This document shows positions 1-64,000 of a stretch of DNA of 64,000 nucleotides, piece after piece. The notes below the pieces were generated by a model. The model searched no databases, had not been told where the DNA came from, and saw nothing but the letters and a program-made list of their open reading frames with translations. Both the position numbers and the translations under genes were made by a program. The DNA comes from Patescibacteria group bacterium (GTDB lineage: Bacteria > Patescibacteriota > Patescibacteriia > 2-12-FULL-57-11). Location of the stretch: the NCBI GenBank assembly GCA_004297205.1, contig SCUL01000002.1, positions 462,647-526,646 of the forward strand. Direction: 5' to 3'. Numbering within the stretch: the stretch's first letter is position 1; the number at the start of each line of letters is the position of its first letter.

Positions 1-2649
1 CGAGCCGCCGCTCGCGGACGGTTGGCCGGGCGTCGAGGGCGCGGTCGTGTCGATCACGAGCGCTTTTGCGTTTCCGAGCGACCCGGCTGCTCCGGGCGAG
101 GCCAACGTGAGCGTCGCGTTGTTCAGCGCGGCGTCCTTGATGGTGCCGGAGTTGAGCGCGAGCGAGTTCGTGGCGACGTAGTCGAGGTCCGCGGAGGTGT
201 CGCCGGCAACGACGGTGTAGTTGAAGGTGAGCACGGTCGAACCGGAGCCCGAGGCATAGTCGACAGTTTCGTCCGGGGTGCCGGTCTCAAGGGTGATCTG
301 CGGGGTGCCGACGACCGTGACCGCCTCGGTGAAGGTGACGGTGACGGGGACGACCTGGCCCGTGGCGTATGAGCCGTCCGCAAGCGTCGAGGAGACGGCG
401 GAGACGGTGGGCGCGGTCGTGTCGATCACGATGTTCTTCGCGTTGCCGAGCGATCCTGCGGCGCCGGGCGAGGCCAGGGTGAGCGTTGCGTTGTTCAGCG
501 CGGCGTCCTTGATCGAACCGCCATTCAGGGCGAGGGAGTTGGTGGCCACGTAGTCGAGGTCGGTGGAGGTGTCGCCGGCAACGACGGTGTAGTTGAAGGT
601 GAGGACGGTCGAACCGGAGCCGGAGCTGTAGTTGACGGTTTCGTCGGGCGTGCCGGTCTCGAGCGTGATCTGCGGAACGCCGGTGACGGTGACCGCCTCG
701 GTGAAGGTGATGGTGACCGGGACGACCTGGCCGGTCGTGTATGAGCCGTTGGCAAGCGAGGAGGAGACGGCGGAGACGGTGGGGGCGGTCGTGTCGATCG
801 TGAAGGTGTCGGTCGTGACGGCGCCGTCGGCGGTCGTGTTCGCGTTCGAGTCCGTGGCGCGGACGTTCATGGTGTGCGAGGCGTCCGAGAGCGCCACGGC
901 AACGGTGCAGGTGAAGGGCTCGACCGCTTCGTCGAACGCGGCGTCGTCCGCGGTGCAGGCGCTCCAGCTGCCGGCAGTCCCGTCCATCTGGAATTGGACG
1001 GCAGAGACCGTGCCCACGGCTTCGGTGGCGGTGCCGGTGAGCGCGGGCGTCGAGTCGTTGTTCGGATCCGGAGACAAGGCCGTCAAAGAAATGCTCGGAG
1101 GGGTCGTATCGAACGCGCTGAACGCAATGGACACGTCCTGGAAGGTGGGCGTGTTCGCGGATTCGGAGGTGAGGGTCACCTGATACTGGACGTATCGGTG
1201 GCCGTCGGTGACGCAATTGTTCGAGGAAATGTCCGTGCCGGAGACGATGGCGTTGCAGGAAGAGAAGGCCGTGGCGCCGACCATGGTGGCGCTGTTCGAG
1301 GTGCGCGCCTTGAGGGTGGTCGTCGCGACGCCGTCCGTGTTCGCGGTCATAGTCCCCCACGCGCTCAACTGTTCCGTGTCGAAAATGGAGGAGGTCAGCG
1401 TGCCGGACGAGGCATACCGTTCTTCCTGCGCGGCGTACGTGGCGTAGGTATCGGCTTCGGATTTGTAGTCCGCGGCAATCCAGGGGGTGGAGAGGGTGGA
1501 GCTGGAGACGCGAAACTCATCTGCCTTGCCGTCAATGGCGTAAAGAGTGCTGGTGGCGCCGAATGTAAAAGTTAACCAGTTTATCGGAGAATTTTGTGTC
1601 TTCGGACCTGCCCGGAGCGTGCCATTCTTATAGAATCTTCCCTGGGTACCGTCGTATGTGTACGTAAACTTCTGCCATTGGTTGAGGGCGATGGTGCCGC
1701 CGGGCAGTTCAGCTGGAGCAAATCTGGTAGTGACATCCGTGCCCGCATAAACAGCGCCGACCGAGTCGCCGTGGAAGATGAAAGCACCCCAGCCGCCGCC
1801 GGCACTGGCAGTTATCACCGGGTTATAATTCTTGTTCGAAAGCGGATACAGCCAAAAATCAACGGCGAATGTTGTTTTTGGTCCGCTCAAACCTGCAATT
1901 TGAACGCTGTCGTCAACCCCATCATACGACTCTCCCCCGTCAATAACTCCGGACGTCGTAGGACTGGGTTCGGTCGCGGATGTTTTCGCGCCGTTGAAAC
2001 CGTTGGATGTGGAATCGATCGTGGCAGTCCCGGACGTTTCAGAAAAATGCTGGACGGTCATGTACGTGTTGTTCCACACGTTCGATGCGGACTGTGCGCT
2101 GCTCGTGGTCGTGTTGCCGTAGTAGACGTAGATGTGGTCGGTGCTCGACGATGAGGCGATCTGGGGCACCTTCACCCAGACGGTGGACGTCGAAGTCTCA
2201 TCCCACTTCTCGATTTCGTAGGGAAGGAGCGTCACGCCGTCCGAGTCGGTGAAACGGATGTCCTGGCCCGAGTTCTGCGTGTTGGCGTAGTCCACGCGCG
2301 AGGAGTTGAGCGCGACAAGGACGGGGAAATTCGTCAGGTTCTCCGCCTGCCCCGAGTTGTCGAACGTGATCTTCCGGCGATATTTCAAACTCGTGTCGTA
2401 CCAAGCGGTGGTCGTCGCGAGTGTGAGCTGGCCGGCAGAAAAAGAAACGACGTTCGAACTGGAATCGAACTTCGTCGTGTCCAACCAGCTCGTCTGGCCG
2501 GATCCCCCGGACCAGTTCGTCTGCGTCCACGGGCTCGTCGCGGCGGAAGCGCGCGGGACCAGCGAGGAAAATTGCGAGACGAGCAAAACCTGCGTGACGA
2601 GCATCACGGCTGCCAGCAGGGAGAAAATGAGGGAGTATTTCTTTGACAT
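1..2649 (-). CDS. Large secreted surface/adhesin-like protein, partial (runs off window start). Signal peptide, DUF2341/LamG-like N-terminal region, C-terminal tandem Ig-like repeats.
   Basis: Own translation of the minus strand from ATG at 2649: [22 protein letters not shown]... (signal peptide), then motifs DIRFTD...LPYEIEKWD...VWVKVP...IYVYYGN typical of DUF2341. At the other end, repeated [42 protein letters not shown] Ig-like units. No stop before position 1, so it is absent from the ORF track. High GC3. Confidence 0.6.
60..810. repeat. Two tandem ~372-375 bp DNA repeat units (~90% identical) inside the adhesin gene, each encoding one Ig-like domain.
   Basis: gttgttcagcgcggcgtccttgat occurs at 118 and 493. 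gtcgaggtc..ggaggtgtcgccggcaacgacggtgtagttgaaggtgag occurs at 181 and 553. The repeats may continue beyond the window start. Confidence 0.7.
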
Positions 2650-2740
2650 TGCCACACTTCTCGTCTTTAAATCCCTTGAATTTTACACCTTACCGAAGCA
2701 GTGTACCACTTTTGGATTTTGAAGGAAAACGCGGTGTTCA

Positions 2741-3031
2741 TCACATTTTTTTGAACGCCGTCCCGTTGATTTTTTCGAGCGTGGATATCGTGAGCGAAAC
2801 GGAGGGATTGTCCGTATTTTTCAAGGTCATGCGACCCCCGAACCTTTTTTGCAGCGGCGTGAGGAATTCGTCTCCCCAGGAAGGCGAAAACGTGCTGACG
2901 CCGGCAAAATCGACAAGGATGTCTTCCTTGCCGTTCAGGCCGTCCAACGTCGGCAAAAAAGCCGCGAGGGCCTCTCTTCCCGCCTGACGGGACGTGAGCA
3001 CGGAACCGAATTTTGCAATGAAGATGGTCAT
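2741..3031 (-). CDS. STAS-like small protein (DUF4325-like), 96 aa.
   Basis: ORF MTIFIAKFGSVLTSRQAGREALAAFL...EDILVDFAGVSTFSPSWGDEFLTPL matches the DUF4325 STAS-like pattern (vvLDFeGV..ssSF.DEf). Stop of the upstream GHKL gene lies 7 nt before its start. Lower GC (~52%). Confidence 0.55.
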   Translation of the reverse strand: MTIFIAKFGSVLTSRQAGREALAAFLPTLDGLNGKEDILVDFAGVSTFSPSWGDEFLTPLQKRFGGRMTLKNTDNPSVSLTISTLEKINGTAFKKM

Positions 3032-3038
3032 GCGCCGT

Positions 3039-3773
3039 TCAATATTGGATGAACGCCAACGAACCGCGGATCGGCACGTCGGCTTTCTTCATGAGGAATC
3101 CCGGTTTGCCCTTCCGGATTTCAAGCACCGCATCACCGGATTGGAAGGTCAGATCCGCCTCGGACTTCGCAAGCGCATCCTTCACGTATTTCAAACCGTT
3201 GCCCCGATGTTCCGGCGCCCTCCCCGTGATGAATTCGGTGAAAGCCACGCGCAACGCTTCCTCGTCGGTTTTGAGACCGGGCCGTATCCGATGCAGCGTC
3301 GCAAAAACACCGACCCCGCGATCCGCAAGGACAACGACCCGTTTCCCCGGGTCATGGGCGAAAAAGACGCCCGGGAGATCCGGCCAATTTCCCAAGTTAT
3401 GATCGAAGGAGTTGTTGCCGATTTCCCCAACGGAAGAGGAAATGAGCGACGCAATGCCCTGAAGCGCGGGGTTGGCGTCCAACTCATGCGCCATGCGCTC
3501 GTAACGCGTTTTGAATCGGTCACTCGTCGAACAATAAAAGTCGTGTTCCGGGGGGTACGACTTTTCCGCACTGACCCATTCCTGGGCAACCCGAAAGATG
3601 CCTTTGGTCTTTCTTCCCAAGTCCGACAGCGCGTAATACCGATGGCCTCCCGGGGAAACGAAGGTTGCCTTAAAGGTTCCCTCGTTATGCCAACGCCGGA
3701 GAGTCGCCACGGAAACGCCCAGATATTTGGCCGCTTTCGTGATGGAAACAAGATTTTTTGCGACTTTCCCCAT
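3039..3773 (-). CDS. MerR-type HTH fused to a GHKL (histidine-kinase-like) ATPase domain; RsbW/SpoIIAB-like serine-kinase fold.
   Basis: Start at ATG 3773 (MGKVAKNLVSITKAAKYLGVSVATLRRWHNEGTF = MerR/excisionase-type HTH). C-terminal part has GHKL boxes: EIGNNSFDHNLG (N-box), VVLADRGVGV (G1), RGNGLKYV (G2). The longer in-frame ORF to 3884 is less likely. GC ~54%. Confidence 0.6.
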   Translation of the reverse strand: MGKVAKNLVSITKAAKYLGVSVATLRRWHNEGTFKATFVSPGGHRYYALSDLGRKTKGIFRVAQEWVSAEKSYPPEHDFYCSTSDRFKTRYERMAHELDANPALQGIASLISSSVGEIGNNSFDHNLGNWPDLPGVFFAHDPGKRVVVLADRGVGVFATLHRIRPGLKTDEEALRVAFTEFITGRAPEHRGNGLKYVKDALAKSEADLTFQSGDAVLEIRKGKPGFLMKKADVPIRGSLAFIQY

Positions 3774-3783
3774 ATCTGCAGAA

Positions 3784-3812
3784 AGTATACAAAAACTATA
3801 CAAACTTGTCAA
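3784..3812 (-). promoter_or_regulatory. Sigma70-like promoter for the HTH-GHKL gene with TTTGTATA direct repeats over the spacer and -10.
   Basis: Minus strand reads TTGACA-17nt-TATACT; about 10 nt further downstream is the ATG. TTTGTATA copies (plus-strand tatacaaa at 3786, 3797, 3816) overlap the spacer and -10 in MerR-operator-like placement. AT-rich (~38% GC). Confidence 0.45.
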
Positions 3813-3909
3813 ACCTATACAAATCTGTACATTTTGTGAAAATCGCTCATCCTCCCGACAAAAACGAGGTTGCCACGGCGCCAAAAAACGGGCAGGATAG
3901 CGGCAGTTT

Positions 3910-3984
3910 TCGCCCCTAGCTCAACGGATAGAGCTCCGGTCTTCAGAACCAGTGATGGGAGTTCGATTCTCTCAGGGCGCACCA
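3910..3984 (+). tRNA. tRNA-like gene with a Trp-type body but anticodon UCA (loop CUUCAGA); CCA encoded. Acceptor stem non-canonical as read.
   Basis: D-arm GCTC-AACGGATA-GAGC; anticodon arm CCGGT-CTTCAGA-ACCAG (one C.A mismatch); T-arm GGGAG-TTCGATT-CTCTC; 3' AGGGCGC-A-CCA. The 3' half closely resembles E. coli tRNA-Trp (GGGAGTTCGAGTCTCTC). The 5' strand tCGCCCCta pairs imperfectly with AGGGCGC, and G37 is unusual for a UCA anticodon. Confidence 0.5.
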
Positions 3985-4020
3985 GCCCTCCAACCTCGAC
4001 TTTCTAAAAGCGAGGCGGGG

Positions 4021-4096
4021 CGGCTGCGGATCGAACCGCGCCGCATCCCCGCGCGAGCGGGGCTGTCGATGCAGCCGAACGTCCGCCCCCAGTGCA
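4021..4096 (-). other. GC-rich tRNA-like cloverleaf element (non-canonical): 7-bp acceptor-like stem enclosing three hairpins, one carrying GGTTCGATCC.
   Basis: Reverse complement GGGGCGG...CCGCCCC-G-CC forms a perfect 7-bp closing stem. Internal hairpins: GGCTG/CAGCC, CCCCGC-TCGC-GCGGGG (tetraloop, no anticodon loop), and TGCGG-[CGCGGTTCGAT]-CCGCA (11-nt loop). It is not a canonical tRNA. Confidence 0.3.
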
Positions 4097-4172
4097 TGGC
4101 GGAAGCCGGACGCGACCCGACAGCACCTATGCGGCACGGCGAGAGACGCAGCCGGCCCGCCGAGCGAACCCT

Positions 4173-4823
4173 ATGCCCCCCAAGAAAACCGTGAAACTCG
4201 ACAAGGCGCTGGCCTGCAAAGTGGTCCGCCACCCGCACCAGTTCCTGAAGGAGCTGTTGGACCTGCGCAACGAACATCCGGAGCGCGAGGCCGAGATCGA
4301 CCGCAAGATCCGCGAGACCTTCGAGTGCGAGCGCGCGCCCTTCATCCTGGACATGTCCGGTTTCTCCCGGACGGTCATCAAGCACGGCATCATCCATTAC
4401 CTGGCCATGATCCGTCGCATGGTGAACGTGGCCGTGCCGGCGATCACCGACAACAAAGGCGAGATCGTGAAGCAGGAAGCCGACAACATCTTCGCGGTTT
4501 TCGCCGATCCGACCGACGCGGTGCGCGCCGCCCAGGACGTGGTGCGCGGGCTGAACGCGCTGAACACCGTGCTGCCGGACGAGAAGGACATCTACGTGTC
4601 CATCGGCATCGGCTACGGCGACATCCTGCTCGTGCCGGGCGAAGACTTCTTCGGCAACGAGCTGAACCTTGCCTCAAAGCTCGGCGAGGACATCGCGGAG
4701 AAGGGCGAAGTGCTCCTGACGGAAGAAGCGCACGGCAAGATCACCGACTCGACCCTCAAGTTCGAGAAGGTTTCGGCCTCGATTTCCGGGGTCGGCCTCA
4801 AATATTTCCGGCTCAAGTCCTGA
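4173..4823 (+). CDS. Standalone class III adenylate/guanylate cyclase catalytic-domain protein (~216 aa).
   Basis: Motifs FILDMSGFSRTV (metal Asp), EADNIFAVFADP, VSIGIGYGDILLVPG, FFGNELNLASKLGE match the cyclase homology domain. The start at ATG 4173 (MPPKKTVKLDK) is preferred over the upstream in-frame ATG at 4092. Confidence 0.6.
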   Translation: MPPKKTVKLDKALACKVVRHPHQFLKELLDLRNEHPEREAEIDRKIRETFECERAPFILDMSGFSRTVIKHGIIHYLAMIRRMVNVAVPAITDNKGEIVKQEADNIFAVFADPTDAVRAAQDVVRGLNALNTVLPDEKDIYVSIGIGYGDILLVPGEDFFGNELNLASKLGEDIAEKGEVLLTEEAHGKITDSTLKFEKVSASISGVGLKYFRLKS

Positions 4824-4827
4824 GAAG

Positions 4828-4858
4828 TCAAAAACCGTCCCGCCTTGGCGGGACGGTT
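4828..4858. terminator. Bidirectional intrinsic terminator hairpin between the convergent cyclase and pilT genes.
   Basis: aaaaccgtcccgcc-ttgg-cgggacggtt. Confidence 0.5.
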
Positions 4859-4867
4859 GTGTGCGTA

Positions 4868-5926
4868 TCAGGCGCGTTCGCGGGGACGGGTGACCAGGGT
4901 CTGCGCGTCCTTGGCGTCGACGAGTCCTTCGGCCACGAGCCGCTTGGCGTCCTGGGCCAACGTGTACATGCCGTACTTGCCGGAGGTCTGCAGCACCGTG
5001 TCTATCTGCGCGGACTTGCCTTCGCGGATCAAGTTGGAAATGGCGGACGTATTGAACAGGACTTCGCGCACGGCGATGCGGCCGCCGCCCCGCTTCGGCA
5101 ACAGCTGCTGCGTGACGACGGCGCGCAGCACCGAGGCCAGCTGCACGCGGATCTGATTCTGCTGGTGCGGCGGGAAGGCGTCGATGATGCGTTCGATCGT
5201 CGTGGCCGCGCTGTAGGTGTGGAGTGTGGCAAAGACGAGGTGTCCGGTTTCCGCCAGGGTCAGCGTCGTGGCGATCGTTTCCAAATCACGCATTTCGCCG
5301 ATCATGACGACGTCCGGATCCTGGCGCAGGATGTGTTTCAGGCCTTCGGCGAAGCTGCGCATGTCTTCCCCGAGCTGGCGCTGACGGATCAACGCTTTGC
5401 CTTGCGGGAAGAGGAACTCGACCGGGTCCTCGAGGGTCACGATGTTGGCCGCGACGCGCTCGTTGACGAGGTTGAGGAGCGTGGCCAGCGTCGTCGATTT
5501 GCCGGAGCCGGTCGGACCGGTCACGAGAATGAGCCCGTGCGGCAGCGTGGTGAGATCGGCCACGGCTTGCGGCAAGGACAGGTCGGCGACGCTCGGAATC
5601 TTCACCGGCACGAGACGCGCGGCCATGCCGACGTTGTTCTTTTCCTGGTGGACGTTGATGCGGAAACGCGCCCCGCCCGTGGTGTAGGCGGCATCGAGCT
5701 CCAAGTTCTGTTCGAAGCGCGCGATCTGCTCCTTCGTGAGCACGCCGTACACGAGTTCCCTGACCTGCTTTGCGGTGAGCGGCACCCCTCCTCCGACCGG
5801 CACGAGCGCGCCGTCGATGCGCAACGTCGGCGGCCGACCGACCACAAGGTGCAGGTCCGAGGCCTTGGCGGTCACGGCGGCGGAGAACAGCGCGTCCATG
5901 ACATTGTTGACGACGGGTGCGGGCAT
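4868..5926 (-). CDS. pilT: Type IV pilus retraction ATPase PilT.
   Basis: Walker A GPTGSGKSTT; PilT-family motifs LRQDPDVVMIGEMRD, AETGHLVFATLHT, GGGRIAVREVL. An alternative start at M10 (5899) matches the PilT N-terminus MDALFS. Confidence 0.9.
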   Translation of the reverse strand: MPAPVVNNVMDALFSAAVTAKASDLHLVVGRPPTLRIDGALVPVGGGVPLTAKQVRELVYGVLTKEQIARFEQNLELDAAYTTGGARFRINVHQEKNNVGMAARLVPVKIPSVADLSLPQAVADLTTLPHGLILVTGPTGSGKSTTLATLLNLVNERVAANIVTLEDPVEFLFPQGKALIRQRQLGEDMRSFAEGLKHILRQDPDVVMIGEMRDLETIATTLTLAETGHLVFATLHTYSAATTIERIIDAFPPHQQNQIRVQLASVLRAVVTQQLLPKRGGGRIAVREVLFNTSAISNLIREGKSAQIDTVLQTSGKYGMYTLAQDAKRLVAEGLVDAKDAQTLVTRPRERA

Positions 5927-5948
5927 ATCCTCCCTCAGTCTACCACGT

Positions 5949-6638
5949 TCACCAACCTTTCACGGCGATGGCCTGTTCGGCGGCGGCGACCTGCGCTTCC
6001 TGTTTGCTCGTGCCTTCGCCCTTGGCGACGAGCTGGTCGCCGAGGAAAATGCCGACGACGAAATGCTTGGCGTGATCGGGGCCCGACTCTTCGAGCACCT
6101 TGTAACTCGGCGTGATGCCGAGCTGTTCCTGCGCCGCTTCCTGGAAGCGGCTCTTGGGGTCGAGATACAGCTGGTGCTCAAGAATGTAGGGCAGGCGCAC
6201 CAAGAGCTTGGCGTCGATGAAGCCGCGGCAGGCCTCCATCCCCTGGTCGAGATACAGAGCGCCGACGATGGCTTCGAACGCGTTGGCCAGAATGTACTGG
6301 CGCGCCTTGCTGCCGGCGTCCTTGGATTCGCCGCGCGAGAGATAGAGATGTTCTTCGACCTCGAGCTCGCGGGTCACCTCGGCGAGCATCACCGCGTTGA
6401 CCAGCGCCGCGCGCCAGTTGGTGAGTTCGCCCTCCGGATTGGGGTAGGTCCGGTAGAGGTATTCGGTGACGACGAGCTCGAGCACGGCATCGCCCAGGAA
6501 TTCGAGCCGCTCGTTGTGGCCGAGCGGAAACTCCGGATGCTCGTTCAGGTAGGAGCGGTGCACCACGGCTTGGCGCAGGTGCTCGATGTTTTTGAACTTC
6601 ACGCCGAGGCGTGCTTCCAACACGGAAAGGTCACTCAT
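5949..6638 (-). CDS. rnc: Ribonuclease III.
   Basis: RNase III signature [20 protein letters not shown] plus C-terminal dsRBD. TGA stop at the expected C-terminus. Confidence 0.9.
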
Positions 6639-7128
6639 GGTTCTTGGATTTAACCTCCGAATCTTCTTTTTCTTTCTTCGGCGGTTCCAGGTCGACTTTC
6701 TTCAACTGACCGGCGGTCACCCGGTCGCGGTAGATCGCCCCGAGCACGCCGTTCACGAAGCGGCCGGACGATTCGCCGCCGAAGGTCTTGGCCAGTTCGA
6801 TGGCTTCGTTGATGGCCACCTTGCTCGGCACCGTCTCCGAGTAGTGCAGCTCCGAAATGCCGAGCCGCAGGATGTTCTTGTCGACGAGCGTGATGGCTTC
6901 GAGCGGCCACTCCGGCGCGTACTTCACGATCGTCTCGTCGATCTCCTTCTGGTGCGCCAGTACGCCATCCAGAAGTTCCTGGATGAACCCCTTGTCGTTG
7001 AACTCCGGCGCGAACTCCTTGATCTGATACGACAAAACCACCGGGACGGCATCGGGCTTCTGCCCGTTGAAGTCCCATTGGTAGAGGACCTGCATGGCGA
7101 TGGTCCGCGCGAGGTGCCGATTGCTCAT
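6631..7128 (-). CDS. nusB: Transcription antitermination factor NusB.
   Basis: [14 protein letters not shown]...[15 protein letters not shown] typical of NusB. Overlaps the rnc start by 8 nt. Confidence 0.85.
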
Positions 7129-7176
7129 ATTGTGGGGCCGAAGGAACGAAAGAGCGAAAAAACCGAAAGACGAGAG

Positions 7177-7461
7177 TTACTCGTCTTTCTGAGGCGGATG
7201 GTCGTGACCTTTATGATCGTGGTCGTGATCGTGCTTGGCGGCCGCGGCTTTCTCCGCCTTCTTCAAGGCTTTGCCCGCTTCGACGAGCTTGGCCGGCAGC
7301 ACCTGGCGGCCGGCATAGGTGCCGCAGAACCGGCAGGCGATGTGGGGCAGGATCGGCTTCTTGCACTTCGGGCAGGTGCCGATCGCCATCTTCTTCAACG
7401 CAAAATGCGCTGCGCGGCGGCGTTTGTGGGAGGATGTGCGGCGATGTCCAGGAAGACCCAT
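7177..7461 (-). CDS. rpmF: 50S ribosomal protein L32 with a His/Asp-rich C-terminal extension.
   Basis: RTSSHKRRRAAHFALK...CPKCKKPILPHIACRFCGTYAGRQV (four-Cys Zn ribbon), followed by KHDHDHDHKGHDHPPQKDE. Confidence 0.8.
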   Translation of the reverse strand: MGLPGHRRTSSHKRRRAAHFALKKMAIGTCPKCKKPILPHIACRFCGTYAGRQVLPAKLVEAGKALKKAEKAAAAKHDHDHDHKGHDHPPQKDE

Positions 7462-7566
7462 AGGTGTCAGTTCCCGGCCACTATAACCGAGGTCCGTGAG
7501 CCTGGCAAGTCCCCCGGGTTGACCTGGCCCGCCTCCCGTGGAAAGGTGCCGGGCAAGGAGGTAGCG

Positions 7567-8211
7567 ATGATTCCGGCACTTGCACGGTTTCTACACCTGG
7601 CGGCGGAGGGAACCCGCAAGATCCGCCGCAGGACCCAGTACGACGAGGTTCCCGAAAACGAGCGGACACGCGTCGAAACGCATCTGCTCCAGACGGCCTG
7701 GCTCGCCGCAGCGATGATCGCCATCGAGCGCGCGCACGGAGAACCGGCCTTCGATCCGGTGCGCGTGCTGACGGCGACGGTCCTGCACGACATCGCCGAG
7801 TCGCGCATCGGGGACGTCCACTACGACGTCAAGGCCGACCCGCGCATCAGCGCCATCCTGCGCGAGATCGAAAAGGAATACGCGCACAAGATGTTCTCGC
7901 GTCTCCCGGACCAGGTCCGCGCCGCGTTCACGGACGCCTACGCAGTCGAGGACGAGCGGGGGAAGACGGCGGACGGCGACTTCTTCAACGCCGTCGAGCG
8001 CCTCGGCTACGTCTACGACACGCTGCAGTGGATCATCGACGGCAAGAAGACCTTGCGCAAGGTCTACGACAACCAGCACGAACCGCTCGTGAAGCTGATG
8101 GACCGCTTCGTCTCGGTGCGTCTGCTCTACGAGCCGATCCGGTCGTTCGTCGAGCAGCAGCTCCAGGAGTACCGCCACGAGCAGAAGATGCAGAGCATCG
8201 AGGACATGTGA
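7567..8211 (+). CDS. HD-domain phosphohydrolase (YfbR-like 5'-nucleotidase family).
   Basis: Strong SD AAGGAGG 7 nt upstream of ATG 7567. HD motif VLHDIAESRIGDV. The upstream part of the track ORF 6586..8211 is antisense to nusB/rpmF. Confidence 0.7.
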   Translation: MIPALARFLHLAAEGTRKIRRRTQYDEVPENERTRVETHLLQTAWLAAAMIAIERAHGEPAFDPVRVLTATVLHDIAESRIGDVHYDVKADPRISAILREIEKEYAHKMFSRLPDQVRAAFTDAYAVEDERGKTADGDFFNAVERLGYVYDTLQWIIDGKKTLRKVYDNQHEPLVKLMDRFVSVRLLYEPIRSFVEQQLQEYRHEQKMQSIEDM

Positions 8212-8229
8212 CGTGTCCAGGATGCGAAA

Positions 8230-8262
8230 GCGCCGCCCCCGGCAGGGAGCGGCGCCACTTTT
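8230..8262 (+). terminator. Intrinsic terminator after the HD gene.
   Basis: gcgccgcccccggcagggagcggcgc followed by a T7 run. Confidence 0.5.
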
Positions 8263-8265
8263 TTT

Positions 8266-10758
8266 CTAGATGAACGTCACCGTCGCCACACCGTCCTTTT
8301 CTTCCTTGAAGCGCATGAGACGCACGCCCTGCGTGTCGCGGCCGAGTTTGGAGACCGAGCCGAACGGGATGCGCACGACCTGCCCCTTCGAGGAGACGAC
8401 GATCAGGTCGCGCTCGTCCGAAGACGCGGAGACGTAGGCACCGACCGCTTCGCCCGTCTTCGGGCTGATGTGCATGGTCTTGATGCCGGAACCGCCGCGG
8501 CCCTGGAGTTTGTACTCCTTCAGGTTGGTGCGCTTGCCCATGCCGTTCTCGGCGATGACGAAAAGCTCCAGCATGTTCTTTTTGACCATCTCCGGGTCGA
8601 CGATGTCCATGCCGATGACGCGGTCGCCCTTCTTCTTGAGTTTGATGCCGCGCACCCCGGCGGCGGCGCGGCCCATCGGGCGCACGCTCTTTTCCGCGAA
8701 GCGGATGCTCTGGCCCTGGGCGGTCACGAGGATGACGTCGTCCTCGCCGGTCGAGGGGCGCACCCATTCCAGGATGTCCTCGTCCTTGAGTTTGATGGCG
8801 ATCAGCCCGTTCGAGCGCAGGTTCTTGAATTCCTCGATGGCCGTCTTCTTGATGTTGCCGTTCTTGGTGACCATCACCAGGTGCTTCTGCTCGGCGATGT
8901 CCGGCACCGACAGCACGGCGGACACCTTCTCCCCTGCCGCAAGCTGCAGGAAGTTCACGAGCGCCTGGCCCTTGGAGGTGCGCGAGCCCGGCGGCACGTC
9001 ATAGGCCTTGAGTCCGAAGACGCGGCCGCGCGACGTGAAGAACAGCATGTCGGCGTGCGTGTTCGTCGTGAACAGGTGCTCCACCACGTCTTCTTCCTTG
9101 GTGGTCACGCCGATCACGCCCTTGCCGCCGCGGGCCTGGGTCTTGAAGGTGTCCGGCGGCACGCGCTTCACGTAACCGTCGCGGGTGATCATGACGATGG
9201 TCGGCTCGTTCGGGATGATGTCCTCGACCGAGAACTCTTTGACGCCGTGGGCGATGATCTCCGTCTTGCGGTCGTCGCCGTACTTCTCGCGGATCTCGGC
9301 CGTTTCCTGCTTGATGACGGCGCGGATCTTCTTGGCGGAAGCGAGCAGCGCCTCGAGCTCCTTGATGACGGCGAGCTTCTCCTTGAGTTCGGTCTCGACG
9401 CGCAGGCGCTCCAGGTTGGCGAGCGCCGAGAGCTTCATCTCCAAAATGGCCACGGTCTGCGGCTCGGTCAGCTTGAACCGCTTGATGAGGTTCACTTTGG
9501 CCTCGTCCTTGTCGGCCGACTTCTTGATGGTGTCGATGATCTTGTCGATGTGGAGCAGGGCGATCTTCAAGCCCTCGAGGATGTGGGCGCGGTCGCGGGC
9601 GCGGGCCAGCTCGTAGGTGGCGCGGCGGCGGATCACCGTCTCCCGGTGCTTCACGAACTCCTCGAGCATGCTCTTCAGGTTGAGCACGCGCGGCTGCAGC
9701 CCGTCGACGAGCGCCAGCATGTTGACGTGGAAACTCGTCTGCAAATCCGTGGACAAGAACAGCTTGTTGAGCACCTTTTTGGGATAGGCGTCGCGCTTGA
9801 GTTCGATCACGATGCGCACGCCTTCCTTGCTCGATTCGTCGCGCAGGTCCTTGATGCCTTCGATGTTCTTGTCGCGCACCAGATCGGCGATCTTCTCGAT
9901 CAGGGTCGCCTTGTTCACCTGGAACGGCACTTCGGTGATGAAAATCTTGGCCGCACCGTCGTCCTCGACGATTTCCGTCTTGGCGCGCATGACGATCGAG
10001 CCGCGGCCCGTGGCGTAGGCGGCGGCGATGTCCTTGGTGCCGTAGATGATGCCGCCTGTGGGGAAATCCGGCCCCTTCACGATTTTGCAGAGGTCGGAAA
10101 TGGAAGCGTCCGGGTTGTCGAGGAGCAGCATCACGCCGTCGCAGATCTCGCGCAGGTTGTGCGGCGGGATGTTCGTGGCCATGCCGACCGCGATGCCGAC
10201 CGTGCCGTTCAAAAGCAGGCCCGGGAGCTTGGCCGGCAGCACCACCGGCTCCTTGTGCGAGCCGTCGTAGTTGGGGGCGAAGTCGACGGTCTCCTTGTCG
10301 ATGTCGAAGAGCAGCTCCTCGGCCACGCCGGCCAGCTTGGCTTCGGTGTAGCGCATGGCCGCGGCGCCGTCGCCGTCCATGGAGCCGAAGTTTCCCTGGC
10401 CGCGGATGCGCGGGTAGCGCTCGGAAAAGTACTGCGCCATGCGCACCATGGCGTCGTAGACCGACTGGTCGCCATGCGGGTGGTATTTGCCGAGCACTTC
10501 ACCGACCACGGTCGCGGACTTGCGGAACTTGGCGTTGGCGCGCAAACCCATCGTCCACATCGCGTAGAGGATGCGGCGCTGCACGGGCTTCAAACCGTCG
10601 CGGACGTCGGGGAGTGCCCGCTGCACGATCACGCTCATGGCGTAATCGAGGTAGCTCGTCTGCATTTCGTCGACGATGGCGCGGGCTTCGATTTTGCCGA
10701 TGTCGGTGCCTGCGGGCACCACGATCTCCTTGTCTTTCGGGGGCAGCTTCTTGGCCAT
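8266..10758 (-). CDS. gyrA: DNA gyrase subunit A.
   Basis: 830 aa. N-terminus [38 protein letters not shown] plus C-terminal beta-pinwheel repeats. Confidence 0.95.
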
Positions 10759-10765
10759 AGCAGGA

Positions 10766-11326
10766 TCAGCGGGGGGTGGAGGTTGCCAAAGTCGTCGTGT
10801 CCACGGCGGTGGAAAGGCGGTCGCGCATGGCGTTCAGCGCCGTGTTCAGCGAGGCCGTCGCGGCGGCGGTCGGCGTCGAGGTGGTGCCGGTGAGCGCGCT
10901 CAGACGCGCCGAGATGTCGCTGAACTGCCGGTCGAACAGGGCGCGGGCCTCGTCGGCCGCGGCATGCGTCTTGTTCGGGTCGCCGCTCGGCACGACGCGC
11001 GACCCCACGGCGAACACCCAGGCGCCGGCCACGAACACGGTCAGCACGATCGATGCGACCACCATGTTGCGCACCCGGCGGAAGTGGGTCTCCGGATCGA
11101 CGTCGTAGCCTTCATGCGTCGGGAGCCCCCCGTACGGATGCGCCGAAAGCTCCGGACGGAAATGCGGATCCTCCTCCGGCACGGCACCGACCGGGCCGGG
11201 CATCTGGTCCTCGAAGCCGAGCGGCTCGCGCTCGTGGCGGGTGCGCTCCTCCCCGGAGACCTGCTCCCCGATGAAGTCGGTCATCTCCCGGTCCGCGGCG
11301 GTTTTTTTGCTGCGGGGCGAGGCCAT
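10766..11326 (-). CDS. Hypothetical single-pass membrane protein.
   Basis: ORF with one TM helix ([20 protein letters not shown]); no recognisable domain. Confidence 0.45.
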
Positions 11327-11327
11327 A

Positions 11328-11990
11328 TCAGCTGCGGGTGAACTGGTAAAACGCCGTGCTGTCCTGCGGCAGGTCTTTGCGGGAAATCTTCAGCTTCTCG
11401 ACTTTCTCGGCCGTGCCACCGACTTCGCGGAAAAATGTGTCCGCGGAGTCGAGTTTCAACTTGATGTCGGCGTCGGCGTAATGCATCGGAATGACCACGC
11501 GCGGCTCCAACCGGTTCACGATCTTCACCGCTTCGTCGGCGCCGATGGTCGATCCCTGGCCGCCGACCGGCACGAGCAGCACGTCGATGTCCTCGAGCCG
11601 ATCCAGCTCCAGGTCCGTGAGCGGATGGCCGATGTCGCCGAGGTGCGCGATCGACAGGTCGCCGATCTCAAAACGGTACAGCGTGTTCGGTCCTTCCTTC
11701 TTGCCCTTCGGCGCGCCGTGGCCGGACGGGATGCCGTAGACGAAGACGTCCTTCACTTCGTACTCCCCCGGACCGCGGATGACGAACGGTTCGCCGCCGA
11801 CCTGTTCGGCCGCGCCGTGCCCCAGATGCTCGTGGGAAAGGGTCACGATCTGCGCCGTCAGGTTGCGCGGCAACTTCACGCCCATCTCCGGAGCGAAGGG
11901 GTCGGTAACGATGGCAACTTCGTCGGTGTCCGTCTTCGCAAGGATGCGGAAGCAGGACAAGCCGTGCCAGGTGAACGTGAGGGTGGCCAT
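11328..11990 (-). CDS. Metallo-beta-lactamase-fold hydrolase.
   Basis: SHEHLGHG metal-binding motif and MBL-like topology. Confidence 0.65.
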   Translation of the reverse strand: MATLTFTWHGLSCFRILAKTDTDEVAIVTDPFAPEMGVKLPRNLTAQIVTLSHEHLGHGAAEQVGGEPFVIRGPGEYEVKDVFVYGIPSGHGAPKGKKEGPNTLYRFEIGDLSIAHLGDIGHPLTDLELDRLEDIDVLLVPVGGQGSTIGADEAVKIVNRLEPRVVIPMHYADADIKLKLDSADTFFREVGGTAEKVEKLKISRKDLPQDSTAFYQFTRS

Positions 11991-12048
11991 ACAAAAAAGG
12001 CTGTCGGAACGCGGGTACTGTATCCCGCGGGGGCGGGAAAATCAACGG

Positions 12049-12735
12049 CTATTCGAAGAGCTCGATCACCCCGCGGTAATACTCGATTTCGCCATCGACG
12101 TCCTCCTTGGAGACGTCATGTTCGACCCCGGACCAGCCCTCCTCGAAGACTTTGACCTTGCCGCGGATTTCCGGTCCCCACTTTTCCGAACGCTCGGCCA
12201 TGGCGGCGAGCGTGGCGATCCGCCGATCAATCTCCGGCTGTTCCTTTTTATATTGCTCGATCAGGGTCATGCAGTCGCCGTTCTTCGATCCCAGGCACAT
12301 CTCCTGAATTTCCTTGGAGACGCGGTCGTGCACGGCGAGTTTCGCTTCCACGATGAGCGCGCGCTCATCCGGCGAAAAGAAAATCTCAAACTCCTGGCCG
12401 CCCTGGCGCACGTCTTCGACGCGGCCGCCCTTGGCCAGGAAGTTCAGGTATTTCTCTTTCAACCCGCGCTTTTCGAGTTCTTCCTGAAGATAGCGATCCT
12501 CATGCACCCGGCCTTCAGCGTCGTGGATGCGGGCGAAGGCTTTGCGGTACGGCCAGATCTCGCGGCCGAAGGTGACGATCATGCGCTCGATTTCCGTGAC
12601 CGGGGTGTGGGGATTCGCGGCCAGCTTCTCGACCTCGGCATGCATGGCGGCGCGGCGCTCCGCGGGAAAAAAGTGCGGCGCCTTGTCCACCGAGTGCTTC
12701 AACAGGTCGAGGGTGTAGGAATAGGGGTGTCGCAT
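12049..12735 (-). CDS. Hypothetical protein.
   Basis: 228-aa ORF with good coding composition; no domain recognised. Confidence 0.5.
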   Translation of the reverse strand: MRHPYSYTLDLLKHSVDKAPHFFPAERRAAMHAEVEKLAANPHTPVTEIERMIVTFGREIWPYRKAFARIHDAEGRVHEDRYLQEELEKRGLKEKYLNFLAKGGRVEDVRQGGQEFEIFFSPDERALIVEAKLAVHDRVSKEIQEMCLGSKNGDCMTLIEQYKKEQPEIDRRIATLAAMAERSEKWGPEIRGKVKVFEEGWSGVEHDVSKEDVDGEIEYYRGVIELFE

Positions 12736-12738
12736 AGC

Positions 12739-13332
12739 TCAATCTTCGCCGAACGGGTCGATGGCTTCTGGTCCTTCTTCTTTGGACGGTGCCGATGAGC
12801 CGCCGCCCCGCTCAGCGGGGCTACCGCGCTCGATGCGGTCGGCGCCCGAGAACGAGCCGAGCGCGCCGGAGCCGGAACGCGAGGCGTCCTGCGCCGCCTT
12901 GCCGATGGCGCCGCCGCCGACGGCGGGCGCCTGCGCGCGGGAGGCGGACGGTTTGGGCGCGCCCGGAGCGCCGGGTTTCTTGGCCAGCGCGGCGGTGATC
13001 TCCGCTTTCTTCTTTGCTTCCTCGTCCATGCGCTGCCGCATGGCGACCATCTTCCCCGCCTTGACCACCGCCGCCGACGGGCCGGTCGGCGCGTCGGCCT
13101 TCTTGAACTGCGTCTCGAACTGCCCGGCCGTGAGGTGGGTGGCTCCGGGCTTCAGGAGGCCTTTCTCCTTGAGCTTCATCATGACCTTCTTGGCCTCATA
13201 CCCTTTGAGGCTGGCACTGTGCGCCGGATTCACCCCGACCTCCTTCATGATCGACACCACCTTGCTTTGAAGATTGGAGCGCAGGTTCTGTTTGACGACC
13301 TTGGTGAGCGCCTGCCGAGAGATGTTCGCCAT
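12739..13332 (-). CDS. Hypothetical protein with a disordered Ala/Gly/Pro-rich C-terminus.
   Basis: 197-aa ORF. Contains a copy of the CCCCGCTCAGCGGGG palindrome within the coding region (~12803). Confidence 0.45.
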   Translation of the reverse strand: MANISRQALTKVVKQNLRSNLQSKVVSIMKEVGVNPAHSASLKGYEAKKVMMKLKEKGLLKPGATHLTAGQFETQFKKADAPTGPSAAVVKAGKMVAMRQRMDEEAKKKAEITAALAKKPGAPGAPKPSASRAQAPAVGGGAIGKAAQDASRSGSGALGSFSGADRIERGSPAERGGGSSAPSKEEGPEAIDPFGED

Positions 13333-13377
13333 ACGTACCTATTATATACGTCTTCCTGCGCCGCCACACCCCTCCTC

Positions 13378-13406
13378 TTGCCAATTCCCCCGGAAAGGTC
13401 TACGCT
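13378..13406 (+). promoter_or_regulatory. Putative sigma70 promoter upstream of rpsA.
   Basis: TTGCCA-17nt-TACGCT in the divergent intergenic region. Confidence 0.35.
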
Positions 13407-13473
13407 CCCGCCACATTCATCCATCCCCGGCACGGCCGGGACCCCGCCACGGCGGGGGTAATCGACGGTTTCC

Positions 13474-14643
13474 ATGCAAGACATCACCAAACAGAAGGAC
13501 GTGACCTCCGAATTCGAACGGCTGCTCGAGTCGTCCGGCATGCTCGCCATCCCCAAGGTCGGCGACGTGATCAAGGGCGCGGTCATCTCCTTTGCCAAGA
13601 ACGAAGTGCGCATCGACATTCCCGGCTTCAAGACCGGCGTGGTGCGCGGCCGCGAAATCTTTTCCGAATCCGCGGAAGTCGCCGGCATCAAGCCGGGCGA
13701 CGACGTCGAGGCCACGGTCGTGGCGCTCGAGAATGAAAACGGCGACGTCGAGCTCTCCTTCCGCTCGGCCGGACACCGCAAGGCCTGGGACGCCATCGCC
13801 GGCGCGCAGACCGCGGGCACGCCGCTTGAAGTGACCATCGTCGAAGCCAACAAGGGCGGCCTTATGGTCCGGGTCAACCACATGCTCGGCTTCCTGCCGG
13901 TCTCCCAGCTCGCGCCGGAGCACTATCCGCGCGTGGCGGGCGGCGACAAGTCCAAGATCCTCGAGAAGCTCAAGTCGTTCGTCGGCCAGAGCCTCAAGGT
14001 GAAGGTGCTGGACGCGAACGAAGGTGCCGAGAAGCTGATCGTCTCGGAGAAGGCCGTCTGGGAAGACGAACAGGCCGCGGTCATCGCCAAGTACAAGATC
14101 GGCGACACCGTGGAGGGCGCGGTCACCGCGCTGACCGACTTCGGCGCGTTCGTGAAATTCGACGCGCTCGAGGGCCTGGTCCACATCTCGGAAATCGCCT
14201 GGCAGCGCATCGACCATCCGCGCGACGTGCTCACGGTCGGCCAAGAAGTGAAGTGCCAGGTGATCGGCATCCAGGGTTCCAAGATCTTCCTCTCCATGAA
14301 GAAGCTCATCGAAGACCCCTGGAAGAACGTGGGCGACAAGTACCACATCGGCCAAATCGTCCGCGGCAAGATCATCAAGGCCAACCCGTTCGGCTTCTTC
14401 GTGGAGCTCGACCCCGACATCCATGGTCTGGCGCACGTGAGCGAGCTCTCGCACACGCCGATCAAGGATCCGACCGACGTGGCCAAGGTCGGCGAGGACA
14501 AGACCTTCAAGATCGTGTCCATCGAACCGGACAGCCACCGGCTCGGCCTCTCGCTGAAGGCGCTCGAAGAAGCGCCGAAGGCCGAAGAGAAGAAAGAGGA
14601 AGACAAAAAGGAAGAAAAACCCGCCGAAGAAAAAACGGCCTAA
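13474..14643 (+). CDS. rpsA: 30S ribosomal protein S1 (short form with four S1 domains).
   Basis: Four S1 repeats ([10 protein letters not shown]..., [10 protein letters not shown]..., [10 protein letters not shown]..., GQIVRGKII...), acidic/Lys-rich tail. Confidence 0.85.
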
Positions 14644-14735
14644 CCGGCCGGCACGAAGGCGGTCCCTCCGGACCGCCTTTTGCGTTGCTGATTGCCAGAG
14701 GACCCCGAGACCGCCTATACTTTGAGTCGTACGCT

Positions 14736-16664
<1,929 letters not shown>

Positions 16665-16679
16665 CCACCTGGAGGAGGT

Positions 16680-17690
16680 ATGCGCACCAACGATCAAGCG
16701 GTTTATCGGCACGTGGTCACCGACGCCTGGAAACTTGCCTGGCGGCGGCGGTCCCTCTGGCCGTTCGGTTTTTTCGCGGCGCTGGTCACGACCGGCGGCA
16801 TCGTCGACGTGCTGATGCGGGGCTCGGGCAGCGTCTTTGACGCCGAGATCGCCCGGCTCTCCAACAACGCCGTCCCTTCGGTCGGGCAGCTCCTGCGCAT
16901 CGTCGGCCCGTCGAGCGCGGCCGTGCCTCCGGCGTGGCTGATCCTCGCCGCGGCGGTCGGCTTTATCATGGTGGCGGCGCTGCTCTGGGTCGCGCTCGTC
17001 TCCCAGGGCGCGCTCATCGCCGGCATCACCGCCGCCGACAAGCGCGCCAACCCGAAGGCCGTGCTCGGCCGCGGCATCGCCGTGTTCTGGCCGCTGTTCG
17101 GCATCGCGCTCCTCGACCGGCTCGTGATCGGCGCCGTGACCTTTGCGGCGGCCGTCCCCTTCGGGGCGGCGCTTGCCGGCGGCAACCCGGGCACGGTGCT
17201 GCTCTACGTCGTCACCTACGTGGCCTTCATCCTGGTCTCGACGGCCGCCTCCATCATCGCGCTCTACGCCGCGGTCGACGTGACCGCCTCCGGCTCGTCG
17301 CTCCCGAACGCCGTGAAGCACGCGGTGACGACCTTCTCCAAGCATTGGATCGTTTCCTACGAAGCGGCGCTCGTGGTCTTCGGCATCGACGTCCTGGTGG
17401 GCCTCGCGCTCCTCATGGGCTTCGTGATCCTGCTGGTGCCGACCACGCTCTTCCTCCTCATGATGCAGGTCATCGGCACGGTCGCCGGCTCCTGGCTGTT
17501 CCTGACGCTCTTCGGCGCGCTGCTCGTGGCCTGGGTCGTGGCGCTCGCCTCGCTCGCCACCACGCTGCGCTACAGCATCTGGACGCTGCTCTACGAACGG
17601 TTGCAGGGCCAGTCCGTTTCCGCCAAGATTGTCCGCGTGCTGCGCGCCATTCCCGACGTCTTCCGCGAAGCCGCCAAGCACCGCGCCTGA
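16680..17690 (+). CDS. Polytopic integral membrane protein, hypothetical.
   Basis: Strong SD GGAGGAGG before ATG 16680; multiple hydrophobic helices. Confidence 0.6.
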   Translation: MRTNDQAVYRHVVTDAWKLAWRRRSLWPFGFFAALVTTGGIVDVLMRGSGSVFDAEIARLSNNAVPSVGQLLRIVGPSSAAVPPAWLILAAAVGFIMVAALLWVALVSQGALIAGITAADKRANPKAVLGRGIAVFWPLFGIALLDRLVIGAVTFAAAVPFGAALAGGNPGTVLLYVVTYVAFILVSTAASIIALYAAVDVTASGSSLPNAVKHAVTTFSKHWIVSYEAALVVFGIDVLVGLALLMGFVILLVPTTLFLLMMQVIGTVAGSWLFLTLFGALLVAWVVALASLATTLRYSIWTLLYERLQGQSVSAKIVRVLRAIPDVFREAAKHRA

Positions 17691-17711
17691 CCCGTCCCTG
17701 ACCCCGCCCTC

Positions 17712-19400
17712 ATGGCCGATGAGAAACTCCCCTCCCTGTCCGCGCCCTCCGGAGCCGAAAAGCTGACGGAGAAGATGCGCGAGATCGAACTCAAGGCCAA
17801 GGAGCGCGAAGTCGAACAGCAGGCCGCGGTCGGCGGATTCCCGTACATCAACCTGGTCGGCTTCCCCATCAGCCCGGAAGCCATCATCCTGATTCCCAAA
17901 CCGCAGGCGCTCGAGCTCAAAGTCCTGTGCTTCCTGTCCGCGGGAGAGGAAGTGCGCATCGCCGCGGTCAACCCGGGACTGCCGGCCATCCAGGAAGTGC
18001 TCTACCAGGTGGAAGAACGCACCGGCGCCAAAGGCGCGATCTACGTCATCTCCGAACACAGCTTTGAAACGGCGGCGAAGCTCTACGACGCTCTGCCGAC
18101 GATCCGCAAAATCACCAAGGGCGTGGCCATCTCCGAAGAGGAACTCAAGAAACACGAAGGCATCACCGACTTCACGGCGCTCGAGGGCGAGCTCAAGAAG
18201 GTCAATGTCACGGACATCGTGACGATCCTCGTGGCCACGGCCTTGAACGCCAACGCCTCCGACATCCACGTCGAAGCCGAGGAAAAGGCCATCGTCGTGC
18301 GTTACCGCCTCGACGGCATCCTGCACGAAGTGGCCAAGCTCCCGGCCGAGCTGTGGGCCAAAGTCGTCAGCCGCATCAAGCTGCTCTCGGGCCTCAAGAT
18401 CAACGTCACCGACCGCCCGCAGGACGGCCGCTTCACCATCCTGCTCACGAACGACAAGATCGACGTCCGCGTCTCCATGCTCCCCACGACCTGGGGCGAG
18501 TCGGTCGTCATGCGCATCCTGCGCGCCTCCGGTGCCGGCAAGACCGCCGATTTCAACAACCTCGGCATCCGCGGCCGCGCTTTCACCGAGCTCGCCAAGC
18601 AGATCGAACGGCCGAACGGCATGATCATCACCACCGGTCCGACCGGCTCCGGTAAAACGACGACGTTGTACTCGATCCTGAAAAAGCTCAACTCGCCGGA
18701 GATGAAGATCATCACGCTCGAAGATCCGGTCGAATACAAACTCGAGGGCATCAACCAGTCGCAGATCGACCACGCCAAGGACTACACCTTCGCCAAGGGC
18801 CTGCGCTCCATCCTCCGTCAGGACCCGGACGTCGTCATGGTCGGTGAAATCCGCGACCTGGAGACGGCCGAGATCGCCATCCAGGCGGCACTGACCGGCC
18901 ACCTCGTCATTTCCACCATCCACACCAACTCCGCGGCCGGCGCCATTCCTCGCTTCCTCTCGATGGGCGTGAAGGGCTTCCTGCTTGCGCCGGCTTTGAA
19001 CGCCGTCATCGGCCAGCGGCTGGTCCGCCGCATCTGTCCGGACTGCATCGTCGAAGACAAGCTCAGTTCCGAATTGCTGGCGCGCGCCAAAAAGGTGCTC
19101 GGCGACATTCCTGCGTCGTCGGGCGAAAAGCCGGACCTCTCCAAGGTGAAATTCTACAAAGGCGGCGGCTGCAAGGCCTGCATGGGCCTCGGCTTCAAGG
19201 GACGCATCGGCATCTACGAAATCATGATCATGGACAAGGACATCGAGCAGATCATCCTGTCCGGAGAAGTTTCCGAATACAAGATGCTCGAGGTTGCCGT
19301 GTCCAAAGGCATGGTCACGATGGCCCAGGACGGACTTTTGAAAGCGCTCGACAAGCTGACCTCGGTCGAAGAAGTGTTCCGCACCGCAAGCGAAGACTAG
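17712..19400 (+). CDS. pilB: Type IV pilus assembly ATPase PilB/GspE.
   Basis: GspII_E N-domain, Walker A TGPTGSGKTTT, tetracysteine CPDC...CKAC. Confidence 0.9.
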   Translation: MADEKLPSLSAPSGAEKLTEKMREIELKAKEREVEQQAAVGGFPYINLVGFPISPEAIILIPKPQALELKVLCFLSAGEEVRIAAVNPGLPAIQEVLYQVEERTGAKGAIYVISEHSFETAAKLYDALPTIRKITKGVAISEEELKKHEGITDFTALEGELKKVNVTDIVTILVATALNANASDIHVEAEEKAIVVRYRLDGILHEVAKLPAELWAKVVSRIKLLSGLKINVTDRPQDGRFTILLTNDKIDVRVSMLPTTWGESVVMRILRASGAGKTADFNNLGIRGRAFTELAKQIERPNGMIITTGPTGSGKTTTLYSILKKLNSPEMKIITLEDPVEYKLEGINQSQIDHAKDYTFAKGLRSILRQDPDVVMVGEIRDLETAEIAIQAALTGHLVISTIHTNSAAGAIPRFLSMGVKGFLLAPALNAVIGQRLVRRICPDCIVEDKLSSELLARAKKVLGDIPASSGEKPDLSKVKFYKGGGCKACMGLGFKGRIGIYEIMIMDKDIEQIILSGEVSEYKMLEVAVSKGMVTMAQDGLLKALDKLTSVEEVFRTASED

Positions 19401-19411
19401 GCGGAAACGAA

Positions 19412-19436
19412 ACGCCCCCGCCCAGCGGGGGCGTTT
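19412..19436. terminator. Bidirectional terminator between pilB and tsaE.
   Basis: aacgcccccgc-ccag-cgggggcgtt followed by a TTT run. Confidence 0.55.
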
Positions 19437-19855
19437 TACGTTGCGGTAACCGTTCGCTTCTTCCCCGTGTGATTGAAGACGAGGCGACGCGTTCCCTTCG
19501 GTAATACGCGGGTTACTTTGTCAGCCCACTCGATGGCCACGACCATGTTTTCTTTGCCGAGGTAGTCGGCGACGCCCAACCCCGTGAACTCCGCGTCGGA
19601 CTTCAGACGATAGGCGTCGAAATGCACCAGCTGGTGGATGCGCGGATGCGGTGCGGCATGCACGTGCATCAGCGTGAAGGTCGGACTCGTGATTTTTTCG
19701 GCGACGCCCAAATGTTTGGCGAGCCGCTGCACGAAGGCGGTCTTCCCTGCGCCGAGCGGTCCTTCGAGCGCCAGCACTTCGCCGCCGCGCAATTCCCCTG
19801 CCATACGCTTGGCAAAGACATCGAGTTTGGCGAGTGTGGAAATATCCTGCGTCAT
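19436..19855 (-). CDS. tsaE: tRNA t6A biosynthesis ATPase TsaE.
   Basis: GPLGAGKTAFVQ P-loop; YjeE-family size. Confidence 0.8.
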   Translation of the reverse strand: MTQDISTLAKLDVFAKRMAGELRGGEVLALEGPLGAGKTAFVQRLAKHLGVAEKITSPTFTLMHVHAAPHPRIHQLVHFDAYRLKSDAEFTGLGVADYLGKENMVVAIEWADKVTRVLPKGTRRLVFNHTGKKRTVTAT

Positions 19856-19856
19856 A

Positions 19857-20864
19857 CTAGCGTCCCAACTCCCAGCCCGCGTCCGGCGCGAGCATCAGCG
19901 GATCCGATCGGCGTTTCCCCTGGAGCGCGAAATATCCAGCCGCGACGATCATCGCGGCGTTGTCCGACGTCCACGCCAGATCCGGTTCGACGTAGCGGAC
20001 TTTGGGCAGCTCCTTCTTGATCGCGGCCGCGAGCAACGTGCGCAGGCGGCGATTGGCTGCGACGCCGCCGCCCAAGAGCGCCGTCTTGGCGCGCGCCTTT
20101 TTTGCCGCCGCGATAGTTTTTGTCACCAGCACTTCGCAGACCGCTTCCTCAAACGAAGCGCAAACATCGGCGGGCTTCGGCTTCTTCCCTTTGGCCTCGA
20201 TGACGCTTCGCACCGCAGTCTTCAGACCAGAGAAACTGAAATCGAAGTCGCCGGAGGCGATCATCGGCCGCGGCAGCTTCACGGCGCGCGGGTTCCCCTT
20301 CTGCGCGAGCTTCGAGACCGCCGGACCGCCCGGATAGTCGAGCCCGAGCAGCTGCGCGGTTTTGTCGAAGGCCTCGCCCGCAGCGTCGTCGCGCGTCGCG
20401 CCCATCAATTCGTACTGACCAAGCTTTTTGATGCGCAGCAATTCCGTGTGTCCGCCGGAAACGATCAGCGCCACGGCAGGAAAGGCAACGCGCGGGTTCG
20501 TGAGCCAGTTGGAGGCGATGTGCCCCTCGATGTGGTTCACGCCCACGAGCGGTTTCTTCCAGAGCCAGGCGAGCGTGCGTCCCACATCAACCCCGACGCG
20601 TAGCGACGTGATGAGTCCGGGCCCGGCCGTGACGGCGATGGCGTCCACGTTCGGTCGCTTGGGATTCACCATCTTGGCGAGCACCGGAAAGATTGTTTCG
20701 GCATGTTCGCGCGCCGCGACTTCCGGCACCACGCCGCCATACTTCTTATGAATCAGCACCTGGGATGCGGTCAGCATCTTCTCCACCACAAACCGTCCCC
20801 GCTCGACGCGCACAAGCGCCAGGGATGTTTCATCGCAGGACGTTTCGATGCCGAGGATGCGCAT
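19857..20864 (-). CDS. tsaD: tRNA N6-adenosine threonylcarbamoyltransferase TsaD.
   Basis: MRILGIETSCDETS N-terminus; Kae1/TsaD family. ATG at 20864 is preferred over the TTG at 20885 shown in the track. Confidence 0.9.
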   Translation of the reverse strand: MRILGIETSCDETSLALVRVERGRFVVEKMLTASQVLIHKKYGGVVPEVAAREHAETIFPVLAKMVNPKRPNVDAIAVTAGPGLITSLRVGVDVGRTLAWLWKKPLVGVNHIEGHIASNWLTNPRVAFPAVALIVSGGHTELLRIKKLGQYELMGATRDDAAGEAFDKTAQLLGLDYPGGPAVSKLAQKGNPRAVKLPRPMIASGDFDFSFSGLKTAVRSVIEAKGKKPKPADVCASFEEAVCEVLVTKTIAAAKKARAKTALLGGGVAANRRLRTLLAAAIKKELPKVRYVEPDLAWTSDNAAMIVAAGYFALQGKRRSDPLMLAPDAGWELGR

Positions 20865-20881
20865 GATCAAACAATGGAGAG

Positions 20882-21568
20882 TCAACCGCGAAAGATGTAT
20901 CTGGATGAACGATACATCATGCGATGGACAATAAATGTTGTGACAACTGTGAAAGCAAAGAACCAGGCGAGGTTAACCAAGAATGCGCGTGCGGTAAAGA
21001 GTTGAAGCGCGGATAACGCCATCTGCTGCGGACGGAGGAGCGCGTCCCAGACATTCAATCGCGTATAGAGTCCGAAGACGCTTGCGAAGGAAGCGAGCAG
21101 ACACATCGACACCATGAACAGGCGTTTTTTGCCCGAGTCACGAAATCGCGCGGTCGCGACCTGCGCAAGCGAAAAGACGTAGCTCAAAAAACCGGTGAGC
21201 GCGTACAGAAATACGGGGTAGAGCGTCCACAGGCGGTCAACACAAACACCCGTATACGTTTCTCCGGATGGAAGCCGACAGAGTTCGGCGACATGGCGAA
21301 TCTCCGTGACGGAATAAAGCGTATATGGAAGAAACGTCAACCATAAAAGCCACGCGAATGCGCTTTTCAAACCGGAAGCGGAGCCCCGGGCGATGGACCA
21401 TCCCGAAAACAACGGGACTCCGAGCAGCACGAGCCGCAATACGGAGAGCACGGGCACGCCGAACGGCCGAAGATTAGGATAGAGGTTCCAGTCATGCAGC
21501 AAAAAAACCGCAGTCACCATGCAGACCCCGATCGCGAATGCCGCTCGATGTGTAAAGGGTGTCTTCAT
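20882..21568 (-). CDS. Polytopic membrane protein, hypothetical (DUF1361-like); lower GC (~55%).
   Basis: 228-aa ORF with about six hydrophobic helices; GC drops relative to flanks. Confidence 0.55.
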   Translation of the reverse strand: MKTPFTHRAAFAIGVCMVTAVFLLHDWNLYPNLRPFGVPVLSVLRLVLLGVPLFSGWSIARGSASGLKSAFAWLLWLTFLPYTLYSVTEIRHVAELCRLPSGETYTGVCVDRLWTLYPVFLYALTGFLSYVFSLAQVATARFRDSGKKRLFMVSMCLLASFASVFGLYTRLNVWDALLRPQQMALSALQLFTARAFLVNLAWFFAFTVVTTFIVHRMMYRSSRYIFRG

Positions 21569-21573
21569 GACAT

Positions 21574-22434
21574 TCAGATGCTTTCATTGACGCTACACCG
21601 CCTTGTTCGAAACGCATAGCTGGGAAAGGAACGATGCGGGCGGTTCATTGCCGAGAGGTATGTCCAGAGCGTCGGCGCATAAAATACCCTGCAAGACGCC
21701 GGTCGTGACAGGGTTGTCTGCCCGACCTCGGGAGGTTTCCTTACCAATGCGGGTAGAACCTTCGCGAGGGCCGCCGCTTGCCTCGCTTTGATGGTCCGCA
21801 ACGTCTCAAGCCGGCCAAGCTCCACGGCCACGCGCCGCACGATTGTCATGTTCTGGAACTGATGATCGCGAAGAACAACCGATACTCGGACCGGATCTCC
21901 ATGAAGGTACGCCCAAAATCCTCCTGAGTCACCGAGATAGTCGGGAACGTCTCCCCAGATCACTTGAAAGAACGGTTTACTCACCCCGCGAAACAGCCGA
22001 TGTGAAAAACGAAACGCATCAAGCAGAATGATGCCGTCGACATCTTTTATCGCCGCGACCACGGAGGACTCCGTGAAACAATAACGTCTTTCGGAACGCA
22101 CGGTCCGCCACTGCGGAGTTTCTCGTCCGACGACATGCCACAGGGAGCGGCCTGCAAGACGTTCACCGACCCGCTCCGCGCGAAGCCAGAAGGCGAGCAG
22201 CAGGTGACCGACGAACGTCGTGAAACCACGTTCAGCGATCCTCCTCCCCACCCAGGGCGTCCAATGTCCAAAAGGGATCTTGTAGTGGATGATCAGTAAT
22301 TGAAAACCGGCTGATTCGAGAGCGGCACACAGCAACGCATCCGTGGCTTTCGTCCCCGCAATAACCACGACGCGATGTGGTCCCTTCTCGGTTTCGTTCC
22401 GCGTCTCGATGCCCAGGATGCGCATGGCAACCAT
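21574..22434 (-). CDS. Formyltransferase-fold protein (Fmt/PurN-like N-domain) lacking the canonical Asn/His catalytic motif; low GC (~52%).
   Basis: Own frame analysis of the tail of track ORF 21574..23361. Start ATG 22434 (MVAMRILGIETRNE..RVVVIAGTKATDALLCAALESAGFQLLII resembles the Fmt N-terminus). The core DGIILLDAF...QVIWGDVPDYLGDSGG aligns with HGSLLPRWRG but without His. Third codon positions are AT-rich. Confidence 0.45.
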   Translation of the reverse strand: MVAMRILGIETRNETEKGPHRVVVIAGTKATDALLCAALESAGFQLLIIHYKIPFGHWTPWVGRRIAERGFTTFVGHLLLAFWLRAERVGERLAGRSLWHVVGRETPQWRTVRSERRYCFTESSVVAAIKDVDGIILLDAFRFSHRLFRGVSKPFFQVIWGDVPDYLGDSGGFWAYLHGDPVRVSVVLRDHQFQNMTIVRRVAVELGRLETLRTIKARQAAALAKVLPALVRKPPEVGQTTLSRPASCRVFYAPTLWTYLSAMNRPHRSFPSYAFRTRRCSVNESI

Positions 22435-22499
22435 CCTAGCGCGCCGGGGCAAAAAAAAGAACGGCGAGGGTGTCGCCGCCGAACCGCACCCGGGTCCGA

Positions 22500-23336
22500 T
22501 CAGGTCTTCGGAAGCCGCGCGATGATCGCGGTCAGGAGCTGCGTGAACCGCCGGCTCGCCGCCGCCGCCGTCCCGACGACGTCGTTGTGCGAGAGCGGCT
22601 GGTCCTTCACCCCGGCGCCGTAATTCGTGACGCACGAGAGGCCGAGAACTCGCCTGTTCATGTGCCGGAGCGCGATCACTTCCGGCACCGTGGACATGCC
22701 GGCGAGATCGGCACCGAGCGCGCGCAGCATGCGCACCTCGGCCGGCGTCTCGTACTGCGGTCCTGCCATCATCGCGTAGATGCCCTGCGCGAGCGGCTTG
22801 CCGAAGACCTCGCGCGCCGCGTCCTGCGCAAGCTCCCGGTACTCGGGATCGTAGGCGTCGGTCATGTCCGGGAAGCGCGGCCCGAAGGCCTCGACGTTTT
22901 CGCCGCGCAACGGCGAGGCGGACGCCAGGTTCAGGTGATCCCGGAGGATCACGAGGTCCCCGGGCCGGTAGTCCGTGTTCACGGATCCGGCCGCGCAGGT
23001 GACGACGAACGTGTCTACTCCGGCCATGGCCAGCGTCCGGACGGCGAAGACGACGTCCTCGAACGCATGCCCTTCGTAGGCATGCACGCGCCCGGCGAGC
23101 AGAAGCGCGCATCGCTCTCCAACCTCCTTCACGAAGAGACGTCCGGCATGGCCTTCCACGCCCGGAGACGGCAGGCCGAGCTCGTCGTAGGAGATCGACC
23201 TCGCGCTTCCGGTCGCATAGCTGCCAAGCCCGGAACCGAGCACGACCGCGACCTGCGGACGGAAACCGGTCCCGAGCCATGTCTTCACCCGCACCGCCGA
23301 CGTGTGAACCCGCTCTTCGTTCGCGTTCCTGATCAT
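22500..23336 (-). CDS. punA: Purine nucleoside phosphorylase (PunA/PNP family).
   Basis: VVLGSGLG, GRVHAYEGH and MSTVPEV motifs. Start may be ATG 23336 or the upstream alternative at 23399. Confidence 0.8.
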   Translation of the reverse strand: MIRNANEERVHTSAVRVKTWLGTGFRPQVAVVLGSGLGSYATGSARSISYDELGLPSPGVEGHAGRLFVKEVGERCALLLAGRVHAYEGHAFEDVVFAVRTLAMAGVDTFVVTCAAGSVNTDYRPGDLVILRDHLNLASASPLRGENVEAFGPRFPDMTDAYDPEYRELAQDAAREVFGKPLAQGIYAMMAGPQYETPAEVRMLRALGADLAGMSTVPEVIALRHMNRRVLGLSCVTNYGAGVKDQPLSHNDVVGTAAAASRRFTQLLTAIIARLPKT

Positions 23337-23426
23337 CAAACCCTCCTCGTTGGCCTTCCAACGTGGCGCGACCTTAACAAAACCCTTCGGCTTCTGCAAC
23401 GGACGGCGACACGTTGACGCGCGGGG

Positions 23427-25079
23427 TCACGGCATCGGCAGGAGCGCGGCGTCCGACTTGTGGAACGTGAAGCCGGCGTAATCGACCGTGTCCTTGCCGC
23501 GCGCGTCGATCCAGAAGAGATAGGTTCTGCTCGGAAGGAGGAGCTCTTCCCGGATCCCGCTCGCGGCCTGCACGTCGCGGTCGACGTAGTCCGTCACGAT
23601 CACGATCGTCTCCGTATCCGCGGGAATGGGAATGTCTTTGCCGAGCGTTCTTGACGCGGGGGCATGCCACCGCGTTTTGAAGAACGAGGGCTCGCCGCCG
23701 ACGAGCTCGGTGACGTCGTAGGCCGGAAGATAATAGCCCATGTGACGGAAGTACGGCTGTGTGCCGTCCCTCCAGACGTCGCTTCCCGGCGGACGGAACC
23801 GCATCCCGATCTCCGTGACGATCGCCGTCGTCTCCGGAGGGTGGGCGCGGATACTGCTCAGGATTTGGTCGAGCGACGCATCGCGCTGCGCGAGCGTGGT
23901 GCGGGTGAACGTCGTCACGAGGTGATTCTTGCGCTCCACAAACTTGGCCGCTTCCCACAGCGCCGGCACCCGGCGGAACGCGGGGTCGTTGAGCAGGAGA
24001 AAGCTCAGCGCACCGGATGCGATGACGAACGCAAAGAGCCCGGCGGCGATCGCGCGGCCGCGGTCCTGCTCCATCATTCGCGCCGCGGGGAACAAGAACA
24101 GAAGGAGAAGCGCCGGCGCCACGGTCATGAGGTAGCCGCTGCCTCCCATGTGGATGAAGAGGTAGACGAACAGCGAGGGCAACACCCAGACGAGCGCGAT
24201 GACGGCGAGGATGCCGTCCCCCGGACGGATCAGTCCGCGGACAGGCCGCCGGAAGATGACAACGGCGAGGGGAACAACCAGAGCCGCGTGGAGGATTGCG
24301 AGGATCGTTTTCCCAACGAACGCCGCCTTGGCCATGGTGGCGCCGAAGGGCGCGCCCAAGAAGGGAGACGTCGTACCTGCGGAGATCGCAGCCTGCGCGC
24401 CGAGCACCGCCATGAACGCGCCGATGCCGCCGGCCAACCCGATGAGCGGCACGAGCCACAGGGCGGTCAATCCCACGCCGACGCCGACGTTCAGGAGGAC
24501 GTCCCGGATCGTGCACCTCTTTGCGCGGACGAGCGCGGCAAACGACAAAATCCAGAGCGGAAGGAGCAGTAGGGTCGAACTCTGCCGGTATCCGCCGTAG
24601 AGCGCGAGCAGCGCGGTGAGAGGAAGGAGCAGATGCGCGCGCTTCTCCCGCAGGATGCGGAGCGTGACATACGCGGCGGCGACGGAGATGAACGCGTCGC
24701 CGCTGTAGTTGAGCGCCACCTCGCCGTAAAACCAGAAGAATGGATTGAACGCAAAAGCGAGTGCAACAAGAATCGCCGCCGTGCGGTTGCGCACGAGCTG
24801 TTCGGCGAGCAGGAACACCATGACGGTCGCGGCGGCGGAGGCAAGGATCGACAACACCACGAAACCCGCGTTCACGTCGCGCGTGAGGACGGAAAGCAGC
24901 TGCGCCGCTCCTAGATACAGCACATACCCCGGCGGATGGGGCTGGTGATGCACCATATCGAACCGTTCAATCCCCAGTGCGAACTGGACGGAGTCCCAAT
25001 CAAAAAGGTACCGCGTGGCAAACGGCACGCGCGTCGCAAGGACGATCAGGAACAACGCGGTGGGGGCGGACCGGCGCAT
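23427..25079 (-). CDS. GT-C fold membrane glycosyltransferase (PMT/ArnT-like).
   Basis: Thirteen or more TM helices. N-terminal loop FDWDSVQFALGIERFDMVHHQPHPPGYVLY is typical of GT39/GT83-like enzymes. Start chosen at ATG 25079 (MRRSAPTALFLIVL). Confidence 0.55.
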   Translation of the reverse strand: MRRSAPTALFLIVLATRVPFATRYLFDWDSVQFALGIERFDMVHHQPHPPGYVLYLGAAQLLSVLTRDVNAGFVVLSILASAAATVMVFLLAEQLVRNRTAAILVALAFAFNPFFWFYGEVALNYSGDAFISVAAAYVTLRILREKRAHLLLPLTALLALYGGYRQSSTLLLLPLWILSFAALVRAKRCTIRDVLLNVGVGVGLTALWLVPLIGLAGGIGAFMAVLGAQAAISAGTTSPFLGAPFGATMAKAAFVGKTILAILHAALVVPLAVVIFRRPVRGLIRPGDGILAVIALVWVLPSLFVYLFIHMGGSGYLMTVAPALLLLFLFPAARMMEQDRGRAIAAGLFAFVIASGALSFLLLNDPAFRRVPALWEAAKFVERKNHLVTTFTRTTLAQRDASLDQILSSIRAHPPETTAIVTEIGMRFRPPGSDVWRDGTQPYFRHMGYYLPAYDVTELVGGEPSFFKTRWHAPASRTLGKDIPIPADTETIVIVTDYVDRDVQAASGIREELLLPSRTYLFWIDARGKDTVDYAGFTFHKSDAALLPMP

Positions 25080-25154
25080 GATGCGGATTGTAATGTGCTC
25101 ATCTTTATCTTGAAAGACAGAACATTGACGCGCGGGAAAAATTCGGTTACATTC

Positions 25155-25229
25155 TCCGCCGCATGGCCTCATCGTCTAGTGGTTAGGACAGCGGCTTTTC
25201 AAGCCGTGAACGGGGGTTCGATTCCCCCT
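25155..25229 (+). tRNA. tRNA-Glu (anticodon UUC), CCA encoded.
   Basis: Acceptor GGCCTCA/TGAGGCT; D-arm TCGTCTAGTGGTTAGGACA; anticodon loop TTTTCAA; T-arm GGGGG-TTCGATT-CCCCC. Confidence 0.8.
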
Positions 25230-25339
25230 GAGGCTACCATGGACCCGTACCTCAACAGTTGAGCGCTGATCGGAACGTCGATCCTTTCGCTACCGGTCGA
25301 CGTCCCTTTCAGGGGCGAGTGCAACTCTCGCACGGTTCA

Positions 25340-25372
25340 CCCAAAACACCCCGCCAAGGCGGGGTGTTTTGT
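25340..25372 (+). terminator. Intrinsic terminator after tRNA-Glu.
   Basis: caccccgcc-aagg-cggggtg followed by TTTTGTTTT. Confidence 0.5.
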
Positions 25373-25425
25373 TTTCAGCCAAGGGACTCGAACGAAGATA
25401 AAAAGTATCCGCCGGGAGGGGCGGA

Positions 25426-25845
25426 TCACGTCTGCTTCTTGGGACGCTTCTCGTCGTGTGCCTTGCGCAGGGCCAGGGCGTCCTTGTACTCCGCGACGAC
25501 CCGCAAGTCGACATTGCGGGCATCCTTTGCCGCTGCCCTCATGCAGGCGGCGACGTAAGCGTTCTTGGTGGCGACCACGATCTTTGCGCCGCCCTTGCCG
25601 GCGAACTCCCTGAACGCATTCCAGAGCGCCTCGGGCGCGTCGGGCGCGACCTGTTCGACCGTCGCACAACTGACGATCCAGAAGGCGCCCGGCTCTATCA
25701 GCAGGCGCACCATCTCCATCTCCTTCTCCACGGCCTTCGCATTCAGGATCCGCGGGAAGGTGGTTTGCGGGTCGCCCTTGAGCAGCTCCTTCAGCATGAA
25801 CTGCGCCGAGCGGCCTGGCGGCAGCGTCTTATTGTCGTCACCCAT
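25426..25845 (-). CDS. Hypothetical protein, 139 aa.
   Basis: Real C-terminal part of track ORF 25426..26430, with start at ATG 25845 (MGDDNKTLPPGR...). A terminator hairpin atccgcccctcccggcggat lies downstream on the minus strand (25403-25425). Confidence 0.45.
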   Translation of the reverse strand: MGDDNKTLPPGRSAQFMLKELLKGDPQTTFPRILNAKAVEKEMEMVRLLIEPGAFWIVSCATVEQVAPDAPEALWNAFREFAGKGGAKIVVATKNAYVAACMRAAAKDARNVDLRVVAEYKDALALRKAHDEKRPKKQT

Positions 25846-25960
25846 CACGGCTCCTTTGGGGTGTTGCCGCATTGTACGCAGCGCCGCCGCCTTGTCAATC
25901 CTGACCTCCCGTGGTTGAATTGCCCGGCATCTTCGCGGTGAAGATGAGGAGGTTTCGGAC

Positions 25961-27247
25961 ATGGATCGGAGGACGCAGAATTCCGTGGTCGTCATCGGCG
26001 GCGGCGGACGCGAACACGCGCTCGTCTGGAAGCTGCGGCAGTCCCCGCTCGTCGATCTCGTGACGTGCATCCCGGGCAACGCCGGCATCGCCGAGATCGC
26101 GCAGTGCATCCCGGCGGATCTCGCCAAGACCGACGAGCTGACGAAGATGATCGTGGACCTGCAGCCGGACCTGGTCGTCGTCGGTCCGGAAAAACCGCTC
26201 GCCGACGGGCTGGTCGATGCACTCGCGGCGAAGGGCGTCCGGGTCTTCGGTCCGAGCGCGGCAGCGGCGCAGATCGAAAGTTCCAAAGCGTTCGCCAAGC
26301 GGCTGATGCAGCGGGCGGACGTGCCGACGCCGGGTTTCTCCATCGCCGGCAACATGAACGAGGCATCGCGGTACATCCGTGCCGCAAGCGGTCCGCTCGT
26401 CGTCAAAGCCGACGGCCTGTGCGCGGGCAAGGGCGTCGTGGTCTGCGCGACGCAGGACGAAGCCCTGGCCGCGGCGGAAGCCGTGCTCGTCCAACGGATC
26501 CACGGCGATGCCGGCTATCGCGTCGTCGTCGAGGAACGGATCGTCGGCCGCGAACTCTCGGTCATGGCGCTGTGCGACGGCACGCGCGTGCTGCTGCTGC
26601 CCGCGGCGCAGGACTACAAGCGGCGCGAGGACGGCGACCGCGGCCCGATGACCGGTGGCATGGGCGCGTTCAGCCCGTCGCCGCTCGCCACCCCGGAGCT
26701 GCTCGAAACCGTCCGTACGAGGATCCTTGAACCGGTCGTCGCCGAGATGAAGCACGAAGGCGATCCCTTCCGCGGACTCCTCTACGCCGGACTGATGATC
26801 ACGGAACGCGGACCCCTAGTGCTCGAGTTCAACTGCCGCTTCGGCGATCCGGAAACCCAGGTCGTGCTGCCGCGCATCGAAGACGACCTCTACGAACTGC
26901 TCGTCTTCGCCGCCATGGGACGCTTCCCGAGCGGCATCCGCGCGGTCTCAACATCGCCCCGCGCCGCGGTCTGCGTCGTGAAGTGCGCCGCGGACTATCC
27001 GGCGGGCGGCTCAAAGGACGTGCCGCTCACCTGGACGACCCACGCGGACTTCACGGACGCGGAAATCTTCCATGCCGGCACGAAGGAAGACGGCCGCGGG
27101 CGTCCCGTCACAAACGGCGGGCGCGTGCTCGACATCGTGGGCATCGGCGACACGGTCGCGGGGGCGCGCCAACGCGCCTACACGGCGGCCGCGGACATCG
27201 GCTTCGCCGGCGAGGCGTTCCGCACCGACATCGCCGCAGACGTCTGA
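25961..27247 (+). CDS. purD: Phosphoribosylamine--glycine ligase.
   Basis: SD GAGGAGG upstream; ATP-grasp motifs. N-terminus VVVIGGGGREHALVWKL. Confidence 0.9.
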   Translation: MDRRTQNSVVVIGGGGREHALVWKLRQSPLVDLVTCIPGNAGIAEIAQCIPADLAKTDELTKMIVDLQPDLVVVGPEKPLADGLVDALAAKGVRVFGPSAAAAQIESSKAFAKRLMQRADVPTPGFSIAGNMNEASRYIRAASGPLVVKADGLCAGKGVVVCATQDEALAAAEAVLVQRIHGDAGYRVVVEERIVGRELSVMALCDGTRVLLLPAAQDYKRREDGDRGPMTGGMGAFSPSPLATPELLETVRTRILEPVVAEMKHEGDPFRGLLYAGLMITERGPLVLEFNCRFGDPETQVVLPRIEDDLYELLVFAAMGRFPSGIRAVSTSPRAAVCVVKCAADYPAGGSKDVPLTWTTHADFTDAEIFHAGTKEDGRGRPVTNGGRVLDIVGIGDTVAGARQRAYTAAADIGFAGEAFRTDIAADV

Positions 27248-27267
27248 CATCCTCCCCGGGAGGACGG

Positions 27268-27330
27268 TGGCCCACGGCCACCTGTTTTTTTACAAAAAAA
27301 GAAGGCGACTTGCGTCGCCGCGCCGCGCTC
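27268..27330. terminator. Back-to-back intrinsic terminators for purD (+) and guaB (-).
   Basis: ggtggcc-cac-ggccacc plus a T8 run; then ggcgac-ttgc-gtcgcc, preceded by an A-run serving the minus strand. Confidence 0.5.
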
Positions 27331-27340
27331 CCGAGTCCCG

Positions 27341-28843
<1,503 letters not shown>

Positions 28844-28934
28844 CTATTAGAGAGGAACGGCAGGTCCCCGTCAACGGTTGACGCGCCCGCAAGCGGCCGC
28901 CTACCATGGGGTGCCGAAAAGGCAAGGAGACGAC

Positions 28935-30248
28935 ATGAAGGGAAAAACGATGGCCGTCGTCGGCGCCCAGTGGGGCGACGAGGGTAAGGGGAAGATCGTG
29001 GATGCGCTGGCCGCGGACGCCGACATCATCGCCCGCTACGGCGGGGGCGCCAACGCCGGACACACCATCTGGGTGGACGGCAAGAAGACGGTGCTGCACC
29101 TGCTCCCCTCGAGCATCCTGCGGCCCGGCAAGACCAACGTCGTCGGCCCCTACGTGGTGGTCGATCCGGAGGTGCTCGTCGCGGAGCTCGCGATCGCCCG
29201 CAAGATCGGCGCGACGGTCATCCTCGATCCGCGCTGCCAGGTGGTCACGCCGTTGCACCGGCAGATCGACGTGCTGCGGGAGCTCACGAACGGCACGGGC
29301 GTGATCGGCACCACGGGCAAGGGCATCGGCCCGGCCTACGAGGACCTCGCGGCGCGTCGCGGCCCCAAGCTGCGCGACCTGCTGTCGACGAGACGGATGT
29401 TCCGCGCGCTCCGGGACCGGCACTTCCTCGAAGAGCGGATGCTCCTGATCCGGACGTACGCCGCCCAGGGGAAGGACGAAACGGACCCCATCCGCTGGCG
29501 GCTCTTCGCCGAGAACGGTCGCGACTGGCCGGAGCTCGAACTCTCCGGCTGGGGAGTCCAGCACGCCGAGACCATTGCTCCGCACCTCAAGGATGCGGCC
29601 GGCCTGATCGACGCGGCGGACGGCAAGACCCTCCTCTTCGAAGGCGCGCAGGGCATCATGCTCGGCATGGTGGCCGGCACGCAGCCGTACGTCACCGCGT
29701 CGCTGACCGGTCCGGGCGCGATCGGCGAGACGCTGGGCGTCCACCGCCTCGACCGGGTGATCGGCGTCGCCAAGGCCTACGTCACGCGCGTCGGCGGCGG
29801 TCCGTTCCCGACCGAAACGCCGGAGAAGGGCGACTGGCTGCGCGAGCGCGGTGCCGAGTACGGTGCAACGACCGGCCGGCCCAGGCGCTGCGGCTGGCTC
29901 GATCTGGTGGCGCTCCGCTACGCCTGCCGCATGGGCGGGATCACCGAGCTCGTCATCACCAAGCTCGACGTGCTGCGCGGCCTCGCGGAGATCCCCCTCT
30001 GCCGCGCCTACCACCGCGGCGACGGCGCGCCGTGCGTGCCGGAGGGCTTCGACGCGGAGGGACTCGACGGCTTCCAGCCGATCTACGAGACGCTCCCCGG
30101 CTGGAGCGAGGACATCTCCGGCTGCCGGAGCTGGGACGACCTGCCGGAGAACGTCCGGACGTTCCTGAATCTGGTCTCGCTCCAGCTCGGCGTCCCCGTG
30201 ACCGGCGCGAGCGTCGGTCCGGAACGCGAACAGATCGCCTGGCGATAA
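28935..30248 (+). CDS. purA: Adenylosuccinate synthetase.
   Basis: SD AAGGAGA before ATG 28935. N-terminus MKGKTMAVVGAQWGDEGKGKIVD; GDEGKGK P-loop. Confidence 0.9.
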   Translation: MKGKTMAVVGAQWGDEGKGKIVDALAADADIIARYGGGANAGHTIWVDGKKTVLHLLPSSILRPGKTNVVGPYVVVDPEVLVAELAIARKIGATVILDPRCQVVTPLHRQIDVLRELTNGTGVIGTTGKGIGPAYEDLAARRGPKLRDLLSTRRMFRALRDRHFLEERMLLIRTYAAQGKDETDPIRWRLFAENGRDWPELELSGWGVQHAETIAPHLKDAAGLIDAADGKTLLFEGAQGIMLGMVAGTQPYVTASLTGPGAIGETLGVHRLDRVIGVAKAYVTRVGGGPFPTETPEKGDWLRERGAEYGATTGRPRRCGWLDLVALRYACRMGGITELVITKLDVLRGLAEIPLCRAYHRGDGAPCVPEGFDAEGLDGFQPIYETLPGWSEDISGCRSWDDLPENVRTFLNLVSLQLGVPVTGASVGPEREQIAWR

Positions 30249-30355
30249 CCGACCGGACGGCACCCGCATCGGGCGGGGCCGCCGGTCTCTTTTTTATGCG
30301 AAAAAAAGTAGCGGATGCGTGTGCATCCGCCGGCGCCGTGGCGCCGTTCCCGCGC

Positions 30356-32095
30356 TCAGACGCCGTGGCCGAAGAAACCCCGGCCGTCCTTGTCCGGGAT
30401 CATGACGAGCGTCACCCCGGCCGCCTTGCAGGTCGCCTGCACGTCCGTGTCCTTCCTCGCCCCGCTCGTGGCGAAGATCGTGCGCACGCCCGCGGCGATG
30501 AGCTTCTCCGGCCCGTCGATGAACGGGAAGAAGCTGTCGCTGTAGGCCACGGCGCCGCGCACGTCGTGCGGCGGCACGTCCTTGTGGTGTTGGCGCGTGG
30601 CGCGCGCGATCGCGGTCTGAGCCGCGAAGACGCGGTCCTGCTGGCCGACGCCGTTGCCGATGAGCGCGCCCATGCGCACCAGCGAGATCGTGTTCGAGTT
30701 GCTGGTGCAGCCCACGGCCCACGCCAGGATGACGTTGGCCTTGTCTGCCTCGATGAGCTCGCCGAAGATCTCGACCCGGGCGTGGCGCAGATCCATCACG
30801 AACGTGTAGTTCGGCTGGAGGGTGAAGCCGCCGCGCACACGCTTCAGCAGCGGCGTGCCGTCGAGCGAGGCCGGCGTGAGCCGACCGAGCTCGGAGTTCA
30901 CGATGCCGCGGCACTTGCCGTGATCGACGCGGTCGAGCTCCTTGAACGCCTCGGGGGTGATCTCCGGGGCGATGACCCCGTCGAGCAGCCGCTTCTTGAG
31001 GCCGGTGTCGGCGAAGTGGAGGTGCTGGCGCAGCAGCTCCGCCTCGGGCAGGCCGATCGGGAAGTTCGTCATGACGAAGCCCCCGTGGACCGCCGTGAGG
31101 TCGCCGGCGAGCATCCCCCTGAGGGCGCCCGCCGCGTCCGGTGCGATCGCGGCGCCGCAGGCGTTGCCGTGCTTGACCCCGACCGCGATCATCGGCGAAC
31201 CGAGCTGGTTCACCGCGAACCCGGCCTGGACGTGCGTGACCGTCTGCAGCAGCCGGTCGAGGTCGGTTATGTTCACGAGACTCGGCGGCTGGCTGCCCTC
31301 GAGGATCTCGAAGCGATGCACCGCGAGCGGGTCCTCGTCCGTGGTCCGGTAGAGCGTCGCCTCCGCCTGCTGCGGATTCTCGCCGTACTTGACCGGCCAC
31401 TCGTCGACCCGCTCCCCGGCCAGGAAGTAGTACTTCCCCTTGCCGTGGTAGGCGGCCGACGCGCCGCAGTAGCGCGCGACGAGGTACTCGCCGTACGCCA
31501 CGCCCTCGGTGATGAACTCGTCCGAGGCGGCGCGCCCGTCGCGCAGCGCGGCGAGCGTCTCCTCGTAGCACGCCGGGTTCAACACGAGGATGCGCCGGCC
31601 CTTCGCGCCGGAGCGAACCATCGTCGGACCGCCGATGTCGGTGCCCTCGATGACCTCCTCGACCGTCACGCCGGGCTTCGCGATCGTCCGCTCGAGCGGG
31701 TAGAAGTTCACCACGACGATGTCGATCGACGGGATGCCCATCCGCGCCAGCTCGTCGCGATCCTCCTCGACGTAGCGCGCGAGCAGCCCCGCGCTGATCT
31801 CCCGCGAGAGCGTCTTGACGCGGTCCCGCAGGAACGGCTGCCCCGTCTCCTCGAGAATGGCGGCGATGGTGTCCGCCGGCACCTTGTGACGCTCGAGGAC
31901 CGTCCGGAGCGAGCAGCGCAGCAGCTCGGTGACGTCCGTGACCGCGACACCCCCCACGCGCAGCTCCTTGGCGGTGCCGCCGGTCGAGTAGATGGTGATG
32001 CCCTGCTCGACGAGCTCCCGGCAGAACGGGACGATGCCCGTCTTGTCCGAGACCGAGACCAGGGCGGTCTTCGGCTTCCAGTTCTCGATGTTCAT
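30356..32095 (-). CDS. purH: Bifunctional AICAR transformylase / IMP cyclohydrolase.
   Basis: MGS-like N-domain (ALVSVSDKTGIV) and AICARFT domain. SD AGGAGGAAACAG upstream. Confidence 0.95.
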   Translation of the reverse strand: MNIENWKPKTALVSVSDKTGIVPFCRELVEQGITIYSTGGTAKELRVGGVAVTDVTELLRCSLRTVLERHKVPADTIAAILEETGQPFLRDRVKTLSREISAGLLARYVEEDRDELARMGIPSIDIVVVNFYPLERTIAKPGVTVEEVIEGTDIGGPTMVRSGAKGRRILVLNPACYEETLAALRDGRAASDEFITEGVAYGEYLVARYCGASAAYHGKGKYYFLAGERVDEWPVKYGENPQQAEATLYRTTDEDPLAVHRFEILEGSQPPSLVNITDLDRLLQTVTHVQAGFAVNQLGSPMIAVGVKHGNACGAAIAPDAAGALRGMLAGDLTAVHGGFVMTNFPIGLPEAELLRQHLHFADTGLKKRLLDGVIAPEITPEAFKELDRVDHGKCRGIVNSELGRLTPASLDGTPLLKRVRGGFTLQPNYTFVMDLRHARVEIFGELIEADKANVILAWAVGCTSNSNTISLVRMGALIGNGVGQQDRVFAAQTAIARATRQHHKDVPPHDVRGAVAYSDSFFPFIDGPEKLIAAGVRTIFATSGARKDTDVQATCKAAGVTLVMIPDKDGRGFFGHGV

Positions 32096-32235
32096 GACCT
32101 GTTTCCTCCTGCCCTGTCGTCGGGCGGCAAAAGAGTAGCGAAGAACAGGGAAAAACGCTACCGTGTCCCTGTAATCGCCGACTGTCGCCCGCCGTAAGAG
32201 TGTGCAGGATGCTGCATACCTCAGAAGGCGCGGCC

Positions 32236-32805
32236 ATGGCCATGACCGACGCCCTGCCCCATCGCGACGAGGATACGGCGCTCGCCATCCGTGCCAAGAC
32301 GGAGCGGGAAGCCTTCGGCATGCTCTTCGACCGCTGGCTGCCCAAGATCTACGGCTACATCTACCGCCGCATCGGACACCGCGAAACGGCCGAGGACCTC
32401 GCCAGCCGCGCCTTCGAGAAGGCCTACGGCGCGATCCGGTCCTTCGACGCCAAGAAAGGAAGCTGGAGTTCCTGGATGTATCGCATCGCCACGAACGTGC
32501 TCTACGACCACTACCGCTCCGCCAAGGACGTGGTACTGCTCGAGGAGGATGCCGCCGAGGCGCTGCCGTCCAAAGAAGATTTGAACCTGCTCGTCGACCG
32601 CGGGTTCGACGCGGTGCGCGTGCGCGCCGCGATGGAAGGCATGCCCGAACGCTACAAGTCGGCCATCGCCCTGCGCTTCTTCGAAGAGCGCACCACGGAA
32701 GAGATGATGGAGATTCTCGAGGTGAAACGCGGAACGCTCGCCGTGCTCATGCATCGGAGCCTGCGCGCGCTCGGCCGACGCCTCGTAGAGAGACCGGACG
32801 CCTAA
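32236..32805 (+). CDS. ECF-type RNA polymerase sigma-70 factor.
   Basis: Region 2 (YGYIYRRIGHRETAEDLASRAF...SWSSWMYRIATN) and region 4 (ERYKSAIALRFFEERTTEEMMEIL...GTLAVLMHRSLRAL). Start ATG 32236 has GAAGG upstream; alternative starts at 32209 or 32200. Confidence 0.8.
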   Translation: MAMTDALPHRDEDTALAIRAKTEREAFGMLFDRWLPKIYGYIYRRIGHRETAEDLASRAFEKAYGAIRSFDAKKGSWSSWMYRIATNVLYDHYRSAKDVVLLEEDAAEALPSKEDLNLLVDRGFDAVRVRAAMEGMPERYKSAIALRFFEERTTEEMMEILEVKRGTLAVLMHRSLRALGRRLVERPDA

Positions 32806-32812
32806 CTTTTAT

Positions 32813-34768
32813 ATGACTCATCGCGAGCCCACGCCCGACGAACTCCTCTCGGCACTCGAGGGGAAGGCCCTGCCCGGGGACGCGCATGACGCGTACCTCC
32901 GGCTTGGCCGTGCCCTCGAGCGCGCCGCGCCGCCGGTCGAAGAACCGGACGTGTTCTTCGCCGGCCGGCTGAAGGCCAGGCTCGCCACTCCTATGCCGCA
33001 ACCCCGAGTCCCCATTGCCGCGCTCTTGCTGCCACTCGTCGGCGTCATCGCCATCGCGGCCGTTGTCTTCGCCCTGCCACGCCAGAATCCGGCCGCCCCC
33101 GCCGCTGCGCCGGAAAGCGCCACGGCCACGGACGCCTCCTCCAAGATCGCCGGGCTCGGCGGCGAACTGACGCTCGTCGTCGGCGACGTCCGCTGGCGCG
33201 CCACAGCCACCGATGCCTGGCAGGCCGCGAGCGAAGGCGCACAGATCGCGCCGGGCGCCGAACTCGACGTGCCCGGCAACGGCCGCGCCATCGTGACTTT
33301 GGATGACGGCAGCGCCGTGCGCTTGAACGGCAAAACCACGCTCGCCTTTTCCGCCGTCACCCGCGAGGCCGTCGAAATCCGCGAATCCCGCGGCACCGCC
33401 TACTACCGTGTCGTGAAAGACCCGAACCGCACCTTCACGGTCGTCACGGAGGAAGGCACGGTCACCGCGCTCGGCACGGCCTTTGCCGTGGCCCGCGACG
33501 CCGAAAAGAAGACCCTCGACGTCAACTGCATCGAATCCAAAGTGAAGATCGCCCTCGCCAAGGACGGCACCAAGCTCGAGAAGGAACTCGGCCAGGGCAA
33601 GACGCTGTCCTACGACGGCAAAAAATCGCCGGACGCCGGCACCAAGGAGTCGGCCATCGATCCGCAAAAGATCGCGGTCGTCCCCTTCTTCGCCTGGAAC
33701 ATCACGCAGGACGCCAAGGAAGGCGCGCCGCTCGGCATCGCCGCCGAAGTCAAAGAACTGGCCGAAGCCGCAGACAACGGCGATACGGAGAAGGTCGCGT
33801 TGCTGACGGAGGAGGAACAAGCGCTCGCCGCCGTGGCTCCGGAACCGAAGCCGGCGCCCGCTCCGGTGACCGGCATCACGCTCTCGGGCACGCTGTCCGG
33901 CACCACCGCCAAACTGAGCTGGAAGGTGAACGGCGTGGACGTTTCCGAAGGCTTCAAGGTGGTCTACGCCAAACAGAGCGGCCCGACCTATCCCGGCAGC
34001 TCGGCGAGCTTCCAGGGCAGCGAGGTACGCTCGGCCGCGATCGGCAATCTTCCGGCCGGCAACACCGTCTACTTCCGGGTCTGCGCCTATCACGGCGGCG
34101 GCTGCTCCACCTATTCCAATGAAGTGAAACTGGTCGTACCCGCCGCCGAACCCAAGCCGGTTTCGGGCGACGTGCCCCTCTCGCTCTCGGGCATCGTCAG
34201 CGGCACGACGGCCTCCGTGAAGTGGACCGCGACGGGCGACGTCTCGGGCGGCTTCAAACTCGTCTGGAACAAGACCGGTTCCCCGGTCTATCCCGGCGAC
34301 AACGCCACCTACATCGACGGCGGCACGCGCGCCTCCTCCATCAAAGGACTGCCGGAGAACACGGCCGTCTTCATCCGGATCTGCCGCTACACCGGCAGCG
34401 GTTGCGACGTATACTCCAACCAAGTAACGCTCCAGACCGGCACGGCCCCGGTCAAAGCCACGGGCGGATACAGCCCGATCAGCGGCCAGCAGCAGCTCTC
34501 CGTCCAGCAGGCGCCGAACGGCATGCAGCTCAACTGGACGCCGAGCACCATCCCGAACTTCATCTACTATAAGGTGGTGCGCTCGGAGACGAATGGCGAC
34601 CCGTACTACCCGAACGACGGGTACGTCACGGCCATCTCCAATCAGAGCACGACCGGCTATACCGACACCTCGGCCATCTCCGGTACCACCTACTATTACC
34701 GGATCTGCGCGAAGGATGGCGACGGCATCGTCTGGTGCGGCAACGTCGTCACCATCACCGCTGAATGA
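32813..34768 (+). CDS. Membrane anti-sigma factor: cytoplasmic N-domain, one TM, FecR-like domain, three Cys-containing FN3-like repeats.
   Basis: Starts 8 nt after the sigma gene. TM segment IAALLLPLVGVIAIAAVVFAL. FecR-like region LTLVVGDVRWR...TALGTAFAV. Three ~100-aa repeats of the form SG..SGTTA.L.W...G.VS.GFK.V....G.P.YPG......G....S.I..LP...TV.FR.C.Y.G.GC..YSN.V.L. Confidence 0.7.
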   Translation: MTHREPTPDELLSALEGKALPGDAHDAYLRLGRALERAAPPVEEPDVFFAGRLKARLATPMPQPRVPIAALLLPLVGVIAIAAVVFALPRQNPAAPAAAPESATATDASSKIAGLGGELTLVVGDVRWRATATDAWQAASEGAQIAPGAELDVPGNGRAIVTLDDGSAVRLNGKTTLAFSAVTREAVEIRESRGTAYYRVVKDPNRTFTVVTEEGTVTALGTAFAVARDAEKKTLDVNCIESKVKIALAKDGTKLEKELGQGKTLSYDGKKSPDAGTKESAIDPQKIAVVPFFAWNITQDAKEGAPLGIAAEVKELAEAADNGDTEKVALLTEEEQALAAVAPEPKPAPAPVTGITLSGTLSGTTAKLSWKVNGVDVSEGFKVVYAKQSGPTYPGSSASFQGSEVRSAAIGNLPAGNTVYFRVCAYHGGGCSTYSNEVKLVVPAAEPKPVSGDVPLSLSGIVSGTTASVKWTATGDVSGGFKLVWNKTGSPVYPGDNATYIDGGTRASSIKGLPENTAVFIRICRYTGSGCDVYSNQVTLQTGTAPVKATGGYSPISGQQQLSVQQAPNGMQLNWTPSTIPNFIYYKVVRSETNGDPYYPNDGYVTAISNQSTTGYTDTSAISGTTYYYRICAKDGDGIVWCGNVVTITAE

Positions 34769-34810
34769 CAGGCAGCGCTGCGAAACCCCCGCTCCGGCGC
34801 GGGTTTCGTG

Positions 34811-34839
34811 CTTGACAGGCCGGCGCGCATCGCGTATCT
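34811..34839 (+). promoter_or_regulatory. Sigma70-like promoter upstream of a small membrane protein gene.
   Basis: TTGACA-17nt-TATCTT, about 15 nt before ATG 34855 (near-leaderless). Preceded by the hairpin cccgc-tccggc-gcggg. Confidence 0.45.
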
Positions 34840-34854
34840 TCGCGCCGACAACCT

Positions 34855-35187
34855 ATGGACCCCGAATTCTTATTCCTGGTCGGTGGAACGCTGGTGAGCA
34901 TCTTCCTGCACCTGTTCACGCTCAACTTCGTCTTCACCATGGTCTGGGATCTCGACGGCGTCTTCCTAGTGGGCCTTTTCTGCGCCATCTTCCTTGGCGC
35001 GGTCACCGGCATCTTCGTCGCCGCGGCCTTTCCCCCGGCCCAGCCGGTGGCCTCGGCGGCGATCGCCTCGCTGCTCATGCTGGCCACCTTCAAAAATCTG
35101 CCCGGTTACCGCCGGCTGACGCTCGTCCTGATCAACATCGTCTTCGCCTTCGGCCCGCCGGTCATCCGCGCCGCCTCCGGCCTCTGA
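34855..35187 (+). CDS. Small integral membrane protein, hypothetical.
   Basis: 110 aa with three hydrophobic helices. Confidence 0.5.
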   Translation: MDPEFLFLVGGTLVSIFLHLFTLNFVFTMVWDLDGVFLVGLFCAIFLGAVTGIFVAAAFPPAQPVASAAIASLLMLATFKNLPGYRRLTLVLINIVFAFGPPVIRAASGL

Positions 35188-35188
35188 G

Positions 35189-35215
35189 AACCGCCCGCCC
35201 GGGCGGTTTTCTTGT
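35189..35215 (+). terminator. Intrinsic terminator.
   Basis: ccgcccg-cccgggcgg followed by TTTTCTT. Confidence 0.5.
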
Positions 35216-35285
35216 CGCGCGTTTCGCTCTATACTTCTCCCGTATGACGAACGCCCCTTGGCTGACGCCCCACGAGGAGAACTAC

Positions 35286-35696
35286 ATGAAGGCCTTCACC
35301 GCGGCCAAGGCCCACCGCGACGAAACGCCCGTTCCGACCGCGGAGGACGAGGCCAAACTCGCCCTCGACGTCTTTGAGACGCCGAACGAAATCGTGGTGC
35401 AGGCGCCGATCGCCGGAGTCAGACCGGAGCATCTTGACATCTCGCTTTCGCATGATATGCTCACGATCCGCGGAAAACGGATGGAGGCCTCCGAAGCCGG
35501 ACGCGCGTACCTCTGCCGGGAGTGCCACTGGGGATCGTTCTCGCGCTCGGTGATCCTTCCGGTGTCCGTCAGCTTTGAACGCAGCCGCGCCACCTTCGAA
35601 CAGGGCGTGCTCACCGTGCGCATGCCCAAGCTCGGCCGTGGCCCTTCCATTCCGATCGACGTGTCCCCGACTCATGACTCCGCAGACCCCTCTTGA
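35286..35696 (+). CDS. Small heat shock protein (Hsp20/alpha-crystallin family).
   Basis: SD GAGGAGAA before ATG 35286 (the upstream ATG at 35244 is also possible). ACD motifs LALDVFETPNEIVVQAPIAGV and GVLTVRMPK. Confidence 0.75.
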   Translation: MKAFTAAKAHRDETPVPTAEDEAKLALDVFETPNEIVVQAPIAGVRPEHLDISLSHDMLTIRGKRMEASEAGRAYLCRECHWGSFSRSVILPVSVSFERSRATFEQGVLTVRMPKLGRGPSIPIDVSPTHDSADPS

Positions 35697-35835
35697 AGCG
35701 ACGCTCCTCCGATTTGACGGCACCGCCGCGGTGTTGCGCTTTGCAGACGGCCGGGAGGTCCGCGTGACCGTGGACGCGGCCGCCCGTGAAGCACTGGCCC
35801 GCGAGATCCTGAACCAACTGCTCTCCGAACGCTAA
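35674..35835 (+). CDS. Small protein, DUF3006-like (53 aa); overlaps the Hsp20 3' end.
   Basis: MTPQTPLEATLLRFDGTAAVLRFADGREVRV fits the DUF3006 pattern (RFEG..AVL...DG). Real part of track ORF 35575..35835. Confidence 0.35.
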   Translation: MTPQTPLEATLLRFDGTAAVLRFADGREVRVTVDAAAREALAREILNQLLSER

Positions 35836-35840
35836 GCCGC

Positions 35841-37736
35841 ATGCTCCGGCCGATCCGCATCAAACTCACGCATCCGTACGCCGTCGCGACTCTTGTTTGC
35901 GTGACGGTCGTTTTATTGATCGGGACCGCCGCGCTCGGCGCGCGCGCCCTCGAACGCCGTTGGAAAAACCTGATCCTGCCCGGCATCACCGCGGGAGGCA
36001 TCCCGCTCGGTGAAAAGACCTTGGAGACCGGCGCCATCGCGCTGGCCGAAACCTTTGATGCCAACGTCGGCGCGGGCTTCCGCTTCACGTCGCCGACATC
36101 GGAAACGATTGTGCCGGCGGAGCTTGTGGGCATCGACACGCCGGACCAGACGCGGACCCTCGTTCAACTGGATGCTGACGCCACGGCCCGCGCCGCCATG
36201 GCCGTCGGGCATGGGGGCAACATCCTCCAGCGGGCGGCGGACGCGGTGCGCGTCGCCATCGATGGGCATGAGATCCCGCTCATCGTGCGCGTCTCGCGCC
36301 AGGACCTGATCAGCGCGCTCGCCGAGAAATTCCAGACCGAAGAAACGCCGGTCGTCGACGCCGGCCTGCGCTTCGAAAAACGCGACGGACGCTCGGCGTT
36401 CGCCGTGGTCACCGCACGTCCCGGCAAGATCTACGACTACAACGCCGCGGTGAACACGCTCGAAGCGCAACTCGCCGAGGGCGACCTCACGGCGATCCCG
36501 CTGACCTTGCGCGAGGCCGCGCCCGCCGTGGGCGATGCGGCGGTCGCCGCGCTCATTCCCGAGGCCGAACGCCTGCTCGGCCGCGGCTCGATCACCCTGA
36601 AAGATCCGGAAGGAGAAACCTGGGAGATCACCCCGGACACCTTCGCCGGCTGGATCGCGGTCGAAGCGGACGCGGGCGCCCCGCACCTCGGTTTTTCCAC
36701 GGAGGCCATGGCGCCCTTCTTCGACGGCATCGCCGCGGAGGTCGGCGTCGAAGCGGTGGACGCCCGATTCCGCATCGAGAACGGCCGCGTCGTCGAGTTC
36801 GCCCCGTCGCGCGACGGCATCACCGTGGACCATGACGCCACCGCCGCCAATCTTTGGCAGGCGCTCCAAAAAGGCGAGACGGAGGCGGCGCTGGTGCGCA
36901 CCGTCGAAAAACCGCGCATCGCCACCGGCGAAGCCAACGGGCTCGGCATCACGGACAAACTGGGGACCGGCGTCTCCCGCTACGCCGGTTCGCCGCGCAA
37001 CCGCATCAGGAACATCAACAACGCCATCCGAAAACTGAACGGCATCCTGATCCAGCCGGGTGAAACCTTTTCGCTGATTGCGGCGCTCCAACCGTTCACC
37101 CTTGAGGGCGGCTGGCTGCCGGAGCTCGTCATCAAGGGCGATAAGATCGTTCCCGAAATTGGCGGTGGCGCCTGTCAGATCGGCACCACCACCTTCCGCA
37201 TGGCCATGAATTCGGGGATGCCCATCGTGGAGCGGCAGAACCATTCGCTCGTCGTGAGCTATTACAACGACCTTGCAAACGGCAATCCGGGCACGGACGC
37301 CACCATTTACGAACCTTCGCCGGACTTCAAATTCCTGAACGACAGCGGCAACATCATGCTGTTCGAAGCCGTCAACGACAGCGAGAAACAGATGCTGTAC
37401 TTCACCCTCTGGGGCACCGCCGACGGCCGCAAAGGCAGCTACACCCCGCCGGTCGTCCACAACTGGATCGGCGCGGGTCCGGAAAAGATCGTCGAGACGA
37501 CCGACCTCGCCCCCGGCGAGCGCAACTGCCAGGCCGGCCACACCGGCGCGGTCACGAGCTTCACCTATGAAGTGACGCTCCCGGACGGCTCCAAGAAGGA
37601 GCAGGTCTTCACCAGCCGCTACCGCGCGCTGCCCCGCATCTGTCTGGTCGGCGTGGCCGCGGCGGCCCCGCCGCCGGAGGAACCGGCGCTCGGCAGTTAC
37701 GGACCCGGCCAGGAACCATCCGCTCCCACCCCGTAA
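35841..37736 (+). CDS. VanW-family protein (N-terminal TM plus VanW domain).
   Basis: VanW core SRYAGSPRNRIRNINNAIRKLNGILIQPGETFS...GGGACQIGTTTFRMAMNSGMPIVERQNHS. Confidence 0.8.
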   Translation: MLRPIRIKLTHPYAVATLVCVTVVLLIGTAALGARALERRWKNLILPGITAGGIPLGEKTLETGAIALAETFDANVGAGFRFTSPTSETIVPAELVGIDTPDQTRTLVQLDADATARAAMAVGHGGNILQRAADAVRVAIDGHEIPLIVRVSRQDLISALAEKFQTEETPVVDAGLRFEKRDGRSAFAVVTARPGKIYDYNAAVNTLEAQLAEGDLTAIPLTLREAAPAVGDAAVAALIPEAERLLGRGSITLKDPEGETWEITPDTFAGWIAVEADAGAPHLGFSTEAMAPFFDGIAAEVGVEAVDARFRIENGRVVEFAPSRDGITVDHDATAANLWQALQKGETEAALVRTVEKPRIATGEANGLGITDKLGTGVSRYAGSPRNRIRNINNAIRKLNGILIQPGETFSLIAALQPFTLEGGWLPELVIKGDKIVPEIGGGACQIGTTTFRMAMNSGMPIVERQNHSLVVSYYNDLANGNPGTDATIYEPSPDFKFLNDSGNIMLFEAVNDSEKQMLYFTLWGTADGRKGSYTPPVVHNWIGAGPEKIVETTDLAPGERNCQAGHTGAVTSFTYEVTLPDGSKKEQVFTSRYRALPRICLVGVAAAAPPPEEPALGSYGPGQEPSAPTP

Positions 37737-37742
37737 GCAACC

Positions 37743-37775
37743 AAAAACGTCCCGCCAAGGCGGGACGTTTTGTTG
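37743..37775 (+). terminator. Intrinsic terminator after vanW-like.
   Basis: acgtcccgcc-aagg-cgggacgt followed by TTTGTT; near-identical to the hairpin at 4828. Confidence 0.55.
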
Positions 37776-37972
37776 GGCAGAAGCTCCTTCATGTGGAACA
37801 GCGCACAAGAAGATACATTGTAGAAAGCGTCGAGCCCGGAGGCCAGAGACCCCTACGATCCATCTCCATGCTTGTCGTGTGCGCTGGTCGCCACGAAGGA
37901 GCGAGGCGTGAATCTACCACACCCCGGTGAAAGTGTCAAGGGGGTTCAAACAACCTCCGTTTCGGTCCGTTT

Positions 37973-38590
37973 TCAGCCGATAATTTTGTCGGCCAGCCCG
38001 TACTTCACGGCCTCGGTGGGATCCATGAAGAAATCGCGGTCGGCGTCCTTTTCGACTTTGGCTTTGGTCTGTCCGGTGTGCTTGGCCAAAATCTCGTTCA
38101 GCCGGTCTTTCATCTTCAGGATGCGCTCCGCCCGGATTTTGACGTCCGTGGCCTGCCCTTCGGCCCCGCCCATGACCTGGTGGATCATGACCTCGGAGTT
38201 CGGCAGGACGAACCGCTTCCCTTTCTTGCCGGCGGCCAACAGGATGGCGGCCATCGAGGCGGTTTCGCCGATGCAGATCGTGGACACGTCCGGACCGATG
38301 TACTGCATCGTGTCGTAGATGGCGAGTCCGGCCGTGACCGAGCCGCCCGGCGAGTTGATGTAAAGCTTGATGTCCTTAGTTTTGTCCTGGCTCTCCAGGA
38401 ACAGGAGCTGGGCGATTACGGTATTGGCCACGGCGTCATCGATGGATTCCCCCAGGAAGACGATACGGTCCTTGAGGAGACGGGAGTAAATGTCGTAGGC
38501 CCGCTCGCCATAGGGCGTTTTGTCGATGACCGTCGGCACCAGGTAGGAACCGCGCGGCGCCTGGCTCGTGATGGTATAGGGATGCGGCAT
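37973..38590 (-). CDS. clpP: ATP-dependent Clp protease proteolytic subunit.
   Basis: Catalytic motifs GETASMAA (Ser), MIHQ (His), FFMDPTEA (Asp). Confidence 0.95.
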
Positions 38591-38642
38591 AGGGATGGTT
38601 TCAGTGTATCACCCGGAAACTGGCAGTCAAGGGTGGAGAGTG

Positions 38643-39620
38643 CTAAACGGCGACCACGCGCCAGTGCCCGTCCTGCTCCACGAGCTTCCCGGGGACGGCG
38701 AATCCGGCGGCCTTCTTGTGGCCGCCGCCGCCGAAATGCGCCGCGAGCTTGGCCACGTCGCGCTCGCCGGTGGTGCGCAGCGAGCCGCGGACCGTGCCGT
38801 CCTTGCCTTCTTTGAGGACGAGCACCGTCGGCACGTCGAGCACCGCATTCAGAAAATTGGAGATGCCTTCGGTCGATTCGTCCTCACCGACACCGGCCTC
38901 GGCGTAGTCGGCCCTGGTCAGCGCGGTCGTGGCGATCCCCCAGGTGCGGTTCACGGTCAGCCGCGACAGGGCGACGCCCCACAGCTTCAGCACGGCCACG
39001 GACTTGTTGTGGAAGATGTGCGTCATGACGTCGCCGAGCTTGGCACCGCGGGACAGAAGCGCCGAGCCGACGTGAAGCGCCTGCGCCGTCGTGGCCGGAT
39101 TCGAAAAGTGCGACGTGTCGGTGCAGAGCCCCGTCAGCAAGCAGGTCGCGGTGGCACGGTCGACCGACTCCCCGACCGCCTCGTGGAAACGATGGACGAC
39201 TTCGGCCGTGGAGCTCGCGTCGGTCACGATCAGGTTGAGATGGCCGAAAGCGGCATTCGTGACATGGTGGTCGACGTTTACGATCTTGGCATCCGGCAGC
39301 GCGGCGAGCAGCTCCTCCACCCCGGTCATCTTCAGGTCCGCCGCGTCGAAAAAAAACACTGCGTCCGGGGCGATTTCTTTAACGCGCTCCTGATCCGCGA
39401 TCACCTGATCGGCGCCTGGCATGAAACGGTAGGCGGCCGGCACGCCGTCCACGCAAAAACGGGTGTGGACCTTGCCCTGGCGCTCCAACCAGCGGCCGAA
39501 GGCGAGCATCGCGCCCAAGGTGTCGCCGTCCGGACGGCGGTGGGCGACCAAAAGCGGGTGGCGTGCCGCCAAGGCGACATCCCGGGTCCGGCGGTAGAGC
39601 TCATCCACGTGGATCGGCAT
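38643..39620 (-). CDS. nrnA: DHH/DHHA1 phosphoesterase (NrnA-like nanoRNase/pAp phosphatase).
   Basis: DHH motifs HRRPDGDTLGA, VDHHVTN, and GGGH in DHHA1. Confidence 0.8.
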   Translation of the reverse strand: MPIHVDELYRRTRDVALAARHPLLVAHRRPDGDTLGAMLAFGRWLERQGKVHTRFCVDGVPAAYRFMPGADQVIADQERVKEIAPDAVFFFDAADLKMTGVEELLAALPDAKIVNVDHHVTNAAFGHLNLIVTDASSTAEVVHRFHEAVGESVDRATATCLLTGLCTDTSHFSNPATTAQALHVGSALLSRGAKLGDVMTHIFHNKSVAVLKLWGVALSRLTVNRTWGIATTALTRADYAEAGVGEDESTEGISNFLNAVLDVPTVLVLKEGKDGTVRGSLRTTGERDVAKLAAHFGGGGHKKAAGFAVPGKLVEQDGHWRVVAV

Positions 39621-39698
39621 AGGAAGGGAGCACTCTACGGGGTATTCGCGGGACGGTCAACGGGGCCAGGATAAAAAAGAGGACACCCCCGGTGGATG

Positions 39699-40508
39699 TC
39701 AGTCCTGGACGTTGAGGGCGGCGAGCTCGGCCTCGATCTGGGCCAGCTCGTCGTTCCTGGCGGTCCGGCTCGAGTCAAGGTCGGCCAGCTGGGCTCGCTT
39801 GCGCTCGGCCTCCTTCTCGAGGGCGATGCGCCGCTCCTCCCGCCTGCACTTCTCCGCGCGGCGATCGAGCTCGTCGTCGACGAGCGTGCAATGCCACTCG
39901 GCCTCGAGCAGCTTGCGCTGCAGTGCGGCGCGATCGGCATCAAGCGCCTCCTTCGCCCGGCGCAGCTCGTCGTCGCTCTCGGCGCCGACCATCTCCAGGA
40001 ACTGGAGACGCTGGTTCTCGAACTCCGCCCCGACATCGACCTCCGGCAGAGCCGTCTCGCCCGTGTCTCCTCCGGGGGATGATGGCCGCTCGCGACGGCG
40101 CTCGACCTGCTCCTTGAGCTGGGCGAGGCGCGCGGCCGGATCCTTCACCGGCGGCGGCGCAACGCCGGCGAGGCAGGCCGCGGCGATCAGCCGCCCGCGG
40201 TCCGCATCGAAGTAGATCTCGCCCTCCTCCCCGTCGACCATCAGAACGCCGTGGTTCTTCAGGAAGTGGTACAGATCGTCTGCGGCACCGCGGGCGATGT
40301 AGTCGCGATGCGTGCTGGCGCAGATGCCGCGCACCTCGTCCGGATGCTTGAAGGTGCCGGCGCGGCGCGCCGTCTTGCCGAGTTGCTTCAGCACGGCCTC
40401 GAGGGCGGGCGGCTGCTTGGACGTCACGCGGTAGCGGGTATGCCGCTCCACGTTCTCGGGACCTGCCGCCGACTGCGCTCCGTTGCTGCCGCTTGCCTGA
40501 GCTGCCAT
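39699..40508 (-). CDS. Hypothetical protein with C-terminal coiled coil.
   Basis: SD GGAGGAGG before ATG 40508 (MAAQASGS...); the longer track start at 40586 is unlikely. Charged heptad-like C-terminus. Confidence 0.5.
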   Translation of the reverse strand: MAAQASGSNGAQSAAGPENVERHTRYRVTSKQPPALEAVLKQLGKTARRAGTFKHPDEVRGICASTHRDYIARGAADDLYHFLKNHGVLMVDGEEGEIYFDADRGRLIAAACLAGVAPPPVKDPAARLAQLKEQVERRRERPSSPGGDTGETALPEVDVGAEFENQRLQFLEMVGAESDDELRRAKEALDADRAALQRKLLEAEWHCTLVDDELDRRAEKCRREERRIALEKEAERKRAQLADLDSSRTARNDELAQIEAELAALNVQD

Positions 40509-40673
40509 TGAGTCCTCCTCCGGTCCGGGTTCTGTCACCGGTACCGACGTCCGAACATACGCCCGGGCCGGATGCCTGTCAAGCATCGCCGAGCGGGATT
40601 GACGTTGAAAAACCTGTCCATAAAAAAGGCCTCCGCACGCATAGCGCGCGGAGGCGTTCGTCCGGTGATCCCG

Positions 40674-41486
40674 CTACCGAACCAAGCCGTTGATCGTAGC
40701 CATGTAGGCCGAGATGGCGTTGCGGCCCGACAGGACCGAGAAACGGCGCTCGGGCGGGTAGCCCGGCAGCGTCACGTAGCCGCGCCGGAAGGCGGCTTCG
40801 AGCTCGGCACGGTTCAAGAACACCGGCCTGCCGATGACCTCCCCGTCCTCGGGCTCCGCCTCGCTCTTGCGGCCGAGATGCACGGCGTAGACCGCGATCG
40901 GCGTGCCGTGGTTGGCCGTGTCGATCGCGAAGTACTCGTCTCCGCCGAGACGCGTCGGCGTGTCGAGCATCTCGTAGCCCGCCTCCTCGAACAACTCGCC
41001 GCGGACCGCGTCGACCTCCGTCTTCGCCTTGACGTCGCCGCCGCCCGGGAACTCGAGCTCCCAGCGGCCGACGACCGGACCGCGCCAGGCCGGCACGAGC
41101 AGTACGCGACCGTCGTCGGTGTACGGGATGATGGCCACGGACTTGCCGACGATGCCGTTCCACCAGTAGATCCCCTTCCACGTTCGCAGCACGCCCCCGG
41201 CGGTCTTGATGGGATGGGCGAGTACGACGCTCACCCGGTCCTCGAAGACGACGCCGACCCGGCCGAAATGCGGATCGAACCCGTCGGCCGCGTGCTGCGC
41301 GATCTGCGCCTCCTCGACCGCCGCCATCTCGTCATCCCCCGTAAGGATGCAGTGGACGCCCTCCGCGGCATTGCCGCGGCTCCCCGGAATCATGGCCAGA
41401 ATCTCGCGGTAGCGGGTGAACCGCTCCGGGCGGGTGGCCCGGGCCTCATTGAGCACCGCCTGCAACAACTGTTCGCTCACCTTCAC
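40674..41486 (-). CDS. NUDIX hydrolase (ADP-ribose pyrophosphatase-like).
   Basis: Nudix box GRWELEFPGGGDVKAKTEVDAVRGELFEEAGYEM. Start proposed at GTG 41486 with SD GGAGGAGG 5 nt upstream; the upstream ATG at 41549 (MERFSCRFKRR...) is less likely. Confidence 0.65.
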   Translation of the reverse strand: MKVSEQLLQAVLNEARATRPERFTRYREILAMIPGSRGNAAEGVHCILTGDDEMAAVEEAQIAQHAADGFDPHFGRVGVVFEDRVSVVLAHPIKTAGGVLRTWKGIYWWNGIVGKSVAIIPYTDDGRVLLVPAWRGPVVGRWELEFPGGGDVKAKTEVDAVRGELFEEAGYEMLDTPTRLGGDEYFAIDTANHGTPIAVYAVHLGRKSEAEPEDGEVIGRPVFLNRAELEAAFRRGYVTLPGYPPERRFSVLSGRNAISAYMATINGLVR

Positions 41487-41619
41487 GATCGCCTCCTCCG
41501 GTCCGGGATTCCCCGACCGACGCTTGAACCTACATGAAAACCGCTCCATCGTCAAGCCGCCGACCCCGCCTCGACGCTGGAATATCCCCTTGTTACACTG
41601 TCCCCGACGCCGCCACCCC

Positions 41620-43884
41620 ATGTACCTCGAGCAGCTCCACATCCAGGGCTTCAAATCCTTCGCCCAGGCCTCCCGCCTGGACTTTTTGGGTCCCGAACAA
41701 AAGACCAAGGGCATCACCACGATCGTCGGGCCGAACGGCTCCGGCAAGAGCAACGTGGCCGACGCCATCCGCTGGGTGCTCGGCGAGCAGTCCATGAAGC
41801 TCCTACGCGGCAAAAAGTCGGAAGACGTGATCTTCGCCGGCTCGGATAAAAAGGCCCGCTCCGGCTTCGCCGAAGTCACGATGCGCCTCTTGAACGAGGG
41901 CCGTTCGGCCGAGCTCGACTACCCGGAAGTCGAAATCACGCGGCGGCTGTACCGCGACGGCGAATCCGAGTACCTGCTGAATAAAAACAAGGTCCGACTC
42001 CAGGACATCCAGCTGATCCTCGCCAAAGCCAACTTCGGCGAGCGGCACTACGCCGTGATCGGCCAAGGCATGATCGACTCGCTGCTCGCGCTGTCCGCCG
42101 AGGAACGCCGCGACTTCTTTGACGAGGCCTCCGGGGTGAAGCCGCTGCAAATCAAAAAGCAGCAGTCCATCCAGAAGCTGGCGCTGGCCGAAGAAAACCT
42201 GACGCAGACCACCACGCTCCTTGCCGAAATCGAACCGCGCCTGCGCTCGTTGGCCCGCCAAGTGAAACGGCTTGAAGAGCGCGGCAGCCTCGAGGAAGAA
42301 CTGCACGGACTCCAGCACGTTTGGTACGGCGGCCAATGGCGCGCACTCACGGCGAGCCTCGACGAGGTCCGCGGCCGGCTCGCGAAGCAGGAAGCGCAGC
42401 TCACCGCCAAAGCCGGTGAAGCGGAGACGCTGCGACGCGGTTTCCAGGACATGGAAAAGGAAGAAACCGCGACCGGCGCGGCGCTCAAAGTCCAACAGGA
42501 ACTCTCCGCCCTATTCTCCGAACAAAGCACGCTGCGCGACAAGCAGCTCAAATTCGACACGGCGATCGCCCGCGCCCGCGCCGAGGCTACCGTCACGACG
42601 CCACTGCCGCTCTCCAAAATCATCAGCGAACTGCAGGGCATCGTCGACGGACAGGCCAAGCTCGTGGAGAAGATCCAGAAGGTGAAGGATTTGGACGCGC
42701 TCGCCGCCATCCAGAAAGAACTGGCCGCGACGTCCGAGCGCACCCGCGAACTGCTCGACAAGCTGGAGCGGCCGCCAAAGTCCGAAAAACCCGACGCTGT
42801 TGATCCGAAGACCTTGGCCGACCTCGCCATCGTCCAGAAGGAAGTAGCGGAGGTCGCCGCGCGGATTGCGGCGGCCCAGAAGAAGCTCGTCTCGGCCGGT
42901 GCCGAGGAATCGTCCAAAAAGGGCGCCGTCTTCGCCAAACAGCGGGAGCTGGCCGCCAAGCAGCAGGAGCTCCACCAGCTGGAGTCCGCCGCCAACCAGA
43001 TCCGCGTCGACTTGGCGCGTCTGGAAACCCGCCGCGAGGCGCTGGAACAAGAAATGACGGTCGAGCTCAAGGAGCGCGCCGAGCGGGTCCGCGCCGAAGC
43101 CGCGGCGCTTCCGGAGGGTCCGCTCGACGGGGAGCTTGGAGCGCGCATCCAGAAGCTGAAGTACTCGCTGGAGCTGATCGGCGGCATCGATCCGGAAGTC
43201 GTGAAGGAATACCAGGAGACCAACGACCGCTTCACGTTCCTCTCAACGCAGAGCGAGGACCTGCGCCTGTCGATCGAGAATCTGGAGAAAGCCATCATCG
43301 AACTCGAGGGGCTCGTTGAAGAACGTTTTGTCACGGCCTTCGATGCCATCAACGCCAACTTCGACCGCTACTTCAAGATTCTGTTCAACGGCGGCCAGGC
43401 CAAACTCACGAAGACCGTGCAGAAAGAGGAAGATGCGGAGACGGAATCAGACGTCCTTGAGGAGGAGATCGAAGAAAAACCCAAGACCATCGCGGAGAAA
43501 TTCCGGGAACAGAAGTACGTCATCGACATCAGCGCCAACCCGCCGGGCAAGAAAGTCAAAAATCTGACCATGCTCTCCGGCGGCGAGCGGGCGCTGACCG
43601 CGATCGCGCTGATCTGCGCCATCATCTCCACCAATCCGCCGCCGTTCGTGGTGCTCGACGAAGTCGACGCCGCGCTCGACGAATCCAACTCGGTGCGCTT
43701 CGCCACCATCGTCGACGAACTCTCCCACCGCTCCCAGTTCGTGGTCATCACCCACAACCGCTACACCATGGAGAAGTCGTCCGTCTTGTACGGCGTCTCG
43801 ATGGGCGAAGACGGCGCCTCGCGGCTCTTGTCCGTAAAGATGGAAGACGTCCTCAAAGGACACGGCGCCAAACAACCGGTGTAA
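41620..43884 (+). CDS. smc: SMC-like chromosome segregation ATPase, short form (755 aa) apparently lacking the hinge domain.
   Basis: N-terminus MYLEQLHIQGFKSF..IVGPNGSGKSNVADAIRWVLGEQS; C-terminus LSGGERALTAIALICAI (signature) and FVVLDEVDAALD (Walker B). The middle is continuous coiled coil with no Gly-rich hinge motif. Confidence 0.75.
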   Translation: MYLEQLHIQGFKSFAQASRLDFLGPEQKTKGITTIVGPNGSGKSNVADAIRWVLGEQSMKLLRGKKSEDVIFAGSDKKARSGFAEVTMRLLNEGRSAELDYPEVEITRRLYRDGESEYLLNKNKVRLQDIQLILAKANFGERHYAVIGQGMIDSLLALSAEERRDFFDEASGVKPLQIKKQQSIQKLALAEENLTQTTTLLAEIEPRLRSLARQVKRLEERGSLEEELHGLQHVWYGGQWRALTASLDEVRGRLAKQEAQLTAKAGEAETLRRGFQDMEKEETATGAALKVQQELSALFSEQSTLRDKQLKFDTAIARARAEATVTTPLPLSKIISELQGIVDGQAKLVEKIQKVKDLDALAAIQKELAATSERTRELLDKLERPPKSEKPDAVDPKTLADLAIVQKEVAEVAARIAAAQKKLVSAGAEESSKKGAVFAKQRELAAKQQELHQLESAANQIRVDLARLETRREALEQEMTVELKERAERVRAEAAALPEGPLDGELGARIQKLKYSLELIGGIDPEVVKEYQETNDRFTFLSTQSEDLRLSIENLEKAIIELEGLVEERFVTAFDAINANFDRYFKILFNGGQAKLTKTVQKEEDAETESDVLEEEIEEKPKTIAEKFREQKYVIDISANPPGKKVKNLTMLSGGERALTAIALICAIISTNPPPFVVLDEVDAALDESNSVRFATIVDELSHRSQFVVITHNRYTMEKSSVLYGVSMGEDGASRLLSVKMEDVLKGHGAKQPV

Positions 43885-43950
43885 AAAAGAGACCCCGCCG
43901 TCGTCCTCACATGGAGGAAGGGTGGCGGGGTTTTGCGTTTGTCGCGGCCG

Positions 43951-44358
43951 TCAGCGGCGCGCGGACGCGGGTTGCGGCGGGGGCGGCCCCTGCCGTTCGA
44001 TGATCTCGTCGCGGAGCACCCGGATGGCATCCCGGGTGTCCCAGGCGGGGTCCGCGCTTCCGGATTCCGTCGCGGCCACCGCTTCCCGGTAGCGCGTCCA
44101 GAAGTCCGTGCGGCGGCTCTCCCCCAGGGAATCGCCGCAGCGCTCACAGTACTCGCAGCCCGGATCGGCCGCGAAAGACACGATCAGTCCACCGTGGCAC
44201 GCGCTCAGCGCGTCCGTGCGGAAGGCGATTCCCCGTCGCGCGAGCGCCGTACGCGCGCGGACGGATTCCGGATTTGCCGACAGATACCGGTACAGCGCCC
44301 GGCCGCAGAACGCGAGCACCGCCGCGCCTGCCAGACAGCCGACCACCAGCGTCGCCAT
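43951..44358 (-). CDS. Hypothetical membrane-anchored protein.
   Basis: 135-aa ORF with an N-terminal hydrophobic helix; Cys-rich mid region. Confidence 0.4.
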   Translation of the reverse strand: MATLVVGCLAGAAVLAFCGRALYRYLSANPESVRARTALARRGIAFRTDALSACHGGLIVSFAADPGCEYCERCGDSLGESRRTDFWTRYREAVAATESGSADPAWDTRDAIRVLRDEIIERQGPPPPQPASARR

Positions 44359-44439
44359 GCTCTTCTTCTCTCCTCTCCTCCGGACACGTGCCTGGAGGTG
44401 CCCAAGAAGATACCCTGGAATCGCCCCCGCGTCAACCCT

Positions 44440-44468
44440 TGACGCTTCGGCCCGGCTTCCCTATAGTG
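44440..44468 (+). promoter_or_regulatory. Sigma70 promoter of the rpsP operon, with a structured leader.
   Basis: TTGACG-17nt-TATAGT. The ~90-nt leader contains the CCCCGCTCAGCGGGG palindrome and the hairpin ggcgg-cgctca-ccgcc. Confidence 0.5.
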
Positions 44469-44559
44469 CAGGCGCTGCATCGACCCCGCTCAGCGGGGCA
44501 AGACGCCACGGCGGCGCTCACCGCCTAACGCGTCGCATCTACATCTAACATCATCAGGC

Positions 44560-44919
44560 ATGCTGACCATCCGCTTGTCCCGCGTGGGCAAGAAGAAGCA
44601 GCCGTCCTACCGGCTGATCGTCTCCGAGAAGGCCCGCGACCCCTGGGGTAAGGCCACCGAGATCCTCGGTTCCTACGATCCCCGCACCAAAAAGGCCGCG
44701 CTCAACGCCGAGCGCATCGCCTACTGGCGCAGCCAGGGCGCGCAGCTCTCCGACTCCGTCTGGAACCTGCTCCTCAAGGAAAAAATCGTCGAAGGCACGA
44801 CCCGCAACGTGGTCGCCAAGCTGAAGAGCAATCCGCCGAAGAAGGAAGAACCCAAAGTCGAGGCCGCACCGGCCGAGGCCAAAGTCGAAGAAAAGAAAGA
44901 AGAAGCGCCCGCCGCATAA
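44560..44919 (+). CDS. rpsP: 30S ribosomal protein S16.
   Basis: MLTIRLSRVGKKKQPSYRLIVSEKARDPWGK. Confidence 0.9.
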   Translation: MLTIRLSRVGKKKQPSYRLIVSEKARDPWGKATEILGSYDPRTKKAALNAERIAYWRSQGAQLSDSVWNLLLKEKIVEGTTRNVVAKLKSNPPKKEEPKVEAAPAEAKVEEKKEEAPAA

Positions 44920-44996
44920 GACCCCGACACCGCGCTTTACTGGCGCGGTGTCGCTGTTATACTGGGTGCGTGGTACTTCACACCTAACCCCGCTGT

Positions 44997-45347
44997 ATGG
45001 CTGAGAAGGATCAGGAGTTCGTGGAATACATGGTCCGGAGCATTGTGAATCACCCCGACGATGTCCGCGCCGAGCGGACCATCGACGAGCGCGGCGTGCT
45101 CATCACGCTGCACGTCAACCCGGAGGACATGGGCTATGTCATCGGCCGTGAGGGCCAGACGGCCCGCTCGCTGCGCACCCTGCTGCGCATCGTCGGTGCC
45201 AAGTCGAACGCCCGCGTGAACCTCAAAATTTACGAGCCGGAAGAAGCGCGCCAGGCCCGCATGGCCGAACGGGGGCCCCGCCCGGGCGCCGCAAGCGACG
45301 ACGCCAACCGCCCCGACTTCTCCGCGCTCGATGATTTGAAGATCTGA
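44997..45347 (+). CDS. KH-domain RNA-binding protein (YlqC/UPF0109 family).
   Basis: KH motif VIGREGQTARSLRTLL; conserved position after rpsP. Confidence 0.8.
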   Translation: MAEKDQEFVEYMVRSIVNHPDDVRAERTIDERGVLITLHVNPEDMGYVIGREGQTARSLRTLLRIVGAKSNARVNLKIYEPEEARQARMAERGPRPGAASDDANRPDFSALDDLKI

Positions 45348-45976
45348 AGCGCTTCACCGTCATCACCCTCTTCCCGGAGATCGTCGCCGCCTACGCCGGC
45401 GAGAGCATCCTAAAACGCGCCGCAGCCAACAAGCTGCTGGCGCTTTCGGCTGTGCAGCTGCGCGACTTCGCCCGGGACAAGCATCGCCGCGCCGACGACA
45501 AGCCGTTCGGCGGCGGCCCCGGCATGGTGCTGATGGTCGAACCGATCGACCGCGCCTTGAAGTCGGTGCTGGGCACGAAAAAGAAAAAGACCCGCGTCAT
45601 CCTGACCTCCGCCCGCGGCACCGTGTTCACCCAGGCGGATGCCAGGCGCCTCGCGAAGTACGACCACGTCGTCTTCATCTGCGGCCGCTATGAAGGAGTC
45701 GATGAACGCGTCGCCGAACACCTGGCCGACGAAGAGCTTTCGATCGGGCCGTACGTGCTTACGGGAGGCGAACTGCCGGCCCTCGTCATGACCGATGCCA
45801 TCGCCCGCCAGATTCCGGGCGTGCTCGGCAAGGGCGAGTCGCTTGAAGAAGCCCACGGCAGCTTCCCGCAGTACACCCGGCCCGAGAAGTACAAAAAATG
45901 GAAGGTGCCGCCGGTGCTCCTCTCCGGCGACCACAAAAAGATCGCCGAGTGGCGCAAGAAGGGGGATCGGCCGTAA
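45344..45976 (+). CDS. trmD: tRNA (guanine37-N1)-methyltransferase TrmD; start apparently a non-canonical CTG overlapping the KH stop (ATCTGAAG).
   Basis: Conserved N-terminus KRFTVITLFPEIVAAYAGESILKRA is in-frame upstream of the first canonical start (GTG 45452). An in-frame TGA at 45332 leaves only CTG 45344 as the initiator. SPOUT-knot motifs VFICGRYEGVDERV and GGELPALVMTDAIARQIPGVLG. Confidence 0.7.
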   Translation: MKRFTVITLFPEIVAAYAGESILKRAAANKLLALSAVQLRDFARDKHRRADDKPFGGGPGMVLMVEPIDRALKSVLGTKKKKTRVILTSARGTVFTQADARRLAKYDHVVFICGRYEGVDERVAEHLADEELSIGPYVLTGGELPALVMTDAIARQIPGVLGKGESLEEAHGSFPQYTRPEKYKKWKVPPVLLSGDHKKIAEWRKKGDRP

Positions 45977-45979
45977 CGT

Positions 45980-46591
45980 ATGCCGACCCCCGTTCCGTGT
46001 ATCGCATTCAGCGGGGCTCCCTGCACGGGTAAGACCACGTCCATCACCGCGATCAAGAGAGTATTTGGTGATGCGGTCTGCTGCATTCCCGAAGCAGCAA
46101 CGTTCGTGATCGGCCAAGCGGGTTTTCTGCCACCGTCGTCCATTGAGGAAAATCGGCTGTACGTGCGGGCAATGTCTCACGCGCGCATGGCTTTGGAAGA
46201 CATGGCGCAGACGCATGCTCGATCGTCGGGCGCTCAATTCATCGTTGCGGATCGTGCGGTTTTGGATGCGGCACCCTATCTGCCGGGTGGCCGCGACGAA
46301 CTCGCTGAGCTCCTTGAAACGACCGTCCAGGAACTCTTTCAACGGTATGCGACGGTTCTCTTCTTCGAACCGCCGACCAAAGAGATATTCGATGCGGGTC
46401 GAGCGGCGAATCCCGCGCGCTCGGACACCTACGAAGGCATTCAGCGCCTGACCGAGCAAACACGTGCGGCATGGACCGGACATCCCTCTTTTCAAAAGAT
46501 TCCCGCGACAGCAATTTGGAACGACAAGTACGCCCTCGTTGAATCAATCATCCGCGACAACCTGAATAAAAAAGAGGCCGGTCCCGCTTAG
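45980..46591 (+). CDS. P-loop NTPase of unknown function (AAA_28/NadR-like ATPase fold).
   Basis: Walker A FSGAPCTGKTTS; GC slightly lower than flanks. Occupies the slot where rplS usually follows trmD. Confidence 0.55.
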   Translation: MPTPVPCIAFSGAPCTGKTTSITAIKRVFGDAVCCIPEAATFVIGQAGFLPPSSIEENRLYVRAMSHARMALEDMAQTHARSSGAQFIVADRAVLDAAPYLPGGRDELAELLETTVQELFQRYATVLFFEPPTKEIFDAGRAANPARSDTYEGIQRLTEQTRAAWTGHPSFQKIPATAIWNDKYALVESIIRDNLNKKEAGPA

Positions 46592-46632
46592 CGGGATCGG
46601 CCGCGTCGTTTCCCGTTGCCGGGAAGCGGCGC

Positions 46633-47022
46633 TCAGGCCACGACCCGCACCCACTGCAGGCGCGCTCCGCGCCAGAGGCGGAAACGATCCACCGCGAAGG
46701 TGTTCGCCGGATCCGGCCGGTCGCCGTCTCCGATCACGTCGCCGTCCACCATGTATTGGTACGCGCCCTCGTCGTAGCCGCGGATACCGCGCACCAGAAT
46801 CGCACCGCGAACCTCGACCGTGTGCACGTCGTACGCGCCGGGGTAGGCGGTGTGCGTCAGCTCGAGCACCGTTTCGCCGCCGGACGCGACGAGCTCGGGC
46901 CCGACCGCCTCGTAGCGGGTGGCACAGCCGGGCAGGATGCGCGCCGCCACGACCGCGCCGATCCAACCGAACACCGCGCCCATGAATCCCCGCCGTGTTA
47001 CCGGCGGCTTCTCCGTTTCCAT
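46633..47022 (-). CDS. Tat-signal secreted protein, hypothetical.
   Basis: Twin-arginine motif VTRRGFMGAVFGWIGAVVAA. Confidence 0.5.
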   Translation of the reverse strand: METEKPPVTRRGFMGAVFGWIGAVVAARILPGCATRYEAVGPELVASGGETVLELTHTAYPGAYDVHTVEVRGAILVRGIRGYDEGAYQYMVDGDVIGDGDRPDPANTFAVDRFRLWRGARLQWVRVVA

Positions 47023-47150
47023 CGCATTTCTCCTCTCGGGTGCCGCCTATTGTACGAGCATCATCACTGCCGCATCAAGCCCCCGATATGCCGGGAAAAA
47101 TTGCCGAAAAACCCTGTGGATAAGCCAAAAAACCGATCCCCCTCCCCGCT

Positions 47151-47179
47151 CTTGACAGCTTTTCGGCACTTCCGTACTA
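47151..47179 (+). promoter_or_regulatory. rRNA promoter with upstream A-rich element and boxB/boxA-like leader.
   Basis: TTGACA-17nt-TACTAT; A-tracts upstream; leader hairpin aagagccttttcgggctcttt followed by the boxA-like GCTCTTTGTGTGG. Confidence 0.55.
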
Positions 47180-47370
47180 TACGGCCACAAAACAAGAGCC
47201 TTTTCGGGCTCTTTGTGTGGTCATGAACAACTGAAGACCATTGCCCAATAGTCAGCCATGGAGGCATCGTGCTTTTCATGGTTGCAACGTCTGTCCGAAG
47301 AGTCGCAAGACTCTTCAATTCAACAGATCTCCAAATAGAGCTATCAGCTCTCGAAACCGGCTTGCCGGTT

Positions 47371-48866
<1,496 letters not shown>

Positions 48867-49140
48867 CTAGGGAGTGTTATTCTACTCTTCGGGGTATGAA
48901 TCATTTCCGTCGAACTCGCTGCGCAGTGCAGCGGGTATAGGACGTTGCAACCATAAAGGGCATGAACAAACGCCGGCCGAAAGGCCGGCGTTTTGATTGG
49001 CCAAGGCCCTTGCCAGGAATCGCCTTTTCCCCTACAGTATCCGGGCAAAACAGACATACGGCGTGGATCGTCGCTTCGCTCCGATGCACGCCCGTCGTCC
49101 GTTCGGCTTCCGAAAGCGAGCTTTCGAAGCCTCACTCCCT

Positions 49141-49217
49141 AGGGCGTGTAGCTCAGTTGGTTAGAGCGTTACACTGATAATGTAAAGGTCGATGGTTCGA
49201 CTCCATCCACGCCCACC
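49141..49217 (+). tRNA. tRNA-Ile (anticodon GAU) in the 16S-downstream spacer; CCA encoded.
   Basis: GGGCGTGTAGCTCAGTTGGTTAGAGCG, anticodon loop CTGATAA, T-arm GGTTCGACTCC, 3' end CACGCCCACCA. Followed by the hairpin atcccccg-taaata-cgggggat (49218-49245). Confidence 0.85.
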
Positions 49218-49345
49218 AAAATCCCCCGTAAATACGGGGGATTTTGAATAGAGATGAATGGTTTCCCGCAAATCGCTGACCTCTGGTTGCCCTGGCTATG
49301 CCCCACTGTGATCAACACTGAGATGTTCTGAGCAGACTGATCGAA

Positions 49346-49555
49346 CTACTGCATCTGGTTCCTCCAGCCGGAGTCCCACTGCTTCGATATCCATACCTCG
49401 ACATCGTCCCGACGGAAGCGTCGTTGTCGGCCAAAGCGGTAGAAGGCAAGGTCTCCCTGAGCGATAAGGCGCTCGAGCGTCGCTCGTGACACGCGAATCA
49501 ATGTCGCGAGCTCGGGTGGAGTCAGAAATTCTGAAGAGCGCTGTTGATCCAGCAT
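49346..49555 (-). CDS. Excisionase/AlpA-like HTH DNA-binding protein (69 aa).
   Basis: LTPPELATLIRVSRATLERLIAQGDLAFYRFGRQRRFRRDDVEVWI. Confidence 0.6.
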   Translation of the reverse strand: MLDQQRSSEFLTPPELATLIRVSRATLERLIAQGDLAFYRFGRQRRFRRDDVEVWISKQWDSGWRNQMQ

Positions 49556-49834
49556 AGTGATCGGGCATCATCATGGTAGGAAGTGCGCCCCCACCCTGGA
49601 TGATCCAAAGAGCGGCGTCAACGCCATCGTGACCCGACCCCTTCAGAAATGCCGGAAACTCATGATATAAGCCTGAAGATTGTTGTTATGTCAGAAAGCG
49701 TCATTTCAAGCCGCCAATTCTAGATATCTGTTGGGCGGCGACATTCGACGTCTTCCAGACTTATATGATAGTATCACCGATGTCGTCCTATTCATTAGCT
49801 TTCTCGTGTGTCACGCGTCGTTCCCCTTATATCA

Positions 49835-50776
49835 ATGCGCCTTCGTCAGCAGTGGTTGCGCGAACTCGGCGGACTTCAGGCATTTTCGGTGAAAAACAAA
49901 GAGTGGCTTCCATTGCTTGAGGAAGACACGCGCCAGTCCCTGATGATCGAGGGCGAGTTTGTCGATCGACGGGAACTGAAGAACATACTTGAACGTCGAC
50001 CAACGCCGCTGAGCGCCAAAGCCCACAAGGTGCTCGGATACTTCGATGCGGCGAGCTTCAGCTACGAATTCGCGTTCCAGCAGTTTCGTACCGGCGAGTT
50101 CGCTCTGAGCAAGGCGCTGCTACTTCAGATACACGCCCTCATGTTCCGAAATGATCCGCACTTCGCATACACGCCGGGAGAGTGGCGGCGCGGCGACATC
50201 ACCATTACTGGTGCGCCCGTGCGACCACCACCCGCGCATCGAGTGCCTGGGATCATGGATCGCCTGCTCGATCTCGCCAACAAGGCGAAGAGGGACCCCC
50301 TGCGTATCGCTGCCGTCCTTCACGCGGTATTCGAGCACGTCCATCCGTTTCCGGACGGCAACGGACGCGTTGGGAGGATCCTCCTCAACTTCATTCTCAT
50401 TGCGCACGGCTTGCCGAACATCGCCATCAAGGGAATGGAGGCGGAGCGGTCTGACTACGTCGCGGCGTTGGAGGAGGCGGATCCGGTTGTCGCGGACGTA
50501 CTTCGTGGTAGGCGGCCGTGGACATTCCTGCTCCAACACCCGTTCCTGCATCTCGAGGAGATTCTCAATCACGATCTCGCGGTTGCCATGGATTCCATCG
50601 TCTGTCCGCGCTTTGAGGAGAAGCGTGCGCCCTTGATGACGCTTGAGGAAGTCGCCAGGCAGACGAGCAGGAAGCTCCCCTCGTTTCAGACAGCCTGTTC
50701 TCAAAAAAAGTACATCTCAATCAAGCGCGGCCGAAGCCGCGTGACGCATCCGCTCCTTCTTCAAAAGCCGCGGTAG
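49835..50776 (+). CDS. fic: Fic/Doc family protein (AMPylator-type Fido domain).
   Basis: Fic motif HPFPDGNGRVGR. Start at ATG 49835 (MRLRQQW); the track start at 49808 is GTG. Followed by a terminator-like hairpin at 50809-50845. Confidence 0.8.
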   Translation: MRLRQQWLRELGGLQAFSVKNKEWLPLLEEDTRQSLMIEGEFVDRRELKNILERRPTPLSAKAHKVLGYFDAASFSYEFAFQQFRTGEFALSKALLLQIHALMFRNDPHFAYTPGEWRRGDITITGAPVRPPPAHRVPGIMDRLLDLANKAKRDPLRIAAVLHAVFEHVHPFPDGNGRVGRILLNFILIAHGLPNIAIKGMEAERSDYVAALEEADPVVADVLRGRRPWTFLLQHPFLHLEEILNHDLAVAMDSIVCPRFEEKRAPLMTLEEVARQTSRKLPSFQTACSQKKYISIKRGRSRVTHPLLLQKPR

Positions 50777-51042
50777 TGTCCGAACGGAGTGACCGGAATA
50801 ACAGAACAACTCCCCCATTACTGGAAGAGTTGTTCTATCGGCCGCACCTCTGCCCGCCCGTACGTAAGGCGTGCAATGTATGCAGGGCAGCGTTTATCCC
50901 TGGTACCTGTTGACCGGACGTTGCCCACGCCGTGACAGGGTGAGTAAGTGTCGAGTCACCAGAGACGCCGCCGACCTTATGATTCCAGGCTCTTCTGCGA
51001 CCTGCAAGAGACTGGAGTGATCCCAGAATCACGCTTACCCGG

Positions 51043-51067
51043 GGTTCGACTCCATCCACGCCCACCA
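51043..51067 (+). repeat. attR-like direct repeat of the tRNA-Ile 3' end.
   Basis: Identical 25 nt to 49193-49217. Confidence 0.7.
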
Positions 51068-51118
51068 GAAAAGCGCCTCTCTTCGGAGAGGCGCTTTTCT
51101 TTGATACAGTATCGGCAT

Positions 51119-51685
51119 ATGCGCCTCACCCCTTTGCTTTCGGTCCTATCCACGATCACGCTGGTCGGGGCAGGTTGTTTCCCCTCGACGCCGGCCATCA
51201 CTTCCTTCGAGGAGTGCGCCGCGGCGGGCAACCCCGTCATGGAATCGTATCCGCGCCAATGCCGCACCCCGGACGGCCGAAGCTTCACCGAAGAAGTCTC
51301 GCCGCCTCCCTCGCTCGGCCTGTGGGCGGAGCCCAACGGCATCGTCGTGACGGATCAGCAACCGGGCGCAAGCGTCACGATTTCTGCAATCATCATGGAG
51401 AAGGCTGGTTGGATCGTCATTCATAAAGAAGCCGCTGGCAAGCCCGGTGTCGTGATCGGTGAGGCGCGTCTCGTGGCCGGCGAGAGCAGCCAGATCAAGG
51501 TGTCGCTGCGGGAGGCGACCCTCGAGGGCATGGGGTATTACGCCATGCTGCACATGGACGACGGCGACGGCCGCTTCAACATTGCCAAAGACGCCCCGGT
51601 ACGCAGCTCCGTGCTTGATGGAATCATCATGGCGCGGTTCGAGGCCTCGGCCGAGGCGGGTGAACCGCCGGTCGTCAATCCGTAA
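51119..51685 (+). CDS. Putative lipoprotein/secreted protein, hypothetical.
   Basis: Signal peptide MRLTPLLSVLSTITLVGAGC (Cys at the lipobox position). Real part of track ORF 50948..51685. Confidence 0.5.
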   Translation: MRLTPLLSVLSTITLVGAGCFPSTPAITSFEECAAAGNPVMESYPRQCRTPDGRSFTEEVSPPPSLGLWAEPNGIVVTDQQPGASVTISAIIMEKAGWIVIHKEAAGKPGVVIGEARLVAGESSQIKVSLREATLEGMGYYAMLHMDDGDGRFNIAKDAPVRSSVLDGIIMARFEASAEAGEPPVVNP

Positions 51686-51905
51686 CACGCGTCACTTGCG
51701 TGATCTGCGGGGACATGTGAGGATCCCTGCATGTTGGTCACCCAAGCCATCGCCACTTGGTCCGGCTTCGCCCGCGCCGCCCGCTCCTGACCGGGCAGCG
51801 GCCGCGCTTTGATCGCCAAAGCCCTGGAATCCGCCCTGCTCGGGCGGATTTTCTTTTTATTCATCTGCCACGGGTTGCTGCGGCCTTCCCTCTCTCGCTG
51901 ATCCT

Positions 51906-52610
51906 ATGATCGTCCGCGCCATCAAGACACGCGTGTTCCTTGAAGGTGAAAACGTGCACCATTTCATCGCGGAGCATGTCCGCCTGCTGCACGAGCGATC
52001 CATCCTCGTCGTCACCTCGAAGATCGTCGCGCTCGCGGAAGGGCGGACCGCCACGCCCGCATCCGAAGAAGAGAAGGCGGCTCTGATCCGCAGCGAGAGC
52101 TCGTTGGCCATTCCGACCACCTACTGTTGGCTGACCGTTCGGGACGGCATGGTCATGCCCTCCGCGGGAGTGGACGAGTCGAACGGCAACGGCAAAACGA
52201 TCCTTCTCCCGCGTGACAGCTACGTCGCCGCCTCGGCACTGCGGGAAACACTGCTCAAAACATGCAAGTTACGGCATCTTGGCGTGCTCGTGACGGACAG
52301 CCGGACGCTTCCGCTGCGCGCCGGCGTCACCGGCGTCGCCATGGGCTATGCCGGTTTTCGCGGCATTCGCGACTACCGCGGCAAGCCGGATATCTTCGGG
52401 CGTCTCCTGCGCATGTCGAGAACCAACGTGGCCGACAGCTTGGCGGCCGCCGCGGTGCTGCTGATGGGTGAAGGCGCGGAGCAACAGCCACTTGCCATCG
52501 TGGAAGATGCTCCGGTGGAGTTCAGCGACATCGTCGATCGCGGAGAACTGGCAATCGACATTCGTGATGACATGTATCGTCCATTGTTCACGAACATCGC
52601 TCACTCATGA
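51906..52610 (+). CDS. CofE-like F420-0:gamma-glutamyl ligase family protein.
   Basis: F420_ligase-family motifs SKIVALAEGR, GNGKTILLPRDS, VLVTDSRTLPLRAGVTGVAMGYAGF. Confidence 0.6.
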   Translation: MIVRAIKTRVFLEGENVHHFIAEHVRLLHERSILVVTSKIVALAEGRTATPASEEEKAALIRSESSLAIPTTYCWLTVRDGMVMPSAGVDESNGNGKTILLPRDSYVAASALRETLLKTCKLRHLGVLVTDSRTLPLRAGVTGVAMGYAGFRGIRDYRGKPDIFGRLLRMSRTNVADSLAAAAVLLMGEGAEQQPLAIVEDAPVEFSDIVDRGELAIDIRDDMYRPLFTNIAHS

Positions 52611-52640
52611 ACAATCTGTGGATAACTAGGTCGCTTTTTC

Positions 52641-52668
52641 TTGCTCTCACACTTCATCGTGCTACACT
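52641..52668 (+). promoter_or_regulatory. Putative promoter for the small basic peptide gene.
   Basis: TTGCTC-16nt-TACACT. Confidence 0.3.
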
Positions 52669-52780
52669 GAATCGTGCATGGAGGAAATTTGTGATGAGAT
52701 CGCCGATTTCCTCGCAGCACATCACATAACGCGCCACGCATCTGACGTGCGTACCGCGCACACGGAAGGAGGTGACCGAC

Positions 52781-52867
52781 ATGGCTAAACGGAAGAAGGC
52801 AGCGAAGCGGAAGCCGGCCAAGCGGCCCGCCAAGCGGAAGAAGGCGACCAAGAAGCGCCGCGCCTAA
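52781..52867 (+). CDS. Tiny Lys/Arg-rich peptide (28 aa: MAKRKKAAKRKPAKRPAKRKKATKKRRA).
   Basis: Strong SD GGAGGTGA 5 nt before the ATG; an intrinsic terminator immediately follows. Not in the ORF track (below 60 aa). Confidence 0.4.
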   Translation: MAKRKKAAKRKPAKRPAKRKKATKKRRA

Positions 52868-52871
52868 TGAC

Positions 52872-52910
52872 GCTCAAAAATCGCTCCCTTACAGGAGCGA
52901 TTTTTGTTTT
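52872..52910. terminator. Bidirectional terminator (small peptide gene on +, endoQ-like on -).
   Basis: aaatcgctcc-cttaca-ggagcgattt followed by TTGTTTTG. Confidence 0.5.
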
Positions 52911-54132
52911 GCTTCCGTTTCGTCTTCTTTGAAAATCCGCACCGTGCCGTATTGTCCGTCGAAGCCGCCGAGCACCGTGAGTTCTGCCGCGCGTACCCTG
53001 CGTATCGCTTCAGCCACGCGTTGCCCGCCTTCCGCGGCGATCTGCGCCAGCGGAACATCCAAAAGAACGGCAAATTCACTACCGACGCGGTCGGTCAGCC
53101 GCTGGTACACCTGCTGCACTTTTTTCGAAGCCGGGCCGACATCCAGAGCTTCGCCGATGACTTGTTCGAGCGGCACGATGCTGCGAAACGGCACGGCATC
53201 CGGGGGCTTTCCGCCGTCCGGCCGGTCGGCCAGCGCCGCGACGCGGGCAAGGACGCCGACCGTGACCTGCTTGCCGCAAGCCGGACAGATCCCTTTCCGC
53301 TTGGCCGTCTCTTCCGGCTTCATGCGAACGCCGCACAGACGATGACCGTCCAAATGATACTTCCCCTCTTCCGGAAAGAATTCGATCGTCTCCACCAGCG
53401 CTTTCTTGTCGCGGCCGGCGATGGCCGCGTACAGCGCGGCGTAGGTGCGCTCCGGCAGATCAAACACGTCGGCTTCACGGCCGAGGTTGCGCAGCGAGTG
53501 CGCATCGGAGTGCGAGAGCAGCAGCACGCCGTCCAGTTGCGAGAGGCGCCAGTTCATGGCCGGGTCCGAAGAGAGGCCGGTCTCGATGGCATGGATGTGT
53601 TTGGCGTCGTCGCCGAAACACTCGGTGATGCTGTCGAAACCGGACTCGGAACCGAAGATGGCGAACCACGGCGTCCAGGCGTGCGCGGGAATCAGCAGCG
53701 TGCGCGGATCGGCTTCCTGGATGAGGTGCAGGAGATCGACCGAATCCATGCCGAGGATCGGCCGCCCGTCGGCTTTCAAGTTCTTCCCCAGTTTTTCCAG
53801 AGCGGCGCGGATCTTGTGGACCGCGGCGAAATCCGGCGCAAGAAGCACGAGGTGGACGCGCCGTACTTTGCCGCCCCGCTTGTAGATGCAGGCGACTTCA
53901 CTCGACAGCACGAAGCGCGCGCCGGGCTCCGCCGGATACGCATAGGTGCCAGGCGCGACTTCCACGAGGTCGCGCTCGAGTTCCGCGATCCAGGCCGGAT
54001 GCGTGAAGTCGCCGCTGCCGAGCAGATCGATCCCCTTGCGCCGGGCCCATTGCGCCAGGTTCGGCACGGTGAGTTCCTGGCTGCAGGCGCGGGAAAACCG
54101 CGAATGGATATGGAGGTCGGTGATGGTGCGCA
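52889..54132 (-). CDS. PHP-domain endonuclease, EndoQ-like (PHP N-domain plus C-terminal Zn-finger-like region).
   Basis: Real frame is the tail of track ORF 52889..55210, with start at ATG 54132 (MRTITDLHIHSRFSRACS..GIDLLGSGDFTHPAWI, like the EndoQ N-terminus; later CPACGK). TATACT at about -13..-8 from the ATG suggests a leaderless transcript. Confidence 0.55.
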
Positions 54133-54159
54133 TGCCGGGCAGTATAAAGGAACGTCGGG

Positions 54160-54194
54160 ATAAAAAAAGTGGGCAGCGACGGTGAGTCGCTGCC
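54160..54194 (-). terminator. Intrinsic terminator between rsr and the endoQ-like gene.
   Basis: Minus strand: gggcagcgac-tcacc-gtcgctgccc followed by ACTTTTTTTA. Confidence 0.5.
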
Positions 54195-54219
54195 CGCGTT
54201 GCCGATGCAACGGTGGCGC

Positions 54220-55944
54220 CTAGGCCGCCTCGGGATCGTCCTCGGCGGAGGACGGCGCCCGCCCGGTCTCCCACCGGGCAATCCGCGCGACCGCCTGGGT
54301 TCCGTCCTCCTCGTACGAGGGGATGAACTCCAGGAGCCGCTCGGACCAGCCGGCAAGGAGCGCGACGCGCGGCTCGTCGCTTGGGAACTGCGCGGTGCCG
54401 TATCCGGCCAGGTCCACGGAGTACAGGAAGACTCCGGGGTTCACCTGGCTGCGGTACCGCCGCAGCTCCTCGGCAAGCGACGCGTCCCGGACGGACTCGT
54501 GCCACATTCCGTGCGCGGCCTGGGCCGAGTCGTAGCACTGCATGTCCGAGAAGAGGATGATCCGGTCGACCCGGGTCTTCGTCTCGCGCAGGTGCCGGAC
54601 GGCGAGGTACGCGTTCGTGGCGTGGCCCACGTCGGTGTTCGCCAGGCGCGCCATGTTGGTGATGATCGAATCCTTGGAAAGGACCGGCACCACCTTGTGA
54701 CTCTCGCCGAACACCGAGCACACCGCCTGGTCGCACATCGTGTGGGCGATGGCGCCGAGGAGGTTGGCCACGTCGCGCAGCGCGACCGTCGAGCGCTCGG
54801 AGACCGGGGACTGCATCGAGCCCGAGTTGTCCGCGGTGATGAACGTGCGCCCCGCGAGTCGGGGCAGATTCACCACCGAAGCCTCGAGCGCCGCAAGCAG
54901 CGCCTCCATGACCTCCGTCCGCCGCGGGTGCGACGCGATGCGCTCGTCGAGGGCCCGCCCCGAGATGCCGCACCACTCGCCCGCCACGGACGGGTCGAGC
55001 ACCCGGTACGCCGAGTAGAACCGGAACGGCAGCTGCCGGCTCCGCCGCACGTGCTCGGGGTTCCGGAGCATCGCGATCACGCGGTCGAGCGCCTCGTCGG
55101 CGCCGTTGCGCATGAGGTTCGCGATGTTCCGCATCCCGGCCATGAACGGCAGGCGCAGTGCGTTCCAGGTCTCGGCCTTCGCCCCGAAGTGGGAGATGAG
55201 GACCTCCCACGTGGCGTCGGCCGCGGCGGCGAGCGCGCGCGCCTCGTCGTCGAACGCCTGCTTGCGCAGCAGGGCCGACTTGGCCGCGAGCTTCGGCAGG
55301 AGCGCCGCGTCGAGCTCGCCCTTCACCAGGTACCGGTAGAGCGCGGAACGCTCCGGTGTGCCGGGCTTGGGGCGGACGATGCGCAGCACGTCGCGGAGCT
55401 TCACGGCCCGGTCGCGGTCGTACTTGGCGAAGTGGTACTCGCCGAAGTTCCCGAGCGCGTCCGCAAGCCCGCGGGTGAGGCAGTTCGGGAAGGCGTGCTC
55501 CCCGCCGCGCTCACCGTGCGAGCCGATCGGCCCGTGCGCCCTCGTCCACGCCGCGATGACCTCGGCCGGCTCGTCCGCGCGGCGGACGATCTCCGGGGTC
55601 CAGCGCCGGACGAACGGCTTGCAGGCCGGGATGGACGCGGCCATGGCGAGCACCACGATCGGGGTCGACCGGATGTGCATCACCTGGCGCGTGTAGGCCG
55701 CGAGCCGGAGCACGAACTCCGGATCCACCGCGGCCGCGGCGGCAACGTCGGCGAGGAGCTCCACATCCGACGTCTGTCCGTCGGCGTAGAACTTCGGCTC
55801 GCCGGCGAGCGACGCGCACACCCGCGTGTACAGCCGGGTCCGCGCATCCGAGGTGAAGGCGAGGCCGCCCCCGTGGTTGCGCGTGGCATCGGCGCGGGAG
55901 ACGACCTGCTCACGGATCGACGGCGAACGAAGATTCTGACGCAT
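54220..55944 (-). CDS. rsr: Ro60 ortholog Rsr (TROVE domain plus C-terminal vWA).
   Basis: TROVE region (PKFYADGQTSDVELLADVAAAAAVDPEFVLRLAAYTRQVMHIRS) and vWA MIDAS motif ITADNSGSMQ. Start ATG 55944 has SD GGAGG 5 nt upstream; the track start is GTG 55956. Confidence 0.8.
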   Translation of the reverse strand: MRQNLRSPSIREQVVSRADATRNHGGGLAFTSDARTRLYTRVCASLAGEPKFYADGQTSDVELLADVAAAAAVDPEFVLRLAAYTRQVMHIRSTPIVVLAMAASIPACKPFVRRWTPEIVRRADEPAEVIAAWTRAHGPIGSHGERGGEHAFPNCLTRGLADALGNFGEYHFAKYDRDRAVKLRDVLRIVRPKPGTPERSALYRYLVKGELDAALLPKLAAKSALLRKQAFDDEARALAAAADATWEVLISHFGAKAETWNALRLPFMAGMRNIANLMRNGADEALDRVIAMLRNPEHVRRSRQLPFRFYSAYRVLDPSVAGEWCGISGRALDERIASHPRRTEVMEALLAALEASVVNLPRLAGRTFITADNSGSMQSPVSERSTVALRDVANLLGAIAHTMCDQAVCSVFGESHKVVPVLSKDSIITNMARLANTDVGHATNAYLAVRHLRETKTRVDRIILFSDMQCYDSAQAAHGMWHESVRDASLAEELRRYRSQVNPGVFLYSVDLAGYGTAQFPSDEPRVALLAGWSERLLEFIPSYEEDGTQAVARIARWETGRAPSSAEDDPEAA

Positions 55945-56774
55945 GGGATCCTCCACCTGCCCCGCTCAGCGGGACGGAACGTTGTTATGTGCGAGTTGTG
56001 AAAGAAGAGGCCCGGGACGCGTGTCGTCGCCGGGCCATGAAGCTTGCGTATCTGGGGAGAAGAAGCGGAATCGGATGCTTGTCACCGCGCCGTACCGCGA
56101 TGGCATCCACGACGTCCTTTCGGACGCCGCGGGAGTGGAACTTTCGTTCCCCAGGGACGTGACCCCGAACGGGTCCGTCATCCCTGGTGCCGGCATCAAC
56201 CCTCACACGGAGGTCCGCCGACATGATGTTCAACCGACTGTCGAGGCCGGTCGACCATTCCCAATTGGAGATGTTCTTTAGAAGTAACCGGTTCCTACGC
56301 TGCCCCAGACGCGCAACTTGTGAAGGTTCTCGAGGAAGAAACGACGAGGGTCTTGTATGCCACTTGGAAAGAAGTATCCCTCGTCTACACCGCCGAGCGC
56401 CTTCGTCGCAGGCCGGAACCGAGCGGTTCCGGACTTGGACGAAGGGCCGGGCGGCCCCTTCCCCACGGTCCACACGCGGAGAGCGGTTTCCGCGCTCCAG
56501 AGGAGTGCAGTCCCCGCGTACCCTGGACAAGCATCGACAGGTCCGGTGCGGTCCGTTCGATCCGACGACAGTGATCTATCGCCAGCTCGATGCACCCGTT
56601 CTATCACAGGATGAAAACTTTGTCAAGTCCTTAACTACTGAGAGTCTAATTTACTACACAACAGAGCCAAATTATAACACAATAAAGTATAACGATATAT
56701 CCTACAGACGAATGAGCGGCGACAACGCAAGTGTCGCCGCGCCCTTGACGATCCACCGGGGTCGTGCTAGGTTC

Positions 56775-57058
56775 CCGCTACCGATCGGAGCGCATGCGTG
56801 CTCCATCGCCCCGTACAGGAGGCGGGGAAACATGTTCAGCGGAGGCTAGCGTCGGTTTTGCCGCAAACGTCATGGACCTCGGTTCGAGCTGGAGTACAGC
56901 AGCAGTTCGCGCAGGACACCACTTTCGAGGTTTCTGCCCGAGCAGATGGAGATCGCAAGAGCGGTCCCTTCCCGAAGGACCATCGCAAGGAGGCCACCAT
57001 GTCGAGCGGCGGCTGATACCGACCCCCGGGCGCGCAAGCGACCGGGGTCATTTTTTAC
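56775..57058 (+). ncRNA. Candidate structured ncRNA (Y-RNA-like?) in the ~1.1 kb noncoding region next to rsr, ending at an intrinsic terminator.
   Basis: AT-rich (~30% GC) stretch 56600-56700, then TTGACG-17nt-TAGGTT (56744-56772). Hairpins ggagcgc-atgc-gtgctcc and ccccg-tacaggagg-cgggg. T-loop-like GGTTCGAGC (56884) and, upstream, GGTCCGTTCGATCC (56555). Two SD-preceded pentapeptide mini-ORFs. No convincing protein ORF. Confidence 0.3.
57017..57058 (+). terminator. Plus-strand intrinsic terminator closing the noncoding region.
   Basis: gacccccgg-gcgcgcaagcga-ccggggtc (bulged C) followed by ATTTTTTAC; overlaps the stop of the minus-strand TrmB-like gene. Confidence 0.5.
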
Positions 57059-57801
57059 TTGAACGTCGGAAAGCCACCGGCACCACGCCACGCCAGATCG
57101 AACAGGGCGCGCAGCGTCTGGGCCGCGATCGCGCTGTCGATCACTACCCCGATGATCGCTCCCTTGAACGTCACGATGGCGACCTTATCGCCGTAGATGA
57201 CCAAGTCTCCGTAAAATTCGAAATCTTTGGGCGGCAGGACACGCACGTCCACGCCGGGTCGCGCCCGCTGCACGTTGCCGAGCAACAAGGCGCGGCCGGG
57301 TGTTTTGCGTTTGGAAAGGACGTCCTGAATCGCGCGCAACTCCGGATCGGAGAAAATCTCTTTGACTGCGTCAATATTGGCCATTTCGTCGACCGTGGCC
57401 GGTTTCGTGGCCGCGATATCCTCGAGAATGGTCCGCAAACCCTCCACGCCCTCAAAAAATTTCACGCCGGGACGCTCGCCTTTCTGCAGCAGCCGCAGAT
57501 CGTTCAGCACCGACGCGATCTCGCGGACCTTGCTTTGCATCTTCTTTGATTCCTCCTCCACGAAATGAAGCAGCCGATCCGGCGGTTCCGCGGAAAAGAG
57601 CTTGCGCTTGCCGCGGATGTAGGAACTCATGAGCCCTTTCTGGGAAAGCCCGGTGATCGCCGCATAGGTGGATGGCCGGGAAAAACCCGCTTTCTTGGCA
57701 ACGATCTGTACCGGAGATGGGCCGAGCTCCAAACTCGCGATGTAGACGCGCGATTCGCTGTCGTTGAAACCGAGGGATTTGAGCAGGTCTGCGTAATCCA
57801 T
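57055..57801 (-). CDS. TrmB-family transcriptional regulator.
   Basis: N-terminal TrmB HTH MDYADLLKSLGFNDSESRVYIASLELGPSPVQIVAKKAGFSRPSTYAAITGL. Start taken at ATG 57801 rather than the track start. Confidence 0.65.
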   Translation of the reverse strand: MDYADLLKSLGFNDSESRVYIASLELGPSPVQIVAKKAGFSRPSTYAAITGLSQKGLMSSYIRGKRKLFSAEPPDRLLHFVEEESKKMQSKVREIASVLNDLRLLQKGERPGVKFFEGVEGLRTILEDIAATKPATVDEMANIDAVKEIFSDPELRAIQDVLSKRKTPGRALLLGNVQRARPGVDVRVLPPKDFEFYGDLVIYGDKVAIVTFKGAIIGVVIDSAIAAQTLRALFDLAWRGAGGFPTFK

Positions 57802-57926
57802 ACCAACGCATTCTACCACACGACGATGCTTTTTTGTCGCCCAAGGGTTGACAAAAACAGGCCGATGTGATAGCCTCGCGCGTTCGTCCCCGGCCTGCTG
57901 TTCAATCCCGGGGGCGACGGAGGCAA

Positions 57927-58127
57927 ATGGACCGAACCATGGCCGAGAAGGTCGTGTCGTTCTCGTGGCAGAATGGCCGCGAGCACCCGCTCCTGTGCAC
58001 TGCGCTCAAGGCGCTCGGCATCAGCCGGGCGCGCTTCGACGAGCTGCGGCGCGAGGCGGCCAACGTGAGCCGCGGCCGCGACCGGCTCGCGGTGCTCACC
58101 CCCTGCGGCGGCGCGGTCCGGACCTGA
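57927..58127 (+). CDS. Small hypothetical protein (66 aa).
   Basis: SD GGAGG 4 nt before ATG 57927. Real part of track ORF 57867..58127. Followed by the terminator caggcggt-acgcc-accgcctg plus a T-run. Confidence 0.35.
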   Translation: MDRTMAEKVVSFSWQNGREHPLLCTALKALGISRARFDELRREAANVSRGRDRLAVLTPCGGAVRT

Positions 58128-58148
58128 CCCGGACGCGCTACGCAGCAA

Positions 58149-58205
58149 CAGGCGGTACGCCACCGCCTGTTTCTTTTTGCTATAAAAAGAGGGCATCCTG
58201 AGGGA
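58149..58205. terminator. Back-to-back terminators (+ and -).
   Basis: caggcggtacgccaccgcctg plus TTTCTTTTT, then gagggcatcc-tga-gggatgcctc preceded by A-rich sequence for the minus strand. Confidence 0.5.
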
Positions 58206-58209
58206 TGCC

Positions 58210-59055
58210 TCACTCCGCCGTCGTCTTCTGTCCGGCGGTGGAGCGGCGGGAGACGATCGCCTGCACGTCCGCGAGTTCTGCCGGGATGTTCACCCCGAGC
58301 GCTTCCTCGGGGTCCGTGAGGACGAGTTCTGCGACCGTCGCCTCTTCTTCGGCCGCGACGGCCAGAAGCGGCGGCAGGTGGAACTCGTCACCGTGGCCGT
58401 CGGCGCGCGGATACGGCCGGATGCGGTCGTAGTGGCTCAGGAACCAGGCGCGGTCGAAGACGTACAGCGACGGATTCACCGACGTTGTCGTCACGAGGTC
58501 CGCGGCACGTGCGTCCCCGGGTTCGACCACGTTCACGATCCGCCCGCGCGCGTCTCGGAAGACGCGCCCGTACCGCTCCAGAATCCGCGGAGAATCGGCG
58601 CCGCCGATCTTCACCGTGACCATGGAGATCATGGGGCGCGGCAGATGCGTGGCCGTGGAGGACTGATGCATCTCCACAAGACGGCGCAGCGTCTCCGTCC
58701 GCCACAGCGGCATGTCGCCGTAGACGACGAGAAAGGCGTCTCCTTGCCGGGCGGTCCGGTCATGCTCCATGACCAGGCGCACTGCATCCGCGGCGCCGCG
58801 CCGACGGTGCTGGTGCATGATGGCGTACCCGCCCACCCGGTCCCGCTCGAGCGCGGCGTCTATCTGGTGGCGGAACCGGCCGTTCAGCACGAGCCAGCGC
58901 GGCCACAGCCCTTTCACCCGATTCACCGTCCGAAGCACCTGCCCGAGCATGCTCGTGCCGCACGCGACATCGACGGTCTCCGTAAGCTTGGAGACCCCGG
59001 GGCGCAGCGTTCCGTGGCCGGCCGCTACGACAATCACACCGACGTACGTTTCCAA
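58210..59055 (-). CDS. Sugar-phosphate nucleotidyltransferase (GlmU N-terminal-domain-like, no acetyltransferase domain).
   Basis: GVIVVAAGHGTLRPG..., LVVYGDMPLW (compare GlmU LYGDVPLI), and EFHLPPLL in the position of the GlmU YY..D motif. Confidence 0.55.
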   Translation of the reverse strand: METYVGVIVVAAGHGTLRPGVSKLTETVDVACGTSMLGQVLRTVNRVKGLWPRWLVLNGRFRHQIDAALERDRVGGYAIMHQHRRRGAADAVRLVMEHDRTARQGDAFLVVYGDMPLWRTETLRRLVEMHQSSTATHLPRPMISMVTVKIGGADSPRILERYGRVFRDARGRIVNVVEPGDARAADLVTTTSVNPSLYVFDRAWFLSHYDRIRPYPRADGHGDEFHLPPLLAVAAEEEATVAELVLTDPEEALGVNIPAELADVQAIVSRRSTAGQKTTAE

Positions 59056-59149
59056 TCCTTGTACTCCCGTGAAAGAACACCCAGCTCTCCTCGGCTGGCC
59101 CCGCCATCCATCACATGCTCAGGATGAGAGGCGGGGTCAGCAGGCGAGA

Positions 59150-60079
59150 TCAACGGCCGACGAGTACGGCGGCGGCCAGCTTCTCCGGATCGTGACGTGC
59201 AAGTTCGGCCTTGCGCAGCAGATCCGCGGCGATGACGCGCTCTCCGGACAGGTCGTTCTCCACGGGAAACGAACCGACTGCCGCATACCGAGCGGCCACT
59301 GCAGCATCCGGATGCGCGGCATTCACGACGACCGCATCCACGGAGCGCCCGAGCGCGCGTTCCACCGCGGCAACGAACTGTGCGGCCGTAAAGCCGTCCG
59401 TTTCTCCCGGCTTCGTCATGGTATTGCAGACGTAGACAAGCCGCGCCCGCGTTTCGCGCAGTACTTCGGCGACGCCGCGCACGAGGAGCACCGGAACGAC
59501 GCTCGTGTAGACGTCCCCGGGACCGAGCACCACGAGATCCGCCGCTTTGATCGCTGCGCTGACCTGCGGCAGCGCCAAGGCGTTCGGCTCGAGCCACACT
59601 TCGGCGATGCGGGAGCGCGCCTGCACGGTGGGCACGTCGATCGCGGTCTCGCCTACAAGCACCGTCCCATCGGCCAGACGCGCCCGCAGCGTGATGTTGC
59701 CCGTCGTGACCGGCAGCACCGTGCCGCGGACCTTGAGCATGTCGCCGAGCCCGCGGACCGCCTCCAGGAAACTGCCGGAGTAGCTCGCGAGCATGGTCAG
59801 CAGCATGTTGCCGGAGGTGTGGCCGTCGAGCGCCCCCTCGGCAAAGCGGTGCTGCAGCAGGTCGCGCGCCACGTCGCCCGGAAAATCGGACAGCGCGAGC
59901 AGCGCTTTGAGCACGTCGCCGGGCGGCAACGCGCCGAGCTCGTCGCGCAGGCGGCCGGAGGAGCCGCCGGAGTCGGCCATCGAAACCACGGCGGTCAGTT
60001 CCGCGTCGGGAACCCGCTTGAGGCCGGACAGCAGCGTGAACTGCCCGGTGCCGCCGCCGATGGTCACGATCTTGGTCAT
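59150..60079 (-). CDS. YvcK/CofD-family protein (UPF0052; LPPG:FO 2-phospho-L-lactate transferase-like / gluconeogenesis factor).
   Basis: MTKIVTIGGGTGQFTLLSGLK...SMADSGGSSGRLR signature. Confidence 0.75.
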   Translation of the reverse strand: MTKIVTIGGGTGQFTLLSGLKRVPDAELTAVVSMADSGGSSGRLRDELGALPPGDVLKALLALSDFPGDVARDLLQHRFAEGALDGHTSGNMLLTMLASYSGSFLEAVRGLGDMLKVRGTVLPVTTGNITLRARLADGTVLVGETAIDVPTVQARSRIAEVWLEPNALALPQVSAAIKAADLVVLGPGDVYTSVVPVLLVRGVAEVLRETRARLVYVCNTMTKPGETDGFTAAQFVAAVERALGRSVDAVVVNAAHPDAAVAARYAAVGSFPVENDLSGERVIAADLLRKAELARHDPEKLAAAVLVGR

Positions 60080-60864
60080 GCGCGGAGTTCGTTGTAGGTC
60101 CGCTCAAGGACCGCGAGCTGTTCCGGCGTGTTGGCGCCGAGCGTCTCGCGGGAATCGTGGGCGGCGACGGTTTCGAGCTTCGCCTTCTGCGCCACGGCGA
60201 TGCCCAGCACGTCGGGCAAGTAATATTCGCCCTGGACGTTATCGCAGCCGACCTGCGGCAGGTGCTCCCAGAGCCACGGCGCACGGAAACAGTAAAAGGA
60301 CGGATTGACCTCCGTGATGCGCAATTCGGTCGCGGATGCGTCTTTGGCTTCGACGCTTTTGACGACGCGGCCGGAGCCGGAATCGCGCACGATGCGCCCC
60401 CAGTCGGCGAAGGACGAGCGCCAGCCGGAAAAGTCGGGAAGCGGCACCGTCAGCATGGTCATGTCCGCGCCGGTCGAGACGTGGTGCTGGGTGACGCCAT
60501 GGATGGTGGCCGAAGAAATGAGCGGCTGGTCGCCGTAGAGGACGAGGACATGATCCGCCTTGGAGACGGCCGGGCGCGCGCACAGCACGGCATGTCCGGT
60601 CCCCTTCGGCTCCGGCTGCAGGACGAACCGGACGTCGCGGCCGGCGAGCGCCGCGCGGACCTTCTTCTCCACGGCCGGACCGACGACGACGGTCACCCGG
60701 GCGGCAATGCCGCTCGCATCGACCGCGTCGAGCACGTGGAGAAGCATCGGCCGGCCATGCAAGGGAACCAGCACCTTCGGCACGCCGGGAAAGGCCTGGT
60801 GCATGCGTTTGCCCTGACCCGCCGCGAGAATGACGACGTCGACTTTCGAGATGGGTGCGTTCAT
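60076..60864 (-). CDS. GlmU-N/MurU-like sugar-1-phosphate uridylyltransferase.
   Basis: Start ATG 60864 (MNAPISKVDVVILAAGQGKRM); VLVLYGDQPLI; EYYLPDV. Overlaps the neighbours by 4 nt on each side. Confidence 0.65.
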   Translation of the reverse strand: MNAPISKVDVVILAAGQGKRMHQAFPGVPKVLVPLHGRPMLLHVLDAVDASGIAARVTVVVGPAVEKKVRAALAGRDVRFVLQPEPKGTGHAVLCARPAVSKADHVLVLYGDQPLISSATIHGVTQHHVSTGADMTMLTVPLPDFSGWRSSFADWGRIVRDSGSGRVVKSVEAKDASATELRITEVNPSFYCFRAPWLWEHLPQVGCDNVQGEYYLPDVLGIAVAQKAKLETVAAHDSRETLGANTPEQLAVLERTYNELRA

Positions 60865-61526
60865 AGATGGGCGTTGGTGGCGTGGAACACCGTCAGGTAG
60901 TCTCGAATTTCCATCAGCGAGGTGAAATTGAGCATGCCGATCGACAGGTACTTCTCGGGCGGGATGTCGAGGCGCCGCTTCAGAACCGGTATCCAATCCG
61001 GCCGCAACCGCATGACGTCGCGCGTTTCCTCCACGTGGTCGTTGACGAACACGGTTTTTCCGGGCGCGTCCGGGAACGTGGCGATGTGCACCGTCTTTGC
61101 CTCGGGGCCGGCATGAATCTCATGCACGAAACGGTCGAGTCCCGAGGCCGCGATCTTTCTCCGCTGGAACCACTCGTCGCCGCGCGAGAGCAGCATGAGC
61201 GGGACGTTCAAGGAAATCATGCGCGACAGGAAATCGCGCGTGTCTGGAAAGAGAAAGTCCGCGGCATGATCGAGGACTTGTTCCAGGCGCACGGTGGCCT
61301 GATACGGATCGACGTCGGGCAGCAGCTCATGAAGGAGCTTGGCATGACGGTCCGGCGAATACCCCAAGCGCTCCCCGCCGTGGTCGAGGACCCGCGGATA
61401 CAGCTGCCAGAACATCTCCCGCGTGACGCCGAGTTCCACAAGTGCGCCCGACAGCGCCCGCTTGAAGGCATCGGTGTCGAACAGCGTGTTGTCGAAGTCG
61501 AGAATGATGCGTCCGATGCCGTTCAT
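60861..61526 (-). CDS. HAD-superfamily phosphatase.
   Basis: Motif I ILDFDNTLFDT. Confidence 0.7.
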   Translation of the reverse strand: MNGIGRIILDFDNTLFDTDAFKRALSGALVELGVTREMFWQLYPRVLDHGGERLGYSPDRHAKLLHELLPDVDPYQATVRLEQVLDHAADFLFPDTRDFLSRMISLNVPLMLLSRGDEWFQRRKIAASGLDRFVHEIHAGPEAKTVHIATFPDAPGKTVFVNDHVEETRDVMRLRPDWIPVLKRRLDIPPEKYLSIGMLNFTSLMEIRDYLTVFHATNAHL

Positions 61527-62278
61527 ACCGGAAGCGTTTTCCAAAGCGAATCGAACATCAGCCGCTGGGTGTCCGAGGTGTCGGCATCCTCGATCAGCAC
61601 GCCGCGCGGCTCACCGCTCGCACCCACCGAAAAGAGCGCCGTTTTATCGGCGTAGACGATGAGGTACGTAGGCGCTCCTTCTTTCTTGGTCAGCCAGCGG
61701 CGCTCGGCCAGGGCCTGCTCCTCTCCGCCGGAACCGATGGCGATCGCCCGGACCCGGATCTTGCGGCGGATGCGCTCGGCGGTGAAACCGGGAAAGGCCC
61801 GATAGAGATGCGATCGGATGTCCGCGGACGAATAGACGACGTAGGCGCGCTCGGCTTCGGGCAGGGCGCCGACCGTATCGAGGACGTCGGCAAGCAGGGT
61901 GCGGATCCCCGGGTCGCCCTCGTAGTACTTCACGACCGGTTTCTCGCTGGCTTTGGAAAACAGCGATGCCAGCTCCGGCAGAATGGCCCGCACCTCTTCT
62001 TTGGCCGCGGAGAGTGCGGAGGCCTTGGCGTCGATCATGGCCAGCAACTTCTCCGGGTGTTCGGCCACGAAATACTGCTTGGTCTTTTGGTGGTAGTACG
62101 AGACCAACCCCTGCTCCATGAGGGACTTCAGGATATCGTAAGTGGTGCCGCGGTTGACGCCGGAAGCGTCCGCAAGTTTCCGAACGGGTGCTGGCCCATG
62201 CGCCAAAACCGACCGGTACACGGCGATTTCCTTGTCGGAAAAGCCCAGTTTCTTAAGCAATACGGCGGCATCTGCCAT
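61523..62278 (-). CDS. TrmB-family transcriptional regulator (second copy).
   Basis: LGFSDKEIAVYRSVLAHGPAPVRKLADASGVNRGTTYDILKSLMEQGLV. Confidence 0.65.
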   Translation of the reverse strand: MADAAVLLKKLGFSDKEIAVYRSVLAHGPAPVRKLADASGVNRGTTYDILKSLMEQGLVSYYHQKTKQYFVAEHPEKLLAMIDAKASALSAAKEEVRAILPELASLFSKASEKPVVKYYEGDPGIRTLLADVLDTVGALPEAERAYVVYSSADIRSHLYRAFPGFTAERIRRKIRVRAIAIGSGGEEQALAERRWLTKKEGAPTYLIVYADKTALFSVGASGEPRGVLIEDADTSDTQRLMFDSLWKTLPV

Positions 62279-62343
62279 AGGATGGAGGTAGCCTATGCCG
62301 ACCGGGAAATCTTGTCAATTTTTCTTCTACACTTTTTCCACAG

Positions 62344-64000
62344 CTACGGCTTCAGGTAGATGATCCAGCTGCCGTCCTCGTACGCCCGTGTCCAGCCAAG
62401 ACCATCCACGACCTCTCGAGAAAAAGTTCGTTTCCCCTCTTTCCCTGCATTCGGATAGTTGTCCATCCAGAAGAAGAATGGATATTCACCGGACGCGTCG
62501 TTCTTCCAAAAGAGCATGGCGTCGATCGGCGTTTGCGTGAGCGCGTCACTGAACTGTGCGGCGCTTCCGGCTGCGGCAAGTTGCTCGATCACCTGGAAGC
62601 GCTCGCCGTAGCGGGAGGCGTGGTGGCTGAAATGCGGGTTATGGGCCACGAAGTAATGGATGGGCAGATACGCGTTCAAATCTGGCGTGCCGGAGGTCAG
62701 CCACGTTCGCGTTTGCCAATCAGGCACGGCCGCGGCGAGTTTGGGTGCGAGCGCGGCCATCTGTGAGGGAGGAAGACTCTCGATCAGGCGCAGCCGCGTG
62801 ATGTCGTTGTCGAGGAAGCCCGTCATCGGCCAGAGCGGAAGCGAAACGACGAGCATCGCGACAACGGCGCCTTGCCGCACCGGCTCGCCTCGTCCTGCCA
62901 CGTATCTGTCCCAGACCCATTGCCCGAGCGCGACGGCGCCCACGGCGAGCGCGGCATTGGCCAAAAACTTGAAGGGATTCGCGGCCTGAAGCGGGTGGCT
63001 GCCGACGAGGTACAGCAGGATGGATCCGAACTGATACAGATAGGAGAAGCCGAGCAGGCACAGATTCCCGCGCACGAACGGATCGCGGCGCAGGAGGATC
63101 AACCCGGCGAACCCAGCAAGCGCCAGCGGCATGCGCCAGCCCCAGTCCGCGAACGGCAGCCAGGTACTGAAGTCGGCAGCCTGAAAGTAGAACGCCTGCC
63201 AATTCTCCATGCCGCCTTGGTAGGAGAGGAGCAGCGGCACGACGTATGGCGAGGCGACGGCAAACATGATCACGCCGACGCCGCAGAACCGGGCGAGTGC
63301 AGCGCGTCGGTTGGGAGCAGAAAGCGCCAGCGCAAGCATTACCGGGATCGCCATGAACCACCAGAAGTAGTACGTCAGGAACAGGAGACCGCCGGAGATG
63401 CCGAAGAACGCATACGTCAGCGGCCGCCAGCGCTTCATGGCGATTTCCCGGGCGTACAAACCAATCCACAGCGCCACGCCGAGGCCCGGCAGCGTCTTGT
63501 ACGGCTTCAAGAAGACGTCGCTGAAATCGAGCAGGAAGAGGAAGGCGAGCGGGATCAACACCCACCACCAGCTGCGGTCCGGTTGACGGACATCGCGGTC
63601 CGAACGGCGGTCATGGATCCGCAGGACGACGTACGTGCCCAGGAACCAGATGCCGAACGCCGTGGCCACGCCGAACTTGGCGGCGGTCACGGCGTTCTCG
63701 GCAAACAGCCGGCTCACGAGTCCGGCCAGCCAGAAGTAGAGTGGCGGATAAAACTGGGGCAGGCCGTGGTAGTAGAAATCATTCCACGGGCTGCCTTTAA
63801 GCACCTGGCTCAAGTACGCCAGGATGAACATCTCGTCGCCGTTGTTGCCCCACCACATGCGCTGCAACGGCCAGACCAGCACCAAGTAGAAAGCGACCAT
63901 GAGCGCGGACAAGAGCGCCGCGAACAACCACGGCTGCCTGGGCCGGCGTAGAAGGAGGTACGCCGCGGCGGCACCACCTGCAACAAGCAGGACTTTGCCC
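62344..64000 (-). CDS. Large polytopic membrane protein, probable GT-C-type glycosyltransferase; partial, continues beyond the window end.
   Basis: Many TM helices with Trp/Tyr-rich loops. The frame stays open upstream of the track TTG start to position 64000. Confidence 0.5.
   Translation of the reverse strand, partial: GKVLLVAGGAAAAYLLLRRPRQPWLFAALLSALMVAFYLVLVWPLQRMWWGNNGDEMFILAYLSQVLKGSPWNDFYYHGLPQFYPPLYFWLAGLVSRLFAENAVTAAKFGVATAFGIWFLGTYVVLRIHDRRSDRDVRQPDRSWWWVLIPLAFLFLLDFSDVFLKPYKTLPGLGVALWIGLYAREIAMKRWRPLTYAFFGISGGLLFLTYYFWWFMAIPVMLALALSAPNRRAALARFCGVGVIMFAVASPYVVPLLLSYQGGMENWQAFYFQAADFSTWLPFADWGWRMPLALAGFAGLILLRRDPFVRGNLCLLGFSYLYQFGSILLYLVGSHPLQAANPFKFLANAALAVGAVALGQWVWDRYVAGRGEPVRQGAVVAMLVVSLPLWPMTGFLDNDITRLRLIESLPPSQMAALAPKLAAAVPDWQTRTWLTSGTPDLNAYLPIHYFVAHNPHFSHHASRYGERFQVIEQLAAAGSAAQFSDALTQTPIDAMLFWKNDASGEYPFFFWMDNYPNAGKEGKRTFSREVVDGLGWTRAYEDGSWIIYLKP

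What the first reader, a model, noticed from the sequence alone, without database searches (positions are those of the whole stretch)
2650..3909. Low-GC two-gene module: MerR-HTH/GHKL-ATPase fusion plus STAS-like (DUF4325) partner beside tRNA-like genes
In a ~65% GC genome, a 1.25 kb stretch at 38-54% GC carries two co-oriented genes. The first fuses a MerR/excisionase-type HTH to a histidine-kinase-like (GHKL) ATPase whose N, G1 and G2 boxes are readable. The second is a 96-aa STAS-like DUF4325 protein, 7 nt downstream. The GHKL+STAS pairing recalls the RsbW/RsbV partner-switching logic, but here the kinase-like ATPase carries its own DNA-binding domain and no sigma factor is adjacent. The module's own promoter (TTGACA-17-TATACT) is overlaid by three TTTGTATA direct repeats in MerR-operator-like placement. 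It sits between a giant adhesin gene and an unusual tRNA, suggesting a horizontally acquired regulatory or conflict (defence/toxin-control) module.
Basis: partly seen in the sequence, partly recalled or inferred. Interest (0 to 1): 0.75.

Follow-up and report, generated by a model that had tools for sequence, protein, structure and literature searches.

The report
Self-regulated kinase-like switch in CPR bacteria
This is a two-gene regulatory cassette conserved in hundreds of ultra-small (CPR/Patescibacteria) bacteria: a DNA-binding protein fused to an anti-sigma-factor-like ATPase/kinase appears to sit on repeats in its own promoter and is always paired with a small STAS partner, so it looks like a lineage-wide regulator of unknown output rather than a one-off foreign defence island.

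Summary

New here: the pair occurs in at least 553 species-level genomes across Patescibacteria. GeneB lies directly downstream in 79 of 80 loci, and no third gene is conserved. Nearly every orthologue has 2-4 direct repeats of TGTATAGNTTT around its promoter. That motif is about 3000-fold enriched there and absent from the rest of the window. Residue 23, at the recognition helix, covaries with the repeat core; a blind prediction (D23 gives TGCATAG) was confirmed. The protein therefore very probably binds its own promoter.

The closest characterised systems are SpoIIAB/SpoIIAA partner switching and CapK/CapS (2026). Here the kinase-like protein itself carries the only DNA-binding domain.

Low GC is real (53% against 64%; GC3 0.66-0.69 against 0.83) and recurs in every GC-rich relative. 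The "foreign defence/toxin module" reading is not supported. I rate it a new variant of a known kind.

The parts
3039..3773 (-). geneA: 244-aa HTH-GHKL protein (stop codon included)
   Evidence: ORF. The start at ATG 3773 is fixed by 120 full-length homologues of about 244 aa. AF2 model pLDDT 87.5.
3600..3752 (-). geneA residues 8-58: MerR/excisionase (BldC/Xis-like) winged HTH; recognition helix A23-T-L-R-R-W28
3462..3599 (-). geneA residues 59-104: helical linker and N-terminal extension with conserved FYC-x-T-x-D-x-F-K-x-R; it holds no STAS domain
   Evidence: Secondary structure of the model. Conserved columns Y80, C81, T83, D85, F87, K88, R90. The segment is retained in the HTH-less relatives.
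3042..3461 (-). geneA residues 105-244: GHKL/Bergerat ATP-binding domain of the anti-sigma-factor kinase type
3396..3425 (-). N box, E117-I-G-N-N121-S-F-D-H-N126
   Evidence: Invariant columns in 48 homologues.
3309..3323 (-). G1 box, D151-R-G-V-G155
   Evidence: Invariant columns. Codons read directly from the sequence.
3189..3206 (-). G2 box / ATP lid, R190-G-N-G-L-K195
   Evidence: Invariant columns. The lid region has low pLDDT at residues 186-189, as is usual for ATP lids.
2741..3031 (-). geneB: 96-aa single-domain STAS protein (DUF4325), 7 nt after geneA
2864..2887 (-). geneB S49-P-S51-W-G-D-E-F56: conserved motif at the start of helix 2, the candidate phospho-acceptor site
   Evidence: P50 to F56 invariant and S49 at 90% or more. 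The helix starts at residue 50 in the model. The motif aligns with the F-A-S48-P-F phospho-site stretch of VapS at a weak E = 1.2.
3781..3831 (-). Operator: four direct repeats TGTACAGATTT (3831-3821), TGTATAGGTTT (3821-3811), TGTATAGTTTT (3802-3792), TGTATACTTTC (3791-3781); start-to-start spacing 10, 19 and 11 nt
   Evidence: The same unit lies upstream of the orthologues across the phylum.
3784..3812 (-). Sigma-70-type promoter, TTGACA (3812-3807), 17 nt, TATACT (3789-3784). The -10 lies inside repeat 4 and ends 10 nt before the ATG, with no Shine-Dalgarno sequence, so the mRNA is probably leaderless.
   Evidence: SD-like tetramers occur in 5 of 79 orthologous loci, and the -10 ends 5-12 nt before the ATG in 30 loci.

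Best explanation
The module is a self-contained, autoregulated regulatory cassette of the partner-switching type, conserved across Patescibacteria (CPR).

Step 1 (shown by comparative evidence). GeneA binds, through its BldC/excisionase-like winged HTH, a row of direct repeats (TGTAYAGNTTT, one or two helical turns apart). These repeats flank the -35, fill the spacer and contain the -10 of its own promoter. Occupancy should therefore repress transcription of the geneA-geneB operon.

Step 2 (shown structurally, activity inferred). The C-terminal half of geneA is an ATP-binding GHKL domain of the SpoIIAB/RsbW anti-sigma-kinase type with all nucleotide-binding motifs intact. GeneB is a single STAS domain of the SpoIIAA/RsbV type.

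Step 3 (inferred by analogy with SpoIIAB-SpoIIAA and CapK-CapS). GeneB docks on the GHKL domain and is phosphorylated on the conserved Ser49 or Ser51 at the start of helix 2. Formation and break-up of that complex, set by ATP/ADP or by an unlinked phosphatase, changes the oligomeric state of geneA on the repeats and so turns the promoter on or off.

The output beyond autoregulation is not known. It could be further promoters, or a protein target of the kinase or of free geneB.
For: Architecture.
- HTH_17 and MerR hits are above cut-off.
- The AF2 model has pLDDT 87.5.
- The N, G1 and G2 boxes are invariant.

Coupling of the two genes.
- GeneB is directly downstream in 79 of 80 genome loci. The one exception is cut by a contig end.
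- Pairwise identities of A and B correlate at r = 0.69, with 0 of 999 Mantel permutations reaching that value.
- HTH-less relatives are also followed by a DUF4325 gene.
- A single-chain wHTH+HATPase_c_2+DUF4325 fusion exists in L005.

Operator.
- TGYAYAGDTT occurs 110 times in 12.6 kb of upstream regions, against 4 times in 678 kb of the remaining locus DNA.
- In the 64-kb window it occurs only at 3792-3831.
- Repeat spacings are 10 and 19-21 nt.
- A two-copy pattern scan of metagenomes returned 120 hits. In 27 of them geneA starts 1-59 nt downstream, and no other gene recurs downstream.
- Two HTH-less relatives lack the repeats.

Recognition code.
- Residue 23 is D in all 14 loci with TGCATAG operators and never D in 29 loci with TGTATAG (Fisher p = 1.3e-11).
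- N23 goes with (A/G)GTAGAT.
- D23 needs at least 9 state changes on an NJ tree built without the HTH.
- A blind test was passed. P0061 carries D23 but sits inside the TGTATAG clade; it was predicted to have TGCATAG repeats and has four of them plus one TGCCTAG. K23 goes with TGTCYAAC and E23 with TGTTGAG.

Precedents. BldC-type HTH proteins bind direct repeats head-to-tail (PMC5859096). A GHKL kinase plus STAS substrate controls a promoter without any sigma factor in CapK/CapS (PMC13373217).
Against: - No profile method recognises the GHKL domain. Pfam, NCBIfam and PDB sequence searches all miss it, so its assignment rests on a predicted structure plus motifs.
- DUF4325 is only at threshold for this copy.
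- Kinase activity, the A-B complex and DNA binding are all untested. A complex could not be modelled with the tools available.
- The equivalence of S49/S51 to the SpoIIAA or VapS phospho-serine rests on a weak alignment (E = 1.2) and on helix position, not on a superposition.
- No phosphatase and no second target site were found. An autoregulator with no known output is an incomplete explanation.
- Repression rather than activation is inferred only from the positions of the sites.
Confidence: 0.6

Rival explanations
1. Mobile conflict cassette. GeneA would be a kinase-type toxin or sensor that represses its own operon. GeneB would be its STAS antitoxin or substrate, as in VapK/VapS/VapC. The pair would spread laterally and persist by addiction or by anti-phage benefit.
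For: - It is a bicistronic, autoregulated pair of small genes.
- Its genomic context varies even between 80-84% identical copies.
- One contig carries two tandem paralogous modules.
- Module GC regresses toward the family mean (slope 0.66). GC3 is 0.14-0.31 below the neighbours in every GC-rich host, this window included.
- tRNA genes lie just upstream in 10 of 40 loci.
- VapKSC shows that a GHKL+STAS pair can gate a toxin.
- A NYN nuclease gene lies near one module, in L154.
Against: - No toxin or effector gene is conserved within 4 kb in 81 loci.
- PADLOC gives only a generic HTH match.
- IMG/VR holds one hit.
- Conservation is very high: 44-88% identity over the full length, across phylum-level CPR lineages.
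- Each of the 80 genome loci held one copy within its flanks.
- Module GC tracks the host at r = 0.84.
- In the window the neighbours are housekeeping genes: PilT-like ATPase, RNase III, NusB-like.
Confidence: 0.18
2. Genuine anti-sigma / anti-anti-sigma pair. The GHKL domain of geneA would sequester a sigma factor encoded elsewhere (CPR genomes have few), geneB would release it, and the HTH would serve only to autoregulate the operon.
For: - The best structural matches are exactly the SpoIIAB-sigmaF and RsbW/RsbV complex partners.
- The conserved helical N-terminal extension (residues 84-100) sits where SpoIIAB has its dimer and sigma-binding helix (the comparison of position is my inference).
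- No second DNA target was found.
Against: - No sigma factor gene is linked in any of 81 loci.
- CapK/CapS shows that such pairs work without sigma factors.
- Sigma binding cannot be tested with these tools.
Confidence: 0.14
3. ATP-driven DNA-architectural or recombination-directionality factor. An Xis/RDF-like HTH would polymerise on direct repeats, and a GHKL domain would dimerise on ATP (GHL-clamp style). It would act on DNA topology or on site-specific recombination near tRNA genes rather than on transcription.
For: - The HTH matches excisionase and RdfS.
- Foldseek's top hits are the Hsp90 and TopoII ATPase domains.
- tRNA genes are frequently directly upstream.
- An integrase gene lies 3.5 kb away in L211.
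Against: - The repeats coincide with the -35, spacer and -10 of the gene's own promoter in most loci.
- No integrase or att-like repeats are conserved next to the pair.
- The protein lacks the transducer (S5-fold) domain of GHL clamps: it ends with the Bergerat fold at residue 244.
Confidence: 0.06

Closest known systems
SpoIIAB-SpoIIAA / RsbW-RsbV partner-switching modules (anti-sigma serine kinase + STAS antagonist)
   Different: No sigma factor gene is linked. The kinase-like protein carries its own N-terminal HTH and an operator in its own promoter. The sequences are too divergent for HATPase_c_2 or STAS Pfam models. No linked PP2C phosphatase was seen in the loci, although this was not searched genome-wide.
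CapK-CapS and VapK-VapS-VapC (Chambers et al., EMBO J 2026, PMC13373217)
   Same: An anti-sigma-like GHKL kinase gene is immediately followed by a STAS-domain gene. The pair controls a promoter or an effector without any sigma factor, and the operon is autoregulated. CapK also has an N-terminal HTH. VapS is the only PDB sequence touched by the geneB profile, at a weak E = 1.2.
   Different: - CapK is HTH-STAS-GHKL and senses ssDNA at its STAS-GHKL interface. GeneA has no internal STAS.
- The DNA-binding repressor there is CapS (STAS-wHTH), acting on palindromes. Here geneB has no HTH, and the only DNA-binding domain is on the kinase-like protein, whose sites are direct repeats.
- CapKS sits upstream of immune operons and VapKS next to a PIN toxin. 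Here no neighbouring gene is conserved.
- That family was described in diverse bacteria; this one is CPR-wide.
BldC family / Xis-type MerR-like winged HTH proteins (PMC5859096)
   Different: BldC is a 68-residue stand-alone protein with a 9-bp AATT-N4-C unit. Here the HTH is fused to a GHKL domain, the unit is TGTAYAGNTTT at 10-11 or 19-21 nt, and binding is inferred rather than shown.
Canonical MerR regulators
   Same: The N-terminal HTH matches Pfam MerR above its cut-off. One site lies in the promoter spacer.
   Different: There is no coiled-coil dimerisation helix or effector pocket. The sites are direct repeats rather than palindromes, and the spacer is 17 nt rather than 19-20 nt.
Single-chain wHTH-HATPase_c_2-DUF4325 proteins (e.g. 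the 347-aa protein at L005 9199-10242)
   Same: The same three modules occur in one polypeptide, which is Rosetta-stone support for a functional link between HTH, GHKL and DUF4325. Its DUF4325 part aligns with geneB at E = 9e-4.
   Different: It has a different HTH type (HTH_24), a GHKL domain that Pfam recognises, and only marginal sequence similarity to geneA. It is also uncharacterised.

Membership tests
GHKL (Bergerat-fold) ATPase/kinase superfamily | Bergerat alpha/beta sandwich fold | tested here: met
GHKL (Bergerat-fold) ATPase/kinase superfamily | Conserved N box (E-x3-N), G1 (D-x-G-x-G) and G2 (G-x-G) nucleotide-binding motifs | tested here: met
   E117, N121, D151, G153, G155, G191 and G193 are invariant in 48 homologues.
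GHKL (Bergerat-fold) ATPase/kinase superfamily | Match to a curated sequence model (Pfam HATPase_c / HATPase_c_2) above threshold | tested here: not met
   GeneA gives no hit in Pfam, NCBIfam or PDB sequence and profile searches. Two HTH-less relatives give sub-threshold HATPase_c_2 hits of 18-20 bits against a cut-off of 27.4.
Anti-sigma factor serine kinases (SpoIIAB/RsbW type) | Adjacent STAS-domain antagonist/substrate gene | tested here: met
   GeneB starts 7 nt downstream and has a STAS fold. The pairing holds in 79 of 80 loci.
Anti-sigma factor serine kinases (SpoIIAB/RsbW type) | Cognate sigma factor, usually in the same operon, that the kinase sequesters | tested here: not met
   No sigma gene is adjacent in the window, and no third gene is conserved in 81 loci. 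A distant sigma target cannot be excluded.
Anti-sigma factor serine kinases (SpoIIAB/RsbW type) | Phosphorylates the conserved serine of the STAS partner | not testable with these tools
   This needs a kinase or Phos-tag assay. All that can be said here is that the ATP-binding residues and a conserved Ser are present.
STAS domain / anti-sigma antagonists (SpoIIAA, RsbV); Pfam DUF4325 | STAS fold | tested here: met
STAS domain / anti-sigma antagonists (SpoIIAA, RsbV); Pfam DUF4325 | Pfam model hit above gathering threshold | tested here: met
   DUF4325 scores 23.2 bits against a cut-off of 23.0, which is borderline for this copy. Most orthologues carry the precomputed PF14213 hit. There is no hit to the classical STAS models.
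STAS domain / anti-sigma antagonists (SpoIIAA, RsbV); Pfam DUF4325 | Conserved Ser/Thr at the N-terminus of helix 2 (phospho-acceptor) | tested here: inconclusive
   S51 is invariant and S49 is at 90% or more, and helix 2 starts at residue 50. The alignment to the VapS S48 region is weak and ambiguous by one residue. No structural superposition was possible.
CapK/CapS regulators (PMC13373217) | CapK architecture HTH-STAS-GHKL, with the ssDNA site at the STAS-GHKL interface | tested here: not met
   GeneA is 244 aa. Residues 59-104 are helices only, and there is no room for a STAS domain.
CapK/CapS regulators (PMC13373217) | CapS = STAS + C-terminal wHTH repressor binding palindromes | tested here: not met
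   GeneB is a 96-aa STAS-only protein. The operator is made of direct repeats.
CapK/CapS regulators (PMC13373217) | Located directly upstream of an immune operon (CBASS, Bub, Thoeris and others) | tested here: not met
   In the window the downstream gene is a DUF2341/LamG surface protein. Nothing is conserved downstream in 81 loci. PADLOC is negative.
VapKSC toxin-antitoxin | Third gene encoding a VapC-like PIN nuclease | tested here: not met
   It is absent from the window and from the conserved neighbourhood. A single anecdotal NYN gene lies 0.7 kb downstream of geneB's stop in L154.
MerR family transcription factors | N-terminal MerR-type winged HTH | tested here: met
   Pfam MerR 33.0 bits against 28.2, and MerR_1 27.7 against 21.6. 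The A1 profile hits TipA and MtaN at E = 1.5e-4 to 4e-4.
MerR family transcription factors | Coiled-coil dimerisation helix plus C-terminal effector domain; palindromic operator in a 19-20 bp spacer | tested here: not met
   The model shows no long coiled coil. The spacer is 17 nt and the sites are direct repeats.
BldC family (MerR-like, direct-repeat binders) | MerR-like wHTH lacking the coiled coil; target sites are tandem direct repeats bound head-to-tail | tested here: inconclusive
Known anti-phage defence systems (PADLOC-DB v2) | Significant match of either protein to a defence-system model beyond a generic domain | tested here: not met
   The only matches are mad1 (a 60-residue HTH model) and a weak methyltransferase HTH stretch for geneA. 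GeneB matches nothing.

The most novel reading that the evidence does not exclude
The cassette could be the main lineage-specific transcription switch of CPR/Patescibacteria. It would be an anti-sigma-type kinase that has itself become the DNA-bound repressor, gated by phosphorylation of, or docking with, a minimal STAS partner according to the cell's energy or host-attachment state. It would have a simple one-residue/one-base recognition code (residue 23 against the core of the TGTAYAG unit) that has been re-tuned many times. It would also control further genes through weaker or single sites not detectable here.
Probability: 0.3. Interest if true: 0.8.

Novelty: new variant of a known kind. 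Interest (0 to 1): 0.6.

Why it matters
CPR/Patescibacteria have tiny genomes and almost none of their regulation has been characterised. This work pairs a transcription factor with its operator across at least 553 species-level genomes. It also gives a computed specificity code that can be tested directly by EMSA and by point mutants such as A23D.

The cassette extends the recently shown principle that anti-sigma-like GHKL kinase + STAS pairs can regulate promoters without sigma factors (CapK/CapS). The new layout puts the DNA-binding domain on the kinase-like protein. It also assigns a first concrete context to a DUF4325 clade.

For genome annotation, it warns that a locally low-GC, context-variable gene pair next to a tRNA is not necessarily a defence island.

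Tried and rejected
- Sequence-profile detection of the GHKL domain failed. Pfam, NCBIfam, PDB phmmer and a PDB profile search found only the HTH. The assignment therefore rests on structure and motifs.
- PADLOC gave no defence-system match.
- IMG/VR gave one relative among 2.9 million viral contigs, so the family is not phage-borne.
- I looked for a conserved third gene (effector, sigma factor, phosphatase) by clustering all ORFs within 4 kb in 81 loci. Only geneA and geneB recur. The other large clusters are antisense or alternative-frame ORFs inside the two genes.
- I looked for a regulon.
  - The motif is absent from the rest of the 64-kb window.
  - It occurs only 4 times in 678 kb of other locus DNA.
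  - The extra sites in L120 belong to a second, paralogous module.
  - The 93 metagenome pattern hits without geneA share no downstream gene. Those I examined lie in AT-rich contigs or in tandem arrays, so I read most as chance matches; some sit at contig ends.
  - The long TGTATAG arrays (L140, L170, L178) looked like possible decoy or iteron arrays. L178, the only one I inspected, is a satellite-rich contig with (CA)n and several other tandem repeats, so I judged it unrelated.
- I considered a MerR-type activation mechanism and rejected it: the spacer is 17 nt and the sites are direct repeats.
- I considered integration at the tRNA. The cassette lies 5' of, and divergent from, the tRNA(UCA), not at its 3' end, and no integrase is nearby in the window.
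- An exact 31-mer of the tRNA(UCA) was not found in IMG/VR.
- The literature searches (DUF4325; Patescibacteria + STAS + anti-sigma; CPR + anti-sigma antagonist) returned nothing on this cassette.
Full report
WHAT IS THERE

The finding's interval holds two co-oriented genes on the minus strand. GeneA runs from ATG 3773 to the TGA at 3041-3039 and encodes 244 aa. The longer TTG-initiated ORF from 3884 is an artefact of ORF listing: the 120 best homologues are almost all 244 aa and align from the same methionine. GeneB runs from ATG 3031 to stop 2741 and encodes 96 aa. It starts 7 nt after geneA's stop.

Downstream on the same strand, a DUF2341 + LamG surface protein starts at 2649 and runs off the window. 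Upstream and divergent lies a 75-nt tRNA-like gene with anticodon UCA at 3910-3984. Beyond it come ordinary housekeeping genes, including a PilT-like ATPase and RNase III.

GeneB is identical to an NCBI protein annotated as a hypothetical protein of a "Patescibacteria group bacterium", on an 856-kb contig. The organism is therefore a GC-rich member of the CPR.

DOMAIN ASSIGNMENT

The N-terminus of geneA matches HTH_17, MerR and MerR_1 above the Pfam cut-offs. Nothing in Pfam, NCBIfam or the PDB sequence set recognises the C-terminal 140 residues, even with a 48-sequence profile.

THE PAIR IS A PHYLUM-WIDE CASSETTE

The best 80 loci carry labels from Uhr-, Moran-, Peri-, Terry-, Portnoy-, Howlett-, Lloyd-, Colwell-, Staskawicz-, Nealson-, Falkow-, Woese-, Giovannoni- and Amesbacteria. 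Identities are 44-80% over the full length. Some "Gammaproteobacteria" and "Saccharibacteria" labels on third-party bins are probably unreliable.

- In 79 of these 80 loci a geneB homologue lies directly downstream. The gap is 3-57 nt, except 215 nt in one locus. The single exception is cut off by the contig end.
- Pairwise identities of A and B correlate at r = 0.69, with 0 of 999 Mantel permutations reaching that value.
- When all ORFs within 4 kb in 81 loci are clustered, only these two genes recur.
- The neighbourhood changes even between copies 80-84% identical to the window's.
- One contig carries two tandem modules that are 48% identical, so old paralogues exist.
- The GHKL domain family is small: 322 clusters at 50% identity among 1.84 billion representatives. 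It includes an HTH-less form of 190-200 aa that keeps the conserved FYC-x-T-x-D linker.
- In the three HTH-less loci checked (for two proteins), a DUF4325 gene follows. One of those loci appears to be non-CPR.
- A single-chain wHTH + HATPase_c_2 + DUF4325 protein lies close to the module in L005.

A CONSERVED OPERATOR AND A RECOGNITION CODE

They bracket the -35, occupy the spacer and contain the -10 of a near-consensus promoter, TTGACA-17-TATACT, which matches 11 of 12 positions.

The same unit, as TGTATAG(A/T)TTT or TGCATAGATTT, is repeated 2-4 times upstream of the orthologue in almost every locus, in varying arrangements around a TTGACA.
- The 10-mer TGYAYAGDTT occurs 110 times in 12.6 kb of upstream regions. 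It occurs 4 times in the remaining 678 kb of those loci, and two of those four lie about 200 nt upstream of geneA in L052.
- 70 of 79 loci have an exact 8-mer direct repeat in the last 120 nt.
- Start-to-start spacings cluster at 10 and 19-21 nt, that is, one or two helical turns.
- In the 64-kb window the motif occurs nowhere else.
- A scan of metagenomes for a two-copy pattern returned 120 stretches. In 27 of them geneA starts 1-59 nt downstream in the right orientation. The rest share no downstream gene.
- The two HTH-less relatives examined have no such repeats.

Most informative is residue 23, at the start of the recognition helix (S-x-X23-T-L-R-R-W), which covaries with the core of the repeat.
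- It is Asp in all 14 loci with TGCATAG operators and never Asp in 29 loci with TGTATAG (p = 1.3e-11, uncorrected for phylogeny).
- Asn goes with (A/G)GTAGAT.
- On an NJ tree built from the non-HTH part only, Asp23 needs at least 9 changes (the tree is poorly resolved).

I then made a blind test. P0061 has Asp23 but is 69% identical to the window protein, so it lies inside the otherwise TGTATAG-type clade. Its upstream region carries four TGCATAG units and one TGCCTAG unit, as predicted. A Ser23 protein has TGTATAG. A Lys23 protein has TGTC(C/T)AACTTT. A Glu23 protein has TGTTGAGGTTT. I regard direct binding of geneA's HTH to these repeats, and hence autoregulation, as the best-supported functional statement that can be made without an experiment.

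LIKELY MECHANISM

BldC-type MerR-like domains bind variable numbers of direct repeats as head-to-tail multimers (PMC5859096). That fits the repeat architecture here far better than the MerR paradigm, which uses a palindrome in a 19-20-bp spacer. Because units 3 and 4 cover the spacer and the -10, occupancy should repress; this is inferred from position only.

The -10 ends 10 nt before the ATG and there is no Shine-Dalgarno sequence. SD-like tetramers occur in 5 of 79 orthologous loci, and the -10-to-ATG distance is 5-12 nt in 30 loci. The mRNA is therefore probably leaderless.

For the GHKL-STAS half, the closest characterised precedents are SpoIIAB-SpoIIAA and the CapK-CapS / VapK-VapS systems published in 2026 (PMC13373217). 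In those, an anti-sigma-like kinase phosphorylates a conserved serine at the start of STAS helix 2 and thereby releases a repressor from DNA or an antitoxin from a toxin. GeneB has an invariant P50-S51-W-G-D-E-F56 and a nearly invariant S49 exactly where helix 2 begins. The only PDB sequence its profile touches is VapS, around its phospho-serine, at a weak E = 1.2.

My working model is this. GeneB docks on, and is phosphorylated by, geneA's GHKL domain. This changes the oligomeric state of geneA on the repeats. The input would be ATP/ADP or an unlinked phosphatase. These steps are inference. What the switch controls besides itself is unknown.

COMPOSITION AND ORIGIN

The dip in GC is real. The interval is 53.2% GC against 63.7% for the window and ranks second-lowest of 628 windows of 1260 nt. 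The genes themselves are 54-56% GC, and only the intergenic parts are about 41%. GC3 is 0.66 for geneA and 0.69 for geneB, against 0.83 +/- 0.08 for 58 ORFs of the window that show a coding-like GC pattern (that set includes geneA's long ORF and some overlapping frames).

This is not peculiar to this genome. Across 71 loci, module GC follows flank GC (r = 0.84) with a slope of 0.66. In every GC-rich relative the module's GC3 is 0.14-0.31 below that of neighbouring ORFs.

This may reflect lateral exchange among CPR lineages of different GC, or selection on the sequence. I cannot separate the two.

Several results argue against a defence or toxin island: the lack of any PADLOC match, the near absence from viral contigs, the lack of a linked effector, the very high conservation, and the housekeeping surroundings. 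The variable context, the tandem paralogues and the frequent tRNA neighbours keep a mobile-cassette reading alive at roughly one in five.

VERDICT

The architecture and the partner-switching analogy are right. The MerR-operator analogy and the "horizontally acquired conflict module" inference are not supported. No paper in the searchable library describes this cassette. Public annotation calls the proteins "helix-turn-helix domain-containing" and "DUF4325 domain-containing". I rate it a new variant of a known kind: GHKL-STAS partner switching, nearest to CapK/CapS but with the DNA-binding domain on the kinase-like protein. It has moderate to high interest because it supplies a testable regulator, operator and specificity code for a phylum whose regulation is almost unexplored.

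Noticed in passing
window 3910-3984 (+): This is a 75-nt tRNA-like gene with anticodon UCA and an encoded CCA. ARAGORN labels it 'SeC', but it is far too short for tRNA-Sec. Rfam tRNA scores 42.1 bits, with mismatched pairs at 1-72, 7-66 and in the anticodon stem. The MFE fold is not a cloverleaf (z = -1.4). TGA is the commonest stop codon in the window (25 of 44 likely genes) and ends both geneA and geneB. The gene is therefore either a UGA suppressor or a decaying tRNA. A 31-mer from it has no exact match in IMG/VR, and it was not seen in 40 related loci.
   Followed up: partly
L007, L009, L015, L016, L017, L025, L027, L029, L034, L062, L075 (upstream of geneA): tRNA genes of at least five isotypes (His, Arg+His, Ala, Asn, Ser, Met/Gly) lie within about 550 nt upstream of geneA, on the same strand, in 10 of 40 loci scanned; in L007 the tRNA-His lies 673 nt upstream. 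By my estimate that is far more than tRNA density would give, although related loci are not independent. I have no explanation for it.
   Followed up: partly
geneA residue 23 (window 3705-3707, minus strand) and orthologues; loci L214, L215, L216, L218: There is a one-residue/operator-core recognition code. A/T/S/M/Q/V/I23 goes with TGTATAG, D23 with TGCATAG, N23 with (A/G)GTAGAT, K23 with TGTCYAAC, and E23 with TGTTGAG. The D23 prediction was confirmed blind.
   Followed up: yes
window 3774-3783 and 79 orthologous upstream regions: GeneA appears to be translated from a leaderless or near-leaderless mRNA. The -10 ends 10 nt before the ATG here and 5-12 nt before it in 30 loci. SD-like tetramers are present in only 5 of 79 loci.
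   Followed up: partly
L008, L009, L016, L017, L018, L022 and window 2741-3773: In every GC-rich relative the two genes have GC3 0.14-0.31 below the neighbouring ORFs. In AT-rich hosts they are at or slightly above the flank GC (slope 0.66). The family-wide compression of GC is unexplained; it could come from lateral exchange or from selection.
   Followed up: partly
L120 7166-8253 and 9092-10143: Two paralogous HTH-GHKL + DUF4325 modules lie in tandem on one groundwater contig. They are 48% identical. Each has its own TGTATAGGTTT-type repeats, and they differ at residue 23 (Q against A).
   Followed up: partly
L208 891-1765; L209 2897-3765; L210 97-965: HTH-less relatives of geneA (190-200 aa) are likewise followed by an overlapping DUF4325 gene. 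No TGTATAG repeats lie upstream of the two checked (L208, L209). L209 looks non-CPR: its neighbours are a Toluene_X outer-membrane protein and a GAF-cyclase. In L208 a HARE-HTH protein precedes the pair.
   Followed up: partly
L005 9199-10242 (-): A 347-aa single-chain wHTH (HTH_24) + HATPase_c_2 + DUF4325 protein is encoded 2.2 kb from the split module in the same genome.
   Followed up: partly
window 3806-3833 (+): A weaker promoter-like site (TTGTCA-16-TACATT, 9 of 12 positions) lies on the opposite strand inside the repeat region and points toward the tRNA(UCA). If it is real, the same operator could also gate the tRNA gene.
   Followed up: no
L154 1125-2192 (-): Downstream of one module lie an IS200-like Y1 transposase ORF and a NYN-domain nuclease gene, with a two-copy TGTATAG pattern just upstream of the NYN gene. 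This is a single case.
   Followed up: partly
L004 3256-4630: A diversity-generating-retroelement-like pair (RVT_1 reverse transcriptase and bAvd) lies about 1.4 kb upstream of the module in a 1.19-Mb CPR chromosome.
   Followed up: no
window 20882-21568 (-), 45980-46591 (+), 49808-50776 (+): These are other ORFs in the window with unusually low GC3 (0.62-0.70 against a mean of 0.83). I did not examine them.
   Followed up: no
window 4092-4823 (+): This 243-aa ORF next to the tRNA has no Pfam hit at E <= 0.001, although by eye its sequence resembles a class III nucleotidyl cyclase core (the resemblance is from memory and untested).
   Followed up: no

Follow-up and report, generated by a model that had tools for sequence, protein, structure and literature searches.

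In recoded bacteria UGA is decoded by tRNAs with a UCA anticodon, namely the tRNA-Trp(UCA) of code 4 and the tRNA-Gly(UCA) of code 25, the latter found in the Gracilibacteria/Absconditabacteria, which are Patescibacteria relatives. Bacterial tRNA-Sec has an 8/5 arrangement of the acceptor and T stems, a long extra arm and an extended D stem. The tRNA-Arg(UCG) is needed only if the tRNAs with ICG and CCG anticodons are absent, and many bacteria live without it. It is also usual for tRNAs with A36 to carry a modified A37. As for amino acid identity, the arginine set consists of A20, C35 and A or G at position 73, with G or U at position 36 as a further determinant, whereas bacterial tRNA-Trp is determined by G73 and the CCA anticodon (PMC9976931). 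Human tRNA-Arg(UCG) variants with G36A, either edited at the anticodon or natural suppressors, were shown to read UGA with arginine, and one human isodecoder with G36A was silent (PMC12361112). In addition, the methyltransferase TrmD requires G36-G37 in its substrate (PMC5372744).

We examined a tRNA gene with a UCA anticodon in a stretch of 64,000 nucleotides (here referred to as the window, ~64% G+C) from a Patescibacteria (candidate phyla radiation) genome. ARAGORN detected three tRNAs in the window, one of which is a 75-nt tRNA with anticodon tca at 3910-3984 on the + strand, labelled 'SeC' because of the anticodon alone. Rfam (RF00005) matched 3910-3981 in the same register with 42.1 bits (gathering score 29), compared to 66.9 bits for the tRNA-Glu and 78.2 bits for the tRNA-Ile in the window. 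The sequence reads UCGCCCC-UA-GCUC-AACGGAUA-GAGC-U-CCGGU-CUUCAGA-ACCAG-UGAU-GGGAG-UUCGAUU-CUCUC-AGGGCGC-A-CCA, with the anticodon loop C32-U33-U34-C35-A36-G37-A38 at 3941-3947, the anticodon TCA at 3943-3945, the discriminator A at 3981 and the CCA at 3982-3984. A36 (3945) is G in all orthologues, and G37 (3946) was retained from a parent reading CGN codons. Thus, the UCA anticodon, the loop CUUCAGA, G37 and the encoded CCA of the original prediction are confirmed, and both tools agreed on calling a tRNA and on its anticodon register.

Of the 21 pairs, 18 are standard, and the other three were marked as non-standard in the Rfam alignment. U1 (3910) is unpaired with C72 (3980), where all orthologues have G1-C72, and C7 (3916) is unpaired with A66 (3974), where the orthologues have U-A or C-G; between these two, five G-C pairs of the acceptor stem are left. 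The acceptor stem had already been described as imperfect, to which we add a third mismatch in the anticodon stem, between C28 (3937) and A42 (3951), where the orthologues have U-A, C-G or G-C. All the universally conserved tertiary nucleotides (U8, A14, G18-G19, A21, U33, G53-T54-T55-C56 and A58) are kept.

The sequence of the UCA tRNA, including the five positions at which it varies from the L002 orthologue, was reproduced exactly by two separately assembled Logan contigs of run SRR8426588, one covering the 5′ flank up to 3975 (L009) and the other from 3955 onwards (L008). This excludes an error of consensus or assembly. Both contigs stop within the T-arm and overlap by just 21 nt (3955-3975), which would fit a branch of the assembly graph caused by co-occurring relatives that share an identical 3′ half of the tRNA.

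Using PilT and the cyclase-like protein encoded next to the tRNA as anchors, we fetched related contigs from Hainich groundwater in ENA (L002/L003), from GCA_964648865.1 (L004), GCA_964362095.1 (L005) and GCA_004299275.1 (L012/L013), as well as L010 and L015. Positions 4173-16574 of the window are collinear with L002 (~85% nucleotide identity) and L004 (~80%), in the order cyclase-like gene, pilT, rnc, nusB, rpmF, gyrA and on to ftsH. A region of ~715 bp between rpmF and gyrA (7516-8230), encoding an HD-domain YfbR-like 5′-deoxynucleotidase (Pfam E=6e-16), has no counterpart in L002, L003, L004 or L005 and appears to be a lineage-specific insertion in the otherwise collinear block.

An intact tRNA-Arg(UCG) adjoins the cyclase-like gene in five distinct relatives, represented by L002/L003, L004, L005/L010, L012/L013 and L015, in four of them at the same place and in the same orientation. 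In L002, L003, L004, L005 and L015, tRNA-Arg(tcg) immediately precedes the cyclase-like gene on the same strand; in L012 the tRNA-Arg(UCG) is inverted beside the gene, and L010 contains its 3′ two-thirds. The UCA tRNA shares 92.7% identity over 82 nt with the L002 orthologue, and the homology with the relatives reaches ~45 nt upstream of the tRNA, through a shared promoter-like box at 3870-3898 on the + strand (TTGCCA-17 nt-CAGGAT; TTGCCA-17 nt-CAATAT in the relatives, as seen in the alignment and the L015 sequence), and ends just upstream of it. The consensus promoter scan made no call for this box. The UCA tRNA is the orthologue, in this lineage, of tRNA-Arg(UCG), the isoacceptor for CGA and CGG. 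Relatives with a CCA anticodon, which the original prediction had named as evidence against itself, did not appear; the relatives have UCG.

At its site next to the cyclase-like gene, tRNA-Arg(UCG) is evolutionarily labile, being inverted in L012 and missing upstream of the gene in L011 and L014. In L005, another gene resembling tRNA-Arg(UCG) but with A37 (GCTCCCGTCGTTCAACGGATAGGACAACAGCCTTCGAAGCT) begins 300 bp from the first (4068-4108) and is cut by the contig end; at least one relative thus has a paralogous UCG tRNA. The neighbouring, divergent tRNA-Lys(CUU) gene was found intact in L002 (11925-12000) and L015 (1665-1740), absent from the window, and degenerate in two relatives. In L005 (3964-4036, +) its acceptor strands, GCAGCGG/CCGACCC, have three mismatches (51.5 bits), and in L004 (13663-13735, −) it has A3·G70 and the T-loop UGCGAUC (45.4 bits). 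Both degenerate copies were missed by ARAGORN. Redundant isoacceptor genes seem to be repeatedly eroding in this clade.

In the four full-length orthologues that we analysed, all 21 pairs are standard and the loop reads CUUCGGA. Compensatory double changes were found among them at 7:66 (U-A/C-G), 28:42 (U-A/C-G/G-C), 29:41, 31:39 and 52:62, which is the signature of a tRNA under selection. They scored 65.7–69.7 bits in Rfam, so the UCA tRNA, at 42.1 bits, has dropped by ~25 bits. It departs from L002 by five substitutions confined to the 5′ half (G1T, T7C, A26T, T28C and G36A), of which three break pairs, and over its 3′ 39 nt it matches L002, L005 and L015 without a difference. G1T and G36A were found only in the window copy. 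The comparison with relatives that had been proposed thus did reveal changes unique to this lineage, although the ancestral anticodon was UCG and not the supposed CCA.

As the minimum free energy (MFE) fold misses the exact cloverleaf even in the intact orthologues, we compared the energies of the cloverleaf itself (ViennaRNA), which are only indicative since they were computed for unmodified RNA without tertiary contacts. The cloverleaf of the UCA tRNA has −18.2 kcal/mol versus −27.2 to −34.6 kcal/mol in the orthologues (9–16 kcal/mol weaker), and lies 6.8 kcal/mol above the MFE fold versus 2.1–2.9 kcal/mol; its predicted occupancy is ~1000-fold lower. C28 is the largest single contributor to the destabilisation, and repairing it alone restores most of the 6.8 kcal/mol gap. 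The C·A mismatches are mild. Since TrmD needs G36-G37, the G37 following A36 is probably unmethylated.

At 4-fold degenerate sites, change on the window lineage was ~0.10 per site, from which ~7.6 neutral changes are expected in 75 nt, while 2–5 lineage-specific changes, depending on the tree, were observed in the tRNA, which is at or below the neutral expectation. The chance of zero change in the 3′ 39 nt under neutrality is P ~0.02. These few changes and the unchanged 3′ part indicate that the relaxation of constraint is recent or partial. Alternatively, part of the tRNA sequence may still be constrained as the leader of the mRNA of the cyclase-like gene.

Regarding the amino acid, the D-loop AACGGAUA sets an A after G18-G19 (A20), C35 is at 3944 and A73 at 3981, and so the UCA tRNA has the arginine set, except that A36 (3945) stands where arginine tRNAs need G or U; all orthologues have G36. 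When we compared the residues that align with CGG and CGA codons in this clade, 127 of 176 were Arg, Lys came next, and Trp never occurred. It follows that the UCG tRNA of the clade is an ordinary arginine tRNA. The original prediction had called the gene Trp-type, and this was right as far as raw similarity goes: the best E. coli blastn match is tRNA-Trp, with 81–83% identity limited to positions 8–64. However, this match is not diagnostic, since the acceptor stem and the discriminator base fall outside the aligned region, and the E. coli comparison could not have returned Arg, as only the tRNA-Trp of E. coli passes the threshold. As an identity, Trp fails, because the discriminator is A73 rather than G73, the body is not that of a tRNA-Trp and the syntenic orthologues are tRNA-Arg(UCG). 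The annotated matches to the UCA tRNA in the phage collection were likewise all tRNA-Arg. Nor does it resemble tRNA-Sec: its acceptor and T stems follow a 7/5 arrangement, the D stem is 4 bp and the variable region 4 nt long, and among the models of the Rfam clan the general tRNA model fits 3910-3981 best.

UGA is a stop in this genome, as had been proposed. Ten syntenic genes have no internal stops, and 7 of the 10 end with TGA at the residue where their orthologues end with TAA, TAG or TGA; rnc, for example, ends with ...VKGW followed by TGA in the window, TAA in L002 and TAG in L004. In a crude gene set of the window, TGA accounts for 30 of 53 stops; the relatives use it no more often, and it is not avoided. 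Readthrough of UGA would often append 70–150 residues, and back-up stops are not enriched after TGA (the next in-frame stop is at a median of 22 codons after TGA versus 29 after TAA/TAG, p=0.40). Six-frame reading of 1300-3100 revealed no gene interrupted by TGA beside the tRNA, and UGA was not found at the conserved sense positions where codes 4 and 25, or a hypothetical code with UGA as Arg, would place it. From the conserved TGA ends, the absence of in-frame TGA and the lack of excess back-up stops, we conclude that the code is unchanged and that nothing points to efficient suppression over a long time. Of 173 arginine codons in the ten genes, 28 are CGG and just one is CGA, the codon that only the UCG tRNA would specially serve.

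To see how rare such a tRNA is, we scanned 185,579 species genomes, 241 million metagenome records and 2.9 million viral contigs for a pattern combining the Arg-type D-arm, the loop CUUCAGA (CUUCARA in the genome scan) and the T-loop. No match was found in the viral contigs. The species genomes, for which the pattern had an extra leading C and was narrower, gave one match, in an unrelated Microbacteriaceae fragment with no ARAGORN call, and the metagenome records gave one other case, a degenerate partial copy. In the latter (WNFX01000338.1 and WNGE01086603.1; L006:7233-7399 and L007:1368-1534), an intact tRNA-Arg(UCG) of 66.8 bits is followed 17 nt downstream by a near-duplicate of 46.3 bits, with the loop CUUCAGA and a largely unpaired acceptor stem. 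The host genome is unrelated (~50–60% G+C), and the copy adjoins a 47–49% G+C stretch with a small ORF; it looks like a partial tRNA duplication, perhaps at the junction of an island.

Within the window, there was no second copy of the 3′ half of the UCA tRNA with up to 3 mismatches, nor of either half, and no att-like repeat, and the visible 3.9-kb left flank contains no integrase. An integration-site duplicate of the tRNA was considered and excluded by the absence of a second copy in the window. The UCA tRNA is chromosomal, not phage-borne, and the proposal of an opal suppressor carried by a phage or mobile element finds no support, given the conserved promoter-like box, the right-hand synteny, the lack of a viral UCA match and the fact that the similar annotated phage tRNAs are all tRNA-Arg.

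The left flank, though, is not syntenic. It consists of a two-gene module on the − strand (2741-3773), in which a protein with a MerR/excisionase-like helix-turn-helix (HTH) N-terminus and a 190-aa C-terminal part without a family (3039-3773) is followed by a DUF4325/STAS-like protein (2741-3031), whose gene ends with tandem TGA TGA. A near-consensus promoter (TTGACA-17-TATACT) precedes the module at 3812-3784. The module is absent from the syntenic relatives, which have tRNA-Lys(CUU) or an AIRS-domain gene instead, and searches of its genes for defence or mobile-element annotation gave only weak HTH-type matches. A long TGA-free ORF on the − strand, with the look of a secreted repeat protein by inspection, runs off the window start.

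On the other side, a G+C-rich spacer of 188 nt (3985-4172, +; 17–90 nt in the relatives) separates the tRNA from the cyclase-like gene. It has strong hairpins, such as CCCCGC-GAGC-GCGGGG on the + strand, with no Rfam family and no repeat elsewhere in the window; a GGTTCGATCC-like hairpin on its minus strand was tried as a tRNA relic and rejected, having only noise-level Rfam matches. The cyclase-like gene (4173-4823, +) encodes a 216-aa protein identical to TAK05058.1 in NCBI and is the conserved neighbour of tRNA-Arg(UCG) in the clade, usually lying directly downstream of it. The protein is a stand-alone class III cyclase-like protein that is 88–93% conserved over about a dozen related lineages; PADLOC matched it weakly to Pycsar cyclases (E=1.6e-5), and its Pfam match to Guanylate_cyc stayed below threshold. 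Co-transcription of the tRNA and the cyclase-like gene is possible. Far from this locus, 16S rRNA is followed by tRNA-Ile(GAU) at 47370-49218, and Rfam called no 23S rRNA in the remaining 15 kb, hence the rRNA operon appears unlinked or interrupted.

It is probable, though by no means certain, that the UCA tRNA is a recently disabled orthologue of tRNA-Arg(UCG). G36A, found in this genome alone, would have turned the UCG anticodon into UCA, and with the stem defects U1·C72, C7·A66 and C28·A42 added, the tRNA would no longer serve arginine codons, nor would it read UGA to any significant extent. Of the decay and suppressor branches offered originally, decay is the better supported, with tRNA-Arg(UCG) as the parent in place of tRNA-Trp. 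The genome could bear this loss, with CGA almost unused and CGG presumably read by another Arg tRNA; our tRNA inventory covers 64 kb of a genome of ~856 kb, in which no other CGG decoder and no second UCG copy was found. The locus is probably still transcribed, as it retains the promoter-like box and is directly followed by the conserved cyclase-like gene, and continued transcription could explain why the tRNA-like sequence has not eroded further.

Unlikely, yet the main rival, is a live, weak opal suppressor, which would be transcribed, processed and charged by ArgRS through A20, C35 and A73 and would occasionally insert arginine at UGA, so that the many genes ending with UGA would be read through at a low level; its stem mismatches may then have been selected to attenuate a toxic gain of function brought by G36A. 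The retention of these three nucleotides, of the CCA, the tertiary nucleotides and the promoter-like box, as well as the unchanged 3′ half, would suit such a tRNA, and human tRNA-Arg(UCG) variants with the same G36A change do insert Arg at UGA (PMC12361112). However, a suppressor would have to work with three non-standard pairs, 1:72 among them, the ~25-bit drop in Rfam and the ~1000-fold lower occupancy, with A36 in place of the position-36 arginine determinant, and with a G37 that lacks the context needed by TrmD (PMC5372744) and stands where a modified A37 is usual after A36. It would also act in a genome where TGA is the commonest stop, not avoided relative to the relatives and without an excess of back-up stops, and the scans of species genomes, metagenomes and viruses found no other lineage that keeps such a tRNA. 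We attach a low probability to the related idea that a nearly unemployed tRNA-Arg(UCG) switched to UCA and, still charged with Arg, decodes UGA as Arg at a low level, either as an ambiguous intermediate on the way to a code with UGA as Arg or as a suppressor attenuated by its mismatches. To our knowledge, such a code has never been observed.

A recombinant origin, compatible with either functional reading, is doubtful. The 5′ half would derive from an L004-like allele and the 3′ half from an L002-like one, joined between positions 28 and 42, so that both C·A mismatches would arise at once, and the same event perhaps replaced the left flank. Indeed, at all sites where L002 and L004 differ, the window agrees with L004 at 7, 26 and 28 and with L002 at 42, 44, 52, 62 and 66, synteny breaks just upstream of the tRNA, and quartets give contradictory site support (83, 56 and 44) for the window, L002 and L005, which lie at almost the same distance from one another. 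There is no clean single crossover, though, because the promoter-like box is homologous in all relatives, which places the breakpoint of the synteny outside the tRNA, and the 3′ trailer is L004-like rather than L002-like. Two T-to-C changes in a higher-G+C genome, or retained C·A intermediates of U-A/C-G switches, also fit the mismatches, and neither a second copy nor an att-like repeat was found in the window. It is very improbable that errors in sequencing or assembly produced the sequence, or that it encodes a selenocysteine tRNA: the 'tRNA-SeC' printed by ARAGORN and the source, a metagenome-assembled genome, could hint at this, but the SRR8426588 Logan contigs agree at all five variant positions and the architecture is that of a general tRNA. 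Scarcely tenable is a tRNA derived from tRNA-Trp, whether a phage or mobile opal suppressor or a decaying relic, which could draw on the E. coli match and on the excisionase/MerR-like HTH gene in the non-syntenic left flank, and against which stand the tRNA-Arg(UCG) orthologues, A73 and A20 instead of the bacterial Trp G73 (PMC9976931), the tRNA-Arg matches in phages and the missing viral UCA form.

The case documents the turnover of redundant isoacceptors in the reduced genomes of Patescibacteria, Arg-UCG here and Lys-CUU in two relatives. It also carries a lesson for annotation: a tRNA with a UCA anticodon that is labelled 'SeC' or 'suppressor', or that resembles the E. coli tRNA-Trp, can turn out to be an orthologue of tRNA-Arg(UCG) that has mutated, and the parentage of such an odd tRNA is quickly settled by synteny across relatives. 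Should the tRNA prove active, it would represent a rare natural opal suppressor that inserts arginine, in a genome with UGA at the end of more than half of its genes, and would bear on the beginnings of stop-codon reassignment.

The tRNA-Arg(UCG) of the relatives remains the nearest known system, sharing with the UCA tRNA the locus, the promoter-like box, A20 in the D-loop, C35, G37, A73, the T-arm and the encoded CCA, and differing from it by G36, standard pairs at 1:72, 7:66 and 28:42 and a score higher by ~25 bits. The degenerate copy in L006/L007 resembles it in the Arg-type D-arm, the loop CUUCAGA and the low Rfam score, but is an extra tandem partial copy in an unrelated genome, with an intact UCG gene beside it. 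The human G36A variants underwent the same UCG-to-UCA change with Arg identity kept and UGA read (PMC12361112); those, however, are eukaryotic tRNAs, otherwise intact and with measured activity, whereas the one described here is bacterial, has three stem mismatches and is known from its sequence. As for the UCA tRNAs of codes 4 and 25, they share the anticodon, but they are intact and their genomes use in-frame UGA as sense, while in the window UGA is where genes stop, at conserved C-termini, and the UCA tRNA has a damaged body of Arg type, with an anticodon that now matches the commonest stop codon of its own genome.

Follow-up and report, generated by a model that had tools for sequence, protein, structure and literature searches.

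A 148-bp inverted-repeat insertion, and not a tRNA-like RNA gene, between a degenerate tRNA-Arg and a cyclase gene of a Patescibacteria group bacterium

The stretch of DNA analysed here (64,000 nt, hereafter the window) contains, close to its left end, a junction between a tRNA-Arg gene (3910-3984, plus strand) and a gene for a class III adenylate/guanylate cyclase-domain protein (TAK05058.1; 4173-4823, plus strand), which are separated by a spacer of 188 nt. In this spacer a sequence-only reading had described a 76-nt tRNA-like cloverleaf on the minus strand, hereafter the element; the tRNA gene itself, which adjoins the element at a distance of 30 nt on the plus strand, was overlooked. The window begins with the 5' part of a large secreted-protein gene (1-2649, minus strand; >883 aa) that continues beyond the window edge and carries two tandem repeats of about 300 nt at 37-708 (85% identical, period 372 nt). 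It is followed at 2744-3773 (minus strand) by a module of two genes, one for a MerR/excisionase-type HTH protein (244 aa, with a C-terminal part that matches phrog_3364) and one for a STAS-like DUF4325 protein (96 aa). The module has a GC content of 56% and a near-consensus promoter (TTGACA-17-TATACT, 3812-3784), and is absent at this position in all relatives. All of the DNA to the left of the tRNA-Arg, comprising the MerR-HTH, DUF4325, and surface protein genes, is non-syntenic with every relative examined; a 96-aa gene in one of them (L018) is unrelated to the DUF4325 gene of the window.

The tRNA gene, which is 75 nt long and is labeled 'SeC' by ARAGORN, is a degenerate ortholog of the tRNA-Arg(UCG) of this clade. 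Its anticodon has become UCA by a change of G36 to A, and three positions of its stems no longer pair (U1.C72, C7.A66, and C28.A42), whereas the full set of 21 pairs is retained in all seven relatives. The block CGCACAATATG, which is conserved upstream of the gene in the relatives, is altered here as well. The gene resembles the allele of L003 in its 5' half and that of L002 in its 3' half, and all of its anomalies except that at position 72 lie on a single Logan contig (574-3975). The two Logan contigs concerned (L001 and L013, both from SRR8426588) both end within the tRNA, where they share only 21 nt (3955-3975), which is consistent with a branch in the assembly graph arising from a 3' half common to co-occurring relatives. 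If active, a tRNA with the anticodon UCA would be a natural arginine-inserting opal suppressor, and 3910-3984 may be expressed as such. Against this stand the three broken stem pairs and the stop codon usage: TGA, with 21 of 40 long ORFs, is the most frequent stop and also terminates the cyclase gene, so that an efficient suppressor would be costly, and for this reason we read the gene as a probable pseudogene.

Orthologous loci were recovered by using the adjacent cyclase gene as an anchor. In each of the five related lineages examined, whose flanking genes share 80-86% DNA identity with the window, an intact tRNA-Arg(UCG) stands upstream of the cyclase gene, and neither the element nor any other part of the extra DNA described below is present in the orthologous spacer. 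The cyclase gene starts 12-20 nt after the tRNA-Arg in L002/L014-16, L003, L021, and L022. In L017-L020 the gap is instead occupied by an unrelated spacer of 89 nt (L017:321-409, the same in L018-L020), which contains two perfect small palindromes, CCGAGCTCAGCTCGG and CCGAAGCTCAGCTTCGG, and represents hairpin-forming DNA that another lineage has acquired independently at this very site. The additional length of the window spacer is almost entirely made up of positions 4014-4161. Judging from the orthologous spacers, this insert arose only in the present lineage, within a tRNA-Arg(UCG)/cyclase spacer that is normally very short. Two 'long' cyclase homologs of 268 aa (P0124 and P0127) were considered as further carriers of the insert and were dismissed, as their extension is the tRNA-Arg gene read as an ORF. 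Elsewhere in the same region, about 700 bp between rpmF and gyrA (7515-8231) are absent from L002 and L003; they contain an ORF that resembles an HD-domain phosphohydrolase by its sequence motifs alone.

The insert comprises 148 bp with a GC content of 76%, compared with 64% for the window. It is bounded by two 33-nt arms (4014-4046 and 4129-4161) that are 79% complementary, lie 82 nt apart, and form the longest local inverted repeat of the window. The left arm, which reads ATGCGGCGCGGTTCGATCCGCAGCCGCCCCGCC on the minus strand, holds a T-loop-like motif; the right arm repeats it in inverted form at 26 of 33 positions and has CGAGAGA in place of TTCGATC. Between the arms, the centre (4047-4128) contains a small CCCCGC-GCGA-GCGGGG hairpin at 4047-4062 and, in the minimum-free-energy (MFE) structure of the plus strand, a longer imperfect hairpin at 4062-4127. 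The tetranucleotide GCGA flanks the insert directly on the left (4010-4013) and occurs again beyond the right arm, after a gap of 2 nt (4164-4167); the two could be copies of a 4-bp target-site duplication, but can also pair as an extension of the hairpin. An assembly artefact can be rejected, because the insert is found at 100% identity in an independent Logan contig of SRR8426588 (3955-5513); a second one spans 574-3975.

According to fold predictions, the whole spacer forms one long imperfect hairpin with a free energy of -100.6 kcal/mol on the plus strand (z = -4.9) and -109.4 kcal/mol on the minus strand (z = -4.0). No shuffled sequence was as stable, and the outer stem of the large hairpin has a pairing probability of 0.5-0.9. 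When the fold was compared between the strands, the values were about equal (-99.2 vs -100.9 kcal/mol). Since both strands are equally stable, the structure points to an inverted repeat at the level of the DNA rather than to a strand-specific RNA under selection, although z values of -4 to -5 are also expected of a functional structured RNA.

The bases of the proposed cloverleaf are indeed present on the minus strand, but at 4014-4089, that is, 7 nt away from the position originally given (4021-4096). The segment has a GC content of 79%, takes in the left arm of the larger inverted repeat and a portion of its centre, and reads GGGGCGGACGTTCGGCTGCATCGACAGCCCCGCTCGCGCGGGGATGCGGCGCGGTTCGATCCGCAGCCGCCCCGCC, or, divided into its parts, GGGGCGG AC GTTC GGCTG CATCGA CAGCC CCGC TCGC GCGG GG AT GCGG CGCGGTTCGAT CCGC AG CCGCCCC GCC. 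The building blocks that had been described were all found. A perfect 7-bp stem GGGGCGG/CCGCCCC joins 4083-4089 with 4017-4023 and is followed by GCC, three small hairpins can be drawn inside it (GGCUG/CAGCC, CCCCGC-UCGC-GCGGGG, and GCGG/CCGC), and the T-loop motif GGTTCGATCC is present. In the position of the anticodon arm there is a 6-bp CCCCGC/GCGGGG stem with a UCGC tetraloop and not a 5-bp stem with a 7-nt loop, and the initial conclusion that the element cannot be a decoding tRNA is upheld. In the register of a tRNA, only two of the five T-stem pairs form, so that the T arm does not have the 5-bp stem and 7-nt loop of a tRNA either; an alternative 4-bp T stem would enclose a loop of 6 or 11 nt and leave 2 nt unpaired before the acceptor strand. 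The 3' end is GCC(T), compared with a discriminator base plus CCA in tRNA. Perfect 7-bp inverted repeats that span 65-80 nt, the spacing found in tRNAs, occur 132 times in the 64-kb window.

Folding did not favor the four-way junction. At its MFE (-46.0 kcal/mol) the 76-mer adopts one irregular rod with the 7-bp stem as its closing helix, whereas the cloverleaf as drawn and two variants of it reach only -34.9 to -37.2 kcal/mol, 9-11 kcal/mol above the MFE, and have ensemble probabilities of 2.6e-9 to 1.1e-7. Three hairpins are present in only seven of 607 suboptimal structures within 6 kcal/mol. An 87-nt segment folds no better than its dinucleotide shuffles do, with z values of -0.88 (minus strand) and -0.65 (plus strand). 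The 7-bp stem has a probability of 0.99 if the RNA is exactly 76 nt long, but drops to a pairing probability of 0.000 whenever 4129-4161 is part of the folded sequence. What had been drawn as a cloverleaf is an artefact of pairing up stems in GC-rich DNA.

Searches for RNA genes gave the same picture. ARAGORN with default settings and Rfam at the gathering score identified three tRNAs in the window, none of them on the element, and an Rfam scan at E<=10 over 501 nt and 186 nt returned no tRNA, tmRNA, or other credible match to it. A covariance model (CM) built from seven tRNAs of this Patescibacteria clade scored the element at 9.2 bits (E ~2 over the window), in contrast to 73-82 bits for the three real tRNAs; the element ranked 17th in the window, below 13 non-tRNA sites that are mostly coding, and fell short of the 29-bit gathering threshold of the tRNA family (Rfam RF00005). 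Only when the ARAGORN threshold was lowered to 90% was a structure reported here, and this was a different, 95-nt class-II 'Ser(gct)' fold at 4017-4111; at the same setting the program produced eight false positives in the 64-kb window and about 4.5 per Markov-shuffled copy. A functional cloverleaf was therefore rejected, with folding, shuffles, Rfam, the clade CM, and ARAGORN all against it.

The element shares with canonical tRNAs and tRNA pseudogenes (RF00005) its length, the 7-bp terminal stem, and the GTTCGATCC motif, and it is 59% identical to tRNA-Lys(CTT) over its whole length (46 of 78 positions). It differs from them in failing the covariance models, in the tetraloop stem that replaces the anticodon arm, in the broken T stem, and in the missing CCA end. 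The tRNA-like domain (TLD) of tmRNA and the bacterial Y RNA YrlA combine an acceptor-like stem and a T-loop motif with the lack of an anticodon loop. The element resembles them in these three features, but has no Rfam match at E<=10 and no G3.U70, is not conserved, and was not seen in an smpB or rsr context. The known RNA families considered (tmRNA TLD, Y RNA, 6S, SRP, and riboswitches) were all dismissed for want of an Rfam match at either the gathering score or E<=10.

A discrete minus-strand RNA of about 76 nt with a four-way junction and a T-loop, acting as a processing signal, mimic, or regulator, thus has next to no likelihood and is largely refuted. It could appeal to the tRNA-like length, to the perfect terminal stem, whose 3' strand is separated from GTTCGATCC by the canonical distance, and to the high probability of this stem in the exact 76-mer. 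These features are outweighed by the energetic penalty of the cloverleaf (probability <=1e-7), a shuffle z value of -0.88, a CM score inside the background, a T stem that is broken in the tRNA register, and the lack of conservation in the orthologous spacers; moreover, the sequence right of the element contains no predicted promoter-like site for the minus strand. The same observations speak against the suggestion of a tRNA-like processing signal or a regulatory RNA for the cyclase gene. A cloverleaf drawn by hand in DNA with a GC content of 79% is no evidence of a tRNA-like RNA.

What the left arm does contain is a short similarity to one particular tRNA. Its minus strand at 4037-4020 (GGTTCGATCCGCAGCCGC) is identical in 17 of 18 positions to the T-arm/acceptor 3' end of the tRNA-Lys(CTT) of the clade (GGTTCGATCCCCAGCCGC). 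Among 12,652 background segments of 76 nt taken from the window, the highest local score was 25 compared with 31 for the element, and the highest global score 46 compared with 48. The match is short, with a BLAST E value of 0.1, and could be coincidental; given the generic T-loop motif, we estimate the chance of the Lys-specific extension at about 0.003. In L002, L018, and L021 the tRNA-Lys(CTT) gene adjoins tRNA-Arg. It is intact in L018 (707-831, minus strand), whereas in L019, which belongs to the same species, its last ~12 nt are replaced (353-477, minus strand; CCGACCCACCA instead of CCGCTGCACCA). Beyond the replaced end, L019 continues with different DNA that includes an extra tRNA-Arg(TCG) at 289-361 (minus strand). 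This chimeric tRNA-Lys has the appearance of a gene broken at its 3' end by (site-specific) recombination. The position of tRNA-Lys beside tRNA-Arg in the relatives, together with this breakpoint, makes a tRNA-derived fragment in the left arm plausible.

Such a fragment could also mark the endpoint of an integrated island, and the sequence-only reading had named an attachment-site remnant as one option, citing the low-GC module on the 3' side of the element. In canonical tDNA islands, the target gene is regenerated, the displaced fragment lies in direct orientation, and an integrase is present (Islander, PMC4383910). Like the displaced fragments in that collection (PMC4383910), the similarity found here is a short T-arm/acceptor 3'-end stretch located between genes at a tRNA hot spot, with non-syntenic flanks. 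It differs from them in that it lacks an integrase, an intact partner gene, and a direct repeat, is accompanied by an inverted copy of itself, and resembles tRNA-Lys only locally, in the 17 of 18 positions. No recombinase domain was found at 1-12 kb, where the genes encode the surface protein, DUF4325, MerR-HTH, cyclase, PilT, RNase III, NusB, L32, and GyrA, and an interpretation of the left flank as an integrase island was rejected for lack of a recombinase. The 64-kb window contains no intact tRNA-Lys and no direct repeat of the tRNA-Lys-like fragment; its sole repeat is the inverted one, 82 nt away. The argument from the low-GC module fails also on geometry, as a displaced fragment on the minus strand would place the island on the side of the core cyclase-pilT-rnc-nusB-gyrA genes, which are syntenic in the relatives. 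It is therefore quite improbable that the element is the regenerated target or a displaced fragment of a tyrosine-integrase island, despite the similarity to the tRNA-Lys 3' end, the non-syntenic left flank of 56% GC, and the breakpoint in L019. Of the attachment-site proposal, the more general part fares better: a remnant of tRNA-related recombination fits both the tRNA-Lys match and the breakpoint.

The size and the terminal inverted repeats of the insert are, alternatively, those of a small transposable element. A MITE-like, non-autonomous element with 33-nt terminal inverted repeats and a 4-bp GCGA duplication, inserted into the tRNA-Arg/cyclase spacer, is a possible though unlikely identity. 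Its length of 148 bp, the 79% complementarity of its termini, the GCGA on both sides, and the clean 'empty site' in the relatives would all fit, and the elevated GC content suggests a foreign origin. The different palindrome-containing insert of L017-L020 at the same site also agrees with it. However, the right GCGA does not abut the arm but lies 2 nt beyond it, and a hairpin extension would explain the tetranucleotide just as well; a parent IS was not found either. Membership in a MITE or REP family presupposes multiple copies. The insert resembles MITEs and REP-like palindromes in being about 150 bp long, intergenic, and GC-rich, with terminal inverted repeats and equal folding of both strands, in its presence or absence between relatives, and in the possible 4-bp duplication, but differs from both in being single-copy in everything searched.

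No second copy was found in the 64-kb window or in 148 kb of related loci, and a repeat family within the window was rejected on this basis. A scan of metagenome contigs that required both termini returned two unrelated chance matches, one inside a coding region (L011) and one in an unrelated palindrome (L012). Scans of viral contigs with two patterns and a blastn search of plasmids yielded no matches. The insert is thus a singleton across the window, the related loci, metagenome contigs, viral contigs, and plasmids. One of its reading frames, compared with 1.84 billion representatives, gave a single weak match, with five short stretches at 35% identity, that was judged spurious without reading its sequence, and the other five frames, concatenated and searched against 5.8 billion proteins, gave none. 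With no credible protein homolog of its five essentially open frames, a captured gene fragment or a repeat with spurious ORF calls was discarded as well. It is very improbable that the insert belongs to an undescribed family of mobile palindromes of Patescibacteria, with termini derived from the 3' end of tRNA-Lys and a habit of inserting beside tRNA genes, in analogy to tRNA-derived SINEs and MITEs, although the other palindromic insert at this site in L017-L020 hints at recurrent targeting. If further copies existed in the full genome, they would favor a MITE, and the insert would be a small mobile element, in a phylum in which such elements are poorly catalogued.

The position of the insert directly between the tRNA and the cyclase start also raises the question of a function in the RNA. 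The short spacing of 12-20 nt in the relatives suggests that tRNA and cyclase gene are co-transcribed from the tRNA promoter. If the insert is transcribed, this would most likely be from the plus strand, within a tRNA-Arg-to-cyclase transcript, where it would give the cyclase leader a single long, imperfect hairpin and not a cloverleaf, and would serve at most as a passive RNase III target or stabiliser. A stronger proposal is that the plus-strand hairpin is a lineage-specific, cis-acting structure of the cyclase leader, namely a processing or stability element or an insulator from the upstream tRNA. Its strongly stable fold, the implied co-transcription, and the proximity of an RNase III gene (5949-6638) would agree with such a role, which we nevertheless regard as doubtful: the hairpin is conserved in no ortholog and has no Rfam match, its stability shows no strand asymmetry, it lacks the T-run of a terminator, and the cyclase start lies outside the structure.

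The 76-nt element is, in summary of its architecture, the left half of a 148-bp inverted-repeat insertion and not an RNA gene. With moderate confidence, we interpret this insertion as a neutral scar, without a dedicated function, that recombination or the activity of mobile DNA has left at a tRNA hot spot. A fragment resembling the 3' end of tRNA-Lys would have been captured at this hot spot and would then have been partly duplicated in inverted orientation. Set against the scar interpretation are that the insert is known from one sequence and that neither an integrase nor a direct repeat is present at the locus. The locus is visibly rearranging and decaying, and in this Patescibacteria clade the tRNA-Arg/cyclase junction is a hot spot at which hairpin-forming DNA has been inserted at least two times and tRNA genes have been rearranged or lost. 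The insert, an ordinary palindromic orphan that bears a short trace of tRNA origin, matters little beyond annotation.

Other palindromic DNA occurs in the window. The second-longest local inverted repeat (37783-37902) has 28-nt arms that are 82% complementary and 64 nt apart, and is unrelated in sequence to the element. Furthermore, an intrinsic-terminator design that consists of an A-run, a stem of the CCCGCC-AAGG-GGCGGG type, and a T-run recurs after several genes and tRNAs (4832-4861, 19406-19440, 25339-25373, 37740-37774, and 49214-49248). The terminator at 4833-4858, flanked by the cyclase and pilT genes in convergent orientation, could act for the two of them.

Follow-up and report, generated by a model that had tools for sequence, protein, structure and literature searches.

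An integrase-less islet with excisionase-type and class II Fic genes at the 3′ end of tRNA-Ile in a Patescibacteria genome

Architecture and composition of the islet

The locus was analysed within a 64-kb stretch of DNA (the window) from a metagenome-assembled genome of ~856 kb. A complete 16S rRNA gene is followed, 275 nt downstream, by a tRNA-Ile(GAT) gene whose last 25 nt, GGTTCGACTCCATCCACGCCCACCA, recur exactly once more in the window (Table 1). No match to this repeat was obtained in 100 shuffles and none is expected by chance, and further copies with up to three mismatches are absent from the 64 kb. Identity of the two copies stretches to 28 nt if one mismatch is included. Within the tRNA gene the repeat starts with the final 2 bp of the T-stem 5′ arm and runs on through the T-loop and the 3′ arm of the T-stem into the 3′ strand of the acceptor, the discriminator and the CCA end. 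The unit that is delimited in this way measures 1,849 bp (49219-51067), of which 1,824 bp are foreign DNA and 25 bp are one copy of the core. The only ORFs within the 1,824 bp encode an excisionase-family HTH_17 protein and a Fic protein, and integration and transfer genes are absent. L001, from an independent Logan assembly of run SRR8426588, is identical along its whole length to 48731-55031 of the window and reproduces both junctions. The repeat reported in the preliminary description is real.

Table 1. Features of the 16S - tRNA-Ile locus and its islet, in window coordinates
Feature	Position	Strand	Basis
16S rRNA gene; begins the 16S - tRNA-Ile transcription unit	47370..48866	+	Rfam RF00177, 1467 bits, full length
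tRNA-Ile(GAT), complete with CCA	49142..49218	+	ARAGORN; Rfam 78.2 bits; 3′ 25 nt are the attL core
attL core	49194..49218	+	exact repeat; four-way att alignment
Terminator-like hairpin, element-borne, directly 3′ of the regenerated tRNA	49217..49246	+	13-14-bp stem, -22.3 kcal/mol, z = -5.7
Excisionase-family HTH_17 gene, 69 aa, transcribed towards attL	49346..49555	-	PF12728 4e-15; TIGR01764 2.5e-15
Divergent intergenic region, 279 nt, presumed promoters of HTH_17 and Fic	49556..49834	.	GC (49%)
Class II Fic gene, 313 aa	49835..50776	+	PF02661 1e-18
Right arm of the islet, non-coding (side of the P arm)	50777..51042	.	ORF list; no recognisable gene remnant
Hairpin 3′ of the Fic stop codon, likely Fic terminator	50803..50836	+	-18.2 kcal/mol, z = -4.4
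attR core	51043..51067	+	tRNA 3′ end repeated exactly; non-tRNA sequence 5′ of it
Native terminator of the 16S - tRNA-Ile unit	51067..51100	+	15-bp stem, -27.2 kcal/mol; directly after the tRNA in L066
DUF7282 lipoprotein-like gene, host flank	51119..51685	+	PF23951; 69% aa identity to L066
Predicted attB excision junction			...AAAGGTCGAT-GGTTCGACTCCATCCACGCCCACCA-GAAAAGCGCC
Predicted circular attP junction			...CACGCTTACCCGG-GGTTCGACTCCATCCACGCCCACCA-AAATCCCCCG

The GC content of the 1,824 bp between the repeats is 56.3%, compared to 63.7% for the window and 55% for the adjacent 16S gene. The value of ~45% given previously was wrong, and the part of the islet with the lowest GC content is the intergenic region. 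GC3 is 0.71 for Fic and 0.66 for HTH_17, whereas 34 host genes with Pfam support have a median of 0.84 and only one of them is lower. The compositional contrast with the host is real but modest and places the islet genes at the low extreme of host genes. The hairpins adjacent to the att cores were detected by direct folding; a consensus promoter and terminator scan missed both as the T-runs are located inside the stems. A single sigma-70-like match in the intergenic region (minus strand, 49689-49662) is weak evidence for a promoter. The hairpin on the attL side is similar to the terminators native to tRNA-Ile in a lineage of lower GC (L059, L060, L082, L087). It could have been captured from a lower-GC host, but the hairpin is too short and simple for homology to be argued and the resemblance was not used.

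The islet contains no integrase or recombinase, and PF00589, PF00239 and transposase matches were absent from ~50 ORFs scanned across the 64 kb. A tblastn search of the window with 120 family integrases gave no match at E ≤ 1e-3. When the islet was examined for an integrase pseudogene, using the integrase of L056 and the 120 family integrases as queries, only the tail residues encoded by the att core matched. The 100 nt that separate the HTH_17 stop codon from the terminator hold no trace of int. The initial view of the islet as integrase-less is thus borne out by both the ORF scan and the tblastn searches.

The Fic and HTH_17 genes

The preliminary description of a Fic protein with an intact motif was also correct: the sequence contains HPFPDGNGRVGR within a PF02661 domain. 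In this motif, H170-PFPDGNGRVG-R181, residues H170, G175-N176-G177 and R181 do not vary among 66 homologs, and F172, D174 and R178 are conserved in at least 90% of the set. Nearer to the N-terminus, S35-LMI-E39-G40 aligns with TVAIEGN of FICD, with E39 and G40 again invariant in the 66 homologs. An inhibitory (S/T)xxxE(G/N) motif located within the same polypeptide, on the N-terminal side of the Fic core, defines class II (PMC3667792), and the protein is predicted to be a class II, self-inhibited, SoFic-like enzyme of the AMP-transferase type. The AF2 model adopts a Fic fold (pLDDT 87.9, pTM 0.87), with low confidence over residues 21-43 in the region of the inhibitory motif. The top Foldseek matches of the model were BtFic (3CUC), FICD and SoFic at E values of 1e-6 to 1e-8. 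An HTH_17-like winged helix is modelled at about residues 266-309. The protein shares the HxFx(D/E)GNGRxxR and N-terminal (S/T)xxxE(G/N) motifs and the Fic fold with SoFic, BtFic BT_2513, human FICD/HYPE and Coxiella Fic2, and shares with SoFic and CbFic2 the possession of an extra C-terminal domain of DNA-binding type. However, it is only 16-24% identical to solved structures and its C-terminal domain is of the excisionase/HTH_17 type.

The best PADLOC match of the Fic protein is the SoFic model (PDLC03963; 4.2e-32, residues 9-214), a profile without a cut-off. With NCBIfam NF046030 (SoFic) the protein scored 38 bits against an equivalog cut-off of 550, far short of what membership of the SoFic orthologous group would demand. 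Like the single-gene anti-phage defence protein SoFic, the gene is solitary, mobile and found at variable loci, whereas the likeness is one of profile and Fic proteins of Patescibacteria are not known to act in defence. The match denotes resemblance, and AMPylation and defence are putative roles. Searches of viral contigs with the att core and with Fic gave no match. Homologs with 49-62% identity are present at non-syntenic places in other Patescibacteria, unlike the syntenic context in relatives that had been named as evidence against insertion.

The small protein scored 56.6 bits with TIGR01764 (cut-off 28.8) and 56.2 bits with PF12728 (cut-off 27), and matched phrog_66, "excisionase and transcriptional regulator". 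Pfam AlpA was not matched by this ORF. Of the earlier designation AlpA/Xis-like, therefore, the excisionase-family assignment stands and the AlpA assignment does not. The protein is 44% identical to the HTH_17 proteins linked to integrases in L096 (E = 1e-13) and L097 (3e-10), and its gene has the same orientation relative to the core as in these loci. Homologs are linked to int in L056, L095, L096 and L097, and the gene in the window is not. A word-indexed homolog search of 5.8 billion clustered proteins with the 69-aa sequence retrieved only itself. The protein probably functions as a recombination directionality factor (RDF) or element regulator. The HTH_17 family is broad, and the small protein could be a regulator linked to Fic instead of an RDF.

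The latter possibility can be framed as a two-gene cargo or defence module akin to "mobile mystery protein A/B", in which HTH_17 is a dedicated regulator or partner of Fic and the xis and int genes have been lost entirely. The two genes are divergent and have a common 279-nt control region. In distant relatives of Fic, Pfam detects an HTH_17 domain that is fused to the C-terminus, where the window Fic has the same fold. An HTH_17 gene adjoins the closest Fic homolog (L091), a pair of HTH_17 and short Fic/Doc genes is present in L002, and weak matches were noted for Fic with mobile mystery protein B (TIGR02613) and for HTH_17 with MADS1/mad1. However, the HTH_17 protein aligns better with its integrase-linked counterparts than with the Fic-adjacent protein of L091, for which there was no BLASTP alignment. 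Moreover, relative to the core and terminator its gene is placed and oriented as xis is in intact elements, and most of the Fic homologs examined are without an adjacent HTH_17 gene. A dedicated partnership with Fic is improbable on balance. The suggestion that the islet retains a toxin with a regulator or antitoxin lacks sequence support: Fic carries its own inhibitory motif and, by reading of the sequence, the 69-aa protein has no (S/T)xxxE(G/N) motif. The Xis-like protein was rejected as a Fic antitoxin on these grounds. The pair resembles class I FicT/FicA modules (VbhT/VbhA) in that a small gene adjoins Fic on mobile DNA, but in the islet the small gene is divergent and encodes an HTH_17 protein that is devoid of the inhibitory motif, which instead is present in Fic.

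Insertion site, empty site and integrase-bearing relatives

The empty-site comparison that had been proposed was successful. Locus L066 possesses the 16S gene, an identical tRNA-Ile (52/52 and 25/25 positions), the same terminator and then the same DUF7282 gene, and lacks the islet. The attB of this precise empty site corresponds to the left half of attL joined to the right half of attR. The flanks are 88-93% identical to the window, with 93.5% identity over 51043-51150. A scan of genome contigs with the downstream CofE-like protein recovered relatives of at most 66% identity, none of which was syntenic with 16S-tRNA-Ile, and revealed no empty site. The core was found without the 5′ part of tRNA-Ile(GAT) in L057, L058, L065 and L074; these are tRNA-Ile(TAT) genes with the same 3′ end and were discarded as att sites. 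The exact direct repeat and the precise empty site substantiate the earlier proposal of site-specific insertion into the 3′ end of tRNA-Ile, which can be held with high confidence. An assembly chimera, illegitimate recombination or a duplication around a native Fic gene is very improbable: the source is a metagenome-assembled genome and the GC contrast is modest (56% vs 64%) and close to rRNA, but both junctions are identical in the independent assembly, the repeat has the same limits in the att alignment as the identity block of bona fide integrase elements, a relative has the empty site, and Fic homologs are non-syntenic across Patescibacteria.

It had also been suggested that the insertion itself separated the 16S gene from the 23S gene. 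The islet does occupy the place of a would-be 16S-23S spacer, and neither 23S nor 5S was detected by Rfam anywhere in the 64-kb window. This suggestion is refuted because the empty-site relative L066 similarly has no 23S after 16S, tRNA-Ile, terminator and DUF7282, and it retains next to no probability. In the window, the native terminator and native genes continue for 13 kb beyond attR. In L090 and L055 the 16S and tRNA-Ile genes are followed by further tRNAs and by no 23S, and in L071 the 23S and 5S genes are on the opposite strand at a distance of ~8 kb. A lack of linkage among rRNA genes is a known characteristic of Patescibacteria (bioRxiv 10.1101/705046).

In L056, L096 and L097 the same 25-nt core adjoins the 3′ end of a tyrosine integrase gene, with the layout core - terminator - int - HTH_17. 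In L056/L052 the core is directly 3′ of the integrase gene (PF00589, 8.8e-26), which is preceded by an overlapping HTH_17 gene, and the same arrangement is present in L096 and L097. A hairpin occupies the same position as the element-borne hairpin of the islet in L056, L067/L096 and L097. Thus, the recommended search for tyrosine integrases with a matching att was positive in other genomes and negative within the 64-kb window of the ~856-kb genome. Named matches of the integrase family include Patescibacteria, Uhrbacteria and Falkowbacteria. L067/L063 comprises tRNA-Ile, core, terminator and an int gene with a frame-broken N-terminal half; this int next to an intact tRNA is an intermediate stage of decay. 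On the other side of the core in L096 and L097 is a further island with its own integrase, and not a tRNA, which resembles tandem accretion at the tRNA-Ile site and is suggestive only.

Genes for TraG/TrwB-like and Replic_Relax proteins in L095 and L097 suggest that the parent element was of the IME/ICE type. The crossover block from T-loop to CCA, the regeneration of the tRNA by element DNA, the abutment of int and att in the Xis-int relatives L056, L067, L096 and L097, and the TraG-like and Replic_Relax genes noted above are all shared with tyrosine-integrase islands and IMEs that target tRNA genes, from which the islet differs by being without the defining integrase. No DNA similarity beyond the core was found between the arms of the islet and those of L056, L096 and L097. 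None of the integrase-bearing relatives that were examined carries a Fic gene, and Fic may therefore have arrived independently. L092 has a further integrase-less Fic islet at another tRNA, bracketed by the tRNA 3′ end and a degenerate copy of this end (score 28 vs a null maximum of 19).

Origin and significance of the islet

The islet is best explained, with a probability of about 0.7, as a CIME-like relic left by an integrative element of Patescibacteria that used tRNA-Ile and has lost its integrase. CIMEs possess intact attL and attR sites, have lost integration and transfer genes, and derive from ICEs or IMEs (PMC6323972; PMC5704250). With both cores perfect, the islet matches this definition as regards its att sites and its missing genes. 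As with the CIMEs described alongside ICEs and IMEs in Streptococcus and catalogued in ICEberg 2.0, attL and attR are perfect at the level of sequence, integration and transfer genes are absent, the att is shared with related elements that carry int, and the site hosts apparent tandem arrays. In contrast to these examples, the islet is in Patescibacteria (CPR) and not in Firmicutes, is very small (1.8 kb), keeps a Xis-type gene, and its ICE/IME derivation and cis-mobilisation are putative.

The ancestor would have been a Patescibacteria integrative or mobilisable element of the tyrosine-integrase type with the module HTH_17 (Xis-like) - int - terminator - attP core, in which the attP core was the same as the 25 nt that close tRNA-Ile(GAT), from T-loop through CCA. 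By recombining with the tRNA gene through attP, the element would have come to lie between 16S-tRNA-Ile and the native terminator. Element DNA would have restored the tRNA 3′ end without change and brought a new terminator, and the displaced original 3′ end would have become attR. The int gene, which is ~1.1-1.2 kb and sits between HTH_17 and the terminator in intact relatives, and any transfer genes presumably then were lost, leaving an RDF-like HTH_17 gene, the divergent promoter region, and a class II Fic cargo that may be held off by its own N-terminal inhibitory glutamate. Deletion of int is moderately favoured over an integrase that was never present, and is deduced from the layout of the locus because the islet holds no int trace.

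Such an islet would be immobile alone, but a cognate integrase from a related element could excise it or dock at attR and carry it. The perfect attR copy fits either a recent event or continuing use. The preliminary description had left a decayed element and a satellite mobilised in trans as alternatives; decay is favoured, although the two are not fully separated by the evidence. A functioning integrase-less passenger, equipped with a cognate RDF and perfect att sites and excised, or co-excised following tandem accretion, by the integrase of a related tRNA-Ile element, is unlikely, if still worth entertaining. Such a passenger would never have had an integrase, or would have ceased to need one, and the helper element would reside at another place in the genome or come from outside. 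Both 25-nt cores are perfect, an RDF-type gene has been kept intact, int-bearing elements with an identical core exist in the same phylum, L096 and L097 show apparent tandem accretion, and L092 provides a second integrase-less Fic islet at another tRNA. Conversely, near-identical copies were found nowhere, with HTH_17 retrieving only itself and the closest Fic at 62% identity, which speaks against this possibility because an actively spreading element should leave some close copies. Furthermore, the 64-kb window contains no integrase, none of the 120 best family integrases is on the 855,898-bp source contig, and the degenerate attR of L092 reflects decay rather than use. A broader version is more doubtful again: integrase-less, att-flanked islets of Patescibacteria with a single cargo at tRNA 3′ ends (Fic with the Xis-like HTH_17 in the window, Fic by itself in L092) would be living minimal elements moved by HTH_17-int elements with the same core, and the islet's own RDF would direct the foreign integrase to excise it. 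The islet also differs from phage satellites of the PICI or P4-like type in that it has only two genes, with no integrase or genes for helper exploitation or packaging, and no viral contig match.

Overall, the islet is genuine but a rather ordinary remnant of a mobile element that targets tRNA genes, and it involves no new mechanism. The biology of mobile elements in Patescibacteria (CPR) is thinly described, and the locus documents tRNA-Ile(GAT) as an integration hot spot. Together with its relatives it documents an HTH_17 - int - terminator - att module for recombination that is conserved in the phylum, and several stages of decay, in which int is intact, 5′-broken or missing, or only an att scar is left. 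The class II Fic gene, which is widely scattered, behaves as mobile cargo, and its product resembles defence proteins of the SoFic type. The locus is useful for the annotation of genomic islands in CPR MAGs, and cautions that repeats of tRNA ends beside rRNA genes do not explain unlinked rRNA operons. If the islet were indeed carried by related elements, the tRNA-Ile gene downstream of 16S would be a shared docking site for the exchange of defence-type genes among ultra-small episymbiotic bacteria.

Attachment repeats and the vacant tRNA-Ile site

The 25-mer GGTTCGACTCCATCCACGCCCACCA occurred exactly twice in the 64-kb window, with no third copy at up to three mismatches and no match in 100 shuffled sequences, and identity between the copies extended to 28 nt with one mismatch. 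The first copy forms the 3' end of tRNA-Ile(GAT) and, read from the sequence, the core runs from the last 2 bp of the 5' arm of the T-stem through the T-loop and the 3' arm of that stem to the 3' strand of the acceptor, the discriminator and CCA. A gap of 275 nt separates the 16S rRNA gene from the tRNA. Both junctions recur in L001, assembled independently by Logan from run SRR8426588 and an exact substring of the window (48731-55031), and the repeat reported in the preliminary description thus persists there.

Features of the islet and its flanks, in window coordinates
Feature	Position	Strand	Attributes
16S rRNA gene	47370-48866		complete
tRNA-Ile(GAT)	49142-49218	+	3' end is first GGTTCGACTCCATCCACGCCCACCA copy
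attL core	49194-49218		GGTTCGACTCCATCCACGCCCACCA
Strong hairpin after attL core	49217-49246		element-borne; -22.3 kcal/mol
HTH_17/excisionase-family gene	49346-49555	-	69 aa; PF12728 4e-15; TIGR01764 2.5e-15; phrog_66
Fic gene	49835-50776	+	313 aa; PF02661 1e-18; motif HPFPDGNGRVGR
attR core	51043-51067		GGTTCGACTCCATCCACGCCCACCA
Strong hairpin after attR core	51067-51100		native; -27.2 kcal/mol

A metagenome scan with the 25-mer core yielded 39 loci. In the relative L066 the 3' end of 16S is 100% identical over 101 nt and tRNA-Ile is identical at 77/77 nt; GAAAAGCGCCTCTCTTTGGAGAGGCGCTTTTC... stands directly 3' of CCA, followed by a DUF7282 gene, and the same sequence follows attR in the window. 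BLAST placed window 49142-49221 and 51043-51197 at overlapping L066 positions (299-379 and 351-505, respectively), with flanks 88-93% identical, and in a four-way alignment attB of L066 corresponded to the left side of attL, the core and the right side of attR. The empty-site comparison called for in the preliminary description therefore revealed a precise site without the islet; further relatives (L075 and L079) also had no insert after the tRNA. A genome-contig scan with the CofE-like protein encoded downstream gave relatives at best 66% identical, none in synteny with 16S-tRNA-Ile. The precise attB and the repeat at the tRNA 3' end bear out site-specific integration into the tRNA, and we place the probability that the islet arose in this way above 0.9.

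The repeats enclose two credible genes, the Xis-like HTH and the Fic gene with intact motif that had been recognized at the outset. The GC content of the islet, previously put incorrectly at ~45%, measured 56.3% over 1,824 bp; the whole window has 63.7% and 16S has 55%. GC3 was 0.71 for Fic and 0.66 for HTH_17, whereas the host genes had a median of 0.84 and just one of the 34 with Pfam support fell below the islet genes, which are compositional outliers. The reported absence of an integrase also held: the islet contains no remnant of one, and no integrase of whatever type turned up in the 64-kb window, which covers only part of the genome. The element-borne hairpin (AAAATCCCCCG...CGGGGGATTTT) resembles native tRNA-Ile terminators of L059, L060, L082 and L087, loci of a lower-GC lineage (47-51%), which hints that the attP arm may once have been captured from a lower-GC host, the hairpin being too short for proof.

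Elsewhere in the window, ARAGORN called a 75-nt 'tRNA-SeC' with anticodon TCA (3910-3984, plus strand; Rfam tRNA, 42 bits) that is of ordinary size, unlike a selenocysteine tRNA, and may serve to read opal codons or as a suppressor-type tRNA; TGA is the stop codon of 18 of the 34 Pfam-supported genes. A Ro60/TROVE and vWA protein adjoins an MJ0043_C-domain protein (54220-55956 and 52889-54133, both minus strand), and the window contains no Y RNA match at the Rfam gathering score.

The Fic cargo

The functions of HTH_17 and Fic were assigned by homology. Fic aligns with human FICD from the inhibitory helix onwards, SLMIEG matching TVAIEGN. Among 66 homologs, I38, E39, G40, H170, P171, G175-N176-G177 and R181 were invariant, and S35, F172, D174, R178 and G180 were at least 90% conserved. 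By the published scheme (PMC3667792) the protein is classified, from sequence motifs, as a predicted class II, intramolecularly inhibited Fic. An AF2 model (pLDDT 87.9) adopts the Fic fold and best matches BtFic (3CUC), FICD, SoFic and Coxiella Fic2; the class assignment rests on the sequence rather than the model because residues 21-43, including the inhibitory motif, have pLDDT below 50. A C-terminal beta-alpha-alpha-beta-beta unit (residues ~266-309) corresponds to a region identified by Pfam as HTH_17 in more distant Fic relatives. The PADLOC SoFic defence model matched at 4e-32, but the hit to the NCBIfam SoFic equivalog fell far short of that model's cut-off, and the protein is therefore SoFic-like rather than SoFic. 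The (S/T)xxxE(G/N) motif is absent from the small HTH_17 protein, and so nothing suggests that it neutralizes Fic. A class I Fic toxin-antitoxin module was rejected for the islet.

Homologs of 49-62% identity derive nearly all from Patescibacteria and occupy unrelated neighborhoods, which counters the possibility that Fic is a native, syntenic gene in relatives. In L092 a Fic gene (59% identity) lies, with no integrase in its islet, between a tRNA 3' end and a degenerate copy of it, each with a hairpin (local alignment score 28; highest score among 1,594 control windows, 19), and in L093 one lies 285 nt after tRNA-His. The scattered loci and these two cases indicate that the Fic family acts as mobile cargo that outlives its vehicles. 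In L002 (GCA_018812725.1, JAHJCR010000001.1, 4980-8370) a ~48-nt repeat with core TTTAGAGCTTTCGCGCCGGTTGGGGG at 5096, 5721, 6968 and 8322 delimits successive small genes, among them Fic homolog P0008, a gene for an HTH_17/MerR protein and a pair formed by HTH_17 and a short Fic/Doc, an arrangement resembling a cassette array.

The tRNA-Ile site and the rRNA genes

The core also serves as attR of another island of >8 kb with a serine recombinase and JAB protein (L069, L083 and L070), which marks the tRNA-Ile site as a hot spot used by unrelated recombinase types. In L069 and L083 this island ends at the core (oriented 8581 and 8404) just before tRNA-Gly and encodes the recombinase (PF00239), the JAB/MPN protein and an uncharacterized 1110-aa protein. 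An exact 33-nt copy of the tRNA-Ile 3' end lies 26 nt after the tRNA in L084 (857-992); with so little sequence between the two copies, it resembles a minimal att scar. A partial copy in L088 (77-240) is broken inside the T-loop by a ~30-nt hairpin.

Insertion of the islet had been suggested to have split the rRNA operon. No 23S or 5S gene was found in the window, and attR is followed by the native terminator, then by native genes for 13 kb. The L066 empty site is itself a 16S-tRNA-Ile-terminator unit lacking 23S, L090 and L055 have no 23S after 16S-tRNA-Ile, and in L071 23S and 5S lie ~8 kb from that unit on the other strand. These loci and the native terminator rule out the insertion as the cause of the separation; unlinked rRNA genes are reportedly typical of Patescibacteria (10.1101/705046). 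A group I intron (RF00028, 55.5 bits) lies within the L071 23S fragment, after which comes 5S (235-624, 1974-2092).

Integrase-bearing relatives and the origin of the islet

In L056 and L052 a hairpin comes after an identical core and next, on the opposite strand, a gene for a 406-aa tyrosine integrase (int; PF00589, 8.8e-26) whose start is overlapped by an HTH_17 gene. Homologs of the L056 protein are site-specific integrases, those with named sources coming from Patescibacteria, Uhrbacteria and Falkowbacteria. L096 (P0127) and L097 (P0126) encode integrases each 50-52% identical to it in the layout HTH_17, int, hairpin and exact antisense core; the L095 (P0128) module shares this arrangement and finishes with the 3' end of another tRNA. 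TraG/TrwB-like and Replic_Relax genes in L095 and L097 point to an IME/ICE-like parent type. Integrase ORFs in L056 (oriented 3855-3886), L097 (6543-6586), P0122-P0126 and P0139 run through the terminator hairpin and att core, and the antisense tRNA end supplies the ...VGVDGVEP... of their C-terminal tails, such that integration would alter the integrase C-terminus.

Read outwards from the tRNA, both the intact elements and the window begin with core and hairpin; HTH_17(-) then follows after int(-) in the former and after 100 nt in the latter. In L067 and L063 a complete tRNA-Ile, core and hairpin precede an int homolog with an intact C-terminal catalytic half (51% identical to the L056 integrase) and an out-of-frame N-terminal half, a decaying integrase exactly where the window has none. 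Over 45-50 residues the window HTH_17 shows 44% identity with its int-linked counterparts in L096 (E = 1e-13) and L097 (3e-10); identity with that of L095 is 38%, and no alignment was obtained with the HTH_17 next to Fic in L091. From this comparative layout, int was probably deleted from the islet. Of the two proposals made originally, a decayed element or a satellite mobilized in trans, the former is thus favored; movement without ever needing its own int is a weakened alternative, as close copies are lacking: in 5.8 billion clusters HTH_17 matched itself alone, and the best Fic relative reaches 62% identity. That the islet is an actively hitchhiking mini-element pairing its own recombination directionality factor with a foreign integrase is unlikely. 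A phage satellite was rejected.

On the side away from int, the core in L096 and L097 borders, instead of the tRNA, a further island that encodes an integrase of its own, which we read as tandem accretion, the situation in which cis-mobilizable elements (CIMEs) have been described (PMC5704250). The L096 neighbor (3789-11597), with the second integrase and a QueC/PTPS/GCHY-1/DndB-like cluster beside att, resembles a 7-deazaguanine DNA-modification island. CIMEs retain intact attL and attR and have lost integration and transfer genes (PMC6323972). The islet lacks the integrase of a self-mobile island and, at the sequence level, would be classed as a CIME. It is a further case of a known kind of element, of modest significance, in an under-studied phylum.
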